From Laetmonice hystrix (lineage: Eukaryota): a stretch of 64,000 nucleotides of DNA. Both the position numbers and the translations under genes were made by a program. The notes beneath the pieces were generated by a model, which had not been told where the DNA came from, searched no databases, and was given only the letters and a program-made list of their open reading frames with translations. The DNA is taken from the NCBI GenBank assembly GCA_965235115.1, contig OZ249436.1, positions 65,596,001 through 65,660,000 on the forward strand, in the 5' to 3' direction. Shown in pieces: positions 1 to 64,000 of the stretch; within the stretch, counting starts at the first letter, position 1, and the number at the start of each line of letters is the position of its first letter.

Positions 1-954
1 AAATAATTATCGCCTCATTGGAAGGTGAATGGAAGAAATGTAATGCTAAGATTTTCATAAAAAAAATAAAGCTTCAATACCAATAATACCAATAATACCC
101 TTGCGACAAATATGTCTCACGCAAGTCTACAAAATTTAACGGTGCATAGCCTTAAGTGAAAGATGCTGTCATTTCCTTGAGGCAAGAACAGTGAAGCATG
201 AGACTGTGGATTTTATCTTGTCTGTGTGAACGCTAGCAGGCAAAGATAGCACAGTAAACAGTAGGCTGTGTAAAGAATACGAGACCATAGGCTGAGAATT
301 TACTTGTAAGTCCGTGGTCCACTATGATGATTTATGGAAAAATAGGGGATAGAAAGCTCCAAATCAAGAATTATGTATTTGTAACGGGCGATTAAAAGAG
401 ACTTTAGTTTTGAGCTTCCATGTGATGTTGCTAGCAATTCATGTCCACCTGGTGGCAAACGTTAGTCATAGGGTATTGTCCAACATGAATCGTACGTATT
501 TACGTTATACCTGCACGTTATTGGCCTACCTGTAAAAAAATCCCTGCTAGTTCTTGGATTATGTAAGCGAGCGTCTGATTTTTGTTTTGAACAAGGCAAA
601 GCCGGCGCTCGTCAGTTTCCAGCTGCTGATTTAGAGAGGCACAGACTAGTTTTTCTCGTCGTTTGAAAAGACAAACAGGTGTAGGTCTTTAAATGAGGCG
701 CACAGAGCGGGCAGGTCGGGTGGGCTCCCGTCTGGCCCACCTTTGGGACTTTAGTTACAAGCACCTCTCGACGCATCACTGGGATAGCCTGACTGACTCG
801 AGTCTGTTTCCACAGTGGAAAAGAGGTGAAGTCTTTGGAAGACCGGCTCGCTTTATTAATCCGTGCGGTTTGTTACTTTACCACTCCTTCCATATTCGAA
901 CAAACATAGGCCAACCATCCCTTCATGTTAGCTGAATGACGTACAACGTACATC

Positions 955-979
955 TTATTGACGTCAATAAATGACGTCA
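955..979. promoter_or_regulatory. Two adjacent full CRE sites (TGACGTCA)
   Basis: TTATTGACGTCAATAA is a perfect 16-bp palindrome (955-970), followed by a second TGACGTCA at 972-979. Motif match only. Confidence 0.25.
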
Positions 980-2098
980 ATGAATAACTTCCAAGGTCCG
1001 TCTTCCCAGTTCGTCATGTAGGCTTCGCATCACAAAAAATGTTTTGTTTCGAGAATTTTTCAAAAATCGAAATTGAACACAAGGCGTTGGCCCTAGCCGA
1101 AGTGTTGTATTTTGTACAAGCAGGACCCTGAAGGCGGTAACGTATATGTCTGTGTGTTGATTACTGAACCAGACTGGGAAGGATGTCGTCTGCCTATCCC
1201 TCCCACACACACATACACCGCAAGCGTCCCGCAGTCAGATCGAGGCTGAGGGAGACGTTAGACTCTAGCCAGACCCTTCGGCCGTGTACACACACGACCC
1301 ATGGTGGCTCGTCACTCGGCACCTGTCTCCATCCGGGTGCTGAACGACAAGTCATGTCGAATGTCTTCTAACGTGTAGAAAGACCGTGACATACCTCGGC
1401 TTCAGCCCCAGGTGCTCGTAAAATACCTGTACCGCAAGCCATCCTCACTCTTCCTGGAACCTTTTAAAAGTATGCTGGCGTCCACCGATATCCGATCGTA
1501 CTTGACACCAGAAAAAAAATTTCTATCCGACTTTACAAATTAAGATCTCCACCTCCTCTTTCACACATGAGATTCTATAGTGTTTTATCTTTAAAGAACT
1601 CAATTCCCTATTAGCTATTATCTATATACAGACTATTAACTAAAATAACACCACAGCCTACCTAAGTCATACACCCATACATGACTTTATATAGTACGGA
1701 AAATGCCCATCAAATAGCTGAGAAATTCTTAAACGATGAATAAATTAGAGATTTCTTCGACAGAAAGCACCTATCCAACCACCCCTGACAGGCTAAGTAA
1801 CCAACGTGTTAATCCTCAATTTCCAGTTCCCAGTTCTTTAGGGCGCTTGTCACTCATATGAAGTGTTGACTGAACACGAACTTTATGGCGTCACACTTTG
1901 CTCTGCACCAATATTTAAGCTGCAAGCCCACAGAGAGACAGAAAATCTTGTCATTGAAAACTACGTAGCATTCATAATAGCCGTAATGAAGTTGGGAGTG
2001 TTGAAACCCCTCTGTCCTCGCAAGGACATCGATCAGTAACCTTGTGGCTGCTGCCTTTTTTCATCCTCTTGAAAACCGAAATTCAGATCTAAAGTGAC

Positions 2099-2164
2099 GC
2101 CAATCACCGCAGCCTTGTTCTTGTTTACGTTAAACCGGAAGCGACGCTCACCCGACTGACGTCA
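2099..2164. promoter_or_regulatory. Promoter/enhancer-like motif cluster
   Basis: CCAAT (2100-2104), forkhead-like TGTTTAC (2122-2128), ETS CCGGAAG (2135-2141) and CRE TGACGTCA (2157-2164) lie within 66 bp. Confidence 0.3.
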
Positions 2165-4479
2165 TAGCCCTCCAAACGACACTCCCCCTTCCGACACCGT
2201 GCAAATATTTTGGCCGGACAATTCTGTTTGTGTGACTAAACAACAAACCGCCACTTAATATTCACAGTTAATTCCACACCGTCGACTTGTATCAATAGTG
2301 TGGTCTAATTAAGAAAAACAACGCTCCCCCTCCCCTCCCCGGACTCACTGCTCTGTGCCATCAGGATGGCACACCACGCCACTGAACACACGCTCTGGTC
2401 GTTCTGGCATGTGTAAATGAAGACCTATCCCCTCCGACTACTGCCGTTACGACATCGGCTCTCAAAATTGTGGCCTCTATGTGGCGACTTGGGCGAACAC
2501 AACTGTGTCAGCTTTGGCTGTCCAATACTCTAATAACGTCAGTCCCCAGAACTAGGACAATACTTTAGGCAACAGACCTTTCATTAGACTTTCAGGAAGT
2601 CACATCAATCAAGGCAGCCATATCGATTTCCCATCAAAGCAGGTGTGAGTAGGCTAACCAAATTAGGCACATAATAATAGCTGCATGGTCTCGTACCACA
2701 AAATAATGGTGAAAGTTTTCGACAGCACTATGATATTGAATAGTATTGTAAATAAATACATTTTTCTTATTTTATAATTAGAGTGAACTTGTACGGCTAG
2801 AGCGGTGGCCTTACAGTGCTCTATAGCGAGCGAGTTGTCTCGGAGGTATTTACCTTGGATTACAACCTCCAATGTGAGGTCCTACAAAAGTATCTACAGA
2901 GGTGTAGGGCCACCCCACCCATATTCCAAGCTTGAAGTTTTCAAATGATTCATTACTGAGGAAATTTGGCTTTTTGCAGCGAAAGGCCGACATGGACTCT
3001 TCTTAATTGGGCCGCCAATCTGGAATGTTCTTTGTGCCAATTATTAATAAACTCTCAATGATTCTTGAAGTAAAATAGCTGAGAAACTTAGGTAAAACTG
3101 TCATCAAAGAGGAGCAAACGTTTTGAACAACTCTGATTTTTCTCATGTTTAGTACAATTTTCTCATCAACTGCTTTGAAAAATTGTGTTAGTTTGGTTAG
3201 TAATGTACATGTACAGTCTCTTATTTACATTGCTGTATAGAAGAGGAACCAATTGCTACTATCAGTAACATTTTTATAATTATACAGCCATATGAATTAT
3301 TCCTACTCTTAAATGGAGGGCTGGAATCTGGCAATGTAACTGCGTATTTGCATGGCGAATATCTGACTTTACATATGAAATGCACACATACAAAAAAATG
3401 TAACCTTTCATTCCATGTACGTCGATCGTAATGATTGGGAATAATTCAGGCCACTCAAAAATGTCAACATCTAGTCCTGACCTTTAGTGCGAACGGACCC
3501 GGCCATGGGGAGAAACATTATTGTTTTTGTTCGGTCACAGTTCTCTTCATTTTGATCATTTTGAGGACCAGTGTCGGCAGTCGGGACCAGCGAACCCAGC
3601 ACCCCCCCCCCCCTTCCTTCCAATCGGAAACCTATCAGTGAACCTTATTTATTAGCCTTGGCGCATGCGCGTTTGATAGGTTTGCTCAGCCTCCGCGCCA
3701 CATTTGCTCCTTCATGCAGTGCAAATAACATCGCAAATCCTATTGGGTCCTTTTGGTTCGAACAAGCAGACTGGTTTTCCCTGCGACTTCCGAGGAAGAA
3801 ATTACCATGCATGTTAAGCAAATGTGGCAACTGGTTATGAGAACAATGAATATAGTACACACAAAACACACCTGTTTATTCTTGAATTCCATTCACCTCT
3901 CTTTCCTCTTAAAATTGTAAGGCCGAAATTAAAATCAGAAATTTAATAATGAAAGCATAGTATGAGGTCACGACACTAATCTAGCGTCTTGTTGCCTGGA
4001 ATCGATCTAAGGGCGAAATTTCCATCAGTACGTGCCTCCTGAAGCCCCCCTCCACCACACCCACACATTCCGGAGAAACGGGTGAAACGATTGTTGATTG
4101 GCTACCAGATGCCGACCATAAGCTAGCGGCTTCCCCTCCCAACCAACGATACCTCGGGACGCTGTATAATGCAGACACTTCACGGACATGCGCACAGAGA
4201 ACGGAAGACCCACAATGACGGTCACCAAGTCCAGCTCACTACTCATGGATCACAACTGTCAAAGTTCGGCATCCGCTACAACGATACGTCTTGTTCCTTC
4301 TATTCTACATTAAACACTTGACAGAGAGGTTAACATCCCATTTTGAAATCGGTCTTTAACGCCTCAGGGTCTACGGTCTATGGTCTAGGGTCTAATGGAG
4401 CATGCTGGTTCAATTCGTGGAGGGAGCCGTTAACCCAGTCAAATATACAAACCATCTATTCTAATATAAAGGTCGAAGG

Positions 4480-4545
4480 GGATTCGAACCCTATTTAAAG
4501 AACCACTTTGGTCAACATAGTTTTTCGACCACTGAACTTTTGTTA
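4480..4545 (-). mobile_element. Degenerate tRNA-derived (SINE-like) head
   Basis: The minus strand has a perfect B-box GGTTCGAATCC (4480-4490) and an A-box-like AAGTTCAGTGG (4529-4539) about 49 nt upstream. No cloverleaf is evident. Confidence 0.3.
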
Positions 4546-5355
4546 CTCCTTACGCCTCGAGTGTAGTCATTTGGTTTATATTTTATTCACGCGTAAAAAT
4601 TACTATCGTTTGTCCAGGTCGAGTTGACTTTTCTGGACCATACACGAGAATATGATCATCACAATGATATCATCAGGTTTAGGGAGGCGTGACCAAGCGA
4701 ATTTCAGGATACAGCCGCATGAGAGAAGACTTACATACATATAAAAGAGGCACATAATGTATATCAATCAACAAACGTAAACTTACAATAGAAAGAAAGT
4801 CATATAGAAACAAAAATTAAACGTGCTCCCTTTGTTAATAGCATATATCGATATACGTAGCTCAATTTATGTCAATTATGTGGGTGTAATTACATTATTC
4901 AATTCGGTCCAACTTGGTGAATTTCTACAAATACTCACAGTGCATTTTATATGGAGTTGATATGTTTACATTCACAAATTCAATAGATTCTACGACATTT
5001 TCCGGATTTGCCGCTATTGTCAGACCAAAGATGTCAACCAGCTAAGTATGCCATCTAGACCGTATATTTGTCAATTTGAGTTGGTATTGGGGCGGATACA
5101 GTATTAAACAGTTGTGGTAGGCCATAAGGGTAGCCTACCGTGCAAACTTTTATTTCAGTCCACGACTCCTGCCCAGACTGCTACGGCCGGTATCCTAACA
5201 CTAATTAATCCCTACTTCCCGTTCACTGCAGTTATCAAGAAAGGTCTCCGTTTCCTGCATGACATATGACGATATGACGACAGCAGAACGCCAAGGTCAG
5301 ACTGACGTAATAGAAATAATGACGGGGGTTGAGCGATAATAGGGTCAACATGTAG

Positions 5356-5371
5356 GCGCCCTCTGCTGGCC
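5356..5371 (-). promoter_or_regulatory. CTCF-consensus motif
   Basis: The minus strand reads GGCCAGCAGAGGGCGC, matching the CTCF core CCASYAGRKGGCRS. Confidence 0.35.
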
Positions 5372-7600
5372 GTTTTATCTTTGCGCTTGGCTGAATTGAT
5401 CATTTGGTTTAATCCTAGCAGTAACTGATAACGATTTAGCCCCACAGAACAAGCGGACTTCCAATATTCAACATCCGGGAATAGACATCTATTGGGACAT
5501 AGCGGCATTTTATAGCCTTCTTTTCTATCTTAACAAAGTTGATGCCAGACCTGAGAGTACAACAAGTAAAATAGAAGACAAGACTGAGAAATATAGCAAA
5601 CTAGGTACGGTTTACACGCTGAAATACAGATCCTCCACTCCAGAACTGCCTCCATTACATGTTCCAGGACGATTCGATGTTACTGGTTGTATAGGTACTT
5701 TGTCCCTAGGCAGGATGTAGTTAAACAAAGAAAATGACAACGCTAAGGGATAAGAAATGTTAGTACCTTACGTTATTCTAATTCAGGTAATCACTAATTT
5801 TTCTCGAGATATCTAGACATGCAGGCTACAGGTAGATAATATACAGGCCACCATGGTCCGAACTAGTGCGCTCAGAGTCCATATATCCTTGGTATGGTGG
5901 GGTCCTTCATCCCCAGATATACACCCCCAGCCCGCCCAGACCACCCCGACATTGGTAGAATACAAATGGTCCACTAATTGTGAATCCGTATTGATGTAGG
6001 CTCCATCCTCCTGACAGAAGGACGCCACACGTGGTGCGTGTCGCATGCCGGACTCCTACCCAACCACCCCAGGGGACAGACCCCAAAAACTGATCGAGGG
6101 GTCCATATGAATACACCGCCATGATCGGCCATGATCGGGGTATAAACCAGCGCCCCGACCCTTTGTGTCCTGAGACCAGGAAGTACGTGAATGGGGCGGT
6201 AGGGGCACGGCAGACAAGACTGTATATTAATATTTCACGTCAACCGCAACGCCCGCGTCTGATGGATCGGCTGGGTCCATCACGTGACCCGTCATATCTC
6301 TACAGCGTCTGCCGCATGGTGTCGCTGTAGGTGGACGATCTCGGTCGACTGTCACGTACAATACGAGATCATGAGAAACTCTCGTCGGTACACTCCACAG
6401 GCCACAACACCCCCGCTGACTACCGTGTGAGGATCAAGAATTTACGGATTACAGATGAGATAGGTGGGGTGTGTTTTTTATTCAAAAGAAGTTGGTCACA
6501 GATCTGTTTCGGAGTTAGCCAGGCTGGACTGAGAAAGGCAGTCAGGTACAGATCAGTTGCTACAAAAATATAAACACCACATAAATGGTTTATAGGAATT
6601 CCACCATTAAATCCAAGTAATATTTGTTATGACTGGGCAGCAGATTTTCTACAGATCCGGGATTCCACAAATACTACGGACACGACCACAAAACTGCAGC
6701 AGAAGATCTCGTTTAGACCTTTCTTTGGCTCTGTCTCTAAAAAGTATGATTCCTAGCTTGGACACGCCACGCTATTGGTTGGCCGTCAAGCGTTCATTGT
6801 TCTATATATGGCAACATGTATACGACAAAAAAACGATTTACAAACGGAAATATTTATTCTCATGCGGCCAGCCATATATATCCGATCTTTTCCGAAGGCA
6901 TTTTACGAAACAGAAATATTTTACAGTTTGGCCTTAGAGGAACTGTTGTTAATCGGCGAAACTCTATGCTATAGTCATATGGGCGCTGTAATTATTCTAT
7001 CATCGATTGTTTCATAAACTTCGTGAAATACGACCATCCCCCAGATCTAAATCATATTGCTTCTGCGCTCTCCACAACAATTCAACTTGTTCACATCTCC
7101 CCACTAAAATGCTACTGAAGCTTTTTCAATATTCATTTTATTTATTCGTTGGTTTTGTTTACTTTACGTGTAGCTCAGCAATGGTTGTGTTGACATGATC
7201 AATGTGGACGTGCAGATCTACCTTTGGCCCAGACGCTGTCTCTTCACGTGCAGCACGGGCACCGCCACCACGTTGACACGTGCAACAAGAGGAGCGGGTT
7301 CCTGATTGGTGTGAACATTCATGTGTTCGTATAACACCACTGGTATATGAGAAACATGTATGCATGGTCACTTTTTTTCTCTCACAGTATTTTGAAAAAA
7401 ATATTGGTTTATCCCTAAAACTATAAGCCATGTGAGGTGGCTGTTGTATGCGTTATCGTCGGCCACTCATTTTGTGCTCTTAAAAACAGACTCACACAAA
7501 CGCTTTTTCTCTCAACCAAGGTACGCACTTCAGACCAATTCGATCAATATTTCTTTGAGTGCCATACCCCAGAAACAACTCATAATGACTTCGCAAATTC

Positions 7601-7665
7601 GAGGTTGTTACAACCAATTTCCCGAGGTTGTTACAACCAATTTCTCGAGGTTGTTACAACCATTT
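7601..7665. repeat. 23-bp tandem repeat x3 with internal palindrome
   Basis: GAGGTTGTTACAACCAATTTCYC starts at 7601, 7624 and 7647. Each copy contains GGTTGT-T-ACAACC. Confidence 0.9.
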
Positions 7666-9750
7666 GCTCAGTCTTTTCACTTTCTTCTTGTTCTTTTACG
7701 CATGTCTTTGTGAACAACACACTCGAGCACTTTCAATGACCTTTTCCATTAAATTGACTTTTACCGTACCAAGGAAATTAAAGGATTCCAAAGTAGCTTT
7801 CAGAGTTGTTTTTTGTAAATGTAAGTTTAATCTTTAAGCGTCTTCAACAATTTTCAGGAAGTGCTTAACAAAACATTTAATAGCATTGCCAGAGACAAGA
7901 GACAAGAGTTTGCAATATTCCAGAGCTTTCAGATCTTCGACATCATTTTGGTGATGTGAGTTTGATGACAATGTCAGAAACTTATTAATATCGAACTCTC
8001 TGAATCTGTTATGATTGACTGACTGTCTGACTGTCTGTCTGTCTCTCTTCGTCCTCGGTCCCTATCCCGCCCTTCCCAGTCAACAAACAACTGATAAATC
8101 TTGGAGTCTTCCATACTGGAGTTCATGCAGCACGACGGAAGCGGTTAGTATGAAAACCTCACTGGGATACGATACGTTTGGCCCGTAATTAAAGGGAAAA
8201 TGATCTGGTTCTTGCGTAATATTGACACTAATCATTGCTGATGAGCATATTGCGTGACAACTCTACTTAACAATATCGTGCAAAAAGCAACTCGGCTGTC
8301 ATTTGTAAGGGTCGTTTCCATATCAATACCTAAACAAAATTCCTATAGGGCCACAGCTCCAGGAAGAGCTGGCATACTACGTCTATGACCTTTCAAAGCA
8401 CGACGCACTTTCACACTCATGAAAATGAAATATAACTCATTTAGTAGACAAATATAGGCCGATAGTCCCTCCATGGTAATGACTGTTCATCCCTCCTATA
8501 ATGCAACTACGCGCCATTTCTAAATTCTAAAGATCTGCAACGTTGAGGTCTAATGCAAGTAACATCCACCGTTCGAAAAACAGAAGTTACTTCCTCATAT
8601 TGATGATCCATGGGATAACAGGAACCCTCCGGGTACAATATGACACGTTTCCGGTTGTGACTACTGCCTGACCGCAGAAACCGGACAAAGCGGAAGACCA
8701 GTGGCGCAGTGATTGTAGCTACGCGGACTTCTGTCCCAGCTCTCCTGGTCACAGCGCCACCTGTCGACATCACATAGGGTCGGGTCATGTCCGACAGAGC
8801 CCGGTTGATTTTAGACCATTTGCAGCCCGTCGATCTGGCCAACTGTGTAATGTAAAAGGTGCCAATCGCACAGATTGAAGCGTGGCCACGCTACACGCCA
8901 TCGAATGATGACGTGACAAATTGTCATTTCCTCCCAACACTGAGCTGCGTTACCGCCTGCGGACTACATTTAGGCCTAGAACAGGGGCCGGGCGCAGCAG
9001 GGGCATGTTCGGTCATCATGTCTGACACTGGCATTTACTACAGGTCGTCGGAGTTCGCAGGGATTAAACATCCGCAATCTTTATCCGGATGGTCCTCTCT
9101 CTGGCTCTCAACTGCCTTCAATCCAAAATGTCTTGCGAAACCGAGAAGGTCCCAGTATAATTATTTTCATTTCTCCTACTTCCTGGCATATTGGGAGTTC
9201 TGACCCATTTATTCGTTTGTAAAATGCTGAGAGCAAGGTAGCATAAGGTATGTTAAAACATACCTTGTTAGAAGGAAAGTAATAAGTGTGTTTGACCAGT
9301 CTCCTCATACATGTTTAAAGACAAACAAGTTTAGTTCTCCTTTGAAAAGCTTTATTCTGTATCTAGGTTATTTAGCACAGTGTTACTTCCCGTTCAATAC
9401 TGCTATAGTCTGACAGCAGACGGAATCTGCGCCCTCCGTTTGACAAATACTGGTTAACAATAACTGTGAAAACGATTCAATCAAGTAACCGTTTGTCGAC
9501 GGCTTACCGTTTTATTTTATTGGAAGCGGGTCTAATCGGCATCACCTGCTCTTTAGGCACTTTATCCACGCACCAAACTAATCAATCGTAAATTGTTCAC
9601 ACTTTTCCCTGTCTCATTATGATAACAACTATTTCTCACACCAGTAGATCAGTGAAAATGTTGAAGAATATCAAAATAACAGACTCTATCTTCGCGCGAC
9701 GACTCCGTGAGAAGTAGCTAAATATATTGACACAAACGACACTGATATCA

Positions 9751-10590
9751 GTTTGTTTGTTTGTTTGTTTGTTTATTTCCACAGAAACACAGAAATACAG
9801 GAACAGATCCGCAGAACAGAACGAAGTCAGAAAATGACTTATATGTCTGAGTGAAGAACTATCGGGTCTCGAAAAATATGTGGCTGGCCAAATGATACAC
9901 ACATTAAAAATAAGGGAAATAAACTATTTCAGAAAAACAGAAGCTTAGTGTAAACTAACAGAGCTTTTCATACTCAGAGATCTCACATTTAACAACAATT
10001 GAAGTAACAACATAAATGTTATAATTCTAGAAAATTAGAGGTAAGCTTCTTGAAAGAGGATAAAGATGCGTCAAAATCTATTACATGTAACAATGAATTA
10101 TAAAGTTTTGGTCCCTGAATTATAATGGATCTCTCTAAGGATAAAGTATTAGTATTCGGACATTTGAAATGATGTTTTTGCCTAGTTCTATCATATTCTA
10201 CCCTTTCAAAAAGATTTAATATAACCTGGGGGAGTAAGGACTGGTGAACTTTGTACATGAAAATGGCAACTTGGTACTTGTACATAACACTTAGAGTTTG
10301 TATGTTTAACTCTTTAAAAAGAAGTTCAGTATGTGCACATTTATGCGATGATGTGATAACTCTAATGGCACGTTTTTGGCACTTTTTGAGGATGTACAGA
10401 TGGGTTTCGGCCGTCGAGCCCCATACTACTATACCATTTTTGAAGTATGAATATATGAAAGAAAAGTATAAATTCCTAAGAGTAGCTACGTTAAGAACTT
10501 TTCTAAGTTTAATAAAGATTCCTAGCATCTTTGATATTTTGTTTGATATGTAGGTTATATGGGATTTCCAGGTCAGATGCTCATCAATCA
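9751..10590 (-). mobile_element. 5'-truncated CR1-group (L2/Crack/Daphne-like) LINE: RT C-terminus, 3' UTR and (AAAC)n tail
   Basis: The minus frame reads LIDEHLTWKSHITYISNKISKMLGIFIKLRK...LYFSFIYSYFKNGIVVWG...QKRAIRVI...HTELLFKELNIQ...QGPKLYNSL, typical of the CR1-group ORF2 C-terminus, with the stop at 10019. The 3' UTR has an AAGTCA-TTTTC-TGACTT hairpin, then AATAAA merging into (AAAC)6 at 9751-9777. Confidence 0.85.
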
Positions 10591-13500
10591 GTTAATACTT
10601 TAAGTTTACATTTGTCTCATTAAAAAAAGTTAAAAGTGATGACAACCTTTAAAGTATCTCATATTACAGCCCGGATAGGAAGACTTGATAGCTGAGGACC
10701 AATCATGTATATCCTTCATATTGAAGTAGAATGTAGACAGACATTGCTGCCCGACGGGGGCCAATGGTGTATTTCAGAAAACCATGCACTGTAACTTCCT
10801 TTCTGATGGAATCGTATAATACACATGATTAGAGGTGATTTATTCATCCTAATCTGGACTATCACAAGGCTGCCAGAAAGATGATCTCAACCCTAATGGA
10901 CGTACACATGTGCTGTGATTTTACCGGAGGAGTTTAGGTCCTAGACTAAAGCAACTCTATCATTAGATGTAGTAGGATAAGAATCCTATTAGATATAAAG
11001 GAGGGCTTGGATGAGGACGTAGGAAAAAAAGAACAAAACTATTAACGAGACGGGAATGTCATGGGAATGCTCAAAATCACTTGGTTTAACTGCCGTATCT
11101 ATACCATTCCATGATTCAGAGTACCATTGCCGCCCATTCCGTCCAATATTAATACTGACAATCAAGCAAAGCGTATCAATGTTAATTTGGTAAATGAGAA
11201 AGACAAATCAGCATGTGGACATTCGTTATTCAAAAAAGACAAAACACACATCGCCATGGGAACGGTAAAACGCTGCCGGTAGATGGCGCGGTTTACACTA
11301 GCCTGCCGCAGGCGGCGATAGGGCGGGTGCCGACTGCCGTTTATTACATTCGACCATAAATACCATAGTGCTGAATTAAAACCTTTTATCCACTGATGAG
11401 AATTGGTGGTCGCTGTTTTTGGCGGCCTGACATTATCCTGTCTGATATTATCAATTTTCGGCGTTAATTGCGCAGTTTGTAAAAGTCAGTAGGCGCTGCG
11501 CTGCACGTGAAGCGTTGTCGAATGGGGTACCGACGGTCAAGCCACTAGAAATTCAATTATGGCAATCTGACGGACTCTCCTGTACATACCCTAAATACAT
11601 GACAAGCATCAAGGAGAAGGGTCGGCGAGTGCATGAACCCCGCCCACTCAAACCCACAAATGCACTCTCCAAGACACGACGGCCATAATCTAATTTGTAG
11701 CCCAGTTTTTAGTGCCAGGATATTCGGGTTTATTTATACACCCCTTACCCTTGAGCCTCCTATGACATTTTCACTAGACATTGCTTTTACATTTTGATGC
11801 TATAGAAACATCATTTTTAGAAAATGTACAAGGCCGATCACGTTATTAGGCCCTCTTTCCAATAGGCCATTATTTCCTTAAAGATAACAGATTGAAGCAG
11901 AAGAGTCGGCCTTGTTTTCACTGATAATACCGGAGTCTGCTTTAGTTCTGTACTGGAGGCAGCTGTATGGCAGCCGCACATTGGTGCGGAACTGGGATGC
12001 AAGGGCGACCAACCTTTGAGTTGGGGGGGGGGGCTCTTTGGATCCAGTTTTGGAACCCCAACAGTGAGAATTGACATCGACCCGGGGGTCTGTCTTACTA
12101 AGGTGTGGTATACGATATACATGTAGTTAAATTTACCTGGCCGTGAATGGGAGGACTCTGTTTATTAACGTTATTAAGAGACTACTATTGAAGTTAACGA
12201 TATCGTTAATAATCAGACCTTATAGTAAGACAGGCCTCTGGACCTCAAAGAGGTCGTCGGAATTGCCCCCCTCCTTATTGCAGGCAACACCAAACGTTGG
12301 CAAGGATGTTGTAATAAGTATAATGCATCCAGTCTGCGAAGCATCACATGATAGCGCTTTGCGTGATTTTCCCCATCCATCCCTTCTATAAAGCACTATT
12401 ATAAGTGAAAAAAATGTGGGTTCCATCTAACTCCTGACCCCTCAAACGGCCAATCAAACAGCCAGGACTATGTACACCTAAAGCCGATACCAGTTTGAGA
12501 ATTCTGATTCTGATTAAATGTCAATATGAACCAGCCTTCTCATCTCGCCTGCATCGGGCGGTCCCGCCGCTCCCGGTGCGCATGTGCATCCAAACAGTGC
12601 CGCCTAGCGGCCAGGGCCGGTAGTATTTCGAACCGACTCGAGTGGCCTACAATATACGTCCCAACGTCTGTGATGGGTCTGAGATAATGAAAACTGCTTC
12701 CGAATGGAAATGACTCTACACCCTGGTACTGCCGTCATAACGGTGACTGATAATGTTCCCACTAAGGAAAATGGTCGACAATGTCTGGTATTTATTTCTG
12801 AGCCCGATTAATGTAAATAAATACATACATCTGTTTACAAGGTGCACCGAAAGAACAAAGCCGAAGGAAAATGATAGCACCAGTGAGTTTTCATTGCTTC
12901 CATAAATTTGGCAAAGGTGACTCAGGCCTACATAAAGATATGCTATAGCTCTGATTGTAATTTTATTGACCATATTATATAGTTCCTTAGGAAGGACGTT
13001 TTCAGTTCTTATCATAAGCGCCAACTACAGTAAATGAATGACTGTGGACTCAAAGAAACGCAAGTCAACAGTGATGAGCAAACACTTATATTTAGAAATA
13101 TTTCAGACCACGAATGTCCTGACATTTATGCAGCAGATTTATAGGAACATCAAGATCAGAGGCCTATATTCCTTGCTCCCCACGGCGGAATCTGTCTAGA
13201 ATAATTGGCGAAACGATTATCAGCCAGGAAAACACCCTTCTACTTCAGCATTACCCTGACTACGTCTCAGATAAAGATGACCTACGTCAACGCACCTAAA
13301 ATGTCAATGCACCTTCATTAAATCAAGTACACGCTGTCGGTCTACGGGTCTACGTCAACTTCTGACAAGAATATTAAAATCACGTCACGCTAACATTGAC
13401 GTCTTCGGAAAAATCACCGTCACTGAATGAAAATTTTGACATCGTGAAAGGCCAAGAAGGTCGCCTATAACCCAGAGGATATCGGGCGATAATATCAACT

Positions 13501-13866
13501 GTTACCTCAAGCATTTCAAAGGGCTGTTTCATAAGTTGTCGCCATTTTTCTAAGACAGTTTTACTTGCATTCTAGCAAACAGTAAACATGTGATTACGTA
13601 CACAATCCTATAATAATCTGGCTTCAGTGTCCTTCCTACAAATTCATCCACCTGTCATGCCTTGTCGTCTCATAAACACCAGAGTTATGAAATCCTATCA
13701 CCAACAGCTCCATTCCAATTTTTGAAAGTGAAAGCAACAACCAAATTCCCCTCCTCCGACTAAACCCCAACCTGGACGTATATACACAATTAACACAATT
13801 AGACAGGGGCACCCCCGCCATTGTGGACACAACCACGTCTGTGTCCGCCTCCGATGGGACAGAACC

Positions 13867-13884
13867 AACGCCCCCTGGTGGCCA
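13867..13884 (-). promoter_or_regulatory. CTCF-consensus motif
   Basis: The minus strand reads TGGCCACCAGGGGGCGTT, a 16/17 match to the classical TGGCCACCAGGGGGCGC consensus. Confidence 0.4.
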
Positions 13885-14453
13885 CACGGGACGTTAACCA
13901 ATTCAATTACTAGTATACATATATGTTTGTCTGGAAACGGCGCGAAAACAAGTGTACAAAGTAGGTTAACACTGATGGCGACGGGCATGTAACTGATTGG
14001 TTGTTTTACGATAACAAGTTGGTACCAACGTGAACGTGGCATGGAGCTGAGCCTTTGAAGTGGTGGTGGCTGGTTACCTATTGGTAACTTCTTGATGTAC
14101 CTGTGCTAGTTGTAAAGATGATAACCTGCAATGTTATACATTCTACCGGAACGTTAACAACAGATGGATTTCATTGGCTGTTTAAGGCAATGCCAGATCA
14201 ACTATTTTGTCAATAACTAGCCATAAGACGATCGCTTCATAGCGACTACAGGCAACTGGAATGTTGAATTTCATTAGATTCTTCCATTTCTGTGGGTATA
14301 CATTTATTGATTCATGTCAGCCCTAACAGCCCATGTCTGCATTTTGGAACCAGTGAAATAATTAGAGATTGTCGGTGTGTGCTTTAAGAATTACAGTTGC
14401 TAACGTATGCACGTTATCAATAATGACACAAGAGTACAGGATCGTTTCTGAAG

Positions 14454-14525
14454 GAGGCGATGGTCGAGGTGATGGCAGAGGGCGAGCTTGTCTTCGTGAA
14501 ATGGCAGGTTCGAACCTTATCTCCT
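14454..14525 (+). mobile_element. Degenerate tRNA-like (SINE) head
   Basis: An A-box-like TGGTCGAGGTG at 14461 and a B-box GGTTCGAACC at 14507 are spaced 46 nt apart, as in a tRNA. Stems are not conserved. Confidence 0.25.
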
Positions 14526-14589
14526 TCTCATGCCTCAGACCGGTGTAGCTGGATCAAATCACTACCCTAACTTTTCACTTTGTGATATC

Positions 14590-15175
14590 ATCCTAGGATC
14601 AGAACACTCTCGAGTGATTTCCCCCTAGGTTCAGGGCACTAGAGTGATTTTGACCTCGGTTCAAAGCACTCTAGAGTGATTTTGTCCTAGGTTCAGAGCA
14701 CTCTATAGAGTGATTTTGTCCTAGGTTCAGAGCACTAGAGGGATTTTGACCTAGGTTCAGAGCACTAGAGGGATTTTGACCTAGGTTCAGAGCACTCTAG
14801 AGTGATTTTGACCTAGGTTCAAGCACTAGAGGGATTTTGTCCTAGGTTCAGAGCACTCCCGAGTGATTTTGTTCTAGGTTCAGAGCACTCTAGAGTGATT
14901 TTGTCCTAGGTTCAGAGCACTCTATAGAGTGATTTTGTCCTAGGTTCAGAGCACTCCCGAGTGATTTTGTCTTAGGTTCAGAGCACTACAGTGAATTTGT
15001 CTTAGGTTCAGAGCACTCTAGAGTGATTTTGTCCTAGGTTCAGAGCACTACAGTGAATATGTCTTAGGTTCAGAGCACTCTAGAGTGATTTTGTCCTAGG
15101 TTCAGAGCACTTCCGAGTGATTTTGTCCTAGGTTCAGAGCACTAGAGTGATTTTGTCCTAGGTTCAGAGCACTAT
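14590..15175. repeat. Minisatellite, ~30-34-bp unit, ~18 copies
   Basis: The unit is GAGTGATTTTGTCCTAGGTTCAGAGCACT(CT)A, with length variants at the CACT(CT)(AT)AGAG junction. Confidence 0.95.
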
Positions 15176-16347
15176 ACAGTGATACGAGGTAGTGATTTGA
15201 TACTCGTACACCGGGTTATCAAAGGTCGTGATTGTCACTTTGTGCCACTATGCGGTGTTGTACGTCAGAAGAACCCCCGGTACACATACTGATAACAATA
15301 GGACGTTGTGTCTCGCTGTGTGAGGTTATTCCTGATACCATCATCCTATCCTCATTATCAGGTGGACTGACAAAAAAGGAACTTGTTTTTGTCCGGAGGA
15401 TGGCGAACAAAAAAAGTCAAATCTTCTTTAAGAAGCAAGGGTCGAATTCAGAGCTGGTGACATTTCCTTCACTCTTTATTCTATATTAAGGTGTAATCGT
15501 ATATTACTGTTTTAATTTGATCACTTCTTCATGAAGGAGCATAACTCCACACACCACCGACTTTCTATAGATGTCCCTGCTTTGAATGACATAAATTCAT
15601 TATTGTAACATTCTTCTGACCTAAATACTGTGACGCCTTTCGAGCGCATGTCAAATATTGGCACTATTTCTTTTCAAATGATTATTGGAAGTCACGATAA
15701 CATATTTCCAATAATTTGTAAGCCCATAAGAAATAGGGTGTGTGGGGGGGTGTGTTCAAAACTTAAAACGTTAGATATCACCCTTTCCGTTCACAAAAAG
15801 AGGCGTTCCATATAATAGGGGATCTATTACAGGGATTTAGGGATTAAGGATATCCCGCTGCGGTAAGAGAGTATGATTGGGGATTTTACCCCGTAACGTA
15901 AGGGGTTGTGGGGATAGGGAGTAGCCTATATAACCATCCCTGAGGATCATTTACAGACAGGCTGCAAGCATTCAAGCGTATTCTATTACAACAAATATAG
16001 CAGTGGTTCAAACATAACATCAGATCTCCGCAATCTCCTAGAAATCACCGGCTCTTGGCGGCTTGTCGAGCGGCGGGCCGCATAGAGTGCCCTCGTGTGG
16101 AGAATTCCCACACCCAAGATTCAATAAAACCTCAACCCTCGCTGTTTCAGAGATCTTTTCTAAGTATACTGAGATAGCTATTACAGTTAAGTCGTCTTGA
16201 ATGGAGCAACAGAATGCTGTAAAGATCGTAAAGGGACCTCAACCAATCCCAGTATAAAAAAACTACATTAACGCCCTACTCTTTATACACAGACAATGGG
16301 AGGGATCTTCACCCCCTTACGGGCGTTAACTAAAGCGAGCCGCCTAC

Positions 16348-16391
16348 CTTGGGTCCGGGGCCACCCGGGCGGTGGTGCAGCAGCCGTCCAT
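16348..16391 (-). CDS. Candidate first coding exon of an unidentified host gene (MDGCCTTARVAPDP..., phase-2 donor)
   Basis: A strong Kozak context ACCATGG (ATG at 16391) is followed by 14 codons plus AG, then the donor AAG|GTAGGC at 16348/16347. It is preceded by a GC/CpG-rich, UTR-like region to ~16720 with GC boxes. The protein is not recognised, and an alternative open frame (...GPGPK|) ends at the same donor. Confidence 0.4.
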
Positions 16392-19300
16392 GGTCCGGTG
16401 CCGCCGGTTTCAACAATTCACTACAAGCAAGTCCATCGACAAACTGTGGCCCGTACGACCGGGTCTGGGCGGCGGGCTGCGGGGCGGGATGGGCCGGGGA
16501 GGTGCTGGAGGCAGCGCCGTGTGGTTGTGTGTGGTGTGGGACCGCCACAGATGGTGACAGACACACGGACGAAAGGACACGGGACGCACACACTCACAGA
16601 CGGACGGCCATTGCCGGACAATGGAAGCAGGGCGGGTTGACGTCCCCAAGTGACGGCCGACCGCTGGGTCTCCAGTGAGTTCGGACAGCCGGCGGGGGAG
16701 GGGTCGGTTACCGCCCGCTAACAATATTACTTTACAATATTACTATATAGCAGGACTTCACACGGCACTTTAATATATAGATGTATAATCAACCTCAGGT
16801 CTTGCTAGGGTCACCATATGGTTTATAGAAAAATCCCATGATATCACCATGAAAACTTCAATAAACTTCTTAAACGTATACGATTGAGACTTATTTAAAC
16901 CACTAAAAGAAGTTGGAACCAGCAGGATCCGAATCAACGTCCCTGCCAACACCAGAAAACGTACGCATGCATGCATGCACGTCAATGAAACACATTTACA
17001 TAATTACCCAATTACCTAACGTATTCCTGCAGGCGGAGTTTGCCCGTCCTCTCTACTGCAACACTAGTCTACACTTTCCATGGTACCGAGCGTGGAATCC
17101 TGTGATCGTCGCTGTGTATATTTGTTACAAAGAGGACATTAATGCTAATACAATATAGTGTCCTTTACACTCAAGACACAACAATTAACTTGAGTTTGTA
17201 ATTGTCTGTGACAAGAATTAGAATGAAACAATAATCCTACCTGTATACAGTTTGCTGAGAGACTAAGAGCACGAGATTGCGAGAACAGTATCCCTAAGCT
17301 TACTCGTATATAGATAGTCATAAACCCATTCATTCTGTTCAAAATCCAGAATTAGTCATTTTTTCTGGCATTGTGAAATACAAAGCATTCACCTTGAGTT
17401 TGTTTTAGCAATATGATGTCATAGAAAACCCGGCGGGGTGAACCGTCTGTACACATGTAACAGACGCCAAACTCGAGAGGCGCGTGATTTGTGGCTGTTC
17501 TAGCCCGTAATCTTTCCGGTTGGTAATCTTAGCTACGATTAATGGCAGGGGTAATCTTATAGCTACGATTAATGGCACAATTATTGAGCATCATTCGGAT
17601 GTGGTGCCGAATCATCGAGCAATGGGGGCTTGGGGAGAAAACGATAGTCTCTTTTTTCCTTTGTCTCTCTGACTCGCCTAACTTGTCCAGCAGAAACAAT
17701 TAGGGAGACATGGGCCCCATTTGGCAATCTTTCTCACTTTGAATAAATGGACAATAGTAGACCGAAGGAAATGAAAGTGGTTAACAGGTATAGGGTATCT
17801 ATAATAGGTGTGTCGTACAATGTGGACGTCATTTTGGGGGATTCTCACTTTGAGTACATAATTATGAGAGAACCCACATAATTACCACCCTCCACTGATT
17901 GTGAAAATGGGTTCCATCATTTAGATTAATACCATAATTCATTACCTCCTTGCGATGAGTCAGACTCGAATCGCTGACCGCATCTTAAGAAAAACAGTAG
18001 AAATCTGAATTATTTTTATGTTGCTTCATTGGGAACAGACTCTATACCCATGAACTGTATGGTTCTTCATGGTGAAATTTAAAACAAGAACAATGCGGAC
18101 GGTTACCGATATAAGTGTCCTACTGCAGGCGTACATGCATGCATGTCCGTCCAACTTAAAATCGACAAGAAATTAGATGAGAAGATTTCAAGGAAAAGAG
18201 TTCCAGCGAATCAGGGCGTACGAGCACCGATGGCCATGTGATGACTTTAACCTCGAAATGAATTTCTGGAGGTCATTTTGACCTTTCATATTTAAACACT
18301 TCAGTATCCAACTACTTTCTTGTAAAGAAGAACTCGACGTATGGCTTAAAATTAATAGTCACTTCCAAATTTAAACATTAATGGTTAATGGTGGCATCCT
18401 TCTCGCCTGTGTAACATTATTGAATAACTGTTTCGTATATAAATTCATCATGCGATCCGTTCCTTGCCAACAAGCAGTAACTTGAACGAGCGTATGAAGT
18501 ACTTAATAGCTTTCGTGTCAATAAACATTGAAGTGATATATGTTATTTTTTACTACGCCAGTCAACATCGTTCCGTCTCCATGCCTCTCGTCCTACAAGC
18601 AGGCCACCAACATTTTCCCTCATCAATCTCTCACCCTGCATGGGTGATACCCCCCCCCCCCCCCACACACACACACACACCCATACCAGGCCACGCCCGC
18701 ATGTCAATCAGCACTCCAAGCCGCTGCGTGGTGCCATGTGTTACTCAAGTATAGGCTAATCATAATAATGTAGTTTCCATTGACCATTCTTCTCGAAAAC
18801 ATTCACCTCTCAAGGAGTTGAAGGATATACCAAACGGTATGCATGGACATGTTTCTGATCGGTCATATTTTATCTTCTTCCATTTTCATTCACATGTAGT
18901 TTTCATTTTCCATTAAATAATTATTTCCCGAAAAGGTTGACGGTGGATATAACAGATCGACCATTTGCCCTTGTCAATGGATTCATGTAGGCTCAGGTAT
19001 TTTCGAGATTTAAAAGGGCAGCTTAGTCATTTGGCCAAATATGGGGGTTCGTCTCAATGGCTCGACTGTGTAATTTGACTAACTTTCATTATGGAAACTA
19101 TTGCCACTTCAAAGGGGCAATGTAGGAAAAACTGAAGGCCGTTTTTACGCGTTGTGCACACAGTGGGGCGCTTGCGTACCTGTTGGCCTCCCCTTGCCAC
19201 AGAGCCGTGTGCTGACCGCCTCTGGTATTGTTATATTTCGTCGTCTGCTTATTCTACCTCGTTTTCGTTCCAAGCACGAAAATCCTATGGCTGGGTTTGC

Positions 19301-22045
19301 CATTAAGCACATGCCCCCTCCCTTCCTCCCTCCGTCCCGCTCGTCGCGTCACCAACGCAACGTCACGCACGGAGGCAGACGGCAGTTTTGTTCCCGTCAA
19401 GTTACTGTTATGCGCAGGTGTGCAACCCGATAATGGCCGTCCTTGACGTTTCTTATCGTATCGAACAGAGCATGCGCGAAGGGCCAACGCGGGAAATGAA
19501 TTCTCAGCCATGAATACAAGCTACATTGACAGCGTGTACGCTCATATTTTCTCCTGTTTACCTTCACGTTACGACAAAATCCACGCCGCCTTTCTTGAAC
19601 GCCTGATCGAGATTGACAGGCATAATTCTAACCCGGGCATGCGCCAGTGGTCATTGGTATGCCGTGTGGTGATGAAACGTTTTCAAAAGGCCACTTTTGT
19701 AATTCACGGAGATAATCAAAACGAGTTGCGATTTCTGTTAAGGCAATTTACCATGCTCCTAGTGGGATCGATTGGGAGTTGCCGTCACATCAGAATCTTC
19801 TAGTTCTAGTTGCAACAAGATGGCCGCATCATATTTATTGGGTTCATTTACGACATATTAATAACATTCAATGGCTTATTTTATAGCGTAAGTGGCTATA
19901 TAACAGGACATAATATTACGCTTGGGAAGGCGTATTGCTTTGGCGCTTGAGCTCCCTGCAATGTGTATGTACGACGGTCTCGCAAAAAATCTGAACAAAA
20001 TGGGCTCTTAACCAAATGCTTCTCTAATGAGGCACGTTTTACAGACTATCTTTAATTAAATATTTCATTAAACAAGTGTTAATCTAGTATCTTGAGTGAA
20101 GGGTTGGAGGATCCCCCAGTGGGTATAATGTGTACAGCCTCTTGTTGTAGGGAAGTACGCATGCGCCAGCCACTGATGGCGCCCTCTACCTGCAGCTCCC
20201 GTCACTCTGTAATGGGATATTATCGATTCAACTCGCGTCCAATTAAACAAGGTGATGTGGGAAAATTCACGTTGTGGGCCTTTTCATGTACGACCAAATC
20301 GCAGCCAACTTTAGGTGCAACTGGATACTAAATTGAACACGCGTCATACTATGACATTTCAGGAGTGCCCCATCAATGCAAAAGCTAGCTCGAGACCGGT
20401 TCCCAATCTTCTATCAGGCAACCCACCCCCTGGCGTGTATAAATGTAGGCCAACTTTATCCCAAGTCTAACCTACCACGTCTAAACTCTCTGCTACCATC
20501 GTCAGGTAGTCGGTCTGTTATCCTATCGCCTTTTAAACGCGTGCTTCTCGCACGCATGTTTGCAGATATTTTCCCACGTCATTCTGGCCTCTCTCGTGTC
20601 CATCCCACTTTATATGTTTTAATTGTGTGATTAATTTTTGTTATGAGTTGCTATAGATGTATTTCTATACTTACTTGATTTCTCTATTTGGGATTTACCT
20701 CTACAAATAGACCATTTGTCGCCTACATTAAAACTTCATAGGTAAGAATGCACATATTATTATCTCAGGGATCTAATCATGCCGGAAGTGCTGGTTATTG
20801 TGGAACAGAGACTTTACACGGATCGATTTTTCCCTTCCAGTCTGAGTGTGAGAATAGCGCGTCAAAATAAAGAACGCCACGCCACCTGGTGACAAACGGT
20901 GATATTTGATTCCACCCAGGCAGATCAGAATTTGGCGCGTTGTTACGGTCTCCAGAGAGCTGGACTTTAGATTCTCGATTCTACTCGCATAGTTGAGGAA
21001 AGATGGTGACTTTAATCGTCATGCGTCTGGTGATGACAATTAAAATCTCCTGACCGGCGAATGGTGGGCGTCCAGCCGCTATAAATACTAACACTGTCAC
21101 TTGCCGCAACTCGTGACAGACCACGGCAGGGTGAGATCTAGAGAATGCACAGCGTGAGAGCTCATGCCGCTCCAGGAACGCTGCCACGGGTAGTGACACC
21201 TGGCGGCTTAATTGATGCGGAACAAGGACCATATTTCAAACGACCTCTTGTGTGAAATATGTGAACTAGGTATTGTGTTCAACAGACTGAGAAGTCCGTG
21301 GGTGCAGGGGATAGGGTTCCGGTGGACTATAAGGAAACCGATTTGTATGTTAAACCCAAAGAGGGGAGTCGGACCCAAGACTTGGCTGGGGAGGAATTGG
21401 GTGGTGTTGTCTATTTACTCATTGCCGTTATAATGGATACAGGACCATGTGCATGCCATAATCCGGCATGTACCAACAGCACATGGCCCAGGGCAAGGGG
21501 AGCGTTAAGGACCCTAAGAATAGTTCTATATAGGGCCTACAAATTCAGTTTGAAGGCGGCGAACTGCATTGGATCGGCGTTGTTACGTACCAGCACTGCG
21601 CAAACAAAAATCGTGCAAGTGTCAGACTCAAGAGTACATAATTATAGCCAGAGTAATCGAGAAATTTATATGGACAGAGCATGTTAAGATCTGTCAAAGA
21701 GTTTGGTCCTTTAATTCCGTTTTATGTCAAAGATATTGTCACTCTAACATGGCCGTACGTTTTGGTACAACTATACCCTTCATCTTCTCGGGCATCAATC
21801 TTGCTAGACATTGACCTAATTGTTTCTAATTACTTTCATTGGCAGGAGGGTCGCGAGGCATGACCCGGCCCATATTGTTGATAACAAACAATGTTCGACA
21901 TCGGACTCCTGCAGGGAAGACATGGCCCTGCCCTACATCCGGGAACCACTTCAGGTCGACCAGTGCGCATGTCAACGAATGGTAAACAGGCCAAGCTTCC
22001 GGCTCCAGTGTGACTGCCCGGATGTCTCATTTGGATACCTTTGAA

Positions 22046-22935
22046 GTGAGTGAAGTCAATCTAGGCTAGGGGGCTCACAGTGAGCGAAGTCAATCTAGGC
22101 CAGGGAGCTCACAGTGAGCGAAGTCAATCTAGGCCAGGGGTCTCACAGTGAGTGAAGTCAATCTAGGCCAGGAAGCTCACAGTGAGCGAAGTCAATCTGG
22201 GCCAGGGGATTCACAGTGAGTGAAGTCAATCTAGGCCAGGGGGGCTCACAGTGGAGTCAATCTAGGCCTGGGGGTTCACAACGAGTGAAGTCAATCTAGG
22301 CCAGGGAACTCACAGTGAGTGAAGTCAATCTAGGCCAGGGGTCTCACAGTGAGTGAAGTCAATCTAGGCCAGGGGATTCACAGTGAGTGAAGTCAATCTA
22401 GGCCAGGGGGCTCACAGTGAGCGAAGTCAATCTAGGCCAGGGAGCTCACAGTGAGCGAAGTCAATCTAGGCCAGGGGTCTCACAGTGAGTGAAGTCAATC
22501 TAGGCCAGGGAGCTCACAGTGAGTGAAGTCAATCTAGGCCAGGGGATTCACAGTGAGTGAAGTCAATCTAAGCCAGGCGGCTCACAGTGAGTGAAGTCAA
22601 TCTAGGCTAGGGGGCTCACAGTGAGTGAAGTCAATCTAGGCCAGGGGGCTCACAGTGAGTGAAGTCAATCTAGGCCAGGGGGTTCACAGCGAGTGAAGTC
22701 AATCTAGGCCAGGGGTCTCACAGTGAGTGAAGTCAATCTAGGCCAGGGGGTTCACAGCGAGTGAAGTCAATCTAGGCCAGGGGGTTCACAGCGAGTGAAG
22801 TCAATCTAGGCCAGGGGGCTCACAGTGAGTAAGGTCAATCTAGGCCAGGGGGCTCACAGTGAGCGAAGTAAATCTAGGCCAGGGGGCGCACAGTGAAGGC
22901 CATCTAGGATGATCTAGGCCCGGGGGTTCACAGTG
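22046..22935. repeat. Minisatellite, 34-bp unit, ~26 copies
   Basis: The unit is GTGAGTGAAGTCAATCTAGGCCAGGGGGCTCACA with scattered substitutions. Confidence 0.97.
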
Positions 22936-24420
22936 CGTTCAGGCAAGGGGCGGCTTATACCCTATAGTCTCAGTGACCGACTTTAGACCAAGGAGGAGGG
23001 GGGGGGGGGGGTCGGGGACTTTAGTAAATCGGGGCCAATACAAGCAAAGTCCGAATAACCAGGGGAGTTGGCGCCAATTGTCTGTGTGTGTTCATAACAA
23101 AGAATCTCGCCCCAGGGTTCCTCCATGGTTCCTCCAGACGCTGTCCTCCAGACCGTCTGTTTGATATAGGTAACATCGTTTTCCTCTGCTGCCCGGAGGA
23201 CACGTTACATTATGATGCCCCAGAGATCCGTAAAGACTTCCACTCATACAAGAAATAATGTTCAGTGGATAAAATATATGTCATTTTCTATTTACTCTAC
23301 CTCTGAGGCCAATTCACTAACGACATAATGATCAATAACTCTTAGGATTTTTTTACTACAAGTATATGGGACCCATTTCTAAGTTCGATTCAACCAGAAA
23401 TGTAGGAAGATATATATTTCGAGTCAGTGATCATCCTCAATGCCACAGCCCGGGGTAGGTTCATAGTACTTTTAAATAGTGAAAATGTAATGTTAGATAT
23501 CGATATACATGTTTGTATATCCGGAAAGATTAATCTGTGGATGAATGCCGATATTATAAACTGGTAAGTCGGTATATGCAAACATAATACATATATAGGC
23601 CTCCATTTTGTAGATATTTCGTGCATTCTAAGAGTGCAGCTTATATTATGCTTGTTTGCAGTGCTAAAACACAGAAGTATTATTTAACAAAGTAGCCCGT
23701 TTGCCTAAAGCACGGCGGGGCGCCTGCCGGAAATGTTTCCAACAACAGCCGGTTTATTGTAGGACGCATTCATGAAATGAATCACACCTCAAACACTGGC
23801 GGCACGATCGTGGATGGCTTGCTCTGGAATTCGCGAATATTTATCCGTCTTCATCATTCGGGCAGGCCTTGCATCGCTTCCTCGAACTATAGTATTTTGT
23901 TACTTTCGACCCTTCTCTTGGCATGTAAAGCCGTCGTGCGAGGTTATCCGCATACCTAACATTTTTCTTCCCTTTCATCCAAAGAGGAGCACTGGGAGTA
24001 TCAATGGACCGACGGTTACATACACACTTTAGTTTTTCATCCACAAATTTCTGTCACTCTAACCCTTGAAGTCGCTACAATAGCGATCCATGGATATTTA
24101 CCCACCACAGGGGACAGGTTTTATGTTAGGTTAATGCTAGCTCCAGATGGCAGGGAGAGCATTTTTCCCCGGTAACTCCGAGTTACCATGGTGAATTGGA
24201 TATGTGAATAGAGCGTGCACAAACAGAGCAATCAGTTAGCACAGTTATAGCCCTGCATTTCTATAACGTTTTCCGACATCAAGGGAAACATCATTCATTC
24301 TTCTGTAAACACAAGTAGGGGTTATTCGAAAAATAGAGATCCTTTTCATGTGTGAACAGGTATTTTACCTTGTATCTATTCAGGAGGACAGCATCTGATT
24401 TTAGGACCGTGGTACGCAAA

Positions 24421-24670
24421 GGCGGATCCAGAGGGGGGGGGGGGCGCACATGGGCACGTGCCCCCTTTAGCTTCACTAATTAGGCCTATACACGGCTATA
24501 GCCTACTCATTTTGAATTAATTTTAACACTGACAGGGAAACCCCCAGCTATTATGTAGGCCTATACCTCTAAAACCTTCATTCAAGAGCATGAGATTTAA
24601 TTAGTAATGCAACCAATCATGAATTGCTTTTCTGTGCCCCCCCCCCTTTTAGTGAAATCCTGGATCCGCC
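24421..24670. mobile_element. MITE-like element with GGCGGATCCAG terminal inverted repeats
   Basis: GGCGGATCCAG (24421-24431) and CTGGATCCGCC (24660-24670) have poly-G and poly-C tracts just inside. The outer CAG ends are degenerate and there is no clear TSD. Confidence 0.65.
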
Positions 24671-25507
24671 AGTGGTAAGGCGGAGGGGTTAGGGGTTTAT
24701 ATAGGAAGGTGTCCCAGAACAGGAGGTCTGCTCATGTATATCGGCCTTAGATCTGTTTGATGGAAAGCAAGTTGTTAGAATGGGATGCATGCATACGTGT
24801 GGTATTGCAGAGTGCAGTTGCCGATCAGTCAACACATTTGATTGGTCAATAATGGGCCAGTCGTTTGCTGCGGCACACACGTTGTTTGAATACGTAATTA
24901 TGGCGGCCTCCACCTGCGTGTGGAGGAAAGGCACCCGCTTCCCCTTTGTTACGGGTCGACGGCCTTGACCTGGTGATACCCAGGACATGAATTCACCTTA
25001 TTCCATATTTAAAATGTTCCAGTTTGAAACATACTGGAACATAATTACATCTGGTCTCGAATTTCTTTTTTGGAAAAGTAATTACAATTTGGATATACTC
25101 CCTATAGGTTATAGGCTATGTCATAGTTTCCAATTCATAATTCTTAAAGAAGGCCGGATTTTCCGCGCCAGAAAGTTACCATGGAGGAATCCCCGAATGC
25201 TCTCCTTCTAAACGAAGACAAGCGATGGTGTGGAGCCAGGTATATCGGATGTCGCCGTTGGCCAGAAGTGACTTGCCATAATGATTTTATCACGGATTCT
25301 CACCAGTTAATGATGAAGCGGCCCCTCCTCCCCACCGTGGTGGGGTAACTGTGTTAGCGCATCGAGCAAACAGTCAGCCACGGGGATGCGCTGGCGATAA
25401 TTGAATATCGCTGAATGTTTGCACGTAGAGCAAGCTTCCAGCACCGCTAACGTTTCTGTTTTCAAGAAATCTGCGTCATATGATGTTTTTTAAATATCAA
25501 AGTATAA

Positions 25508-25685
25508 CAGGGCTGTAACCTGGCTGAAAATCCCAGGGGGCAGTGTCCCCTGAACATTAACCAGATAGGCCTATCACGTGATAGCGTGTCATTGCGCCGT
25601 TCGAGCTGGGGTCTGGGTAAAAAAAACCTGGAAATCCCAGGGGGCAGTTGCCCCCTTTGCCCCCGCCCCGCAGGCTACGGCCCTG
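25508..25685. mobile_element. MITE with 15-bp TIRs and 5-bp TSD
   Basis: CAGGGCTGTAACCTG ... CAGGCTACGGCCCTG (13/15 inverted match) is flanked on both sides by TATAA (25503-25507, 25686-25690). It has an internal direct repeat, AAATCCCAGGGGGCAGT x2. Confidence 0.75.
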
Positions 25686-26039
25686 TATAACCTATATATA
25701 CTATGCCTAATCTATTTTGTACTATGTATATCCGAAACGTGTGTGTACGGGTTGGGGTGTGCGCGTCTCTTATAGGCCTCTAAATTGAATACCCTTAGTG
25801 ACACAATAAGGTTTGTCAGTTACACAGTTCGTTAGTTTTCTTCTGGTACTCCGGTTTGGTCACCATGACTTACCTCTCCGCAGACCCCCCCCCCCCCCCG
25901 ACACATACGCTATAAGATGTAGGCCTATACTTCCATCTCCAGTATCGCTAGATGGCGCCTGCAGAGCGCTACTACCGACGTCCCGAAATTCTAAAAATCA
26001 TATTTACATGCAGGCCTGTCTTCTCTGGACGACATCGTC

Positions 26040-26723
26040 TGGCCACAAAATACGGCACTCATTACAGAGGTGGGACACGTCACAGCCACACACCGACACT
26101 GACGTTACTCTCTGGCCACAAAATACGGCACTCGTTACAGAGGTGGGACACGTCACAGCCACACACCGACACTGACGTTACTCTCTGACCACAAAATACG
26201 GCACTCATTACAGAGGTTGGACACGTCACGGCCACACACCGACACTGACGTTACTCTCTGACCACAAAATACGGCACTCATTACAGAGGTTGGACACGTC
26301 ACAGCCACACACCGACACTGACGTTACTCTCTGGCCACAAAATACGGCACTCATTACAGAGGTGGGACACGTCACAGCCACACACCGACACTGACGTTAC
26401 TATCTGACCACAAAAAACGGCACTCATTACAGAGGTTGGACACGTCACAGCCACACACCGACACTGACGTTACTCTCTGGCCACAAAATATACGGCACTC
26501 ATTACAGAGGTTGGACACGTCACAGCCACACACCGACACTGACGTTACTCTCTGGCCACAAAATACGGCACTCATTACAGAGGTTGGACACGTCACGGCC
26601 ACACGCCGACACTGACGTTACTCTCTGACCACAAAAAACGGCACTCATTACAGAGGTTGGACACGTCACAGCCACACACCGACACTGACGTTACTCTCTG
26701 ACCACAAAAAAACGGCACTCATT
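26040..26723. repeat. 73-bp minisatellite, left arm (~9.4 copies)
   Basis: The unit is GGCCACAAAATACGGCACTCATTACAGAGGTGGGACACGTCACAGCCACACACCGACACTGACGTTACTCTCT. The arm breaks off after ...GGCACTCATT. Confidence 0.97.
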
Positions 26724-29700
26724 CCTGCTCGACCACCAAAGCTCCTTTATTAGGGGAGTGGCGGTGGCCTAGTGGGCATGGATGTCGACACCTTATGCTA
26801 TGCGAATGGGTGCAGTAATCTTAGGGCCTGGGTTCGATTCCTGTAGAGGACTATACAACTTTTCTCTTTAGGGACATTGTCAAAGTAATTGGGTTACCCC
26901 TGATGCCCGTGCATTTCAAAAGAAAAATACAGTCTACGCCAGTGCCAGGATTACCTTAACAGTCAATGTTCGGTAGAAATCATGTGTAGCTCTAACTAGG
27001 AAAATATGGATTCCGTCTCATTTAAAAAAGATGTGTGTAGGGGGGAGGGTCCATTGTCCTGCTCGACCACCAAAGCTCCTTTATTAGGGGAGTGGCGGTG
27101 GCCTAGTGGGCATGGATGTCGACACCTTATGCTATGCGAATGGGTGCAGTAATCTTAGGGCCTGGGTTCGATTCCTGTAGAGGACTATACAACTTTTCTC
27201 TTTAGGGACATTGTCAAAGTAATTGGGTTACCCCTGATGCCCGTGCATTTCAAAAGAAAAATACAGTCTACGCCAGTGCCAGGATTACCTTAACAGTCAA
27301 TGTTCGGTAGAAATCATGTGTAGCTCTAACTAGGAAAATATGGATTCCGTCTCATTTAAAAAAGATGTGTGTAGGGGGGAGGGTCCATTGTCCTGCTCGA
27401 CCACCAAAGCTCCTTTATTAGGGGAGTGGCGGTGGCCTAGTGGGCATGGATGTCGACACCTTATGCTATGCGAATGGGTGCAGTAATCTTAGGGCCTGGG
27501 TTCGATTCCTGTAGAGGACTATACAACTTTTCTCTTTAGGGACATTGTCAAAGTAATTGGGTTACCCCTGATGCCCGTGCATTTCAAAAGAAAAATACAG
27601 TCTACGCCAGTGCCAGGATTACCTTAACAGTCAATGTTCGGTAGAAATCATGTGTAGCTCTAACTAGGAAAATATGGATTCCGTCTCATTTAAAAAAGAT
27701 GTGTGTAGGGGGGAGGGTCCATTGTCCTGCTCGACCACCAAAGCTCCTTTATTAGGGGAGTGGCGGTGGCCTAGTGGGCATGGATGTCGACACCTTATGC
27801 TATGCGAATGGGTGCAGTAATCTTAGGGCCTGGGTTCGATTCCTGTAGAGGACTATACAACTTTTCTCTTTAGGGACATTGTCAAAGTAATTGGGTTACC
27901 CCTGATGCCCGTGCATTTCAAAAGAAAAATACAGTCTACGCCAGTGCCAGGATTACCTTAACAGTCAATGTTCGGTAGAAATCATGTGTAGCTCTAACTA
28001 GGAAAATATGGATTCCGTCTCATTTAAAAAAGATGTGTGTAGGGGGGAGGGTCCATTGTCCTGCTCGACCACCAAAGCTCCTTTATTAGGGGAGTGGCGG
28101 TGGCCTAGTGGGCATGGATGTCGACACCTTATGCTATGCGAATGGGTGCAGTAATCTTAGGGCCTGGGTTCGATTCCTGTAGAGGACTATACAACTTTTC
28201 TCTTTAGGGACATTGTCAAAGTAATTGGGTTACCCCTGATGCCCGTGCATTTCAAAAGAAAAATACAGTCTACGCCAGTGCCAGGATTACCTTAACAGTC
28301 AATGTTCGGTAGAAATCATGTGTAGCTCTAACTAGGAAAATATGGATTCCGTCTCATTTAAAAAAGATGTGTGTAGGGGGGAGGGTCCATTGTCCTGCTC
28401 GACCACCAAAGCTCCTTTATTAGGGGAGTGGCGGTGGCCTAGTGGGCATGGATGTCGACACCTTATGCTATGCGAATGGGTGCAGTAATCTTAGGGCCTG
28501 GGTTCGATTCCTGTAGAGGACTATACAACTTTTCTCTTTAGGGACATTGTCAAAGTAATTGGGTTACCCCTGATGCCCGTGCATTTCAAAAGAAAAATAC
28601 AGTCTACGCCAGTGCCAGGATTACCTTAACAGTCAATGTTCGGTAGAAATCATGTGTAGCTCTAACTAGGAAAATATGGATTCCGTCTCATTTAAAAAAG
28701 ATGTGTGTAGGGGGGAGGGTCCATTGTCCTGCTCGACCACCAAAGCTCCTTTATTAGGGGAGTGGCGGTGGCCTAGTGGGCATGGATGTCGACACCTTAT
28801 GCTATGCGAATGGGTGCAGTAATCTTAGGGCCTGGGTTCGATTCCTGTAGAGGACTATACAACTTTTCTCTTTAGGGACATTGTCAAAGTAATTGGGTTA
28901 CCCCTGATGCCCGTGCATTTCAAAAGAAAAATACAGTCTACGCCAGTGCCAGGATTACCTTAACAGTCAATGTTCGGTAGAAATCATGTGTAGCTCTAAC
29001 TAGGAAAATATGGATTCCGTCTCATTTAAAAAAGATGTGTGTAGGGGGGAGGGTCCATTGTCCTGCTCGACCACCAAAGCTCCTTTATTAGGGGAGTGGC
29101 GGTGGCCTAGTGGGCATGGATGTCGACACCTTATGCTATGCGAATGGGTGCAGTAATCTTAGGGCCTGGGTTCGATTCCTGTAGAGGACTATACAACTTT
29201 TCTCTTTAGGGACATTGTCAAAGTAATTGGGTTACCCCTGATGCCCGTGCATTTCAAAAGAAAAATACAGTCTACGCCAGTGCCAGGATTACCTTAACAG
29301 TCAATGTTCGGTAGAAATCATGTGTAGCTCTAACTAGGAAAATATGGATTCCGTCTCATTTAAAAAAGATGTGTGTAGGGGGGAGGGTCCATTGTCCTGC
29401 TCGACCACCAAAGCTCCTTTATTAGGGGAGTGGCGGTGGCCTAGTGGGCATGGATGTCGACACCTTATGCTATGCGAATGGGTGCAGTAATCTTAGGGCC
29501 TGGGTTCGATTCCTGTAGAGGACTATACAACTTTTCTCTTTAGGGACATTGTCAAAGTAATTGGGTTACCCCTGATGCCCGTGCATTTCAAAAGAAAAAT
29601 ACAGTCTACGCCAGTGCCAGGATTACCTTAACAGTCAATGTTCGGTAGAAATCATGTGTAGCTCTAACTAGGAAAATATGGATTCCGTCTCATTTAAAAA

Positions 29701-30271
29701 AGATGTGTGTAGGGGGGAGGGTCCATTGTCCTGCTCGACCACCAAAGCTCCTTTATTAGGGGAGTGGCGGTGGCCTAGTGGGCATGGATGTCGACACCTT
29801 ATGCTATGCGAATGGGTGCAGTAATCTTAGGGCCTGGGTTCGATTCCTGTAGAGGACTATACAACTTTTCTCTTTAGGGACATTGTCAAAGTAATTGGGT
29901 TACCCCTGATGCCCGTGCATTTCAAAAGAAAAATACAGTCTACGCCAGTGCCAGGATTACCTTAACAGTCAATGTTCGGTAGAAATCATGTGTAGCTCTA
30001 ACTAGGAAAATATGGATTCCGTCTCATTTAAAAAAGATGTGTGTAGGGGGGAGGGTCCATTGTCCTGCTCGACCACCAAAGCTCCTTTATTAGGGGAGTG
30101 GCGGTGGCCTAGTGGGCATGGATGTCGACACCTTATGCTATGCGAATGGGTGCAGTAATCTTAGGGCCTGGGTTCGATTCCTGTAGAGGACTATACAACT
30201 TTTCTCTTTAGGGACATTGTCAAAGTAATTGGGTTACCCCTGATGCCCGTGCATTTCAAAAGAAAAATACA
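26724..30271 (+). mobile_element. Tandem array of ~10.6 identical 334-bp units carrying a Pol III (tRNA-type) internal promoter; putative tandem retroelement or rolling-circle product
   Basis: Unit starts fall at 26724, 27058, 27392, 27726, 28060, 28394, 28728, 29062, 29396, 29730 and 30064 (constant 334 bp). No differences were seen between the copies compared. Each unit has an A-box, a B-box and T4. The tandem structure is certain; the mobile-element class is inferred. Confidence 0.7.
26758..26863 (+). ncRNA. Predicted ~105-nt Pol III transcript unit (tRNA-like, not a canonical tRNA), repeated 11 times at 334-bp intervals
   Basis: A-box TGGCCTAGTGG (26765-26775), B-box GGTTCGATTCC (26831-26841) and TTTT (26860-26863) are present. 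The acceptor stem does not pair (GTGGCGG vs AGAGGAC). Confidence 0.45.
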
Positions 30272-31028
30272 GAGGTGGGACACGTCACGGCCACACACAG
30301 ACACTGACGTTACTCTCTGACCACAAAATACGGCACTCATTACAGAGGTGGGACACGTCACGGCCACACACCGACACTGACGTTACTATCTGACCACAAA
30401 ATACGGCACTCATTACAGAGGTTGGACACGTCACGGCCACACACCGACACTGACGTTACTATCTGACCACAAAATACGGCACTCATTACAGAGGTGGGAC
30501 ACGTCACGGCCACACACCGACACTGACGTTACTCTCTGGCCACAAAATACGGCACTCATTACAGAGGTTGGACACGTCACAGCCACACACCGACACTGAC
30601 GTTACTCTCTGACCACAAAATACGGCACTCATTACAGAGGTTGGACACGTCACGGCCACACACCGACACTGACGTTACTCTCTGACCACAAAATACGGCA
30701 CTCATTACAGAGGTTGGACACGTCACGGCCACACACCGACACTGACGTTACTCTCTGACCACAAAATACGGCACTCATTACAGAGGTTGGACACGTCACG
30801 GCCACACACCGACACTGACGTTACTCTCTGGCCACAAAATACGGCACTCATTACAGAGGTGGGACACGTCACAGCCACACACCGACACTGACGTTACTCT
30901 CTGGCCACAAAATACGGCACTCATTACAGAGGTGGGACACGTCACAGCCACACACCGACACTGACGTTACTCTCTGGCCACAAAATACGGCACTCGTTAC
31001 AGAGGTGGGACACGTCACGGCCACACAC
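30268..31028. repeat. 73-bp minisatellite, right arm (~10.4 copies)
   Basis: The array resumes at (T)ACAGAGGTGGGACACG..., exactly the bases that follow GGCACTCATT in the unit. Confidence 0.97.
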
Positions 31029-31214
31029 AGAAAGTGGTCACGGGCCGACGACTCTGTACCCTACTCATCATCTCCATGCACTATACTATCCCACCTCGCT
31101 TGTTTCCCGTCCAAACTCACCACTACCACTACCACCGCCCCCGAGCCCAACATTTCAGTCCATCGTTTCGCACCTCCCCCACCTCTACTACCGACAGTGA
31201 GGTTTTTTTCTCCG

Positions 31215-31390
31215 CAAAACACGTCGGGGTTTGACGTCACGGCAAAAAGGTGGCACGCCGCCGGCAGGGAACCGGTGGAGGGCATGTCGGCCGCCCCCAC
31301 GCCCGCCCACCCGCCCACCAGCCCGCCCGCCCGTGCAGGACCAACCGCTGAGGGCTTCAAACGGAGGAACCGGCCAGGAGTTGGAGGTGT
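31215..31390. promoter_or_regulatory. CpG/GC-box-rich segment with CRE (possible promoter)
   Basis: TGACGTCA near 31232 and multiple CCGCCC boxes (31281-31332) lie in a CpG-dense stretch next to the minisatellite. Confidence 0.25.
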
Positions 31391-32280
31391 GCCATCGATG
31401 TGGTTAACTACATTGTACCTTTGAATATCACAAGAAATACCTGGCTCATAAAGATATTCGGATGGGTGTCAGTCAGCGCTAACTTTGTGTTAATCACGGA
31501 GGTATAATATTGAAGTCTCCTGAGCTAAACCAAGCATCAAACTCATTTTTCGGTAATTGCTTCAATAGAGTCTAGTCAAGAGGAAAGGCATCAACTGACC
31601 CACACAGAACAGGGTCTAGTACTTCCTCTTTACCTCCGTTCTTTCTGTATTTCGTTTCTCAGAATTCATCTGTAGGCTATGTTCCAACTTCACATTGGAC
31701 TCGTAATACAGAAAAAGGTTTGCACACCCAATAACCTTCAAAGGAGGAAGGTATACCTTTCCAGCATTAACCTTTGCACCTCGTCGGTGTAGAGCAACCG
31801 TTTCGGTCTTCAATATTAATCTCATGTCCATGGCAGTCCCGCCACGGATTAAGGTTAACACTGTGTAAACAGATTAACATTGGACAGGACTTAAGCGATG
31901 ATCCACTGTGATTTGGATTCAACTTGTCGTAAGGAAGTAATCGATCATACTATCGATCATGGCTTTAAAAGGATGTAGGCCTAAACAACAGTCTATGCCC
32001 CGTGAGTAATAGCGCATTTAGTTATGCTTACATTTCTGTAACTGTTTTATTTTCGACAAAATTATTGAAACAGTATAAATAAAATTTCATGAAAGGTCAC
32101 TGAAATCTTATTCCAAATGAAGTCTATCAACTAATTGGAAGACAAGGAGTAATTTTGCCAGACATTCAGGCGACTAACTTGTCATTTAGATATTGACCGA
32201 CAGGTCTATGGATCGTCACTTCTAGAGGGGCTTTCAAGGTTCACTAAAATAATCAAAGGGAAGCCAGGAGTCTGGAGAGG

Positions 32281-33415
32281 GGTGGAGGTGTCGGTGGGGT
32301 GTTGGTGTGGGTGGGGTGTTGGTGTTGGTGTTGGTGGGGTGTTGGTATGGGTGGGGTGTTGGTATGGGTGGGGTGTTGGTGTTGGTGTTGGTATGGGTGG
32401 GGTGTTGGTGTTGGTGTTGGTGGGGTGTTGGTATGGGTGGGGTGTTGGTATGGGTGGGGTGTTGGTGTTGGTGTTGGTGGGGTGTTGGTGTGGGTGGGGT
32501 GTTGGTGTGGGTGGGGTGTTGGTGTGGGTGGGGTGTTTGTGGGGTGTTGGTGTTGGTGGGGTGTTGNNNNNNNNNNNNNNNNNNNNNNNNNNNNNNNNNN
32601 NNNNNNNNNNNNNNNNNNNNNNNNNNNNNNNNNNNNNNNNNNNNNNNNNNNNNNNNNNNNNNNNNNNNNNNNNNNNNNNNNNNNNNNNNNNNNNNNNNNN
32701 NNNNNNNNNNNNNNNNNNNNNNNNNNTGTTGNNNNNNNNNNNNNNNNNNNNNNNNNNNNNNNNNNNNNNNNNNNNNNNNNNNNNNNNNNNNNNNNNNNNN
32801 NNNNNNNNNNNNNNNNNNNNNNNNNNNNNNNNNNNNNNNNNNNNNNNNNNNNNNNNNNNNNNNNNNNNNNNNNNNNNNNNNNNNNNNNNNNTGGGGTGTT
32901 GGTGTTGGTGGGGTGTTGGTGGGGTGTTGGTGTGGGTGTGGGTGGGGTGTCGGTGTTGGTGGGGTGTCGGTGTGGGTGTGNNNNNNNNNNNNNNNNNNNN
33001 NNNNNNNNNNNNNNNNNNNNNNNNNNNNNNNNNNNNNNNNNNNNNNNNNNNNNNNNNNNNNNNNNNNNNNNNNNNNNNNNNNNNNNNNNNNNNNNNNNNN
33101 NNNNNNNNNNNNNNNNNNNNNNNNNNNNNNNNNNTGGGGTGTTGNNNNNNNNNNNNNNNNNNNNNNNNNNNNNNNNNNNNNNNNNNNNNNNNNNNNNNNN
33201 NNNNNNNNNNNNNNNNNNNNNNNNNNNNNNNNNNNNNNNNNNNNNNNNNNNNNNNNNNNNNNNNNNNNNNNNNNNNNNNNNNNNNNNTGGGGTGTTGGTG
33301 TTGGTGGGGTGTTGGTGGGGTGTTGGTGTTGGTGTGGGTGGGGTGTTGGTGTTGGTGGGGTGTCGGTGTGGGTGTGGTGTTGGTGTGGGTGGGGTGTGGG
33401 GTGTGGGGTGGGGGT
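32281..33415. repeat. G/T-only low-complexity repeat (GGTGTT/GGGT motifs) with masked N blocks
   Basis: Degenerate TTGGTG/TGGGGTG repeats are interrupted by N runs at 32567-32726, 32732-32891, 32981-33134 and 33145-33287. Confidence 0.95.
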
Positions 33416-34204
33416 CGCCAGGGTGGCGGTTATAACCGGCGGGTGAACAGCACCTCGGACCGGTAAGACAACCGGCATGTCGTTCGGACACTAATCTACT
33501 TACTAATGATGGATGCACTCAGAGGAGCGGCCGGCGTTATTTAAACGGCCCAGTCTATATCCACCATTGTTGTTGCTTCATGTTCATTCGATTTAGTGTT
33601 GGGCTGTTGGCTGAGCCGGACCTGACGGTCGACCGACGACAGGAGGATGACAGTCTAGATATAACAGCTGACCGCGGGGTTTTACAGAGAGAGGTCCTTA
33701 CAGAACGGATAACTCCGTTCTTATGGAGGCATTATGAATGGAAGTTGAGATGGATAACGAATTACTACATTATGCCTTCGGTCTTACAAAAGATAAATCG
33801 GTCCCTGGATATACAAACGTCTTTACACAGCCCACCCTCCAGCTTTTGTTGGGGGGGGGGGGGGGCACATTTTAACTACTGCATTGCGCATTCCCTTCTG
33901 ATGCTTTAACTATAGACCTACATATTATTAAATTCCTGTCCCCAGTCAGGTTTGTGAACAACACATAATGAATAAAATATATGGTGGATACGTAGTTTTA
34001 CTTCACACTTTTCCTTCATAATCACTCAAGTCGTTCAAAATTCTCACCCGATGCTCCCCCTACGATTTTCTGAATACACCACTGCTTTCGGCTACAAGAG
34101 ATGTCATCCCCGACTCTCGGTAACATTTCAATATGACCGCTCGTACTGAAATACCCACCGTTGGCAGGCCGCCGCCCATGTATATAGACAGCCGTAGGAA
34201 ATCC

Positions 34205-34250
34205 TGGAATCACCACTAAGTCAGTGGTGGAATCACCACTAAGTCAGTGG
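34205..34250. repeat. Perfect 23-bp tandem duplication
   Basis: TGGAATCACCACTAAGTCAGTGG occurs twice in direct succession. Confidence 0.9.
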
Positions 34251-34460
34251 TGACTTCCGGCCAGACTGGAGCAGGACTTATTTAGGATTCAGCACAGCTC
34301 TAGACGGTATTTGGACTAAGCTGAACATTTAGCTATAACTGTGAAACGGTCTTAGGAATTGAGGGGGAAATTACTTAAACGACCGAGCAAGGTCGTTATG
34401 GAGCTGGGACGGTATACCGACGAGAGAACGGTCTTATAAGGAATTGAATTTCCACCACAA

Positions 34461-34576
34461 GTCGGGGAATGGCCGTGACGTCACCAAATGAGCAATAATG
34501 AGTGTTAGGTAAGGGTTAGGGTTAGGTTTAGCATCTTTTATCGCTCACTTTTATGACGTCACGACCATTCCCCGAC
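34461..34576. mobile_element. Small palindromic element (MITE-like) with telomere-like motifs in the loop
   Basis: Arms GTCGGGGAATGGCCGTGACGTCA / TGACGTCACGACCATTCCCCGAC match at 22/23 and continue imperfectly inward. The centre reads TTAGGTAAGGGTTAGGGTTAGGTTTAG. Confidence 0.6.
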
Positions 34577-35119
34577 ATGACCCGAACTTTCGATGTAGAT
34601 TCTTGAGGGCAGTTCTTGATTTTGAGAGAAAATTTATGACATTAAAAAGGAACTTTGTAGAATTGAGTGGCCTTATAGACATGATCAAATTAGGATTGTA
34701 GAAATTGAAATATTTTCCAATATGGGCCTACATCAAGAAGTATGGACTGTTGTGTTGATCTGCCCTTCATCTCGTCAAACGAAACTATTTAAAAAGATCT
34801 TACTGGTTTTATAGTAGTATGACCATGATATGTTTTGAATAACTGATGTGACGCTGCTCTAGCCCCAGGAATTCGCACGTCCAGGTGAGCTCCAGCGGTT
34901 GACACCTCGTGACCTTAAACTACATATTCTAATATTACATTTCTGATTCTACTTCTAATAATAGCTGAACAAAATCAGTATTCCATTTGGTTTTATATGG
35001 AGTTATCCAACTGATATCGCCAGCTGATATCAACTGATACCATTCCCTTCCAAAAATAGGCAAAATAGGCTGTATACCAGTGCGGGCGTCATAATAGGTC
35101 GCGGTCCCCTTACATCTGA

Positions 35120-35837
35120 GTACTGAGACAGATGGCCCTGTGGATGCCACCAGCCAGCCGACCGACCACCGGGCGGGGCTGGGCGGCCTGTCGGGGCCTA
35201 AAGTACTGAGACAGATGGCCCTGTGGATGCCACCAGCCAGCCGACCGACCACCGGGCGGGGCTGGGCGGCCTGTCAGGGCCTAAATTACCGAGACAGATG
35301 GCCCTGTGGATGCCACCAGCCAGCCGACCGACCACCGGGCGGGGCTGGGCGGCCTGTCAGGGCCTAAAGTACCGAGACAGATGGCCCTGTGGAGGCCACC
35401 AGCCAGCCGACCGACCACCGGGCGGGGCTGGGCGGCCTGTCGGGGCCTAAAGTACTGAGACAGATGGCCCTGTGGATGCCACCAGCCAGCTATGGCCCTG
35501 TGGATGCCACCAGCCAGCCGACCGACCACCGGGCGGGGCTGGGCGGCCTGTCAGGGCCTAAAGTACTGAGACAGATGGCCCTGTGGAGGCCACCAGCCAG
35601 CCGACCGACCACCGGGCGGGGCTGGGCGGCCTGTCGGGGCCTAAAGTACCGAGACAGATGGCCCTGTGGATGCCACCAGCCAGCCCACCGACCACCGGGC
35701 GGGGCTGGGCGGTCGGTCAGGGCCTAAAGTACTGAGACAGATGGCCCTGTGGATGCCGCCAGCCAGCCGACCGACCACAGGGCGGGGCTGGGCGGCCTGT
35801 CAGGGCCTAAAGTACTGAGACAGATGGCCCTGTGGAT
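35120..35837. repeat. GC-rich minisatellite, 83-bp unit, ~8.5 copies
   Basis: The unit is GTACTGAGACAGATGGCCCTGTGGATGCCACCAGCCAGCCGACCGACCACCGGGCGGGGCTGGGCGGCCTGTCRGGGCCTAAA, with one internal partial duplication near 35491. Confidence 0.97.
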
Positions 35838-38800
35838 GTTAATTGATGGAGACGCAGACTTCCGAGCGGGGTGCTGTATACACACTCATGGGACAATCAG
35901 ATATGCCCGGCCACTTGTCGACGACAGAATATATTATTGGACCGATGAACGGACGTTCATGTTGCGTTCCTTTCCCCACCGGCCAAGTTTTTCTAGTGAC
36001 TCTTGTTTGGGTCGGGTTTCCATTTCCGGTGTCGACTCATAATTAAGGCACACGAGTATTTATCTTCTAAAGGTCAAACCAATCATTTATAAAAAGTCAA
36101 ACTATTACCTATCTTTCTCTACAGTTGGTTTGGTCTGATTTTGCTTAGGGTCACATGCTACAGTTGGATCCTCGTTTCTGACCAGTCTTTCACACGTCGC
36201 AAACCCAAGGCGGTCTCCTGCATATTATTGTGGTCACATTATATTGGAAAGGATTGGTTCACTCAGAGAACATATCCGCCCTGCCACGTTCGCTGATTGG
36301 CATGTCGAAAGGGTCTTGAAGTAGAGACCCATTTGAACACAGCCCGCAAACGACGATGGGCGTAAGTTGTGTAAAACTACACTAGATCACTATTATGGTT
36401 GACTCACGAGGAAGCGAGACGGTTCGAGGAACCGTTCGACATTACCATGTGTACGTCACGTCTCCACGCGCGCATTTAGTCTGAGCATGACGGATCACGT
36501 GACAACGTCGCCAAGCCCAACTCTCGCTCGACAGTCTCGGAATATCGCGTTTCTGTTTGTACATCAAATTGCAATATTTCCTTTCGATGTATCTGCTGGC
36601 CTTGACTCTCGCGGCACGGTGTGCATTACATGAATTGAATGGAGCATAGAGAACATTTTCCGACGTTTGTTCGATAGAGAGCGGCGCAGTGTCCACCTCC
36701 AGGTGCTCAGGTGGCATGAATATTCATCTGTACAGTATAAGTAAATACCTTAACCATTTAAAAAGGCAATGAATGTGGTATGTGCAGTCTAGCGACGCTT
36801 TGATACGTGCGACTGAGGTCGTCTGGAATTACTCTGACAACCACAGAGTACCTATATACAGAGGTTTCACTTACGTCAAAATGCGTTCTAGGCCATCGCA
36901 GCGCCACCTATCGGGGTGGATGACGCTGCTGGCTCTACGTTGGGGACTAAAAGCTTAGTTTTTCTCACCTTGGGTGCTTAAAACGCCCTCGCGGTGGGAA
37001 TAATGAATCAATTCACTTTGAAATTGTTGCAAAGAAAACTAGAGATAATTGCCTTTTGTCTAGTCTGAAATTTATACAAATAGATCAAAGAATTATTTTT
37101 CTTATGGCCATTTGAAAATCATCAAAAAAGTATTAAAAACCCCGTAAAACTTGTGACCTAGAAAAACGTTCTACCTAGCAGCGCTTGCCACGCAAAATCG
37201 GTCGCGACGACCTATACAAAAAAGTATCCAGAATTATTCCCCACATCGTAAGGTCTTCACAGATGCCCTTCTTTTAGCGAGACTCCTTATAGTTTTGGAT
37301 ACAGCAAGGTTTGTTTGGAAATTTAAAAGTTCCCAAAACTTTGTTAATTGACGTTAGAATCTAAGCTCTGCACAGTGTAGCCGGATCAGGGACAGGGGCC
37401 TACACTGTACATAGGCTACAGTGATGTTTACAGATGTATTATAATGCTGTAATTTTCTGAGAATATCTACTGACCTTTGTAATCTCTGCTTCTGTAGTAT
37501 TTTAATTTATCTTATCATAAAACGAGAGCTAGACAGAAAAATAGTGCAGTCTACGTTAGATCTAGCCTTCTTCTGTCTGTTGTTCCGCACGTCTTCTCTA
37601 TGACGTAACAGACACTGATTTAACGAGGCACGCACTGTCTTTTTGATAGTGTAACATTGTAATATCAAGTATCAAAATACGTAGTTAACTATACTATGAT
37701 GTCACAAGTGACAATAAAAGCACAAACAGATCCAATCCAGGCTATAAAATTGTAGCCAGTGTGGATTACGAGGACGTGTTGACGTCCAGCCCAAGTAAAG
37801 GCCAAGACACCCGGCCAGTAGGCTACGGTTTTTGAGCAGCAGCGCTCTAAAACGACCCACAAAGATCTCTCAAACTGCCACAACTGGCAGTTGTGACTAG
37901 ATCTACTGATGATTTTGTCATCAGATCAGTATGAACTACATTATACATAGCATAGGCCTACATAGATAGCCCTACACCAAGCACCCTTGCCTTGCCTACT
38001 ACACCTCTCGTTCTGTCATGCTTACCATCTTCAGCGGTTATTCGACGTCACGTTGCCTGATTTTAGGCCTCAAGGCAATGGTTTTTTTTAATTCAGCCGT
38101 TCTTTTAAGGATTATATTTGTGGTAGGCCTATATAAATTATCTTGACAAATTTGGTATTGACACAAAGCTAATGTTATGGGGATTCAGACTGTATATCTT
38201 AACTTTTTTAGCCTTCAGAGTCTAGGGGTTTCAGTACATTGTTGGCAAATGTACCAAGGCGAACAGTTTGTGTAAAAGATTTCTTCAAATGTTCTTATTC
38301 ACACTCTCGTAACAGCAAAATAATGTGTTTACAAGAAAAGTCACCTATATACTATGAAAGTAAATTGTATGAGGAAGAGAATGATACCATACTTGTTTAG
38401 ATTGCTTTGGGATAGACTGAGTGTGCACCGTATTAAAAGTCGTGCGTTTTGCCTGGGCGGCCGTTGGGGCCGGCCGTTTCTGGGCTACCGTCATCCACGC
38501 CGCTAGGTGGCTGACCCGATGTAACGTCACAATAGAGCTCAATGACACTGAAACTTCTGTATCTACCTATTCTGTGTGACAACTCCAAAAGTTATGTAGG
38601 CCTAGGAATATGGTACGTTGTACCAGCTATACGTGAATTGTCATAAGATAGTAATGCACAGAGACTTAGACTTAGACTGAGCAGGCGCGATTTAAGTAGA
38701 TCATTGTCACTTTAATAACCGTGCTTTGTCTTCTACTATTAATGGTTTCACATTTATTTTTGCATTGACTTGCTTTTTTGTATTTCGAATTCTAATTATA

Positions 38801-41800
38801 GAGAACGGAATGTTTGGCAATAAAATAAGAGAAATGAAATAGTTGGTAATTAGCCAAGGTGTTTGTTTTAAAAAGGAAAACACCTAACTTTAAGTTTATG
38901 ATGTATCAATATTGCCTTCACTCTGAACTACTAAATAGCATCCTCATTACGGGAGAGTCTGTCACACGGACCACTCACCTTGAGAAAACAAACATCTTAA
39001 TCGTTTTAACAGTAAGCTTCAGCGGTTGAGCGCGCTCCTACAAAACCACCTGGTCGTTCAGAACGGAAGTTCGTAAATTCACAACGTGAGGAGGTCAGCT
39101 TTTCATGCCGTCATTGTTGGTAATGTCACGTGACGCGGCAGTTTGCCCTGGTATCAATGAGTGGCTACTTGGCCCGACTCGATAGACACATTCGTTAGAA
39201 CTGCTTTGATCTTGTTTAGGACCAGTCCATAATGCCAGCTGCTTAGCGGGTGGGCCGAATAACGGCGTGGAGATTGGCCATCAATCCGTGCTCAAACCAA
39301 GGCTGCCACCCTGTCCGCCCTCAGCCCCATGTTAACTCTCTGATAGCGGCCTTAGATGTAGTCACGTGACGGTAAGAACTTAATCTTGACAAAGGTAAAA
39401 CTTGCTGGGCATTGACCGCTTGATGCACATATCGCTTGTGATATGTTGAAACAACTGCCATGGAACAGCCCTTCTCACACCCAAACAAAAAAGTAACGCC
39501 TCCCTTATATTATATAGATGATCGCATCCACTATTTTGTCAAGGCTAGGTTTTGTTGGGGTACGCCCGGTTAACGACGTGTATGAGTTTCTAAAAGAGAT
39601 CGCTGTTTCCCTTAGGAAATTTAAACTAGAACATGTTCCATTCATTCCTGTAGCTAGGTTTATGAACCCGTTTCCTTTAAATATGGGGGCTTCTATCGAG
39701 GAGAGTGATGAAGTCAAAAGTAGTGCGAACAATTATAAATTATTTTTCTTATATACTAGTTTCACATTGCATGTAGTCCTGAATCATGCTCTGATAGTAA
39801 TATTATAGCAAGCAAACATATTTCTTCACTGATGAGTACTATCATCGACCATCATACCGGGGGATAGGGTCACAGTCAGAACCGTGGCCTTTCCAGTTCA
39901 GACTTGACGACCAGGTTCTGCATCCCTGACGTCACTACTGTTACGTTTAACGTCACCGGAAGTCAAAGTCAACGCGGCCGTCGTGCCTGATCTCATCGTT
40001 GCACGTAGCTGATTCTATCTACACGTATTTCCGGGACCCTTGGCGTTAGATTACTCATATACTGTAGGATTTTGACACTCTAAACACTCTCGGAAATCAG
40101 GAAGTCAACGCTCAGTCTTGTTATAAGGTAATAGTTTACGGTTTAATATTTTCACGGAGGGAATGTCGAACCTTGTACACTATATTTATTATTGTTCCCC
40201 CCAACCATTTCGATATAATTATAATTTCTTATGGGAATCAGCTGCTGTACCGTACTGTACCGAATTACCCTGCTCCGTTTAGCTTCATTGTGATTCAAAT
40301 TATATCTATAGGCCCACCGCGCAACGAAATGTTTTAGAAATATTTCTTTGTAAATTTCGACAAAATGTCATGTGAAACAAAAGGAGTTATTATCATAGAA
40401 ACCAATGTCACATCCTAAGTCTTGGTGATATGCGCCTACAAGAAAACAACACATCTGAAACAATCCACGGGGATATCTATTGGGTAAGAAAAAATGACAT
40501 CTCAACTATCCTTATATCTTTTTCAACCGGAACTGCAGCGCTTAAGCTCAAAAACACCTATGGACAATGCATATACATGTATATAGTGTCATTTCACTTT
40601 CCCTTCTGGGACGCAATGTCAGAAAAACGGAACTACTTTCTGTGTCCAAAGAGAAAGATTTGGCCCTCCCGCTCGGGCTTGTCGACGGTTGGCGCAGTGC
40701 CCAAGCCATGGTATATGTCCTCGTCCAGCGCGAGTCCTCCTCATCAAGTACATTGCCAATCTCTTAACAACACCTTCAGCAGGCTATCACTTAATATAAA
40801 CCCTCATTGATATGTATAATGAGTAAAGCCGCATTTACTACCTATTTGCCAGTTCACTGTAGTCGAACAAGTACCCCGAGACGTCCATAAGCTGTGATGG
40901 TGTCTACCATTATGAGTTTTTCTGATAGAATCGCACCAAAAAGGGGGAGACTTTTTATGCGATTAATTAAGTAGGTGATAAAACCAGTCAGTTTGGAGAA
41001 GCAATAATTGTGAAGGAGGCGAGCCAATCAATCAGAGAAGTGCTAAGGACAAAGGGGGCACTCCCATGTTCTGTTCTGTACTTCGGGTTCGTTTATTCGC
41101 TGTTCGACTATGGCGATACCCATTGAAAACCGGACATTGTCGCTTCATTTCATTCCACTGAAGATGTAGGCGTCAGCTTGTCACAAAAGGCATTCCTCAT
41201 TGGTTTACGTTTGACACCAACCCAGAATGTCGGCTGCGTCGATCGCCTCCAACGTGTGATTGATGTATTTTTTCTAAGGCGTTAGAGTAAGTCTCATGGG
41301 ATCTCTATGATAAGGGAACAGCAGTTGAAATTGCAATTTCTTCTTTTCTTTTTTCGCCAACAGCCAAGTAAAGCGACCGAGAAAGAATTGCCTACCTTAG
41401 CTCGTCCTCCTCCTCCTGCATTCGGAAGATGTCCTTGTCGCTGCCCTTCCAGGAACGGCAGCATTTTAGATCACACAGTATTTTCATCATTTTGTAAACT
41501 TTAAAAATTCACCAACGGAAACCTCTTGCCGTGTAGGTTTTTGGAGTTAAGGAATGACACGAACGCAGCAAAATTCGTTGAATTATTGAGGGAAAGAAGG
41601 AACGGAAGGGGAACAGGGCCTGTTCTGGTAAATGTGTCTTCATTTGTTCTTCTGTCGACAGTCAGGATGAAATACCTCAACAGGTGTGAAGCACGTTGGA
41701 CGGAGCGTCCGCTGTCTCCGGGCCACTCTCACTGAGATGGAAGCCAGCAGACGATCTTTGTCATGTAGTGTCCACCCTGCTGGCCGCCCGCTTCCAGCTC

Positions 41801-43267
41801 TCGCTGGTCCCGTTCACTGCTCCACTCCTTTGATGTCGCTGGCGCCATCGACGTCTGCCGCAGCGTCCATCCACGCAGTGTCGTCTGCTTTGGCCGTCAC
41901 GCGCGGGAAAATGACGGCGGCACACGGTTCGAGCATGGTCCTGCCGGACGAAAGCTGACTGCCCGGATCTTAGTGCAAACTGGCAGCAAGTATTTGAGAG
42001 GAACACACAGTTCCAAGCCATAAATTCCTCTCCTTTTCAATGAAAGCAGCTTGAAGTCCGTAGTGTAATTACACCTACGTGACTGCAATCGTTGCACGAC
42101 CAGCCACGTGGATTTGTTAAGAGAGAAGAAGTTAAGATAAACCCGAGTGTTGTCCAACAGAAGCTAGTATTTACTGGTTGGAATTCACACACCATGCCCA
42201 CCAAAACGGGCCTTACAAACCGCAACGTACACTGCCCTGGCGTCGGCTAGCCAACCGATAATGTAGTCTTCATAACGGCGGCCAGCGAAAACAGACCATG
42301 ATCTCAACTGATTTTGATTAATGTTATGCCGTTAAGTGGAAACTCTCAGGTGATTCGTCCATGCAGATCAGACCAACTGGTGGCCCACTTCCGACATCAC
42401 AATCCTTCCGCGGATGTAAACGGTATTGGTACGTGATATGTAAAACAACCCAAAAGTATGCATTCGGCCTATTATATTATCGTTCCAGGTTTTCTCTCTG
42501 TATGCCTCAATATCATTCCTTCAAATTACGATAATAAACTGCTACAGACGTATAGGCTCTTATATTCATCGCCCGTTTGATATACGTTTTGTGCGTTTGC
42601 ACTTGCCGCTTCTCGAAATCTGGTGACCACGGGCCTCTTATCCCGGCTTGATTCACCAGATTGCGAAAGCCTGCAGTTTCTTTTCATGGACCAACGAGTT
42701 AACAGGGAAAATAAGAACAGGAGGCAAGGATGAAAGGATACAGGGGTGCCAAATATTATCTAAAAGTCCATTCGGGTCATTCGGGCCTTTGTATGGGTAC
42801 AGAAAGGTTAGGAATGTGGCGGGTTTATAAATCACCCCTCCGCCATCGCCCGGATGTTCACTATACCTGAACCAGCTGTGTTCCCGACGTATACGGGGCC
42901 CTAGGTGAATATTTCTCTGTGTAATGTTGCATGATCTACTACCGATCATCGCGGTCTCCCATAGCTCCACAGGTCACGTGAACGGATGTATATCGGTTAC
43001 TAGGCAACCCAGATAGCAGGTAACGATGAACAATGGGGTAAATGACTATTGTGTTGTGTCATTTTACCAGCAAACAAGAAGCCTCTTAAAAGGTTCCGGG
43101 TGAATGCATGTCTCCTGAAGTAGATGACGTCAGTAATCCGTTGCTCTGCTCTTTAAAAAGTGAAAATATGTATATATTCTAAAATTACCCATGTCATATT
43201 CCAACTGGTTCTATACAAAGAGCGTTTTAGTCAGTCTTGCAGTGCGAAATACGTTATTTCGTTACCA

Positions 43268-43322
43268 CGAAATGATTTCGAGGGAGCGAAATAACATATT
43301 TCGTTCCCTCGAAATCATTTCG
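43268..43322. repeat. Near-perfect inverted repeat (26-bp arms, 3-nt spacer)
   Basis: CGAAATGATTTCGAGGGAGCGAAATA-ACA-TATTTCGTTCCCTCGAAATCATTTCG is followed by a further partial arm copy (AGGGAACGAAATA). Confidence 0.9.
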
Positions 43323-44920
43323 AGGGAACGAAATAATGTATAACTTTTTTATACACTCATACTCCCTTCGGGGCGCCGTATACCCTACCGGCAGCCCCGG
43401 TCCAGGAGTGAGGGCGGTGAGGGGGCACCAACTACAACCGGGTTAAAGGTCAGACAATTGGCCGCGCGACCGTCTACAATATCCACTGGAGAGAAGGAGG
43501 TCTAAATGAAGACCCCACTCATTGCTCCCGCCTTTAGGACAGATAAATATATCTGGGTCATAGAATGGATCTTTTCTGGCCACTTTAACGGCACAATAAT
43601 AGTGTGATTAAAATAAACCTTATCTTCACGACATGTATAGAAGACATAGCAGGAAAAACGTTGTCATCATTCCCCCAAAGTTTGCCCGCAGTATTGTGCT
43701 GACCTCTGCTCTGGATCCGCCCTGCCTATGAAAACCATGTCATTGCCAACGATGGCTCAGCCGGGCTTCCATTGGCTGGTACGGTGGCCCACGTGACGTG
43801 ACCGGATGGCGTCACGTCGACAACCGTCAATCGTTGTACCATCCTGAGTGATAACTCGTCACGACTACACACGGCGTGCCAAGGGCCACAGCAAGGCATC
43901 TCCTAAACCACTCGCCATGACCGTAACCCTGACCCCCAGATAAGTTCATCAGGATTTGCACCTCTAAGAACGACGGACGGACGGTTCTAACAGACGGTGA
44001 TTTATCACTGTATCCGGGGGGGGGGGGGGGGGTCTGAGAAAGGTAGAGACAACCTTGTCTCAGTGCTAAAGGAGCATGAAACCTTCCCAGGGATGGGCTA
44101 ATCACACACGCTTGAACTATGCACCCACCTATACTACATCAAAGTCCTATTTCCTGACCTATTCAGGTTATCCGGGGAGTTGTCTCCCAACCAACGGCTG
44201 AGAATTTCTCTATGGCCCATATCGTAGGCAGGATACAACATCGCCGCTGGGGGCCTGAGCTGGTGGAATCCATCTGTATTGTAAAGTACCTCCTACACAG
44301 CTGCCCCTACCCCCTATTTATGTGAATGGTTGTCAGACAGAAAAAGGGACTTGGCGGGATCCTCGCCGGATGGGGCATTCTGATTCTGGGTCACGTGATT
44401 TACAAATCCTGTGGAAAGACGAGAGTTCATAACGAGTATCAGGTAGCTCGCCAGAGGGAGCCACCGTGACGATGAGAAGTTCCTTCTCTTAAATCAGGCT
44501 GAACTAAAGAATACGAATTACGCAAAGGAGGACTCAAGAAGACCACTTTCCTTTTATATGCTGTTAACTAGCTAAAAAATGAACACACGCCTTCCTAAAA
44601 TACATAGACAGGGGTTTATAAATGTACTGGTAGATAACATATACTACGCTGGGTCACATAGCACCGCCATTAGTTGGGACCTTTACGTATAATTGTAACA
44701 AACAAGGTACATGTATTTCCCTTTGTTACTCGTTCACATAAATATAAGATAATATAAGACTATTATCTTGAGGACTTGTTTTTACCATCGACTGATATCA
44801 CACTGATATAACACGTTTATTTCTACTTCATGACAGCAAAGCTACATTCATTTGGACGTGAATGCCACTCTTAGTACTGCTCACTAACCGGTAGAGGGCC
44901 TCTTGGCTTTGTGTAAAAAA

Positions 44921-45102
44921 GGTTGGGTGGTTGGGTGGTTGGTTGGGTGGTTGTTTGGGTGGTTGGGTGGTTGGTTGGGTGGTTGGGTGGTTGGTTGGGT
45001 GGGTGGTTGGGTGGTTGGTTGGGTGGGTGGTTGGGCGTTGGGTGGGTGGTTGGGCGTTGGGTGGTTGGTTGGGTGGTTGGTTGGGTGGTTGGTTGGGTGG
45101 TT
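44921..45102. repeat. (GGTT/GGGT)n compound microsatellite
   Basis: Directly visible simple repeat. Confidence 0.95.
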
Positions 45103-45978
45103 CGTTGTAGGACCAAAGGAGACCGACAGGGCCCGAGTTGAGGGTGGGGTGGAAAAAAATTCCGGAAGTCCATAGATACGTTCTCAGAGCATCTCAGAGC
45201 AAAAATCTCCCCTAAATCTATCGAAGAAATACCATCATTTTTATGAGTGAAACACAGGAAATCGGCAAAAATGTCCCCCTAATTTATTGGGTTCCCAATG
45301 AAGGATAATAGGGGTAACTGTAGCCATGGGTCCATGGTGGGGGGGGGGGGGGGTCTGCATGTGGTCTTACTAATCTGTAGTTTCTAAAAACTCTGAAAAT
45401 GACGAGGCTTTCAGAGATCCCGCTGAAAACTTTACATTTTTCTCTTGCCAAAACGTGTCTATAGTTATCGTACACAACATAAGTACTCCACATTCCCCAA
45501 ACCATTAGCTTCTCATTGCTCTTATCGCATGGACAGACATCATTGATGTAAAAAATGGTCCATCAAAGAATTGCAATAATCAAAACCAAGCGATCAAGTG
45601 GTCTGTTACTCATGTAAGTAACATTACCTTTGGTGCATTCTCTATACAAGTGCTTCTATGTGCCACTGTGCGATCCTAGCATACCAAGAGCCTCTCTTAC
45701 GACTAAGGCATACCTTCATCTTGTTTTTACTAAGTTTGAAATTTTCGATAATGTTTGAAGCTGGTATAGCGTACAATTGACATGCCGTATTACTAATGTG
45801 GAAGTGTGCGTAATGGACTGAGTGCTATCACTAGAGATTTCAACTGACAGTGGGGCGACAGGCATGCAGAAATGACTGGGGGAAACATTGAATTGTGGTT
45901 AAATTATGTGACGACTTACCCTCTGTGTAAGCGTTTAGGACAGATGAAATAAGATAATGTCAATTGTAAGGAGCCAGT

Positions 45979-46660
45979 ACAATCAATGACAATTATCCCC
46001 AAAGTAAAAGGATGTGTTTTTTTCTCTAGGTCACAGGACTATTTCTATATACAAAAAATATCCGTATGTCGCCTTATCGAGCTGACGTATGCAGCTCGCA
46101 CTAAGCAAGGTCCTGTAAGTTGGAAAAAGGGATTGATCAAAATTACGAACTCTTCAAGGGGAGTGGACAGGACCCATGGAAAAAACTAACTAGGTAATAA
46201 AGAAACGGGAGAGCATATTTGCTGAAACTCAAGTGCTAATCAGTCCCTCGAGTATTCTCTGACAGTACAGGGGTCGCTAAACCTAGGCTCGTCCGTAGTG
46301 GCCACAGTCGTAAAGTATGGCGGGAAGAGTATTTATGGCAGAAACGGCGTGTTGCGTGGCAACATACTGCTTCCTGTGAAGACACTGAACATCATCGAAA
46401 CTGACCCTCGCACAGATCACCCAACGCACAACAGGATACTGTTACTGAGAAAAAGAAAAGTCTATCATGTTGTCTACTGCTGAGAGACAGGTAAGCCGAT
46501 ACGAGTGTACATTACACAATACGGCAAGCGAGTGTGCGATGGCTTCTATGACAACAACGAGGTGAACACTACAACTTTGTACCGTCCTTGTACAAAATAC
46601 GGTCTCGTTTAACGAGGTAGGCCGAATAAACTAACAATATTTGAAGAAAACGCTTGATGT
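45979..46660 (+). mobile_element. Decayed Penelope-like retroelement fragment (RT C-terminus/thumb plus GIY-YIG endonuclease)
   Basis: Frame-shifted motifs occur in the expected order: INDNYPQSK, GHRTISIYKK (cf. TSVYRKP), PVSWKKGLIK (cf. HPxSxKxGLIKTL), RGNILLPVK (cf. VxLPYVK), DTVTEKKKS and VYC*ETGKPIRVYITQY (cf. YIGETGRPLRxRIxEH, GGA>TGA). Recognised by eye only. Confidence 0.55.
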
Positions 46661-47323
46661 AATCTCATGGAATGGATAATGTCTTCCCTGTAAACTGACA
46701 AAACGGTAATTCCTGCCATGTCAACACACAAATGAATCTAAATCGTGGTTGAATGCATGAGTAGGTGCTGGGTAAACAGAAATGAATACGTGGCTCTAGC
46801 GTTTAGTCACTCTCCCATCCATACTGTAATAATAAACCCCTCCTTCCCTGACAGAATGGATCAGATTTAACTTCATCTTGAAAATTCCAAACTAAAACCT
46901 GAACGGAAATTCTGTATAGAATCATGCTCGCTGCCTGGAGGTTCTTATAACGGATTATATAAACGTATTGAAACAAAAAGGACTCCATGCTCATCTCTGG
47001 TCGACTGAGAACTCTCTCCGCTGGAAAACCAGGAACAATGAGGGAGACTACATGGTGCTTCTCGCGATTGGTCAACCCTCCAGTCCCGCCAGAGGGAGAC
47101 ACCTGTTTCTCGACGTCTGATTGGTCGCATCCTCTTGTGTGTTTAACCTAATGCACCATGTTTTTTAATGTATGTCCCATAAGAAATGCTTGTAATTTGA
47201 AACATGTTCCTTTTGCCGGACAATTTTCATTTGGAGAATAAGTAATATACCACGCAACAAAAAAATAGTCTACGAGGAAGGGGACACACGATAATTTGCC
47301 GAGGTATCCGGGAAAGGATATGT

Positions 47324-48314
47324 CACCAAGGATATTATCACCTGTAGAAGAGGTGAAGGGTTGGGTGGCACGTACTAACCGACAGGGAACACCAAGGATA
47401 TTATCACCTGTAGAAGAGGTGAAGGGTTGGGTGGCACGTACTAACCAACACTGAACACCAAGGATATCATCACCTGTAGAAGAGGTGAAGGGTTGGGTGG
47501 CACGTACTAACCAACACTGAACACCAAGGATATTATCACCTGTAGAAGAGGTGAAGGGTTGGGTGGCACGTACTAACCGACACTGAACACCAAGGATATC
47601 ATCACCTGTAGAAGAGGTGAAGGGTTGGGTGGCACGTACTAACCAACACTGAACACCAAGGATATTATCACCTGTAGAAGAGGTGAAGGGTTGGGTGGCA
47701 CGTACTAACCAACACTGAACACCAAGGATATTATCACCTGTAGAAGAGGTGAAGGGTTGGGTGGCACGTACTAACCAACACTGAACACCAAGGATATTAT
47801 CACCTGTAGAAGAGGTGAAGGGTTGGGTGGCACGTACTAACCAACACTGAACACCAAGGATATTATCACCTGTAGAAGAGGTGAAGGATTGAGTGGCACG
47901 TACTAACCCACACTGAACACCAAGGATATTATCACCTGTAGAAGAGGTGAAGGGTTGGGTGGCACGTACTAACCAACACTGAACACCAAGGATATTATCA
48001 CCTGTAGAAGAGGTGAAGGATTGAGTGGCACGTACTAACCCACACTGAACACCAAGGATATTATCACCTGTAGAAGAGGTGAAGGGTTGGGTGGCACGTA
48101 CTAACCAACACTGAACACCAAGGATATTATCACCTGTAGAAGAGGTGAAGGATTGAGTGGCACGTACTAACCCACACTGAACACCAAGGATATTATCACC
48201 TGTAGAAGAGGTGAAGGGTTGGGTGGCACGTACTAACCGACACTGAACACCAAGGATATTATCACCTGTAGAAGAGGTGAAGGGTTGGGTGGCACGTACT
48301 AACCGACACTGAAC
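47324..48314. repeat. Minisatellite, 66-bp unit, 15 copies
   Basis: The unit is CACCAAGGATATTATCACCTGTAGAAGAGGTGAAGGGTTGGGTGGCACGTACTAACCAACACTGAA. It produces the 22-aa-repeat minus-strand ORF 47148-48428. Confidence 0.97.
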
Positions 48315-51300
48315 CTCCCAGTGCGCCACGCAGGACATGGAAATGTACTTTGTCATGGAGGCGTGGGCGGCCAACATATGGATCTTGTCTTTCCCAGCCC
48401 CTGGCTTATGGAACCACAATGGACTCACAACACTCCAGAGCTAGGACAGATCGGGAACAATTCCTTGAAGGACTAGGGGGGGGGGGGGGGGTGAGGGGGT
48501 GTGGAGGCAACCGGAAGAAACTTTCCAATGACATGGAAGTGCAAAGGCAGAGGGCTGAGGAGGGAGGGCGGGTGGCTTCTTTAGTTTGTTGTATGTATTT
48601 CCAGTTGTTTGGGACCACACATGCGGTCGCTATACCAACAGGTTGGTGGAGATATATGAAGCCAGGCTGCAGGTACGTGCCAGGGTGTGGCCACGGGTTA
48701 CCGTCCTTATGTTCCTAGTGTACGCGGGTCCGAACTCATTGTGTCAACAGGTGGTTTGTGGCGGTCCCTCCCCCTCCCCCGAGCTGGCCCTACAGAGAGA
48801 CCTGCACAATAAGCCTGTGATACCACTCAGCTATCGAAACTTGAGTAGGTTGGGGGGGGGGGGGGGGACTCTCCGTTTCGACAATAGTTTTTGGAGTTAG
48901 GAGGTTCTTGAGGTGACCTTAATTATACTACCAACTTGGCCTATATTCCATCAAATCGACATTTCTGATAGCTTCACACTTTCTATCACAGGTTATTTTA
49001 ACCTTGCGCGTGCAGAAAATATCTGAGAGCATCTCTCACCTGAGCTATACAAGCCAAATAAACAAACCAAGCGAGCGCCTTCTACGTTCTCGACCACGAC
49101 GCAAGATGGTTTCCTACCCGTTGATTGGCCCACATGTGGTCCCCTGACCCGCTATCGTATTAATATTTTCCATCAACATGTGTGATTATGACCCTACAAG
49201 CGGCCAAGTTGTTTAGACTCCTAACAAAACGGAAACGATGCAAAATATATTGAATTACTATCCGGCACGTGCCCACGGCCACCGATCAAAGTCACGTGTT
49301 ATACACGCGGTAATCCGCGTTCCCCGCGAGATCGCCACGACCGTCCTGAGGGAAATGTTTGTCCACCGTACGACCATAAATCTGCAAGTTAGCCATTATA
49401 ATAAGTCTTACATCATTCCGTACAGAGCCTCCACTAATCTCATCAATAAAATATCCTCTTTCCACAAAGAAAGAAGAGCTTCGACTCCAATTTTGTTGGT
49501 CTTGGTTATTGTGAAACGTGAGAAGACACATCTCTCAGGGATGATACTCGTGCGAAATTGCCATATTATGTCAATAGTTCTTATGAACAACGGAACTCGG
49601 CTTTAGAGCCTGCATTCCGGTTCCGATGGCACGCTCATAGTGCCGTATTTTAGTTATCAATGAGTGACCCTTATATAGGATGGATGGCGCACTGGAGGGT
49701 CAATGTGTGTCTGTACATGAACCTTGTAGACATACCCAGCTTCATACACCGTGTATCACTAAATAAACAGATTGAGGAAGCATGTAGAGCTCCGGAAATA
49801 ATTCCATGGGTATTCTGTTAATCATGGCATTCCGGACCCCCCTCCTCCGAGTCACTTTTTCTTCATTACTAATTTCTGTCTTTCCTTTACTCCTATTGGA
49901 ACCCACATGTATACCCGCTTAGACTTTTTGTACATGCAGTATTAAATAGAGAACAAAATCCGGGTCTCTCCACCAACCCCATACTTGAGTTATCTGTGCT
50001 GTGCCCGAGTTGCACCGATCTCCATGGATAGAAACAGGGCAAAATTTCTGTACGGCACGAGTAGTTGAGGACTGACCTTTTCCAGAGGAAGCAACCCCTG
50101 AGGATTATCATACACCCTTAATGAGGATTCCCCAGGGGCGGGCCGTAGTTAGGCCAAGCAGATTTCATGGGAGGCAGGAGCATAATCCAATAGGCTCTAT
50201 TCAGAAATAATGATTGCCGAAAAACTCAAGAAAGGGCCTAAATATATTTTGGTGGTGGAGGTGGGAGGGGGGGGGGTAACATGTCACCCCTCTCTCGGCT
50301 ATACGGACACTGATAAAGGTATAGGCTAGCGGCCCGGGTTGGGAGTTGTGGGCCTACGTTTACCGATGGAGCTGGAAGCATTTAAACCTGCGAGATGTGG
50401 GCACCAGAGGCACCACGGGACCACCCCCTGCTGGGCCCTGAATTGGGGAGCGGCTGGTGGTCAGACGGGGCTGGCAAAGTGTACCTCCCTGTCCCGCCGG
50501 GACCTGCCAACCGTACGCCCCTTCTCAAAGTCCGCGTTACAGCATCATCAACGGGGCCAATCTAGTTGGTCCACCAAAAATGACAGGTTGTTTTCATCGA
50601 CATTCAGATGGAATTCGCAGAATTTTGATCTTGTTTAGATACCAACCAGAATGTAAGTATGTCCTCCAGCGGAACAACAAGTGGTTCCGGCCTCAGACTT
50701 CCGGTGGCAGGCCGGAGAACCCGCGTATGTTAGCAATCTACATGGAGGAATTATTTTGGTGACGTCCCTTTTCTAAGGGTTATTATTTAGACAAACCACA
50801 GAGACGGCGGCGTTCCATCTGCCTCTAACAATCCGACCTTGTTGGACTAAAATGCCCAAAGGATTCATATAAATAAGTCCGAAGATGTTTTGTTCGGTAC
50901 CGGCCAAGGTAGCAGAAAAACTTATTTACCGAACCCTGCCGAGGGCGCCTTTGGTATAATAGCGACGACTTCCCCCTGACTCGGCGGACCAAACAGAGAG
51001 TTGGAATAACAGCATTGAAACAACATTCGCAGTTGGGCTGTGAATGACTGAGAAAATAAACCAAACGGTCCTCGGTGCCAAGTTTGATTAATGGCCAGTC
51101 TACAACTCTGGCCACTTCTCGCGACGCTTCATGTATTTGCACACGTCGCCGTCAATGTCACGTGACCTTGAGATTAAACGCACCTCCATTAGAGCGTCGT
51201 AGGGCGCTTGGTAGCGACGTGGCTTGCACTGTGCCATGGAAATGACGTTGTCGTCAATTGACTATGATTCTTATCAGGCTTGTTAGTGACGGTCCACCCT

Positions 51301-53514
51301 CTTGTGGTGGACACGACAAACCTAGATTCGGTCAATGTCGACATCTGTTTCAAGATCAAAGGTTATTCTTGATGTGAGGAGGCCTACGCAGATTGTGCGC
51401 AATCAGTTGGTCATCACGCCAACCTAGTCAAATACTGGTCAATCATGGTATTTCAACATAAAGACCTATAGCAGAAAACAACGCCGGCCCAGAGAACAAA
51501 ACCACAGTCCATTAGGAATTTTACTGCTTATTCTAAAGATCTATCGCAGTTTAAGAATGATTGTAGTTTACGGCTAAGAATTATTATAGTTTACGACCAG
51601 TTCAATCGCCCAGCAATAGAGTGGTTTAAGCCATTTAATGTCACGGATATCTACTTCGTTTAAATTGTTTCTCTTTTTTTCAAAGTCAGTTCAGCAGTCC
51701 ATATCCAGAAATCCGAGACGGCCTCTCAGAGATATGGAATTGCCTATGAAATCAATGCCTCGAATCTCTACAAAATCCGTTAATGATGTTGTTTTCGCAT
51801 CCTAAGCCCTCTGTCACTGTCTACAAGGCAATCAGTACAGTCAATGGTTTTATATAGCACAGACGTGTAGTATTATGACGGTTGGGGTGCACAAAAAGGG
51901 ATTGGTTAGGCGAGAGGCATGGCACTCTAAACCCTCGTGATCACGTTCCCATGCATACCTGATTTGAGGCCATGCATTCATGGGGAACTTTGGGCCCTGC
52001 CAAGTTTCCAGAATGTCATAAAATGTCGACCCGATTCTTTCTTTACGGCTTCCCTAGACCGCATTTGCGCTGATACACAGACTACCAATAACCCATAATC
52101 TATTTTTTGTCTCTGGAAACAAAATTTTCATACGCCTTCTCCTGAATATCTTACTGCGAACCACGGTCTATCACCCTGTCATTTAATTTCGCGTCGAGAT
52201 ATGACAGGAAAAGGACAGTATTGTCTGAATAAATGTAAAGTCCATGAATGGAGCAGTTCCCTTCCCAAATAGTTCGTGATAATGGTTGATGCTATGAGCA
52301 GATATAAACGGGTCCAGCTCAAACTTACTAACATACGCGACCCGTTACAACAAAACGCATCCATGACAGAATATTTAGCTCCAGTGTTTATAAATAGCCT
52401 CATCGCGGATATTACAACAGACATGGCGTGGATGTTACTGGCAGAACACATGTCCCGGATTTCGAATCAAGTAAAAAAAGAAGATAATCTAGCTTATCTT
52501 CATTTTTCATTTCACGTTCAAGCAAACAACTGAAGACGATAATCAGGAAGAAGGACAACTACACATTGATTCAGCTTCCTATAACACGGTCTCACGGGTG
52601 CATTCATCATTTCGCTATAGTTTATTCCATACAACTAGGCTCAGCTATATCTTTTTCGGGGTATCCACACTGCTTAACTTATCTCGCCAATTTTCCCTTT
52701 CCTTTCGTAGCGGGGCGATCTCTGTGATGATGATTTTAAGCATCATTTTCGGATGCTGTCCAGGATATAAAAGTCGGTAAGGGAAAGAAACTGGGTTAGC
52801 TGTGAAATAGATTGCGACGTCTCTGATAGACGACATGACAAGGGCAAAGAGCTGCGTAAGTACAAAACGTGGCCCATCTCTGAATTCCGATTGATCATTT
52901 CGTAAGTTAAGTGAATGATTTAATTAATTATCCTCTCTGGGCACAGATGACATAAAATACGGTATACCGCCCCCTATAAGATGGATATAATAATGTGCCT
53001 CCTTCCTGCGCCTCCTTCCTGCTTTAAGCCAGTGAAATATGAAGTTTATAGTGTATTCTTTGTATCTGTACTGGTCAAATGTCGTGATCTAATCTGGTAG
53101 ACTGGAAGATGTACTCGGCATAGTTTGCGTGGATTATTGCTGTCTGGGTATAGTGAAGACTTTATCAGTCGGAGACTTTGCTACACGCTCCAATGTCCTA
53201 ACCCCTGATGAAACTGCTCGTGGCATTGATTCAGTAGTACTGTGATATCAATGATTATTCAGGGTAAAGGTGGTACGGGTTAGGTCCTCGCCTTCACTCA
53301 TCTTGGGTAACATTGCTCCTGGTAAACTGGATCTCGTCCAAGATCGCTGTCTTATCGTAGGAGGAGTTACAGTTAAGTCATTGGGATGGGATGAAATTAC
53401 TGACCACAATGTAGTAGTATTGTTTTCTCTTAAATCATTAACGGGCCCTAACTCCAGAAAGATGTAACATAAAAACGGCCCGACTCATTATTGCTTCATC
53501 CTCGTACACCATGA

Positions 53515-56500
53515 CTCATCATTCATTTGGAATATCATGCGAGTATAGGTAGTCATTATAAAGGTGTAAAATTTACGTTCTGGAATGTCCAAAGTGTAAT
53601 GAACAAAATTGATAGCATTAGACTATCTCTGGATGACTTAGATACTGACATACTTTGTTTACAAGAAACCTGGCTTAGAAGAGAAATTAATGATTCTCTC
53701 ATAGCTCTACCCAACTATGCAATCTACAGAAATGACAGGAAAGCATTAAATGGTACAAAAAAAGGTGGAGGTGTATGCACCTATGTAAGAAAGAAATGGT
53801 CCATAACGCCCATACATGACGACAGTATAAATATCTCGAGTGACGATATTGAGGTCTTAGTTCTCAAACTTAATCTTAAATTTACTAAACAAATTTTCAT
53901 TGTTAATATCTACCGGCCTCCTTCGGGAAGTATTCTAAACTTCTTTACACATCCGGAAGCTATTATAGATTCTCTTACCTCTACGGCAGATTGTGAGCTC
54001 TACCTAGGAGGTGACATAAACTTAGATTATCTGAAACTGGGACGGCATAGGAGGAAACTTACTCACTTTGAAAACAGATACAACTTAAGGCAATTGATTT
54101 CAGAGCCTACAAGATTAGGTAAAATTGACTCTCTCCTTGATCATATATATATAAACAAATACAATCTGGCCCATCAGCATGGTATCATTACAGTTAATTT
54201 AAGCGATCACCTGCCTGTGTACCTTATCCGAAAGAAAACAAAAAACAAATATGAAAAAATTGAATTTAGAGGCAGAAGTTATAGAAATTACTCGGCCGAA
54301 ATATTCTCTGATAAACTAAGTCAGTTAAACTGGGCCTGGGTTCACGAACAAGTAAATATTAATACTACTGTTAGTTACCTGAATAATGAGATAAATACCA
54401 TATTAAACGAAATAGCTCCGATGAAGACATTTAAATTCAGTAAAACGAAACCGTTATGGATGTCCAACGAGCTGATTGAATACATGAAAGACCGGGATCG
54501 TGCGATGACCAGAGCAAAGAAAACAAAAAATCTAGAAGACAAGAAAACGGCGGCCCTCTTGCGTAATTATTGTAATAGGCTAGTGAGAAATGCTAAGGCA
54601 ATGTTTCTTAGGGAGAAACTTGAGCAGAACAAAAGCAATCCTAGGAAATTTTGGTCCCAAATCAAGGAAGTTTTTAACCCCGTTAATGAGTCAAATAATC
54701 TCACCTTACGGGACGATGCCGATGAAATAATATCACCTGACTTATTACCTGACGCTATAAATAATTTCTTCAAGGATATTGGCCCAAACCTAGCTAATAA
54801 GCTTGAGAAGGGCAGTTCAACGCCGCTGACAAATATAATACCCCTTCTAACGCCACCTATATCATTAAAACATACCACACGACCTGAACTTCTAAAATTA
54901 ATTAGGGAGATTAAAGTTTACAAGGCATCAGGCGATCCTCAAATCTCATCACGAGTATGGAAAGATCTCCTAATGGACAGGGCTGATGATTACTTAGAAA
55001 TTCTGAATAGGTCGATCGACACAGCGACCTTTCCTGACTGTTGGAAAATGGCGACTGTCACTCCCCTTCCAAAAGTACCCAACCCGCAACATTTTTCTGA
55101 ATTACGTCCAATATCTATCCTTCCTTTACCTGGTAAGATCCTAGAACGTATCGTACACAACCAACTTTACAACTGTATTGAATCGAACAACCTCATAACA
55201 ACGGTCCAAAACGGCTTCAGGAAAAAACATAGTACCACAGATACAATCTTTAAATTTTTAAATAACGTCTATAATGATATGAATGAAAATCGTAGCGCAG
55301 CTGTAATCTATATCGACTTCGCCAAAGCTTTTGACACGGTGGATCACACTATCCTTCTTAGGAAGCTAAGACATAATTTTAGATTTACGGAAAGTACTGT
55401 AAATTGGATAGCTAGTTACTTAAGTAACAGAAAACAGAGAGTTCTTTTAAATGGGAAATACTCAGACTGGCAAAATATCCTTTGCGGAGTTCCGCAAGGA
55501 TCCATTTTGGGCCCCCTGATGTTTACCTGTTACACGAATGATATGAGTAGTGTACTACAATACTCCCAAATGTACCAATTTGCGGATGACACCGCCCTCT
55601 ACAGATCAGACGTTAACCAAGCTCGGAACATTCACCTATTACAATTAGACTTAAACAACCTCGTAAACTGGTGTAACAACAATAAACTAACAATTAATAT
55701 AAACAAAACAAAGATTACACATTTTGGCAAAGCAAAACAGCTAACCCCACACTCGGAAATATCAATAAATAACAGACAGCTACAGCTTGAAAGGACCTAT
55801 AAATACTTAGGGGTTACAATAGATGCAGAGTTAAAATTTACTGACCATATCAACGATATGATAAAAAAATTAACTTACAAAAACTATATTTTTAAACGTA
55901 CCAGATATTATATGAATGATTATACTGCGCTAATAGTCTTAAAAACAATGCTACTCCCACTAGTAGATCACGGTAACATGTTTACCACTAGCTGTAATGC
56001 CGAAGATCTACAACGATTGGTAGTTCAATATAATAATGCCATAAGAATTGCACTAGGAGTTAGAAGCCCCAGGGATATTAGTACAACGGATCTGTATATA
56101 GCTGCAAAGGTTCAAACATTAGAGACGAAAAGATCGTACAATTCCTTATGTTGTGTTTATCGTTTACTCAACCTGTCAGACTTAAGTCTGTCGATTACAA
56201 ATGCAGGAACAAGGGCACAACAAGGCCCTCTTACGAGGTTAGCTACACCCAAATCTACATGGTATCTTAAATCACCTATTTTTACCGCCTTGAGGGCATG
56301 GAATAACCTACCAGTTACAATCAGGGTTCAAGACGATTATTCTACATTCAAAAAGCTCTTAAAAACAGAGCTATATAAACAATTCTAATATGACATTTGC
56401 ACTGTATTATAGGTGCACCCCAGTGACGCATAGGTCAGGAGAACAAATTACTTGTATCCTAGGTTCTAACTATCATCCCATCTCATTATTTCACCCATAC

Positions 56501-56642
56501 ACTTGGTATCACCATTAGTTTATGAAAAGTTCCTTCTTTTTATAATAGTGTTGACTATTTCATGCCCAAATGTATTCCAAAACTGCTCCTAGTGGGAGAA
56601 CAAGCTGTAGGGCTTGAACTAGGCCCAGTATAAAAGGATCAA

Positions 56643-56671
<29 letters not shown>
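53515..56671 (+). mobile_element. Young CR1-group (L2/Crack/Daphne-like) LINE with intact ORF2, 3' UTR and poly(A)
   Basis: An uninterrupted frame runs 53515-56388, followed by a ~255-bp 3' UTR, AATAAA at 56641 and A28 (56644-56671). The 5' end is uncertain and may lie at 52933 if AATTATC is the TSD. Confidence 0.93.
53527..56388 (+). CDS. LINE ORF2: apurinic-like endonuclease plus reverse transcriptase
   Basis: APE motifs: WNVQS, LCLQETW, IYRPP, GDINLD, LLDHI, SDHLPV. RT motifs: WKMATVTPLPK, RPISILP, QNGFRKKHST, IDFAKAFDTVDH, GVPQGSILGP, FADD, YLGVTID. Confidence 0.95.
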   Translation: MEYHASIGSHYKGVKFTFWNVQSVMNKIDSIRLSLDDLDTDILCLQETWLRREINDSLIALPNYAIYRNDRKALNGTKKGGGVCTYVRKKWSITPIHDDSINISSDDIEVLVLKLNLKFTKQIFIVNIYRPPSGSILNFFTHPEAIIDSLTSTADCELYLGGDINLDYLKLGRHRRKLTHFENRYNLRQLISEPTRLGKIDSLLDHIYINKYNLAHQHGIITVNLSDHLPVYLIRKKTKNKYEKIEFRGRSYRNYSAEIFSDKLSQLNWAWVHEQVNINTTVSYLNNEINTILNEIAPMKTFKFSKTKPLWMSNELIEYMKDRDRAMTRAKKTKNLEDKKTAALLRNYCNRLVRNAKAMFLREKLEQNKSNPRKFWSQIKEVFNPVNESNNLTLRDDADEIISPDLLPDAINNFFKDIGPNLANKLEKGSSTPLTNIIPLLTPPISLKHTTRPELLKLIREIKVYKASGDPQISSRVWKDLLMDRADDYLEILNRSIDTATFPDCWKMATVTPLPKVPNPQHFSELRPISILPLPGKILERIVHNQLYNCIESNNLITTVQNGFRKKHSTTDTIFKFLNNVYNDMNENRSAAVIYIDFAKAFDTVDHTILLRKLRHNFRFTESTVNWIASYLSNRKQRVLLNGKYSDWQNILCGVPQGSILGPLMFTCYTNDMSSVLQYSQMYQFADDTALYRSDVNQARNIHLLQLDLNNLVNWCNNNKLTININKTKITHFGKAKQLTPHSEISINNRQLQLERTYKYLGVTIDAELKFTDHINDMIKKLTYKNYIFKRTRYYMNDYTALIVLKTMLLPLVDHGNMFTTSCNAEDLQRLVVQYNNAIRIALGVRSPRDISTTDLYIAAKVQTLETKRSYNSLCCVYRLLNLSDLSLSITNAGTRAQQGPLTRLATPKSTWYLKSPIFTALRAWNNLPVTIRVQDDYSTFKKLLKTELYKQF

Positions 56672-56673
<2 letters not shown>

Positions 56674-57369
56674 ATCTAAACGGTAGTGGTGCTAGCACAG
56701 AGTACCCTACATCTACCTATTCTGTGGTGCTAGTATATGTAGATATAGTACCCCTTGGCAGTTTGTAATAGGTTAATGTGGCCAAGTGGTTTCGGGAGGA
56801 CTGCATCAGCCGATAGAAAGAAGAGAAATAAGAGAGTTTCACTAAACGCTCTGTGATTGGCTAATAATCTAGGGACTTGTTTATCTCAGGCCACCACGAG
56901 GCACCCTGGGTGAAAACTCTCTTCTTGAAGGAGAGACCAACAGAATTCTCTCTTCGCCGAATCAAGAGGAGAAAACATGCGTGTCGAGCGGGTCGACTGC
57001 AGAGTCATCTGCGTGGTATAAATCTACTGGCTTCCTCTACAGTTCTCTCATTGACCCTCCCTAGTGCTCTACGATTGGGTCATCAAGAACTTGTTCAAGC
57101 ATCTCTTCTGCTGCTTGGCATATAAAAGTAGTCCTACCCTTACCATTGCACAATAAGAGCAGAGATTAAGTTCCAGTGACTGGTGGCTTTCTCACTTCAT
57201 TCTTATCATCATCTCTCCGATGGGTTTGAAAAGGAAAATACAAAAGAACTTGGTGAGGCACATGGGGTGTGGCGTTATGCGACGTATCTGTGGCATTTCT
57301 GTTTTACTCGTTGTCCCAATAAACCCAAGGTCAAGGTCATACTATACGACGCCATTACTATCATATACA

Positions 57370-57416
57370 ACCACCACCCCCACCACCACCACCACTACTA
57401 CTACTACCAGTACCAC
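57370..57416. repeat. (CAC)n/(TAC)n trinucleotide microsatellite
   Basis: Directly visible. Confidence 0.9.
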
Positions 57417-58504
57417 TCGTGAAGCTGGGACTGCCGTGATCGCTAGTTTATGGCCGTCATATTATAGGCCGGTAGACGATTATCAAGTGGCGCTCGAGCC
57501 GGGGTTCTCCGTGCTTGGCGAGGTAAGCCAGGTGCTCCACAGTACAAAGGTTCAATGGGATACAACAGTTAGGATAAAGGTGGTCCTAGCTCTGATTGGG
57601 CACCGGTAACGGTACTGTACTGCGTGGACACCGTAAAGCGCGCCAGAACAGGGGGAAAGGGGCAAAGGAACCTCAATTCCTATATGCTGACAGGATTCAA
57701 TACCTAAATGCCCAATGCCCCTTATTGGAAGCAGTATATTAATTGTAAAGGTAACTTTACACCATTGGAAACATTGAATCCCCTGTCTTGTGAACTACCT
57801 TTCCCAAAAATGCGACTTCTTCCGGCCTACCCTCAGTGGGGGCGCCGGACTTGCCCTTCCCTCCCTTTGAAAAGATGCCAGGCTGCCATGAAACAGTACC
57901 GAACTGTGGTAAAACAGCGACAATGGTATAATGCATCAGCATGCAGCATGTAGAGTACCGATACATAGGTCTACATTGACATCGTACTCAAGGACAGGAC
58001 CTAGTCAATGGTACTAAAATTGTATCGATTGTTTCAAATCCCACAGTTGCCATATATGGGGCACATTGATTCTCCCGTCAAAATGTAAACCATATGTCCA
58101 TATTAATTTCATAGAAATGCGACCGTCGGACTCCTGGGCTACCTTTCCGACGGGTCATTTGTCATCATTTTAAAATCTTAGAAACGGCTCAGATAATTCC
58201 ACGATCCAAATTATCCAGGATAATCTTTTTGTTCTAAAATGAATGGAACATTGAAATAGCACGTGGGTTTCGTGGTGGACGACTGTACTACAGGATGTTT
58301 GTATTAACTTAAGAAGCCAATGACATTGCTTTCCTGTGTTTCTTCCTGGGACCTCGCCTGGAGGTCTTTCTGCATGCTCTGGAGGTCCTACCCTTTTCCT
58401 GGGAGGGTCTGCCGTTTCCATGGAAGTCCTACCGCCGGTCTCTATACAGGACAATCCGTGCACTGAATGAATACAAAAACAGCCACATATATAATGATAC
58501 TCAC

Positions 58505-58704
58505 GACTCGTGCTGTCGGAGGAGGTTATCGAACTGGCTCATCTCCTCCATACAATGCTGATTGATAATTAACTCCATGTCTGGGCAGTGATCCTCCAGG
58601 ATAGGCGCCAGGCCCTTGTAGCGGTGCTTCCTGACCGGCCGTCCTCGTCCTGGACCCCGGTGAATCTTGGCCATATCCTCCTTGCCCGGCATCTTAGGGC
58701 GGTA
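58505..58704 (-). CDS. Candidate coding exon, unknown protein (YRPKMPGKEDMAKIHRGPGRGRPVRKHRYKGLAPILEDHCPDMELIINQHCMEEMSQFDNLLRQHE)
   Basis: The frame is open with G/C-ending codons, an acceptor CTTCAG| at 58705/58704 and a donor |GTGAGT at 58505/58504. The protein is not recognised. Confidence 0.3.
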
Positions 58705-61223
58705 CTGAAGTACTTACTGGTGGTGCCAGAAAAACACTTTGCTGTCCCAGGGCACTCAGTAGTTAGGCAATGGCCATGTTGTTCGCCGGAATAAGTTGCC
58801 TGGCCTGTATAGGCGTACAGTTCGGTTTAGAGACGGGGCCGTTAATGATGAGGGTAAAGCCGTGGTCTGGCCTGTACTTTGTCATAATGCATTATTGGCT
58901 CACACGTGGAGCCCACCACTTTCAATCCCTTTCTTCGAAAACAAATTTTTTCGTGTTTGTGTTCATGGCAGTTGTGTGGTCTAAAGCCCTATATATTTTG
59001 GTCAGCTCGATGGTGTAGGGCGCGGCGCCAGAAACCAGCTAGAGCCAGTACAGAGTTCTTTATGTCGATTAAAGAAAACTTATTCCTGGCTGCTTCATAA
59101 AAGGTACACCAACAATAAATCACCAAGTGGGGTATTATCACCCGTTGTAGAGTCGGAGGCACAAAAACGCAAGCAACCCTGGGTGGCCACCGACGGCCGG
59201 TGCTGGCTTCGACATGACGACCGACTCTGGTCCAAATGGACGATGGCGGGAAGAAAGTGCACACTTTCACCCGTCCGCTGGTCCAGCGTCTCCCGGTCAG
59301 TCTCCGGCTGGCGACTCTATCGGCATGATCGGGCTCCCGTTCAATGGCACTGACCGGCAATCAATGGCAGTTGGTCTGTGCATGCTGACTCCCAGAGCCA
59401 GTGGTGGCTTCCGTCCCTGTTCGTCCGTCAGTCCGTCACGCCGAGGTGACGGTCGCGCGCTGGTTTTCCTCCTGTCGTCTGCTGTAGACATACGTCAAGG
59501 CAGACGAACCACTTGACTTCAAATAACAAACGAAACCAGTGCGCGCATGATTTATCAATGAGGGAGGAGGGCAATCGTAGAACGGGGGGGGGGGGGGGCG
59601 CAGTCACCCACACGAGTCCATCTCGGCAATTAAATCGTTTGCTCATGTCGATGCCATCCCAACCCTCGCTCGGCACTACCCATCGCCCCCCTCCACACTC
59701 ACACGCAAACATAGCCCAGCGCGCACACATCCCTCCACAAACAACGAAATGATCTCGCCGTAATCAAATTAAGGATTAAGGAGTGGATAGGATATGGCGG
59801 GGGAAGCATAAGGAGGACAGATTAGGAGCGGATCATCCCATACCTAGGCTTACCTCACACAGACGCTGTCGGTGGCCAGGCTGAGTCCTGCAGACAATAA
59901 TCGAACTACGACGTTATCCTCCACGTCAGAATCCATGGTCCTCCTCTCAAACTGACCCTTCCGACCCAACCTGTACAGTCGGAATCCTGATTAAATCGGT
60001 AATAAGTCTCCTACTCCCCTAACAAAACAAGTACTCCGCTCTGCTTAAAGACCCTATGTGTAGGCACACGGGATGGATGCAGATATATAGTGAGGTGCAA
60101 TGAGAGTAGAGAGAATTTCTCAATCTGCCAAGTCGGGCTGACACTGTAGCGGTCGTCTGAGTGGTGTAACGGACACTGCGACTGGCGCCAGATGATTCAG
60201 GTACATTGTGGACGGCAGTGAGAGGTGTCAGAGCGTCTCCTGGACCTCACCTGTGGAGGCTGTACACACGTCTGTCAGACGCAGCCTCTCACGACCGCCC
60301 TGACCCCTTGTTGCTGCCTCATGCCGTTCCACACCTTGCCATTTGATAGTTGCTTATACACCAAGTGTTCCATGATCCGCGAAAGGCGGTACGTCGTGAT
60401 TCCAGGACCGCGAGAGAACCCCCCCCCCCCAACCGGTTCTGCGTACACATGAGTTGTACTTGAGGTACTCTCTCAGTAACATCTTTCGGAATCAAGGGTG
60501 AGATAAAAAAAAAAGTACGGGGAACGGGAGGGGTGGGCATGTACACTGGAGTAATAGTCGATAAGGGCCAAAACGTTCACCGGCCATGCACCAGCCCAAT
60601 GTATACAACTATGTATAGCAACCTTATCTGTTGACATTAACAACGTACATTTTCCCGCAGAGCAGTGTCCATTTATATACCTTCGATATGATAGCATACG
60701 ATGCAGTAAGATCAAAAGAGCTACCTTTTACACAACTTCCCGGCGCTGTCTTCTACATTATTTCGTGCACCCTTCACTCTCTGCGGGAACCCTTTCTCCG
60801 GCTTAGACACGTTGAGACTTAACGAGCCGAGCTTATCGAGATCGGAGAAGCATGAAATGAGAAGAGGAGGAGAAGGAGAGGACAGTGTGCCGATTATTTA
60901 CACCGGAAACGCCGGTTCTGTGAGCGGCGTCTCGGCCATGACCTGCCAGCGAGCGTCCTGCCAGACAAGGCGCCAATTGCCTTGCTTCGAGCCGCTGTCA
61001 TTCGCAATTGTGTTAGGGCCTTTCTTCAAGACGATAAGCGATATCGGTTGGCATTCATGTGCAAACAGGAAGAAATGAATACTTGCATCGTCCCAAAGAG
61101 GCCTAGATGATGTCCCACCGCGCTGGCACAACAAACAGCGGGGACTGAATTCAGAGGAATAGGATACTGTAGATACGGACTGAGATCCTATCTCTCCGCG
61201 GCCGTCCGCCCCGCCAGATCTCA

Positions 61224-61237
61224 CCACCAGAGGGCGT
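61224..61237 (+). promoter_or_regulatory. CTCF-consensus motif
   Basis: CCACCAGAGGGCGT matches the CTCF core. Confidence 0.3.
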
Positions 61238-62609
61238 ATCATGACCATTTAATGGAGTAAATTGGGCGGTAAGCCGATGAATGGCGATGGATTCGTTAAG
61301 ATCCTGAAAAGACGGCACGGATAAACAGAGCTAAGTTAGGGCAAGGCGCGTTCCACTGGGACGTGAGATCATATCGGTCGGATCTCTTCCTGTCATGACC
61401 AGGGTTTCCCCAACTCTCCGACTCTATCACCCCCCCCCCCCCCCAGGATTCTTCACCGCTTAAAGTGAACCGCTGTGTTCGAGCGGTGAGTTCCTGGTTT
61501 AACAAGGAAAGTACCGACTCTAGACCGAGGCTCAATAAAGACCACATTGAGAGCCTCGCTTTGATTCCAGCGTTCCGTGTCAATACTGCCGAATAGAAAC
61601 CACCAGAACGGACCTTTCAAATGGCTGTCGACTTTCCTTTTTTTATTTCCGAAGCCGACAAACGCACAATAGTTTTAGAGATCATTTAATCTGACCGTGT
61701 GCAGTGAGATTCAGTGGCACCTTTTTTTGGTCACGTCGTCACTTCCGGTCTGGGTACATTTGGCAGGACGTCGTCACCATGGTGATAGCAAGACAGTTGT
61801 TGTCCTATCAGGGAGACATTATCAGACAAAGCCGGTGTCCACTTTGGAGGTTGACGTCCGCCCATGGCCGTCAAACGTGACTGGGGCACGACGTGCCTCA
61901 ATGTCCGTGGATGGTGAATACTGCTTTCAAACTTACGCCTGCCATATTGACGTATACGCGCGACGATTCAATATTTGACATCGTGGCCTTTTAATGTATT
62001 GGCCATGCATTGTCGTGTCATTCTGAAAAAGTTGCTGCGCGTCGTAAGGAAGTGTGCAAGCTGAGCCTTCGCCCCCTCCCGTGACTGAATCCAACCGTTC
62101 CCCCCGCACCCTCCAGCCTCCAGCCCCACCCTCCCCAACCCCGATGGGAGTCTGTTTATTATAACATGTCGGCACATTGCGGCGCATGTCCGTCGCAGAA
62201 TCCAATGAAAATGGCAACCATGTACATGATGCTACTTGTCAGGATCTTGATCTTCACATGGGATATTTAATTGAAGAATTTCAGCTGGAGACCATGGCAA
62301 CCCATACCATCACCAATCTCCGCATGTGAAAACATGACAATAAAGCATAACATTTAAAGGGAATGTTAAAACAAAAATGTGCCGAAACTATCAAAAATTA
62401 TTTTGACCTCTTATGTGACCATCTGGTTGTTAACCAATATATCTTGTGACTAATGACCCCCCCCCCCCCCCGGCTACTCAGTCGGACTGAAATCACAATG
62501 GTGGCCCAACATAAACGACTAGATGGTCGGACGGTAATCTTCAACATCTCATGATGACCGACCCGATGGTTTGATCGGGGATAAAACACCCGACTATAGG
62601 CCCGATGAC

Positions 62610-62679
62610 CCCGGCCCCACAAACCGACCCCATGGTCGGCGACCATCGGGTCGGAGGGAATCGGGTATGTGGGGCCGGG
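62610..62679. other. GC-rich nested hairpin
   Basis: Outer stem CCCGGCCCCACA/TGTGGGGCCGGG (12 bp) encloses inner stems CCGACCC/GGGTCGG and ATGGTC/GACCAT. Confidence 0.6.
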
Positions 62680-63344
62680 CCTAATAAACGGGTAAAAAGG
62701 CGATCGTCTGCTTCAATTCAAGGGAAAGTATCCTATTTTGCCTGCAGATTTCGCAAGGAAATACATGCCAAAAAATGAAGGAATGTGTTTTAAAATGCCG
62801 AATTAAAATATTGTTTACCTTCACTTTAAATGATGAATGGTTGCATCGGTGTGTTTCTGTCTTGGTGGTGAAGTTGTGTGGCTGGGAAACAGTGAATGTT
62901 ATCAGAATATTGACACGTTTGGCCAGGTACATAGCCTAAGTTTAGCCTGCAAAGTGGCGGTCGGACTTGAACGACCACCTGCCCCCTATCATGTATGTAG
63001 TGTGGCAGGTGTCTGGCGGATGTTGGTGTGGGTCTAGGTGTGGGGACGGGCGGGGGGGGGGGTCTAGAATCATGGTCAGCATACTGTGCATGACGTTACA
63101 CTGAGGACCCCTTCATCATAGGGTATGCTGGGGAAAAACAGGACATGTAAAATTAGTTTTGGATTGGCGCCATTACGGAAAATGTCATTTGAAGTAAAAG
63201 AAGTGTGGAACAAAGAAGTAAAGAATCTTAGAAGTTTACTTCAAATAGGTCCGAGATATCTCAACGTCAATTCCTAGCCCACGTAAACGAACTTGTTCTG
63301 TTCATTCGTTTTGGAAATTAATTAGATAGCGACGCCTACTGGGA

Positions 63345-63384
63345 CCTACTCGTGCAATCATTGGCCTACTCGTGCAATCATTGG
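63345..63384. repeat. Perfect 20-bp tandem duplication
   Basis: CCTACTCGTGCAATCATTGG occurs twice in direct succession. Confidence 0.9.
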
Positions 63385-64000
63385 CAGGGGAATAAGTGAG
63401 GATTTTCCTGCTACCCTATGATAAAGACGTTTTTCATAGTTCTCTGCGCTGTGCGTATTTCTCTGGAGAACAAGGTCAGTGAGACGCCAAGAAATATAAT
63501 AACCAGACCAGTGTTCATTTCAAGCAATTTAAAATAATGGTTGACATAGCAATCTGGGCATAGCTGCCGTTACAATATTGAAAATAATCAATAAGCATAA
63601 ATTTGTGTTCTTTAATCATAAGAAATCTGTGATGTGTTGGCGTATGACCCTAATAATTATTTAGGAAGGCCCCTTTTAATTCGAGACGACTGGCAAAGAA
63701 GAAAAGCCTAGAAGGTGAACACCGGTTGTCAACATTCATTTTAAACTATATGTAATAACTGTGACTGATGCTAGGTTCCTACTGCCGTAACATTGCAGAA
63801 TTCCCTCGGCTACGAGTGTTGATATCAAGATACTGGAACATTTTCCACTCAAGATACACCGTTCATGAGAAAAAACGTGGCAGTCACGTGTGTGTAGGTG
63901 TGAAAAAGACATGTCGTTTTTTGTTTTATCGAAAATCCTGGATGGCAGCCAATTACTTTCTAGCCGAGATTGTTGATGGCTGGCGGGAAGTGTCGATTAA

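Follow-up and report, generated by a model that had tools for sequence, protein, structure and literature searches.

Penelope-like elements (PLEs) undergo 5′ truncation, form partial or multicopy tandems, and insert into repeats, and their non-autonomous derivatives have 3′ ends in common with the autonomous element; one such derivative, MRC1, was formerly misread as a long terminal repeat (LTR) element (PMC8557442). A PLE reverse transcriptase (RT) initiates internally on multi-copy RNA, and both strands are cleaved (PMC11167929). Here, we describe a 334-bp tandem unit found as an array in a window of 64,000 nucleotides (the whole stretch of DNA analyzed). Like the non-autonomous Chlamys families and MRC1 of Chlamydomonas (Craig et al. 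2021, PMC8557442), this unit has no open reading frame (ORF), resembles an autonomous PLE at its 3′ end, is found as 5′-truncated and as pLTR or multicopy head-to-tail insertions, targets repeats (so that target site duplications [TSDs] are hard to see), lacks a canonical hammerhead, and was mistaken for an LTR element. It differs from them in its animal host and in its partner, a PLE with a C-terminal rather than an N-terminal endonuclease (EN) and with a linker and CCHH-type cysteines (Neptune/Nematis-like features). Within minisatellites, it targets (T)ACAG(T)(C/G)AGG, as opposed to the (CA)n, (C)n, or (TA)n of the Chlamys/MRC1 types, and its tRNA-type A and B boxes also set it apart.

The non-LTR retrozymes of metazoans (Cervera & de la Peña 2020, PMC7229834; Li et al. 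2026, preprint 10.64898/2026.07.22.740005) share other properties with the unit, namely, monomers of ~300 bp, dispersed tandem arrays of dimers to tens of copies, the absence of an LTR, primer-binding site (PBS), or polypurine tract (PPT) logic, proposed rolling-circle copying, and proposed PLE dependence. The unit also falls among the dispersed tandem repeats with 150- to 450-bp monomers that characterize retrozymes. In contrast, the type I hammerhead that defines retrozymes is missing from the unit, which has no excess RNA structure and carries a Pol III-type head instead. We think it probable that the 334-bp unit is a non-autonomous retroelement that an autonomous PLE within this genome mobilizes in trans, and it is best read as a retrozyme-like PLE parasite with a Pol III-type head. 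On this reading, short satellite-like arrays would be sown across the genome by a retroelement rather than by recombination, and the PLE-dependent concatemer elements (retrozymes and the MRC1 type) would extend to a hammerhead-free animal form, which bears on the question of whether such elements need ribozymes.

The array in the window (Table 1) is a perfect tandem repeat by TRF (10.6 copies with a 334-bp period, 100% matches, and 0% indels), in agreement with the initial annotation. Its 5′ end is truncated at unit position 3, and its 3′ end is unit position 212 (…ATACAG). The array is inserted in register within a 73-bp host satellite (...CACTCATT^ACAGAGGT...), and the 3′ tail of the last unit terminates ...AAAAATACAG; within the array, ~150 nt separate the element 3′ end from the next head. 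The A box and the B box each occur once per unit, with 11 exact matches apiece in the array, compared to 0.67 and 0.25 matches, respectively, expected in the whole window. The T4 run is a possible weak Pol III terminator. It lies 19 nt past the B box, where it would stop many Pol III transcripts short of the tail, a point that counts against our proposal. A T6 run at unit 26 to 31 is present in the majority family variant (29T) and is broken to TTTATT in the window array.

Table 1. Positions within the window of the 334-bp element and the satellite that hosts it
Feature	Position	Strand	Basis
Single element insertion, 10.6 head-to-tail 334-bp units	26723..30272	+	TRF, blastn unit map
Reference unit, source of all unit positions 1-334	27055..27388	+	
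A box TGGCCTAGTGG, unit 45-55	26765..26775, every 334 bp up to 30105-30115	+	Exact matches
B box GGTTCGATTCC, unit 111-121	26831..26841, every 334 bp up to 30171-30181	+	Exact matches
T4 run, unit 140-143, each unit	26860..26863	+	T-run scan
PLE-like 3′ tail, last unit (unit 147-212)	30207..30272	+	Local alignment with L057 PLE 3′ UTR
Conserved box CCTGATGCCCGTGCATTT in 3′ tail	30239-30256; first copy 26899-26916	+	
3′ junction, TACAG common to element and host satellite (microhomology)	30268..30272	+	
Host 73-bp satellite, left half, ends ...CACTCATT	26038..26722	.	
Host 73-bp satellite, right half, resumes (ACAG)AGGTGGG in register	30273..31028	.	

No tRNA genes were found by ARAGORN in the array or the window, and neither ARAGORN nor Rfam recovered a tRNA cloverleaf around the A and B boxes. 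An Rfam scan of 2.7 units on both strands gave no match at E ≤ 1 to known RNA families, including the ribozyme and tRNA models, and the CUGANGA hammerhead core is absent from both strands of the unit. The unit sequence matched in no RNA run. Folding of the unit RNA gave z scores of −0.26 and −0.07 for the two strands, that is, no excess structure, and we counted this result, together with the lack of an RNA-run match, against the PLE-parasite proposal. A viroid-like rod was rejected because either strand folds at z of about 0.

Genome-wide, we found ~4,500 units in roughly 2,000 insertions, the counts being 4,473 for exact tails, 2,158 for internal junctions, and 1,014 for junctions with the sequence ACAGT[C/G]AGG. 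The 3′ junction lies at unit 206 to 220 (…ATACAG) in 65/65 independent insertions, and the 3′ end is likewise constant within this interval in all 61 complete insertions. The 5′ ends of the complete insertions fall at 61 scattered phases with a uniform distribution (KS p = 0.50), and their lengths range from 54 to 4888 bp (0.16 to 14.6 units); 20 insertions are less than one unit long. A constant 3′ end with frequent 5′ truncation and partial or multicopy head-to-tail insertions, both characteristic of non-autonomous PLEs, are thus found here. The insertion point is T^A within TACAG-bearing minisatellites of several kinds, and orientation relative to the target is constant. TSDs are absent from most insertions and about 4 to 6 bp (ACAGT) in a few; one locus (L062) has an apparent TSD of 31 bp. 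Many insertions are 99 to 100% identical, and the window array represents a single insertion, made very recently, by what is probably a small parasitic retroelement homing to TACAG-containing minisatellites.

The proposed PLE partner is an autonomous element of the same genome with an RT plus a GIY-YIG endonuclease at the C terminus. We obtained 124 GIY-YIG matches, mostly in a 759-amino-acid (aa) ORF that sits in head-to-tail tandems of about 5,581 bp (copies lie, for example, at C7:18340041-18374328 and C21:23120155-23170389), and homologues are 740 to 763 aa long with the GIY-YIG domain at the C terminus. There are at least 284 candidate PLE loci, all with the same 3′ end position and some of them 5′ truncated. 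One 5′-truncated PLE copy (L057:160-1258) lies at the same site, in the same orientation, and in the same 33-bp minisatellite as unit insertions, as judged from this single PLE junction (...ctaatcact/PLE...ACACAG/gaaggtgg, where slashes mark the junctions). Comparison of the unit with the 3′ 1.1 kb of this one copy placed its best match in the last ~110 nt of the PLE, on the same strand, against the 3′ tail of the unit. In this alignment, unit 153 to 217 matches the 3′ UTR of the one PLE copy in a box identical at 18/19 positions and in ~60 nt, and the local score of 22 was reached by 0/500 shuffles (12.1 ± 1.4). Beyond the 18/19 box, the two sequences are moderately similar, and the tail of the PLE extends about 21 nt further than that of the unit; both points weigh against our proposal. 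Rfam reported only a chance sRNA match in the PLE fragment. Two further properties of non-autonomous PLEs, 3′-end similarity and the same target preference, are therefore seen with one PLE copy and its single junction. Collectively, the constancy of the 3′ end, the truncated 5′ ends, and the likeness to the PLE 3′ UTR point to target-primed reverse transcription (TPRT) by a PLE and not to LTR-type integration.

Since LINEs, too, characteristically have one constant 3′ end and randomly truncated 5′ ends, and since the unit contains A and B boxes, the insertions could instead represent multimers of a tRNA-derived SINE that were mobilized by an APE-type LINE with a shared 3′ tail and 5′ truncated during TPRT. 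LINEs are present, for instance at window positions 53527 to 56388, but this LINE was rejected as a partner because it ends in poly-A and bears no resemblance to the unit, which itself ends in neither poly-A nor a microsatellite. The only tail relative detected is the PLE 3′ UTR, and the PLE in question is inserted at the same target; moreover, multicopy head-to-tail insertion is typical of PLEs and not of LINE/SINE pairs. We therefore consider this explanation unlikely. The unit does share with tRNA-derived SINEs the internal A/B boxes upstream of a tail common to an autonomous retroelement, as well as 5′-truncated copies. Unlike those SINEs, it has a tail that matches a PLE rather than a LINE, forms concatemers, and has a head without a tRNA fold.

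Variants are distributed by array. The window array carries 29A in 11/11 units, and 29T is found in the remaining young arrays examined without the 29A/304C markers. Array-wide variants were also found at L046 (54T/165C/253A), L035 (294A/305G), L037 (239G), L038 (204T), and L039 (30C), and 23 variants in total are present in every copy of their array. Because such variants are common to all units of an array, one monomer appears to have been copied reiteratively at each insertion. This pattern is compatible with a circle, and DNA-level rolling-circle transposition of the Helitron/HUH type, in which replication of a 334-bp circle would begin at a fixed nick (minus-strand 5′ end CTGTA...) and terminate at random, would also give one fixed and one variable end, concatemers, and target-specific insertion without a TSD. 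We regard this route as very improbable, since insertion takes place at T^A rather than at A^T or T^T, TC...CTRR ends are lacking, a stem of only 4 bp near the 3′ end makes no convincing hairpin, the 5′ end is variable, and the unit tail is homologous to a retroelement 3′ UTR in sense orientation. The Helentron-carried satellite-like arrays of oysters (PMC7492417) are likewise short and scattered through euchromatin by a mobile element; however, they lie inside an element that has left and right flanks of its own, whereas the unit array abuts host DNA directly and is 5′ truncated.

Just as improbable, in our estimate, is satellite DNA that was amplified by rolling circle as extrachromosomal circles and reinserted by microhomology-mediated repair at breaks in fragile minisatellites. 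The 3′ junction microhomology, the tandem-repeat targets, and the homogeneous arrays fit such a process, but repair of random breaks predicts random phases at both ends and both orientations. The observed insertions always have one end at unit 206 to 220 and a constant orientation to the target, and one junction rule is common to ~2,000 of them. Two other routes were rejected by reasoning: Crypton/DIRS-type circle integration predicts whole unit numbers with start and end at one phase, and a back-splicing circle requires an intron, for which the unit has no room.

The initial annotation had parsed the array as R(I-R)10, a non-autonomous mini-LTR element with Pol III boxes that forms LTR-internal tandem arrays in the manner of TRIM/Cassandra elements. 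The landmarks of that parse are all present: the R block (27055 to 27265) reads TGT...ACA, the I spacer (26932 to 27054) contains the purine tract AGGGGGGAGGG (27039 to 27049) ahead of R, the last copy closes ...ATACA at 30271, and the A box, B box, and T4 lie where they were placed. Only the right end (ACA/ACAG) constitutes a genuine terminus that recurs among insertions, and the description as a small non-autonomous retroelement with concatemers and tRNA-type boxes also holds. In contrast, the left side is arbitrary, with unit position 3 being one of 61 scattered 5′ phases. Although R starts with TG and ends with CA in the window array and is preceded by a purine tract, we give the mini-LTR model almost no credence, since the break points of other genomic copies lie at unrelated unit phases (an outcome named beforehand as refuting the model), insertions shorter than R are numerous, no recurrence of R as a TG...CA block with regular 4- to 6-bp TSDs is seen, and no plus-strand PBS is evident (the window offers no ARAGORN tRNA genes for comparison). 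Plant TRIM/Cassandra elements are, like the unit, small and non-coding, with a Pol III promoter and possible repeat-internal-repeat strings. The unit differs in having no defined LTR boundaries, regular TSD, or evident plus-strand PBS, in a promoter that is tRNA type and not 5S type, and in its proposed mobilization by TPRT rather than by an integrase. This locus cautions genome annotators that an array of R-I-R appearance can be a pseudo-LTR artefact produced by insertion of the PLE type.

For the unit as a PLE parasite, we propose the following mechanism. The unit would first be transcribed into a sense RNA, possibly with the A and B boxes directing Pol III. The PLE protein would recognize the 3′ tail common to both elements, with the box CCTGATGCC[A/C]GTGCATTT as part of it, and its endonuclease would cleave ...T^ACAG(T)(C/G)AGG... 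targets, which are abundant in several minisatellites. The cut bottom strand (…CTGTA-3′) would then pair with UACAG in the RNA and prime reverse transcription at that internal site. The RT would copy one unit repeatedly, by means of a circular template or homology-driven template switching, until it stopped at random, and the outcome would be a concatemer that always ends 3′ at one phase but begins 5′ at any. TSDs would be absent or irregular because both strands would be cut at or near the same place. In the published PLE assay, initiation occurred without homology to the target (PMC11167929), whereas microhomology is the rule for the 334-bp unit, a further point against the proposal. With an RNA of 334 nt, a defined target of 33 bp, and a protein of 759 aa as its components, this very young, homogeneous, and target-specific system could serve for the study of initiation-site choice by PLE RTs and of tandem generation.

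More tentatively, the unit may exemplify an animal "SINE" class in which a Pol III-transcribed element with a tRNA promoter parasitizes a PLE instead of a LINE. Such a class, which we see as possible though not favored, would combine ribozyme-free concatemer copying, for which one template of unit length would serve (a circle, or else an RNA with terminal redundancy that the T6 run delimits), with minisatellite targeting via UACAG pairing with the cut site. Nothing specific was found in the literature on PLE-dependent tRNA-SINEs and tRNA-derived satellite arrays.

An exhaustive protein search with a 211-aa piece of the EN gave matches, the cluster names of which were uninformative, and one of the 740- to 763-aa homologues (P0003) has an additional sub-threshold RVT_1 match. 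Contigs from public runs bear out the junction rule, in that their joints lead from unit 214, via one minisatellite unit, into another copy at any phase.

Each landmark that the initial annotation described in the 334-bp array (the 211-bp block R, the 123-bp spacer I, the purine tract and the ACA end) was found in its place, and the A box, B box and T4 run are present in the repeat. No tRNA was found by ARAGORN, and an Rfam search with 2.7 units on both strands gave nothing at an E value of ≤1. The host sequence at the array reads …CACTCATT / array / (ACAG)AGGTGGG…; thus, the 73-bp satellite is in register across it. TACAG is common to the element and the satellite.

Coordinates of the features described (unit positions 1 to 334 correspond to window 27055-27388)
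Feature	Location	Description
334-bp array	window 26723-30272	10.6 copies, 100% matches, no indels (Tandem Repeats Finder)
73-bp satellite, both sides of array	window 26038-26723 and 30268-31028	Tandem Repeats Finder
R	window 27055-27265	TGT…ACA
I	window 26932-27054	
Purine tract	window 27039-27049	
Final copy's end	window 30271	…ATACA
A box		TGGCCTAGTGG; one exact match per unit (n = 11 in array versus 0.67 expected, whole window)
B box		GGTTCGATTCC; one exact match per unit (n = 11 in array versus 0.25 expected, whole window)
T4 run	unit position 140	
G/T-rich repeat	window 32234-33518	degenerate; 17-, 40- and 57-bp periods
66-bp repeat	window 47148-48428	fifteen copies (97% alike)
LINE ORF	window 53527-56388	953 aa; APE endonuclease and RT
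Nested transposons	L031:560-2159 and L031:2836-3920	terminal inverted repeats
Apparent 31-bp duplication	L062:1759-3206	…GAGGGCTCCCTACATGTATTGACTGC
Insertions in successive minisatellite units	L061:1376-4768 and L042:4016-5358	
759-aa-ORF tandems, examples	C7:18340041-18374328 and C21:23120155-23170389	
5'-truncated PLE copy	L057:160-1258 (G000 C18:8003159-8004257)	ORF with GIY-YIG domain, E 1e-8
2,090-bp block	L057:1350-8764 (G000 C18:8004.3-8011.8 kb)	
789-aa GIY-YIG ORFs	C6:5237, C17:28026 and C2:22011	clustered near contig ends

The 334-bp element is dispersed and young. A one-unit query against the genome (627 Mb, 35 contigs) gave 232 scored matches at 99 to 100% identity; they make up dozens of arrays and are spread over many contigs. 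Exact-pattern counts across the genome for the 22-nt 3' tail (4,473), the internal R-to-I junction (2,158) and the element-to-host junction ACAGT[C/G]AGG (1,014) indicate ~4,500 units distributed over some 2,000 insertions, a mean of about two units each; the array in the window lies at the long end of this distribution. The unit is also present in public runs from two coded organisms, several marine metagenomes and one aquaculture metagenome. A self-closing 364-nt contig in run X4 (coded organism B) has zero differences from the window unit over unit 3-240, and it therefore carries the 29A form of the window (unit position plus base). A similar self-closing 364-nt contig from marine-metagenome run X5 differs by one letter over its first 68 nt.

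To characterize the insertion junctions, we fetched 34 further loci and mapped every unit in each. The 3' junction fell at unit 206-220 in all 65 independent cases (…AAAAATACAG(TC)). For 61 insertions both ends were available, and their 5' phases were uniformly distributed (KS P = 0.50; chi-square P = 0.22); where the 5' end seemed to lie at position 1, this was an artefact of BLAST, the true match reaching a few bases further upstream. These complete insertions range from 54 bp to 4,888 bp (0.16 to 14.6 units), and 20 are shorter than one unit. The preferred target is a ~33-bp minisatellite, …CCTAATCACT^ACAGTCAGGTGGGGTATA…; further targets are …TACAGTGAGGCC… and …ACAGTGA(G/T)GGCTCCC… repeats and, in the window, the 73-bp satellite (…CATT^ACAGAGGTGGG…). 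Host bases 3' of ACAG are mostly T, C/G, A, G, G, and the left host flank stops within a few bases of the same target site. Orientation relative to the target is constant, also at an inverted minisatellite. Most insertions have no target site duplication (TSD), some have ~4 to 6 bp (ACAGT), and at one, in locus L062, 31 bp of the satellite target appear to be directly duplicated on either side. Contigs from the public runs follow the same rule: unit 214 is joined, by way of one minisatellite unit, to another copy that begins at an arbitrary phase.

Junctions of this kind are a hallmark of target-primed reverse transcription in which microhomology serves for priming and copies are truncated at the 5' end, and not of LTR integration. 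The array had initially been parsed as a mini-LTR (TRIM/Cassandra-like) element, R(I-R)10; because other copies break at unrelated phases, the outcome that the initial annotation itself had named as refuting, we reject that reading. What stands is the broader idea of a non-autonomous retroelement that bears Pol III boxes and multiplies in concatemeric form. At two loci (L061 and L042), successive 33-bp minisatellite units each hold a separate short 5'-truncated insertion. This points to extreme re-use of a single target, and one may ask whether the minisatellite grows with the help of long TSDs. In another array (L031), two other transposons are nested, with unit sequence duplicated at their edges (TGTA; 7-bp GTAGCTC).

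A candidate autonomous partner is a Penelope-like element (PLE; RT plus C-terminal GIY-YIG endonuclease). A Pfam GIY-YIG search of the genome gave 124 matches, most of them in one 759-aa open frame that occurs in head-to-tail tandems with a spacing of ~5,581 bp and as many as seven members. The 5'-truncated copy in locus L057 is flanked by …gccctaatcact| on the left and ends …AAAACACAG|gaaggtgg on the right, so that minisatellite, site and orientation all agree with those of the 334-bp insertions. Among at least 284 candidates, at least 40 copies were scored at 97% identity to it; all share one 3' end position, and some are 5' truncated. An exhaustive protein search found homologues of 740 to 763 aa with the GIY-YIG domain at the C terminus, one of which (P0003) matches RVT_1 at 26.9 bits, just below the 29.6-bit cutoff. 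Under the criteria of Craig et al. (PMC8557442), these homologues show features of canonical C-terminal-EN PLEs of the Neptune/Nematis kind. The 789-aa ORFs form a second GIY-YIG family, possibly subtelomeric.

We compared the unit with the 3' 1.1-kb fragment of the L057 PLE copy on both strands. The best local match joins the last ~110 nt of the PLE, on the same strand, to unit 153-217, the unit's own 3' tail (score 22 versus 12.1 ± 1.4 for shuffled sequences; reached by 0 of 500 shuffles). It holds the box CCTGATGCC[A/C]GTGCATTT (18/19), and the termini are similar (AAAACACAG in the PLE, AAAATACAG in the unit). The A-to-B box polarity is that of the PLE coding strand.

Variants that fill whole arrays bear on how units multiply. 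All 11 units in the window carry 29A, and 29T is found in those other young arrays examined in which the 29A/304C markers are missing. Both copies share 54T, 165C and 253A in L046; 294A and 305G in L035; 239G in L037; 204T in L038; 30C in L039; and 277C in L034; an additional A at 198 is found in four of five copies in L062. Overall, 23 variants fill the array in which they occur, 5 are limited to some of its copies and 27 to a single copy; positions 29 and 304 are subfamily markers, and the remaining variants are rarer. Under linear copying with 5' truncation alone, arrays would get shorter but never longer, and no new mutation could spread through one; thus, there must be a step, during or prior to each insertion, in which one unit is multiplied. 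In this step, a circular RNA might be copied by a rolling-circle mechanism, or the template might be switched, guided by homology, on a 1.x-unit RNA. A self-cleaved circle of the retrozyme type is unsupported, since the Rfam search revealed no known ribozyme, the hammerhead core CUGANGA is absent from both strands of the unit and its RNA is not unusually structured (z = −0.26 and −0.07). L057 contains a segmental higher-order repeat whose building blocks are insertions: a 2,090-bp block, which comprises two insertions of the element and the minisatellite spacers, is duplicated three times in tandem, and the variants are identical from copy to copy.

We consider it likely that the 334-bp element is a non-autonomous, ribozyme-free, retrozyme-like parasite of a PLE and that it targets TACAG-bearing minisatellites. 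Its mobilization would involve an RNA intermediate of the unit and a polymerase to make it, recognition of the shared box, an endonuclease specific for the target and a mode of reiteration such as those proposed here. The majority variant 29T creates a T6 run at unit 26-31, directly upstream of the expected Pol III start, so that a transcript passing the weak T4 would be almost exactly one unit long. Such a T6-bounded Pol III transcript is suggestive only, and the 29A variant of the window interrupts the run.

PLEs show heavy 5' truncation and partial tandems (pLTRs), include families without canonical hammerheads and insert into microsatellites, so that TSDs are not visible (Craig et al., PMC8557442). 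A non-autonomous derivative, MRC1, was originally described as a non-autonomous LTR element (PMC8557442) and was thus misread in the way that the 334-bp array had been. In work by Frangieh et al. (PMC11167929), a PLE protein cleaved both strands and initiated reverse transcription at a site inside a multi-copy RNA, which fits the fixed internal start (UACAG) of the 334-bp element; however, that start site has no homology to its target, whereas the 334-bp element shows microhomology. Metazoan non-LTR retrozymes are ~300-bp tandem monomers tied to PLEs and defined by a type I hammerhead (PMC7229834; preprint 10.64898/2026.07.22.740005), which the 334-bp unit lacks. PLE-dependent elements that carry tRNA-type boxes were not encountered in the literature searched.

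Elsewhere in the window, the LINE ORF looks intact, has a poly-A run after it (near 56,700) and is unrelated to the 334-bp unit. The 66-bp repeat lies inside a 426-aa open frame on the minus strand. The G/T-rich repeat has long open frames on both strands, which are probably a composition artefact.

What the first reader, a model, noticed from the sequence alone, without database searches (positions are those of the whole stretch)
26715..30280. 3.5-kb block of identical 334-bp units inserted in perfect register into a diverged 73-bp minisatellite, with no TSD
Seen: the left arm stops at ...GGCACTCATT| and the right arm resumes at |ACAGAGGTGGG, so removing the block restores an intact 73-bp unit with nothing duplicated or lost. 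The right junction shares TACAG with the unit's own continuation (AAAAATACAGTCT). The left junction resembles the internal junction (CATT-CCTG vs CATTGTCCTG). The 334-bp copies look identical, while the host 73-bp copies carry many substitutions and A-run variants. Inference: all ~10.6 copies arrived in one recent event from a single template. Candidate mechanisms are rolling-circle copying of a 334-nt circle (eccDNA, or circular RNA reverse-transcribed as in retrozymes) or microhomology-primed insertion of a multimeric cDNA. Unequal crossing-over in place would not explain a foreign unit appearing mid-array.
Basis: partly seen in the sequence, partly recalled or inferred. Interest (0 to 1): 0.72.

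Follow-up and report, generated by a model that had tools for sequence, protein, structure and literature searches.

The report
Penelope-driven concatemer of a SINE-like element
The 3.5-kb block is one very recent head-to-tail multi-copy insertion of a small non-coding mobile element copied by this animal's active Penelope-like retrotransposon. It landed where a minisatellite mimics the element's own tail, and it is one clear case of a process that has happened at dozens of other sites in this genome.

Summary
Window 26724-30272 is 10.63 identical 334-bp units, set in register inside a 73-bp minisatellite whose copies are about 96% alike.

The unit is not foreign. It is a dispersed family with at least 230 unit matches at 40 or more loci, 99.4-100% identical, mostly as arrays of 2-14.6 units.

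- **End signature:** 63 of 68 independent copies end at the same unit position (ACAG(TC), 207-217). Their 5' ends fall anywhere in the unit. This is the signature of target-primed reverse transcription.
- **Promoter:** the unit carries perfect Pol III A and B boxes.
- **Ribozyme:** no hammerhead or other known ribozyme was found.
- **Partner:** unit 144-193 matches the 3' UTR of a young Penelope-like element (PLE) with RT and GIY-YIG domains. That element has at least 48 intact 759-aa ORFs and itself sits in head-to-tail arrays. Both elements end in AAAAnACAG followed by a 34-bp tail repeat.
- **Target:** the site TTACAG/AGGTGGG mimics the element-tail junction.

Whether the template was an RNA circle or a multi-unit RNA remains open. 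This is a ribozyme-less, Pol III-promoter variant of PLE-dependent non-autonomous elements and non-LTR retrozymes. Earlier notes of this scan had found the same SINE family elsewhere in this genome, but not its PLE partner.

The parts
26038..26723 (+). Left arm of the host 73-bp minisatellite (9.4 copies), ending ...CACTCATT at the 5' junction
   Evidence: TRF; sequence; unit identities; unique to this locus
26724..30272 (+). Concatemer of 10.63 identical 334-bp units of a SINE-like, PLE-dependent non-autonomous retroelement. It starts at unit position 1 and ends at unit position 209
   Evidence: no variant in any copy; same family at 40 or more loci
26765..26775 (+). Pol III A box TGGCCTAGTGG (unit 42-52), repeated in every unit
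   Evidence: perfect match to the TRGCNNAGTGG consensus (established knowledge)
26831..26841 (+). Pol III B box GGTTCGATTCC (unit 108-118), repeated in every unit
   Evidence: perfect match to GGTTCGANNCC. No cloverleaf tRNA was found (ARAGORN)
26746..26751 (+). TTTATT (unit 23-28). In the majority subfamily this is TTTTTT, a Pol III terminator-like T6 run just upstream of the presumed start. The A at unit 26, together with A at 301, is this array's haplotype
26867..26916 (+). 3' module (unit 144-193) shared with the 3' UTR of the autonomous Penelope-like element. It is the presumed RT recognition region. The last copy lies at 30207-30256
   Evidence: alignment (score 48 against 20.9 +/- 3.8 in 500 shuffles, maximum 35)
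30269..30272 (+). ACAG: the 3' junction microhomology, shared by the element end (ACAGTC) and the target (ACAGAGGTGGG)
30273..31028 (+). Right arm of the host 73-bp minisatellite. It begins AGGTGGGA, which mimics the first bases of the element's 34-bp tail repeat (AGGTGGGG...)

Best explanation
The block is a single, very recent retrotransposition event. It inserted a non-autonomous, SINE-like element, whose 334-bp unit has an internal Pol III A/B-box promoter, as a head-to-tail concatemer. [quoted passage not shown]

Steps:
1. An RNA carrying the unit is made. This is inferred. The promoter boxes are shown, but no RNA data were available.
2. The PLE protein recognises the 3' module that the element shares with the PLE 3' UTR. 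The similarity is shown; the recognition is inferred.
3. The endonuclease opens a target containing ACAG followed by AGGTGG-like sequence. The freed DNA 3' end pairs with ACAG(UC) of the RNA and primes cDNA synthesis. The constant 3' end and the microhomology are shown at 63 of 68 copies. The 73-mer site matches the element-tail junction at 12 of the 14 bases either side of the two omitted bases (TC).
4. Reverse transcription runs backwards through more than ten unit lengths of one continuous template. That template is either a circular unit-length RNA or a multi-unit transcript, and this is unresolved.
5. Synthesis stops at an arbitrary phase, here unit position 1. The 5' end is joined without target duplication, as at other sites of this family.

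Landing 'in register' follows from near-blunt opening at a motif that every 73-bp unit carries.
For: - **Dispersed young family.** At least 230 unit matches at 40 or more loci on many chromosomes, 99.4-100% identical.
- **Asymmetric ends.** In 68 independent copies, 63 end at unit 207-217, 52 of them at 209-211. The 5' starts span the whole unit, and lengths run from 0.16 to 14.6 units.
- **Arrays born whole.** Arrays are internally homogeneous and carry array-private variants in all units (L044 194insA, L047 291A/302G, L049 236G, L050 201T; the window has 26A/301A). Five arrays of 8-14 units are identical to one another over 49 full units.
- **Partner element.** L022:164-1155 is a 5'-truncated ORF with a GIY-YIG domain (Pfam E 1.2e-8). 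The genome holds at least 48 intact 759-aa ORFs colinear over residues 4-762 with P0002, a 762-aa protein carrying RVT_1 and GIY-YIG. These copies lie in head-to-tail arrays of about 5,581-bp period.
- **Shared 3' end.** The PLE 3' UTR aligns with unit 144-193, and both end AAAAnACAG followed by the AGGTGG... 34-mer tail.
- **Same insertion behaviour elsewhere.** Other arrays sit in register in unrelated minisatellites with ACAG/ACA at the 3' junction, or in unique DNA without TSD.
- **Agreement with published PLE traits.** 5' truncation, partial tandems, a 30-40-bp tail, bias towards repeats, non-autonomous derivatives with 3' similarity and multicopy head-to-tail insertions (PMC8557442), and microhomology joins without TSD (PMC3846280).
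Against: - No RNA runs were available, so transcription, RNA ends and circularity are untested.
- No raw read spanning the junctions and no empty allele could be examined.
- RVT_1 in the relative P0002 scores just below Pfam's cut-off (26.9 against 29.6 bits). PLE identity therefore rests on colinearity with P0002 plus the GIY-YIG hit.
- The loci sampled were the best BLAST hits, not a random census.
- The shared 3' module shows no significant predicted fold.
- Only one PLE 3' end was read directly (L022). The others are known only as match coordinates.
Confidence: 0.8

Rival explanations
1. A short insertion of one or two units arrived by retrotransposition. The array then grew to 10.6 copies in place by unequal crossing-over or replication slippage.
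For: Tandem arrays can expand locally. Some loci show later duplications: L022 has a 2,090-bp higher-order repeat and L028 a duplicated 5.63-unit array. A recent preprint favours local amplification for retrozyme arrays (10.64898/2026.07.22.740005, Discussion).
Against: All 10.63 units, including both edge units, are identical. Five other arrays of 8-14 units at different loci are identical to one another over 49 full units. That leaves no time for independent stepwise growth at each locus. Two-unit arrays already carry private variants in both units. The autonomous PLE shows the same head-to-tail habit.
Confidence: 0.1
2. A DNA-level event: re-integration of rolling-circle-amplified eccDNA, or recombination-based capture of a satellite block at a double-strand break in the minisatellite.
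For: There is no TSD and 4 bp of microhomology at one junction. A 364-bp (334+30) circular-type unitig occurs in another sample, which fits a DNA circle as well as a tandem array.
Against: A circle opened at random would give variable breakpoints at both ends. Instead, 63 of 68 copies share one end and only the other varies. The fixed end coincides with the end of a module shared with a retrotransposon's 3' UTR and tail.
Confidence: 0.05
3. An assembly or polishing artefact: a concatemer wrongly placed in the minisatellite, or diverged copies flattened to identity.
For: Only short contigs were served.
Against: The same architecture recurs at dozens of loci with different flanks, different 5' phases and locus-specific variants. 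A 3.5-kb array is shorter than typical long reads (general knowledge).
Confidence: 0.03

Closest known systems
Non-LTR retrozymes of animals (Cervera & de la Pena 2020, PMC7229834; Li et al. 2026 preprint 10.64898/2026.07.22.740005)
   Same: Non-coding units of about 300 bp, found as dispersed short tandem arrays from dimers to large multimers. GC is moderate (45.8% here). They are linked to Penelope-like elements and proposed to move through RNA, possibly circular.
   Different: Retrozymes are defined by a type I hammerhead ribozyme in each unit. None is found here (Rfam; no CUGANGA box on either strand). This unit instead has tRNA-type Pol III A and B boxes. Its link to the PLE is a shared 3' UTR module and tail, not a pLTR or ribozyme.
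Non-autonomous Penelope-like elements such as MRC1 and non-autonomous Chlamys of Chlamydomonas (Craig et al. 2021, PMC8557442)
   Same: Sequence similarity to the autonomous PLE at the 3' end, frequent 5' truncation, pseudo-LTR and multicopy head-to-tail insertions, a 30-40-bp tail, and an insertion bias for repeats that hides TSDs.
   Different: Those belong to the clade with an N-terminal endonuclease, in algae. Here the partner is a canonical animal PLE with a C-terminal GIY-YIG domain. The element carries a Pol III promoter, and the targets are minisatellites with an ACAG motif rather than (CA)n or (C)n.
tRNA-derived SINEs with a stringent LINE partner (for example UnaSINE1/UnaL2 or MIR/L2; own knowledge and PMC5753468)
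   Same: Internal A and B boxes, high copy number, a 3' region shared with the autonomous element, 5'-truncated copies, and target-primed reverse transcription.
   Different: The partner is a PLE, not an APE- or RLE-type LINE. Copies are often multi-unit concatemers that include a 152-bp linker outside the 30-211 SINE body. No cloverleaf tRNA is recognisable.
Schistosoma Sm-alpha and newt satellite 2 (recalled from memory; Ferbeyre 1998 and Epstein & Gall 1987 as cited in PMC4209133)
   Same: Units of about 330-335 bp that occur both in tandem and dispersed. Sm-alpha also has Pol III-type promoter boxes (from memory).
   Different: Both encode active hammerhead ribozymes. This unit has only an imperfect look-alike (CUGAUG...GAAA...GUC) that lacks core base A9 and helix II.

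Membership tests
Non-LTR retrozyme | Short (150-450 bp) non-coding units in dispersed tandem arrays | tested here: met
   334-bp unit; arrays of 2-14.6 units at 40 or more loci
Non-LTR retrozyme | Type I hammerhead ribozyme in every unit | tested here: not met
   No Rfam hit at E<=1 over 6 kb or E<=10 over 777 nt. No CUGANGA core on either strand of the unit
Non-LTR retrozyme | Expression as unit-length circular RNA | not testable with these tools
   No RNA run is on record for this organism
PLE-dependent non-autonomous element | 3' end similar to that of an autonomous PLE present in the same genome | tested here: met
   Unit 144-193 against L022:1168-1218, score 48 against 20.9 +/- 3.8 in shuffles. 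Both share the terminal AAAAnACAG and the 34-mer tail
PLE-dependent non-autonomous element | Autonomous partner with RT and GIY-YIG in one ORF, intact copies present | tested here: met
   GIY-YIG Pfam E 1.2e-8. At least 48 ORFs of 759 aa are colinear with P0002, which has RVT_1 268-429 and GIY-YIG 598-686. RVT_1 is slightly under the curated cut-off
PLE-dependent non-autonomous element | PLE-type insertion anatomy: 5' truncation, head-to-tail partial tandems, 30-40-bp tail, occasional inverted junctions | tested here: met
   34-mer tail (n=24 exact-length copies). Inverted junction at L022:8767/8774. PLE itself in arrays of 5,581-bp period
tRNA-derived SINE | Internal Pol III A and B boxes | tested here: met
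   Perfect consensus matches at unit 42-52 and 108-118
tRNA-derived SINE | Recognisable tRNA-like head (cloverleaf) | tested here: not met
   ARAGORN finds no tRNA in the window. Rfam gives only an 11-nt T-loop match
tRNA-derived SINE | Transcribed by Pol III | not testable with these tools
   No RNA data
   The 5' end falls at any phase of the unit and only the 3' end is fixed. No regular TSD. PBS and PPT were not searched for
Helitron or other rolling-circle DNA transposon | Fixed 5' TC and 3' CTRR termini, inserted between A and T | tested here: not met
   Variable 5' end; 3' end ACAG(TC); flanks are not A/T-specific

The most novel reading that the evidence does not exclude
The concatemers may be made without any ribozyme. 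The telomerase-related PLE reverse transcriptase would go round a unit-length RNA circle many times, a ribozyme-free route to retrozyme-like arrays. That RNA would come from a self-contained Pol III unit, with its start near unit 30 and a T6 terminator at unit 23-28 of the next copy.

The element's 34-bp tail, and other minisatellites that begin with ACAG/AGGTG, would then act as self-reinforcing landing pads. Part of this genome's abundant 30-75-bp minisatellites could be by-products or targets of PLE activity.

Three results fit this reading:
- Arrays with a T6 run in every unit are not shorter than arrays without it (median 4.7 against 2.5 units).
- All units are identical, with no length variation at any possible end-to-end joint.
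- Private variants are present in all units of an array.
Probability: 0.3. Interest if true: 0.7.

Novelty: new variant of a known kind. Interest (0 to 1): 0.5.

Why it matters
How Penelope-like elements build their tandem structures, and how retrozyme-like arrays spread, are stated open questions (PMC8557442; 10.64898/2026.07.22.740005).

This family is unusually easy to read. There are dozens of zero-divergence arrays with one fixed end and one free end, an identifiable intact partner element, and a defined priming motif. It shows that whole concatemers, not single units, are the inserted product, and that a hammerhead ribozyme is not needed for this.

It also appears to be a tRNA-promoter SINE serviced by a PLE rather than a LINE. 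I did not find such a pairing described in the papers searched. That is absence in a limited library, not proof of novelty.

In practice, such arrays explain 'foreign' blocks inside minisatellites and should be annotated as single insertions.

Tried and rejected
- **Ribozyme searches.** Rfam on the region, on a dimer and on the PLE 3' end found no ribozyme. A motif scan for the hammerhead core found only an imperfect CUGAUG...GAAA...GUC at the 3' end.
- **tRNA search.** ARAGORN found none.
- **RNA folding.** Folding of the shared 3' module gave no significant structure: z 0.6 for the element and -2.0 for the PLE UTR.
- **RT search by family.** A genome search with Pfam RVT_1, meant to place the RT next to GIY-YIG, was swamped by 4,701 other RT candidates. 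This was solved instead through a full-length relative.
- **Reads.** Only Logan unitigs were served, with no RNA runs. Junctions are not bridged and no empty allele is visible.
- **Rejected ideas.**
  - A sequence-specific motif at the 5' junction: it is seen only in tail arrays and not elsewhere.
  - Homology of the 73-mer to the 34-mer tail beyond the junction: weak, local score 31.
  - End-to-end template jumps on Pol III-terminated RNAs as the main route: the T-run would be expected to vary in length between units, and it does not.
Full report
**Observation.** Tandem Repeats Finder reports a 334-bp period at 26723-30272 with 10.6 copies, 100% matches and score 7100. It is flanked by 73-bp arrays at 26038-26723 (9.4 copies, 95% matches) and 30268-31028 (10.4 copies, 97%). 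BLAST phasing gives ten complete units and a final 209-nt partial unit at 26724-30272, with no variant in any copy. The 19 complete host units are 73-75 bp long and 96.2% identical on average. The 73-mer occurs nowhere else in the assembly. The left arm ends CACTCATT and the right arm resumes ACAGAGGTGGG, so removing the block restores a normal unit. The four bases ACAG (30269-30272) belong equally to the unit, which continues ACAGTC, and to the host. The description is therefore correct. The only reservation is that a target duplication of exactly one or more 73-bp periods could not be seen.

**The unit is a mobile family.** A search of the window's own 627-Mb assembly finds at least 230 unit-length matches at 40 or more loci on most chromosomes, 99.4-100% identical. 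Most lie in runs of 2-14 consecutive units. The linker part alone has 1,014 first-look candidates. These counts are lower bounds, because only the best candidates are scored. I fetched 34 loci and mapped every copy.

**End signature.** Among 68 independent copies or arrays, 63 end at unit position 207-217 and 52 at 209-211, that is at ...AAAAATACAG(TC). The 5' ends fall anywhere in the unit, with an excess in the first 67 nt. Lengths range from 0.16 to 14.6 units. One fixed end and one free end is the classical signature of target-primed reverse transcription that starts at a defined 3' site and stops at variable distance. It is the opposite of what a randomly opened DNA circle would give.

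**What the unit contains.** It has perfect matches to the Pol III A-box (unit 42-52) and B-box (unit 108-118) consensus, but no recognisable tRNA. There is a T4 run inside the CTTTTC at unit 136-141. At unit 23-28 the majority subfamily has TTTTTT, while the window's array has TTTATT. No Rfam family matches, including all hammerhead, HDV-like, twister and other ribozyme models. Neither strand contains the hammerhead CUGANGA core. The 3' end does read CUGAUG...GAAA...GUC, but it lacks core base A9 and any helix II. I treat this as a curiosity.

**The partner.** In locus L022 a 5'-truncated ORF lies next to copies of the element. Its last 227 residues contain a GIY-YIG nuclease domain (Pfam E 1.2e-8). 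The preceding 117 residues are 56% identical to the region upstream of GIY-YIG in a metagenomic relative, P0001. Feature-based neighbours of P0001 combine HTH_animal, GIY-YIG and RVT_1 in animal proteins. A profile-free search found a 762-aa relative, P0002, with RVT_1 (268-429; 26.9 bits, just under the 29.6 cut-off) and GIY-YIG (598-686). P0002 aligns end to end (residues 4-762, 44-45% identity, E about 1e-205) with at least 48 uninterrupted 759-aa ORFs in this genome. Copies are 97-99% identical to each other at the protein level. Many sit in head-to-tail arrays with a period of about 5,581 bp, for example seven in a row on C7 at 18.34 Mb. RT plus a C-terminal GIY-YIG domain in a single ORF defines canonical Penelope-like elements (PMC8557442, PMC4209133).

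**Shared 3' end.** The 3' UTR of this PLE (L022:1168-1218) aligns with unit 144-193. The local score is 48, against 20.9 +/- 3.8 and a maximum of 35 in 500 shuffles. Both elements then end with AAAA(C/T)ACAG, followed by the same AGGTGG... repeat of about 34 bp. In tandem PLE copies the match stops right after that terminus. In terminal copies it runs on into the tail. This is the usual evidence for a non-autonomous element borrowing a partner's machinery.

**Why here, and why in register.**
- Thirty-seven of the 68 copies are followed by the 34-mer tail, and ten by a second repeat type beginning ACAGTGAGG.
- Copies in tail arrays have a 5' flank ending ...CCTAATCAC(T) and a 3' flank starting AGGTGGGG. 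They replace exactly the (T)ACAGTC between two tail units.
- Arrays elsewhere lie in unrelated minisatellites of 35-52 bp, again in register and again with ACAG or ACA at the 3' junction (L031, L037, L039, L041).
- One array in unique DNA is bracketed by a 55-bp direct repeat (L043).
- Seven arrays in unique DNA show no duplication (L021, L023, L032, L033, L038, L042, L051).
- The window's target, TTACAG/AGGTGGGA, matches the element-tail junction CTACAGTC/AGGTGGGG at 12 of the 14 bases either side of the missing TC.

The simplest reading is as follows. The nicked target pairs with ACAG of the RNA, helped by the tail-like AGGTGGG. The second strand is opened almost opposite. Every 73-bp unit offers the same site. 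Published PLE insertions likewise show repeat bias, TSDs that are short, absent or indiscernible, microhomology joins and a 30-40-bp tail (PMC8557442, PMC3846280).

**One event.** All 10.63 units are identical, while the surrounding host repeats differ by about 4%. Arrays elsewhere carry private variants in every unit, even when they have only two units (L044 194insA, L047 291A/302G, L049 236G, L050 201T). Five arrays of 8-14 units at different loci are identical to one another over 49 full units. Independent stepwise growth at each locus in so little time is much less likely than insertion of ready-made concatemers. The window's haplotype (26A, 301A) was not seen over a whole unit elsewhere among scored hits. 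The linker alone matches at 100% at C13:27.49 Mb, C2:23.19 Mb, C5:21.0 Mb and C6:0.985 Mb. I could not fetch these, so I do not claim the haplotype is private.

**Template topology remains open.**
- Perfect identity of units, including the T-run, argues against end-to-end jumps between separately terminated RNAs.
- Arrays whose units all carry T6 are not shorter than those without it (median 4.7 against 2.5 units, Mann-Whitney p=0.008). The loci were ascertained as best BLAST hits, so this comparison is biased.
- That result argues against long Pol III read-through transcripts as templates.
- What remains is a circular unit-length RNA or a long transcript made by another polymerase.
- No ribozyme that could cut out a unit was found, and no RNA data exist here.

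**Reads.** The runs that hold this DNA are served only as short Logan contigs. They confirm the unique flanks and the very high depth of the unit, and they show the alternative continuation into the 34-mer tail after unit 211. They do not bridge the junctions. A run labelled as another organism holds a 364-bp contig, equal to 334+30, with two differences. That is what a tandem or circular 334-bp unit gives in a k=31 graph.

**Comparison with what is known.** The block behaves like the multicopy head-to-tail insertions of non-autonomous PLE derivatives (PMC8557442) and looks like an animal non-LTR retrozyme (PMC7229834). It fails the retrozyme's defining test, the hammerhead, and adds a tRNA-type Pol III promoter. 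I file it as a new variant of PLE-dependent non-autonomous elements. Earlier notes of this scan had already described the same SINE family piling into its 34-base tails elsewhere in this genome (s1-330533). None linked it to a PLE.

**Limits.** I therefore could not read a full PLE copy, its 5' end, or candidate source arrays.

Noticed in passing
window 53515-56385 (+), A-run at 56644-56671: An uninterrupted 957-aa ORF with an apurinic-type endonuclease domain and RVT_1 (E 9e-36), followed about 260 bp later by a 28-nt A run. This is an apparently intact poly(A)-type LINE, unrelated to the element studied.
   Followed up: partly
window 14591-15183, 22045-22896, 35119-35838, 47324-48314: Four more minisatellites, with periods of 32, 34, 83 and 66 bp and 9-25 copies each, lie in the same 64 kb. 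This genome is unusually rich in 30-85-bp tandem repeats. Whether any are PLE tails or landing pads was not tested.
   Followed up: no
window unit 177-211, e.g. 26900-26934: The fixed 3' end reads CUGAUG...GAAA...GUC, ending exactly after GUC, the classical hammerhead cleavage triplet. Core base A9 and helix II are missing. It could be a decayed ribozyme remnant or coincidence.
   Followed up: partly
L022:1350-8767 (G000 C18:8.004-8.012 Mb): A 2,090-bp higher-order repeat, present three times, made of a 5.5-unit array plus a 0.56-unit fragment. It is followed at L022:8767/8774 by a convergent inverted junction between a plus-strand and a minus-strand array.
   Followed up: partly
L028:2306-4185 and 6741-8620 (G000 C7:31.19 Mb): The same 5.63-unit array with identical flanks occurs twice, 4,435 bp apart. 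This is a segmental duplication that happened after insertion.
   Followed up: no
L026, L028, L029, L035, L044, L046, L052 flanks: A second repeat family begins ACAGTGAGG. It has a 57-mer form and a 16-mer form, and there is a variant linker that joins ACAGT to unit position about 324. This suggests a sister subfamily or a second partner with a different tail.
   Followed up: partly
run X4 (organism B), contig on window 29893-30256: A sample with a different organism label holds the unit as a 364-bp circular-type unitig with only two differences. Marine metagenomes hold 14-17% of the sampled words. The family, or the animal, is present beyond the sequenced specimen.
   Followed up: no
G000 C6:36844-75799: An array of at least 11 PLE copies with a shortened 294-aa ORF at irregular spacings of 2.5-5.1 kb. 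This is a deletion derivative amplified as a block (coordinates only).
   Followed up: no
L040:2-1222: An ORF with Integrase_H2C2 and DUF5641 domains, a fragment of an LTR-type retroelement, lies next to a 10.7-unit array.
   Followed up: no
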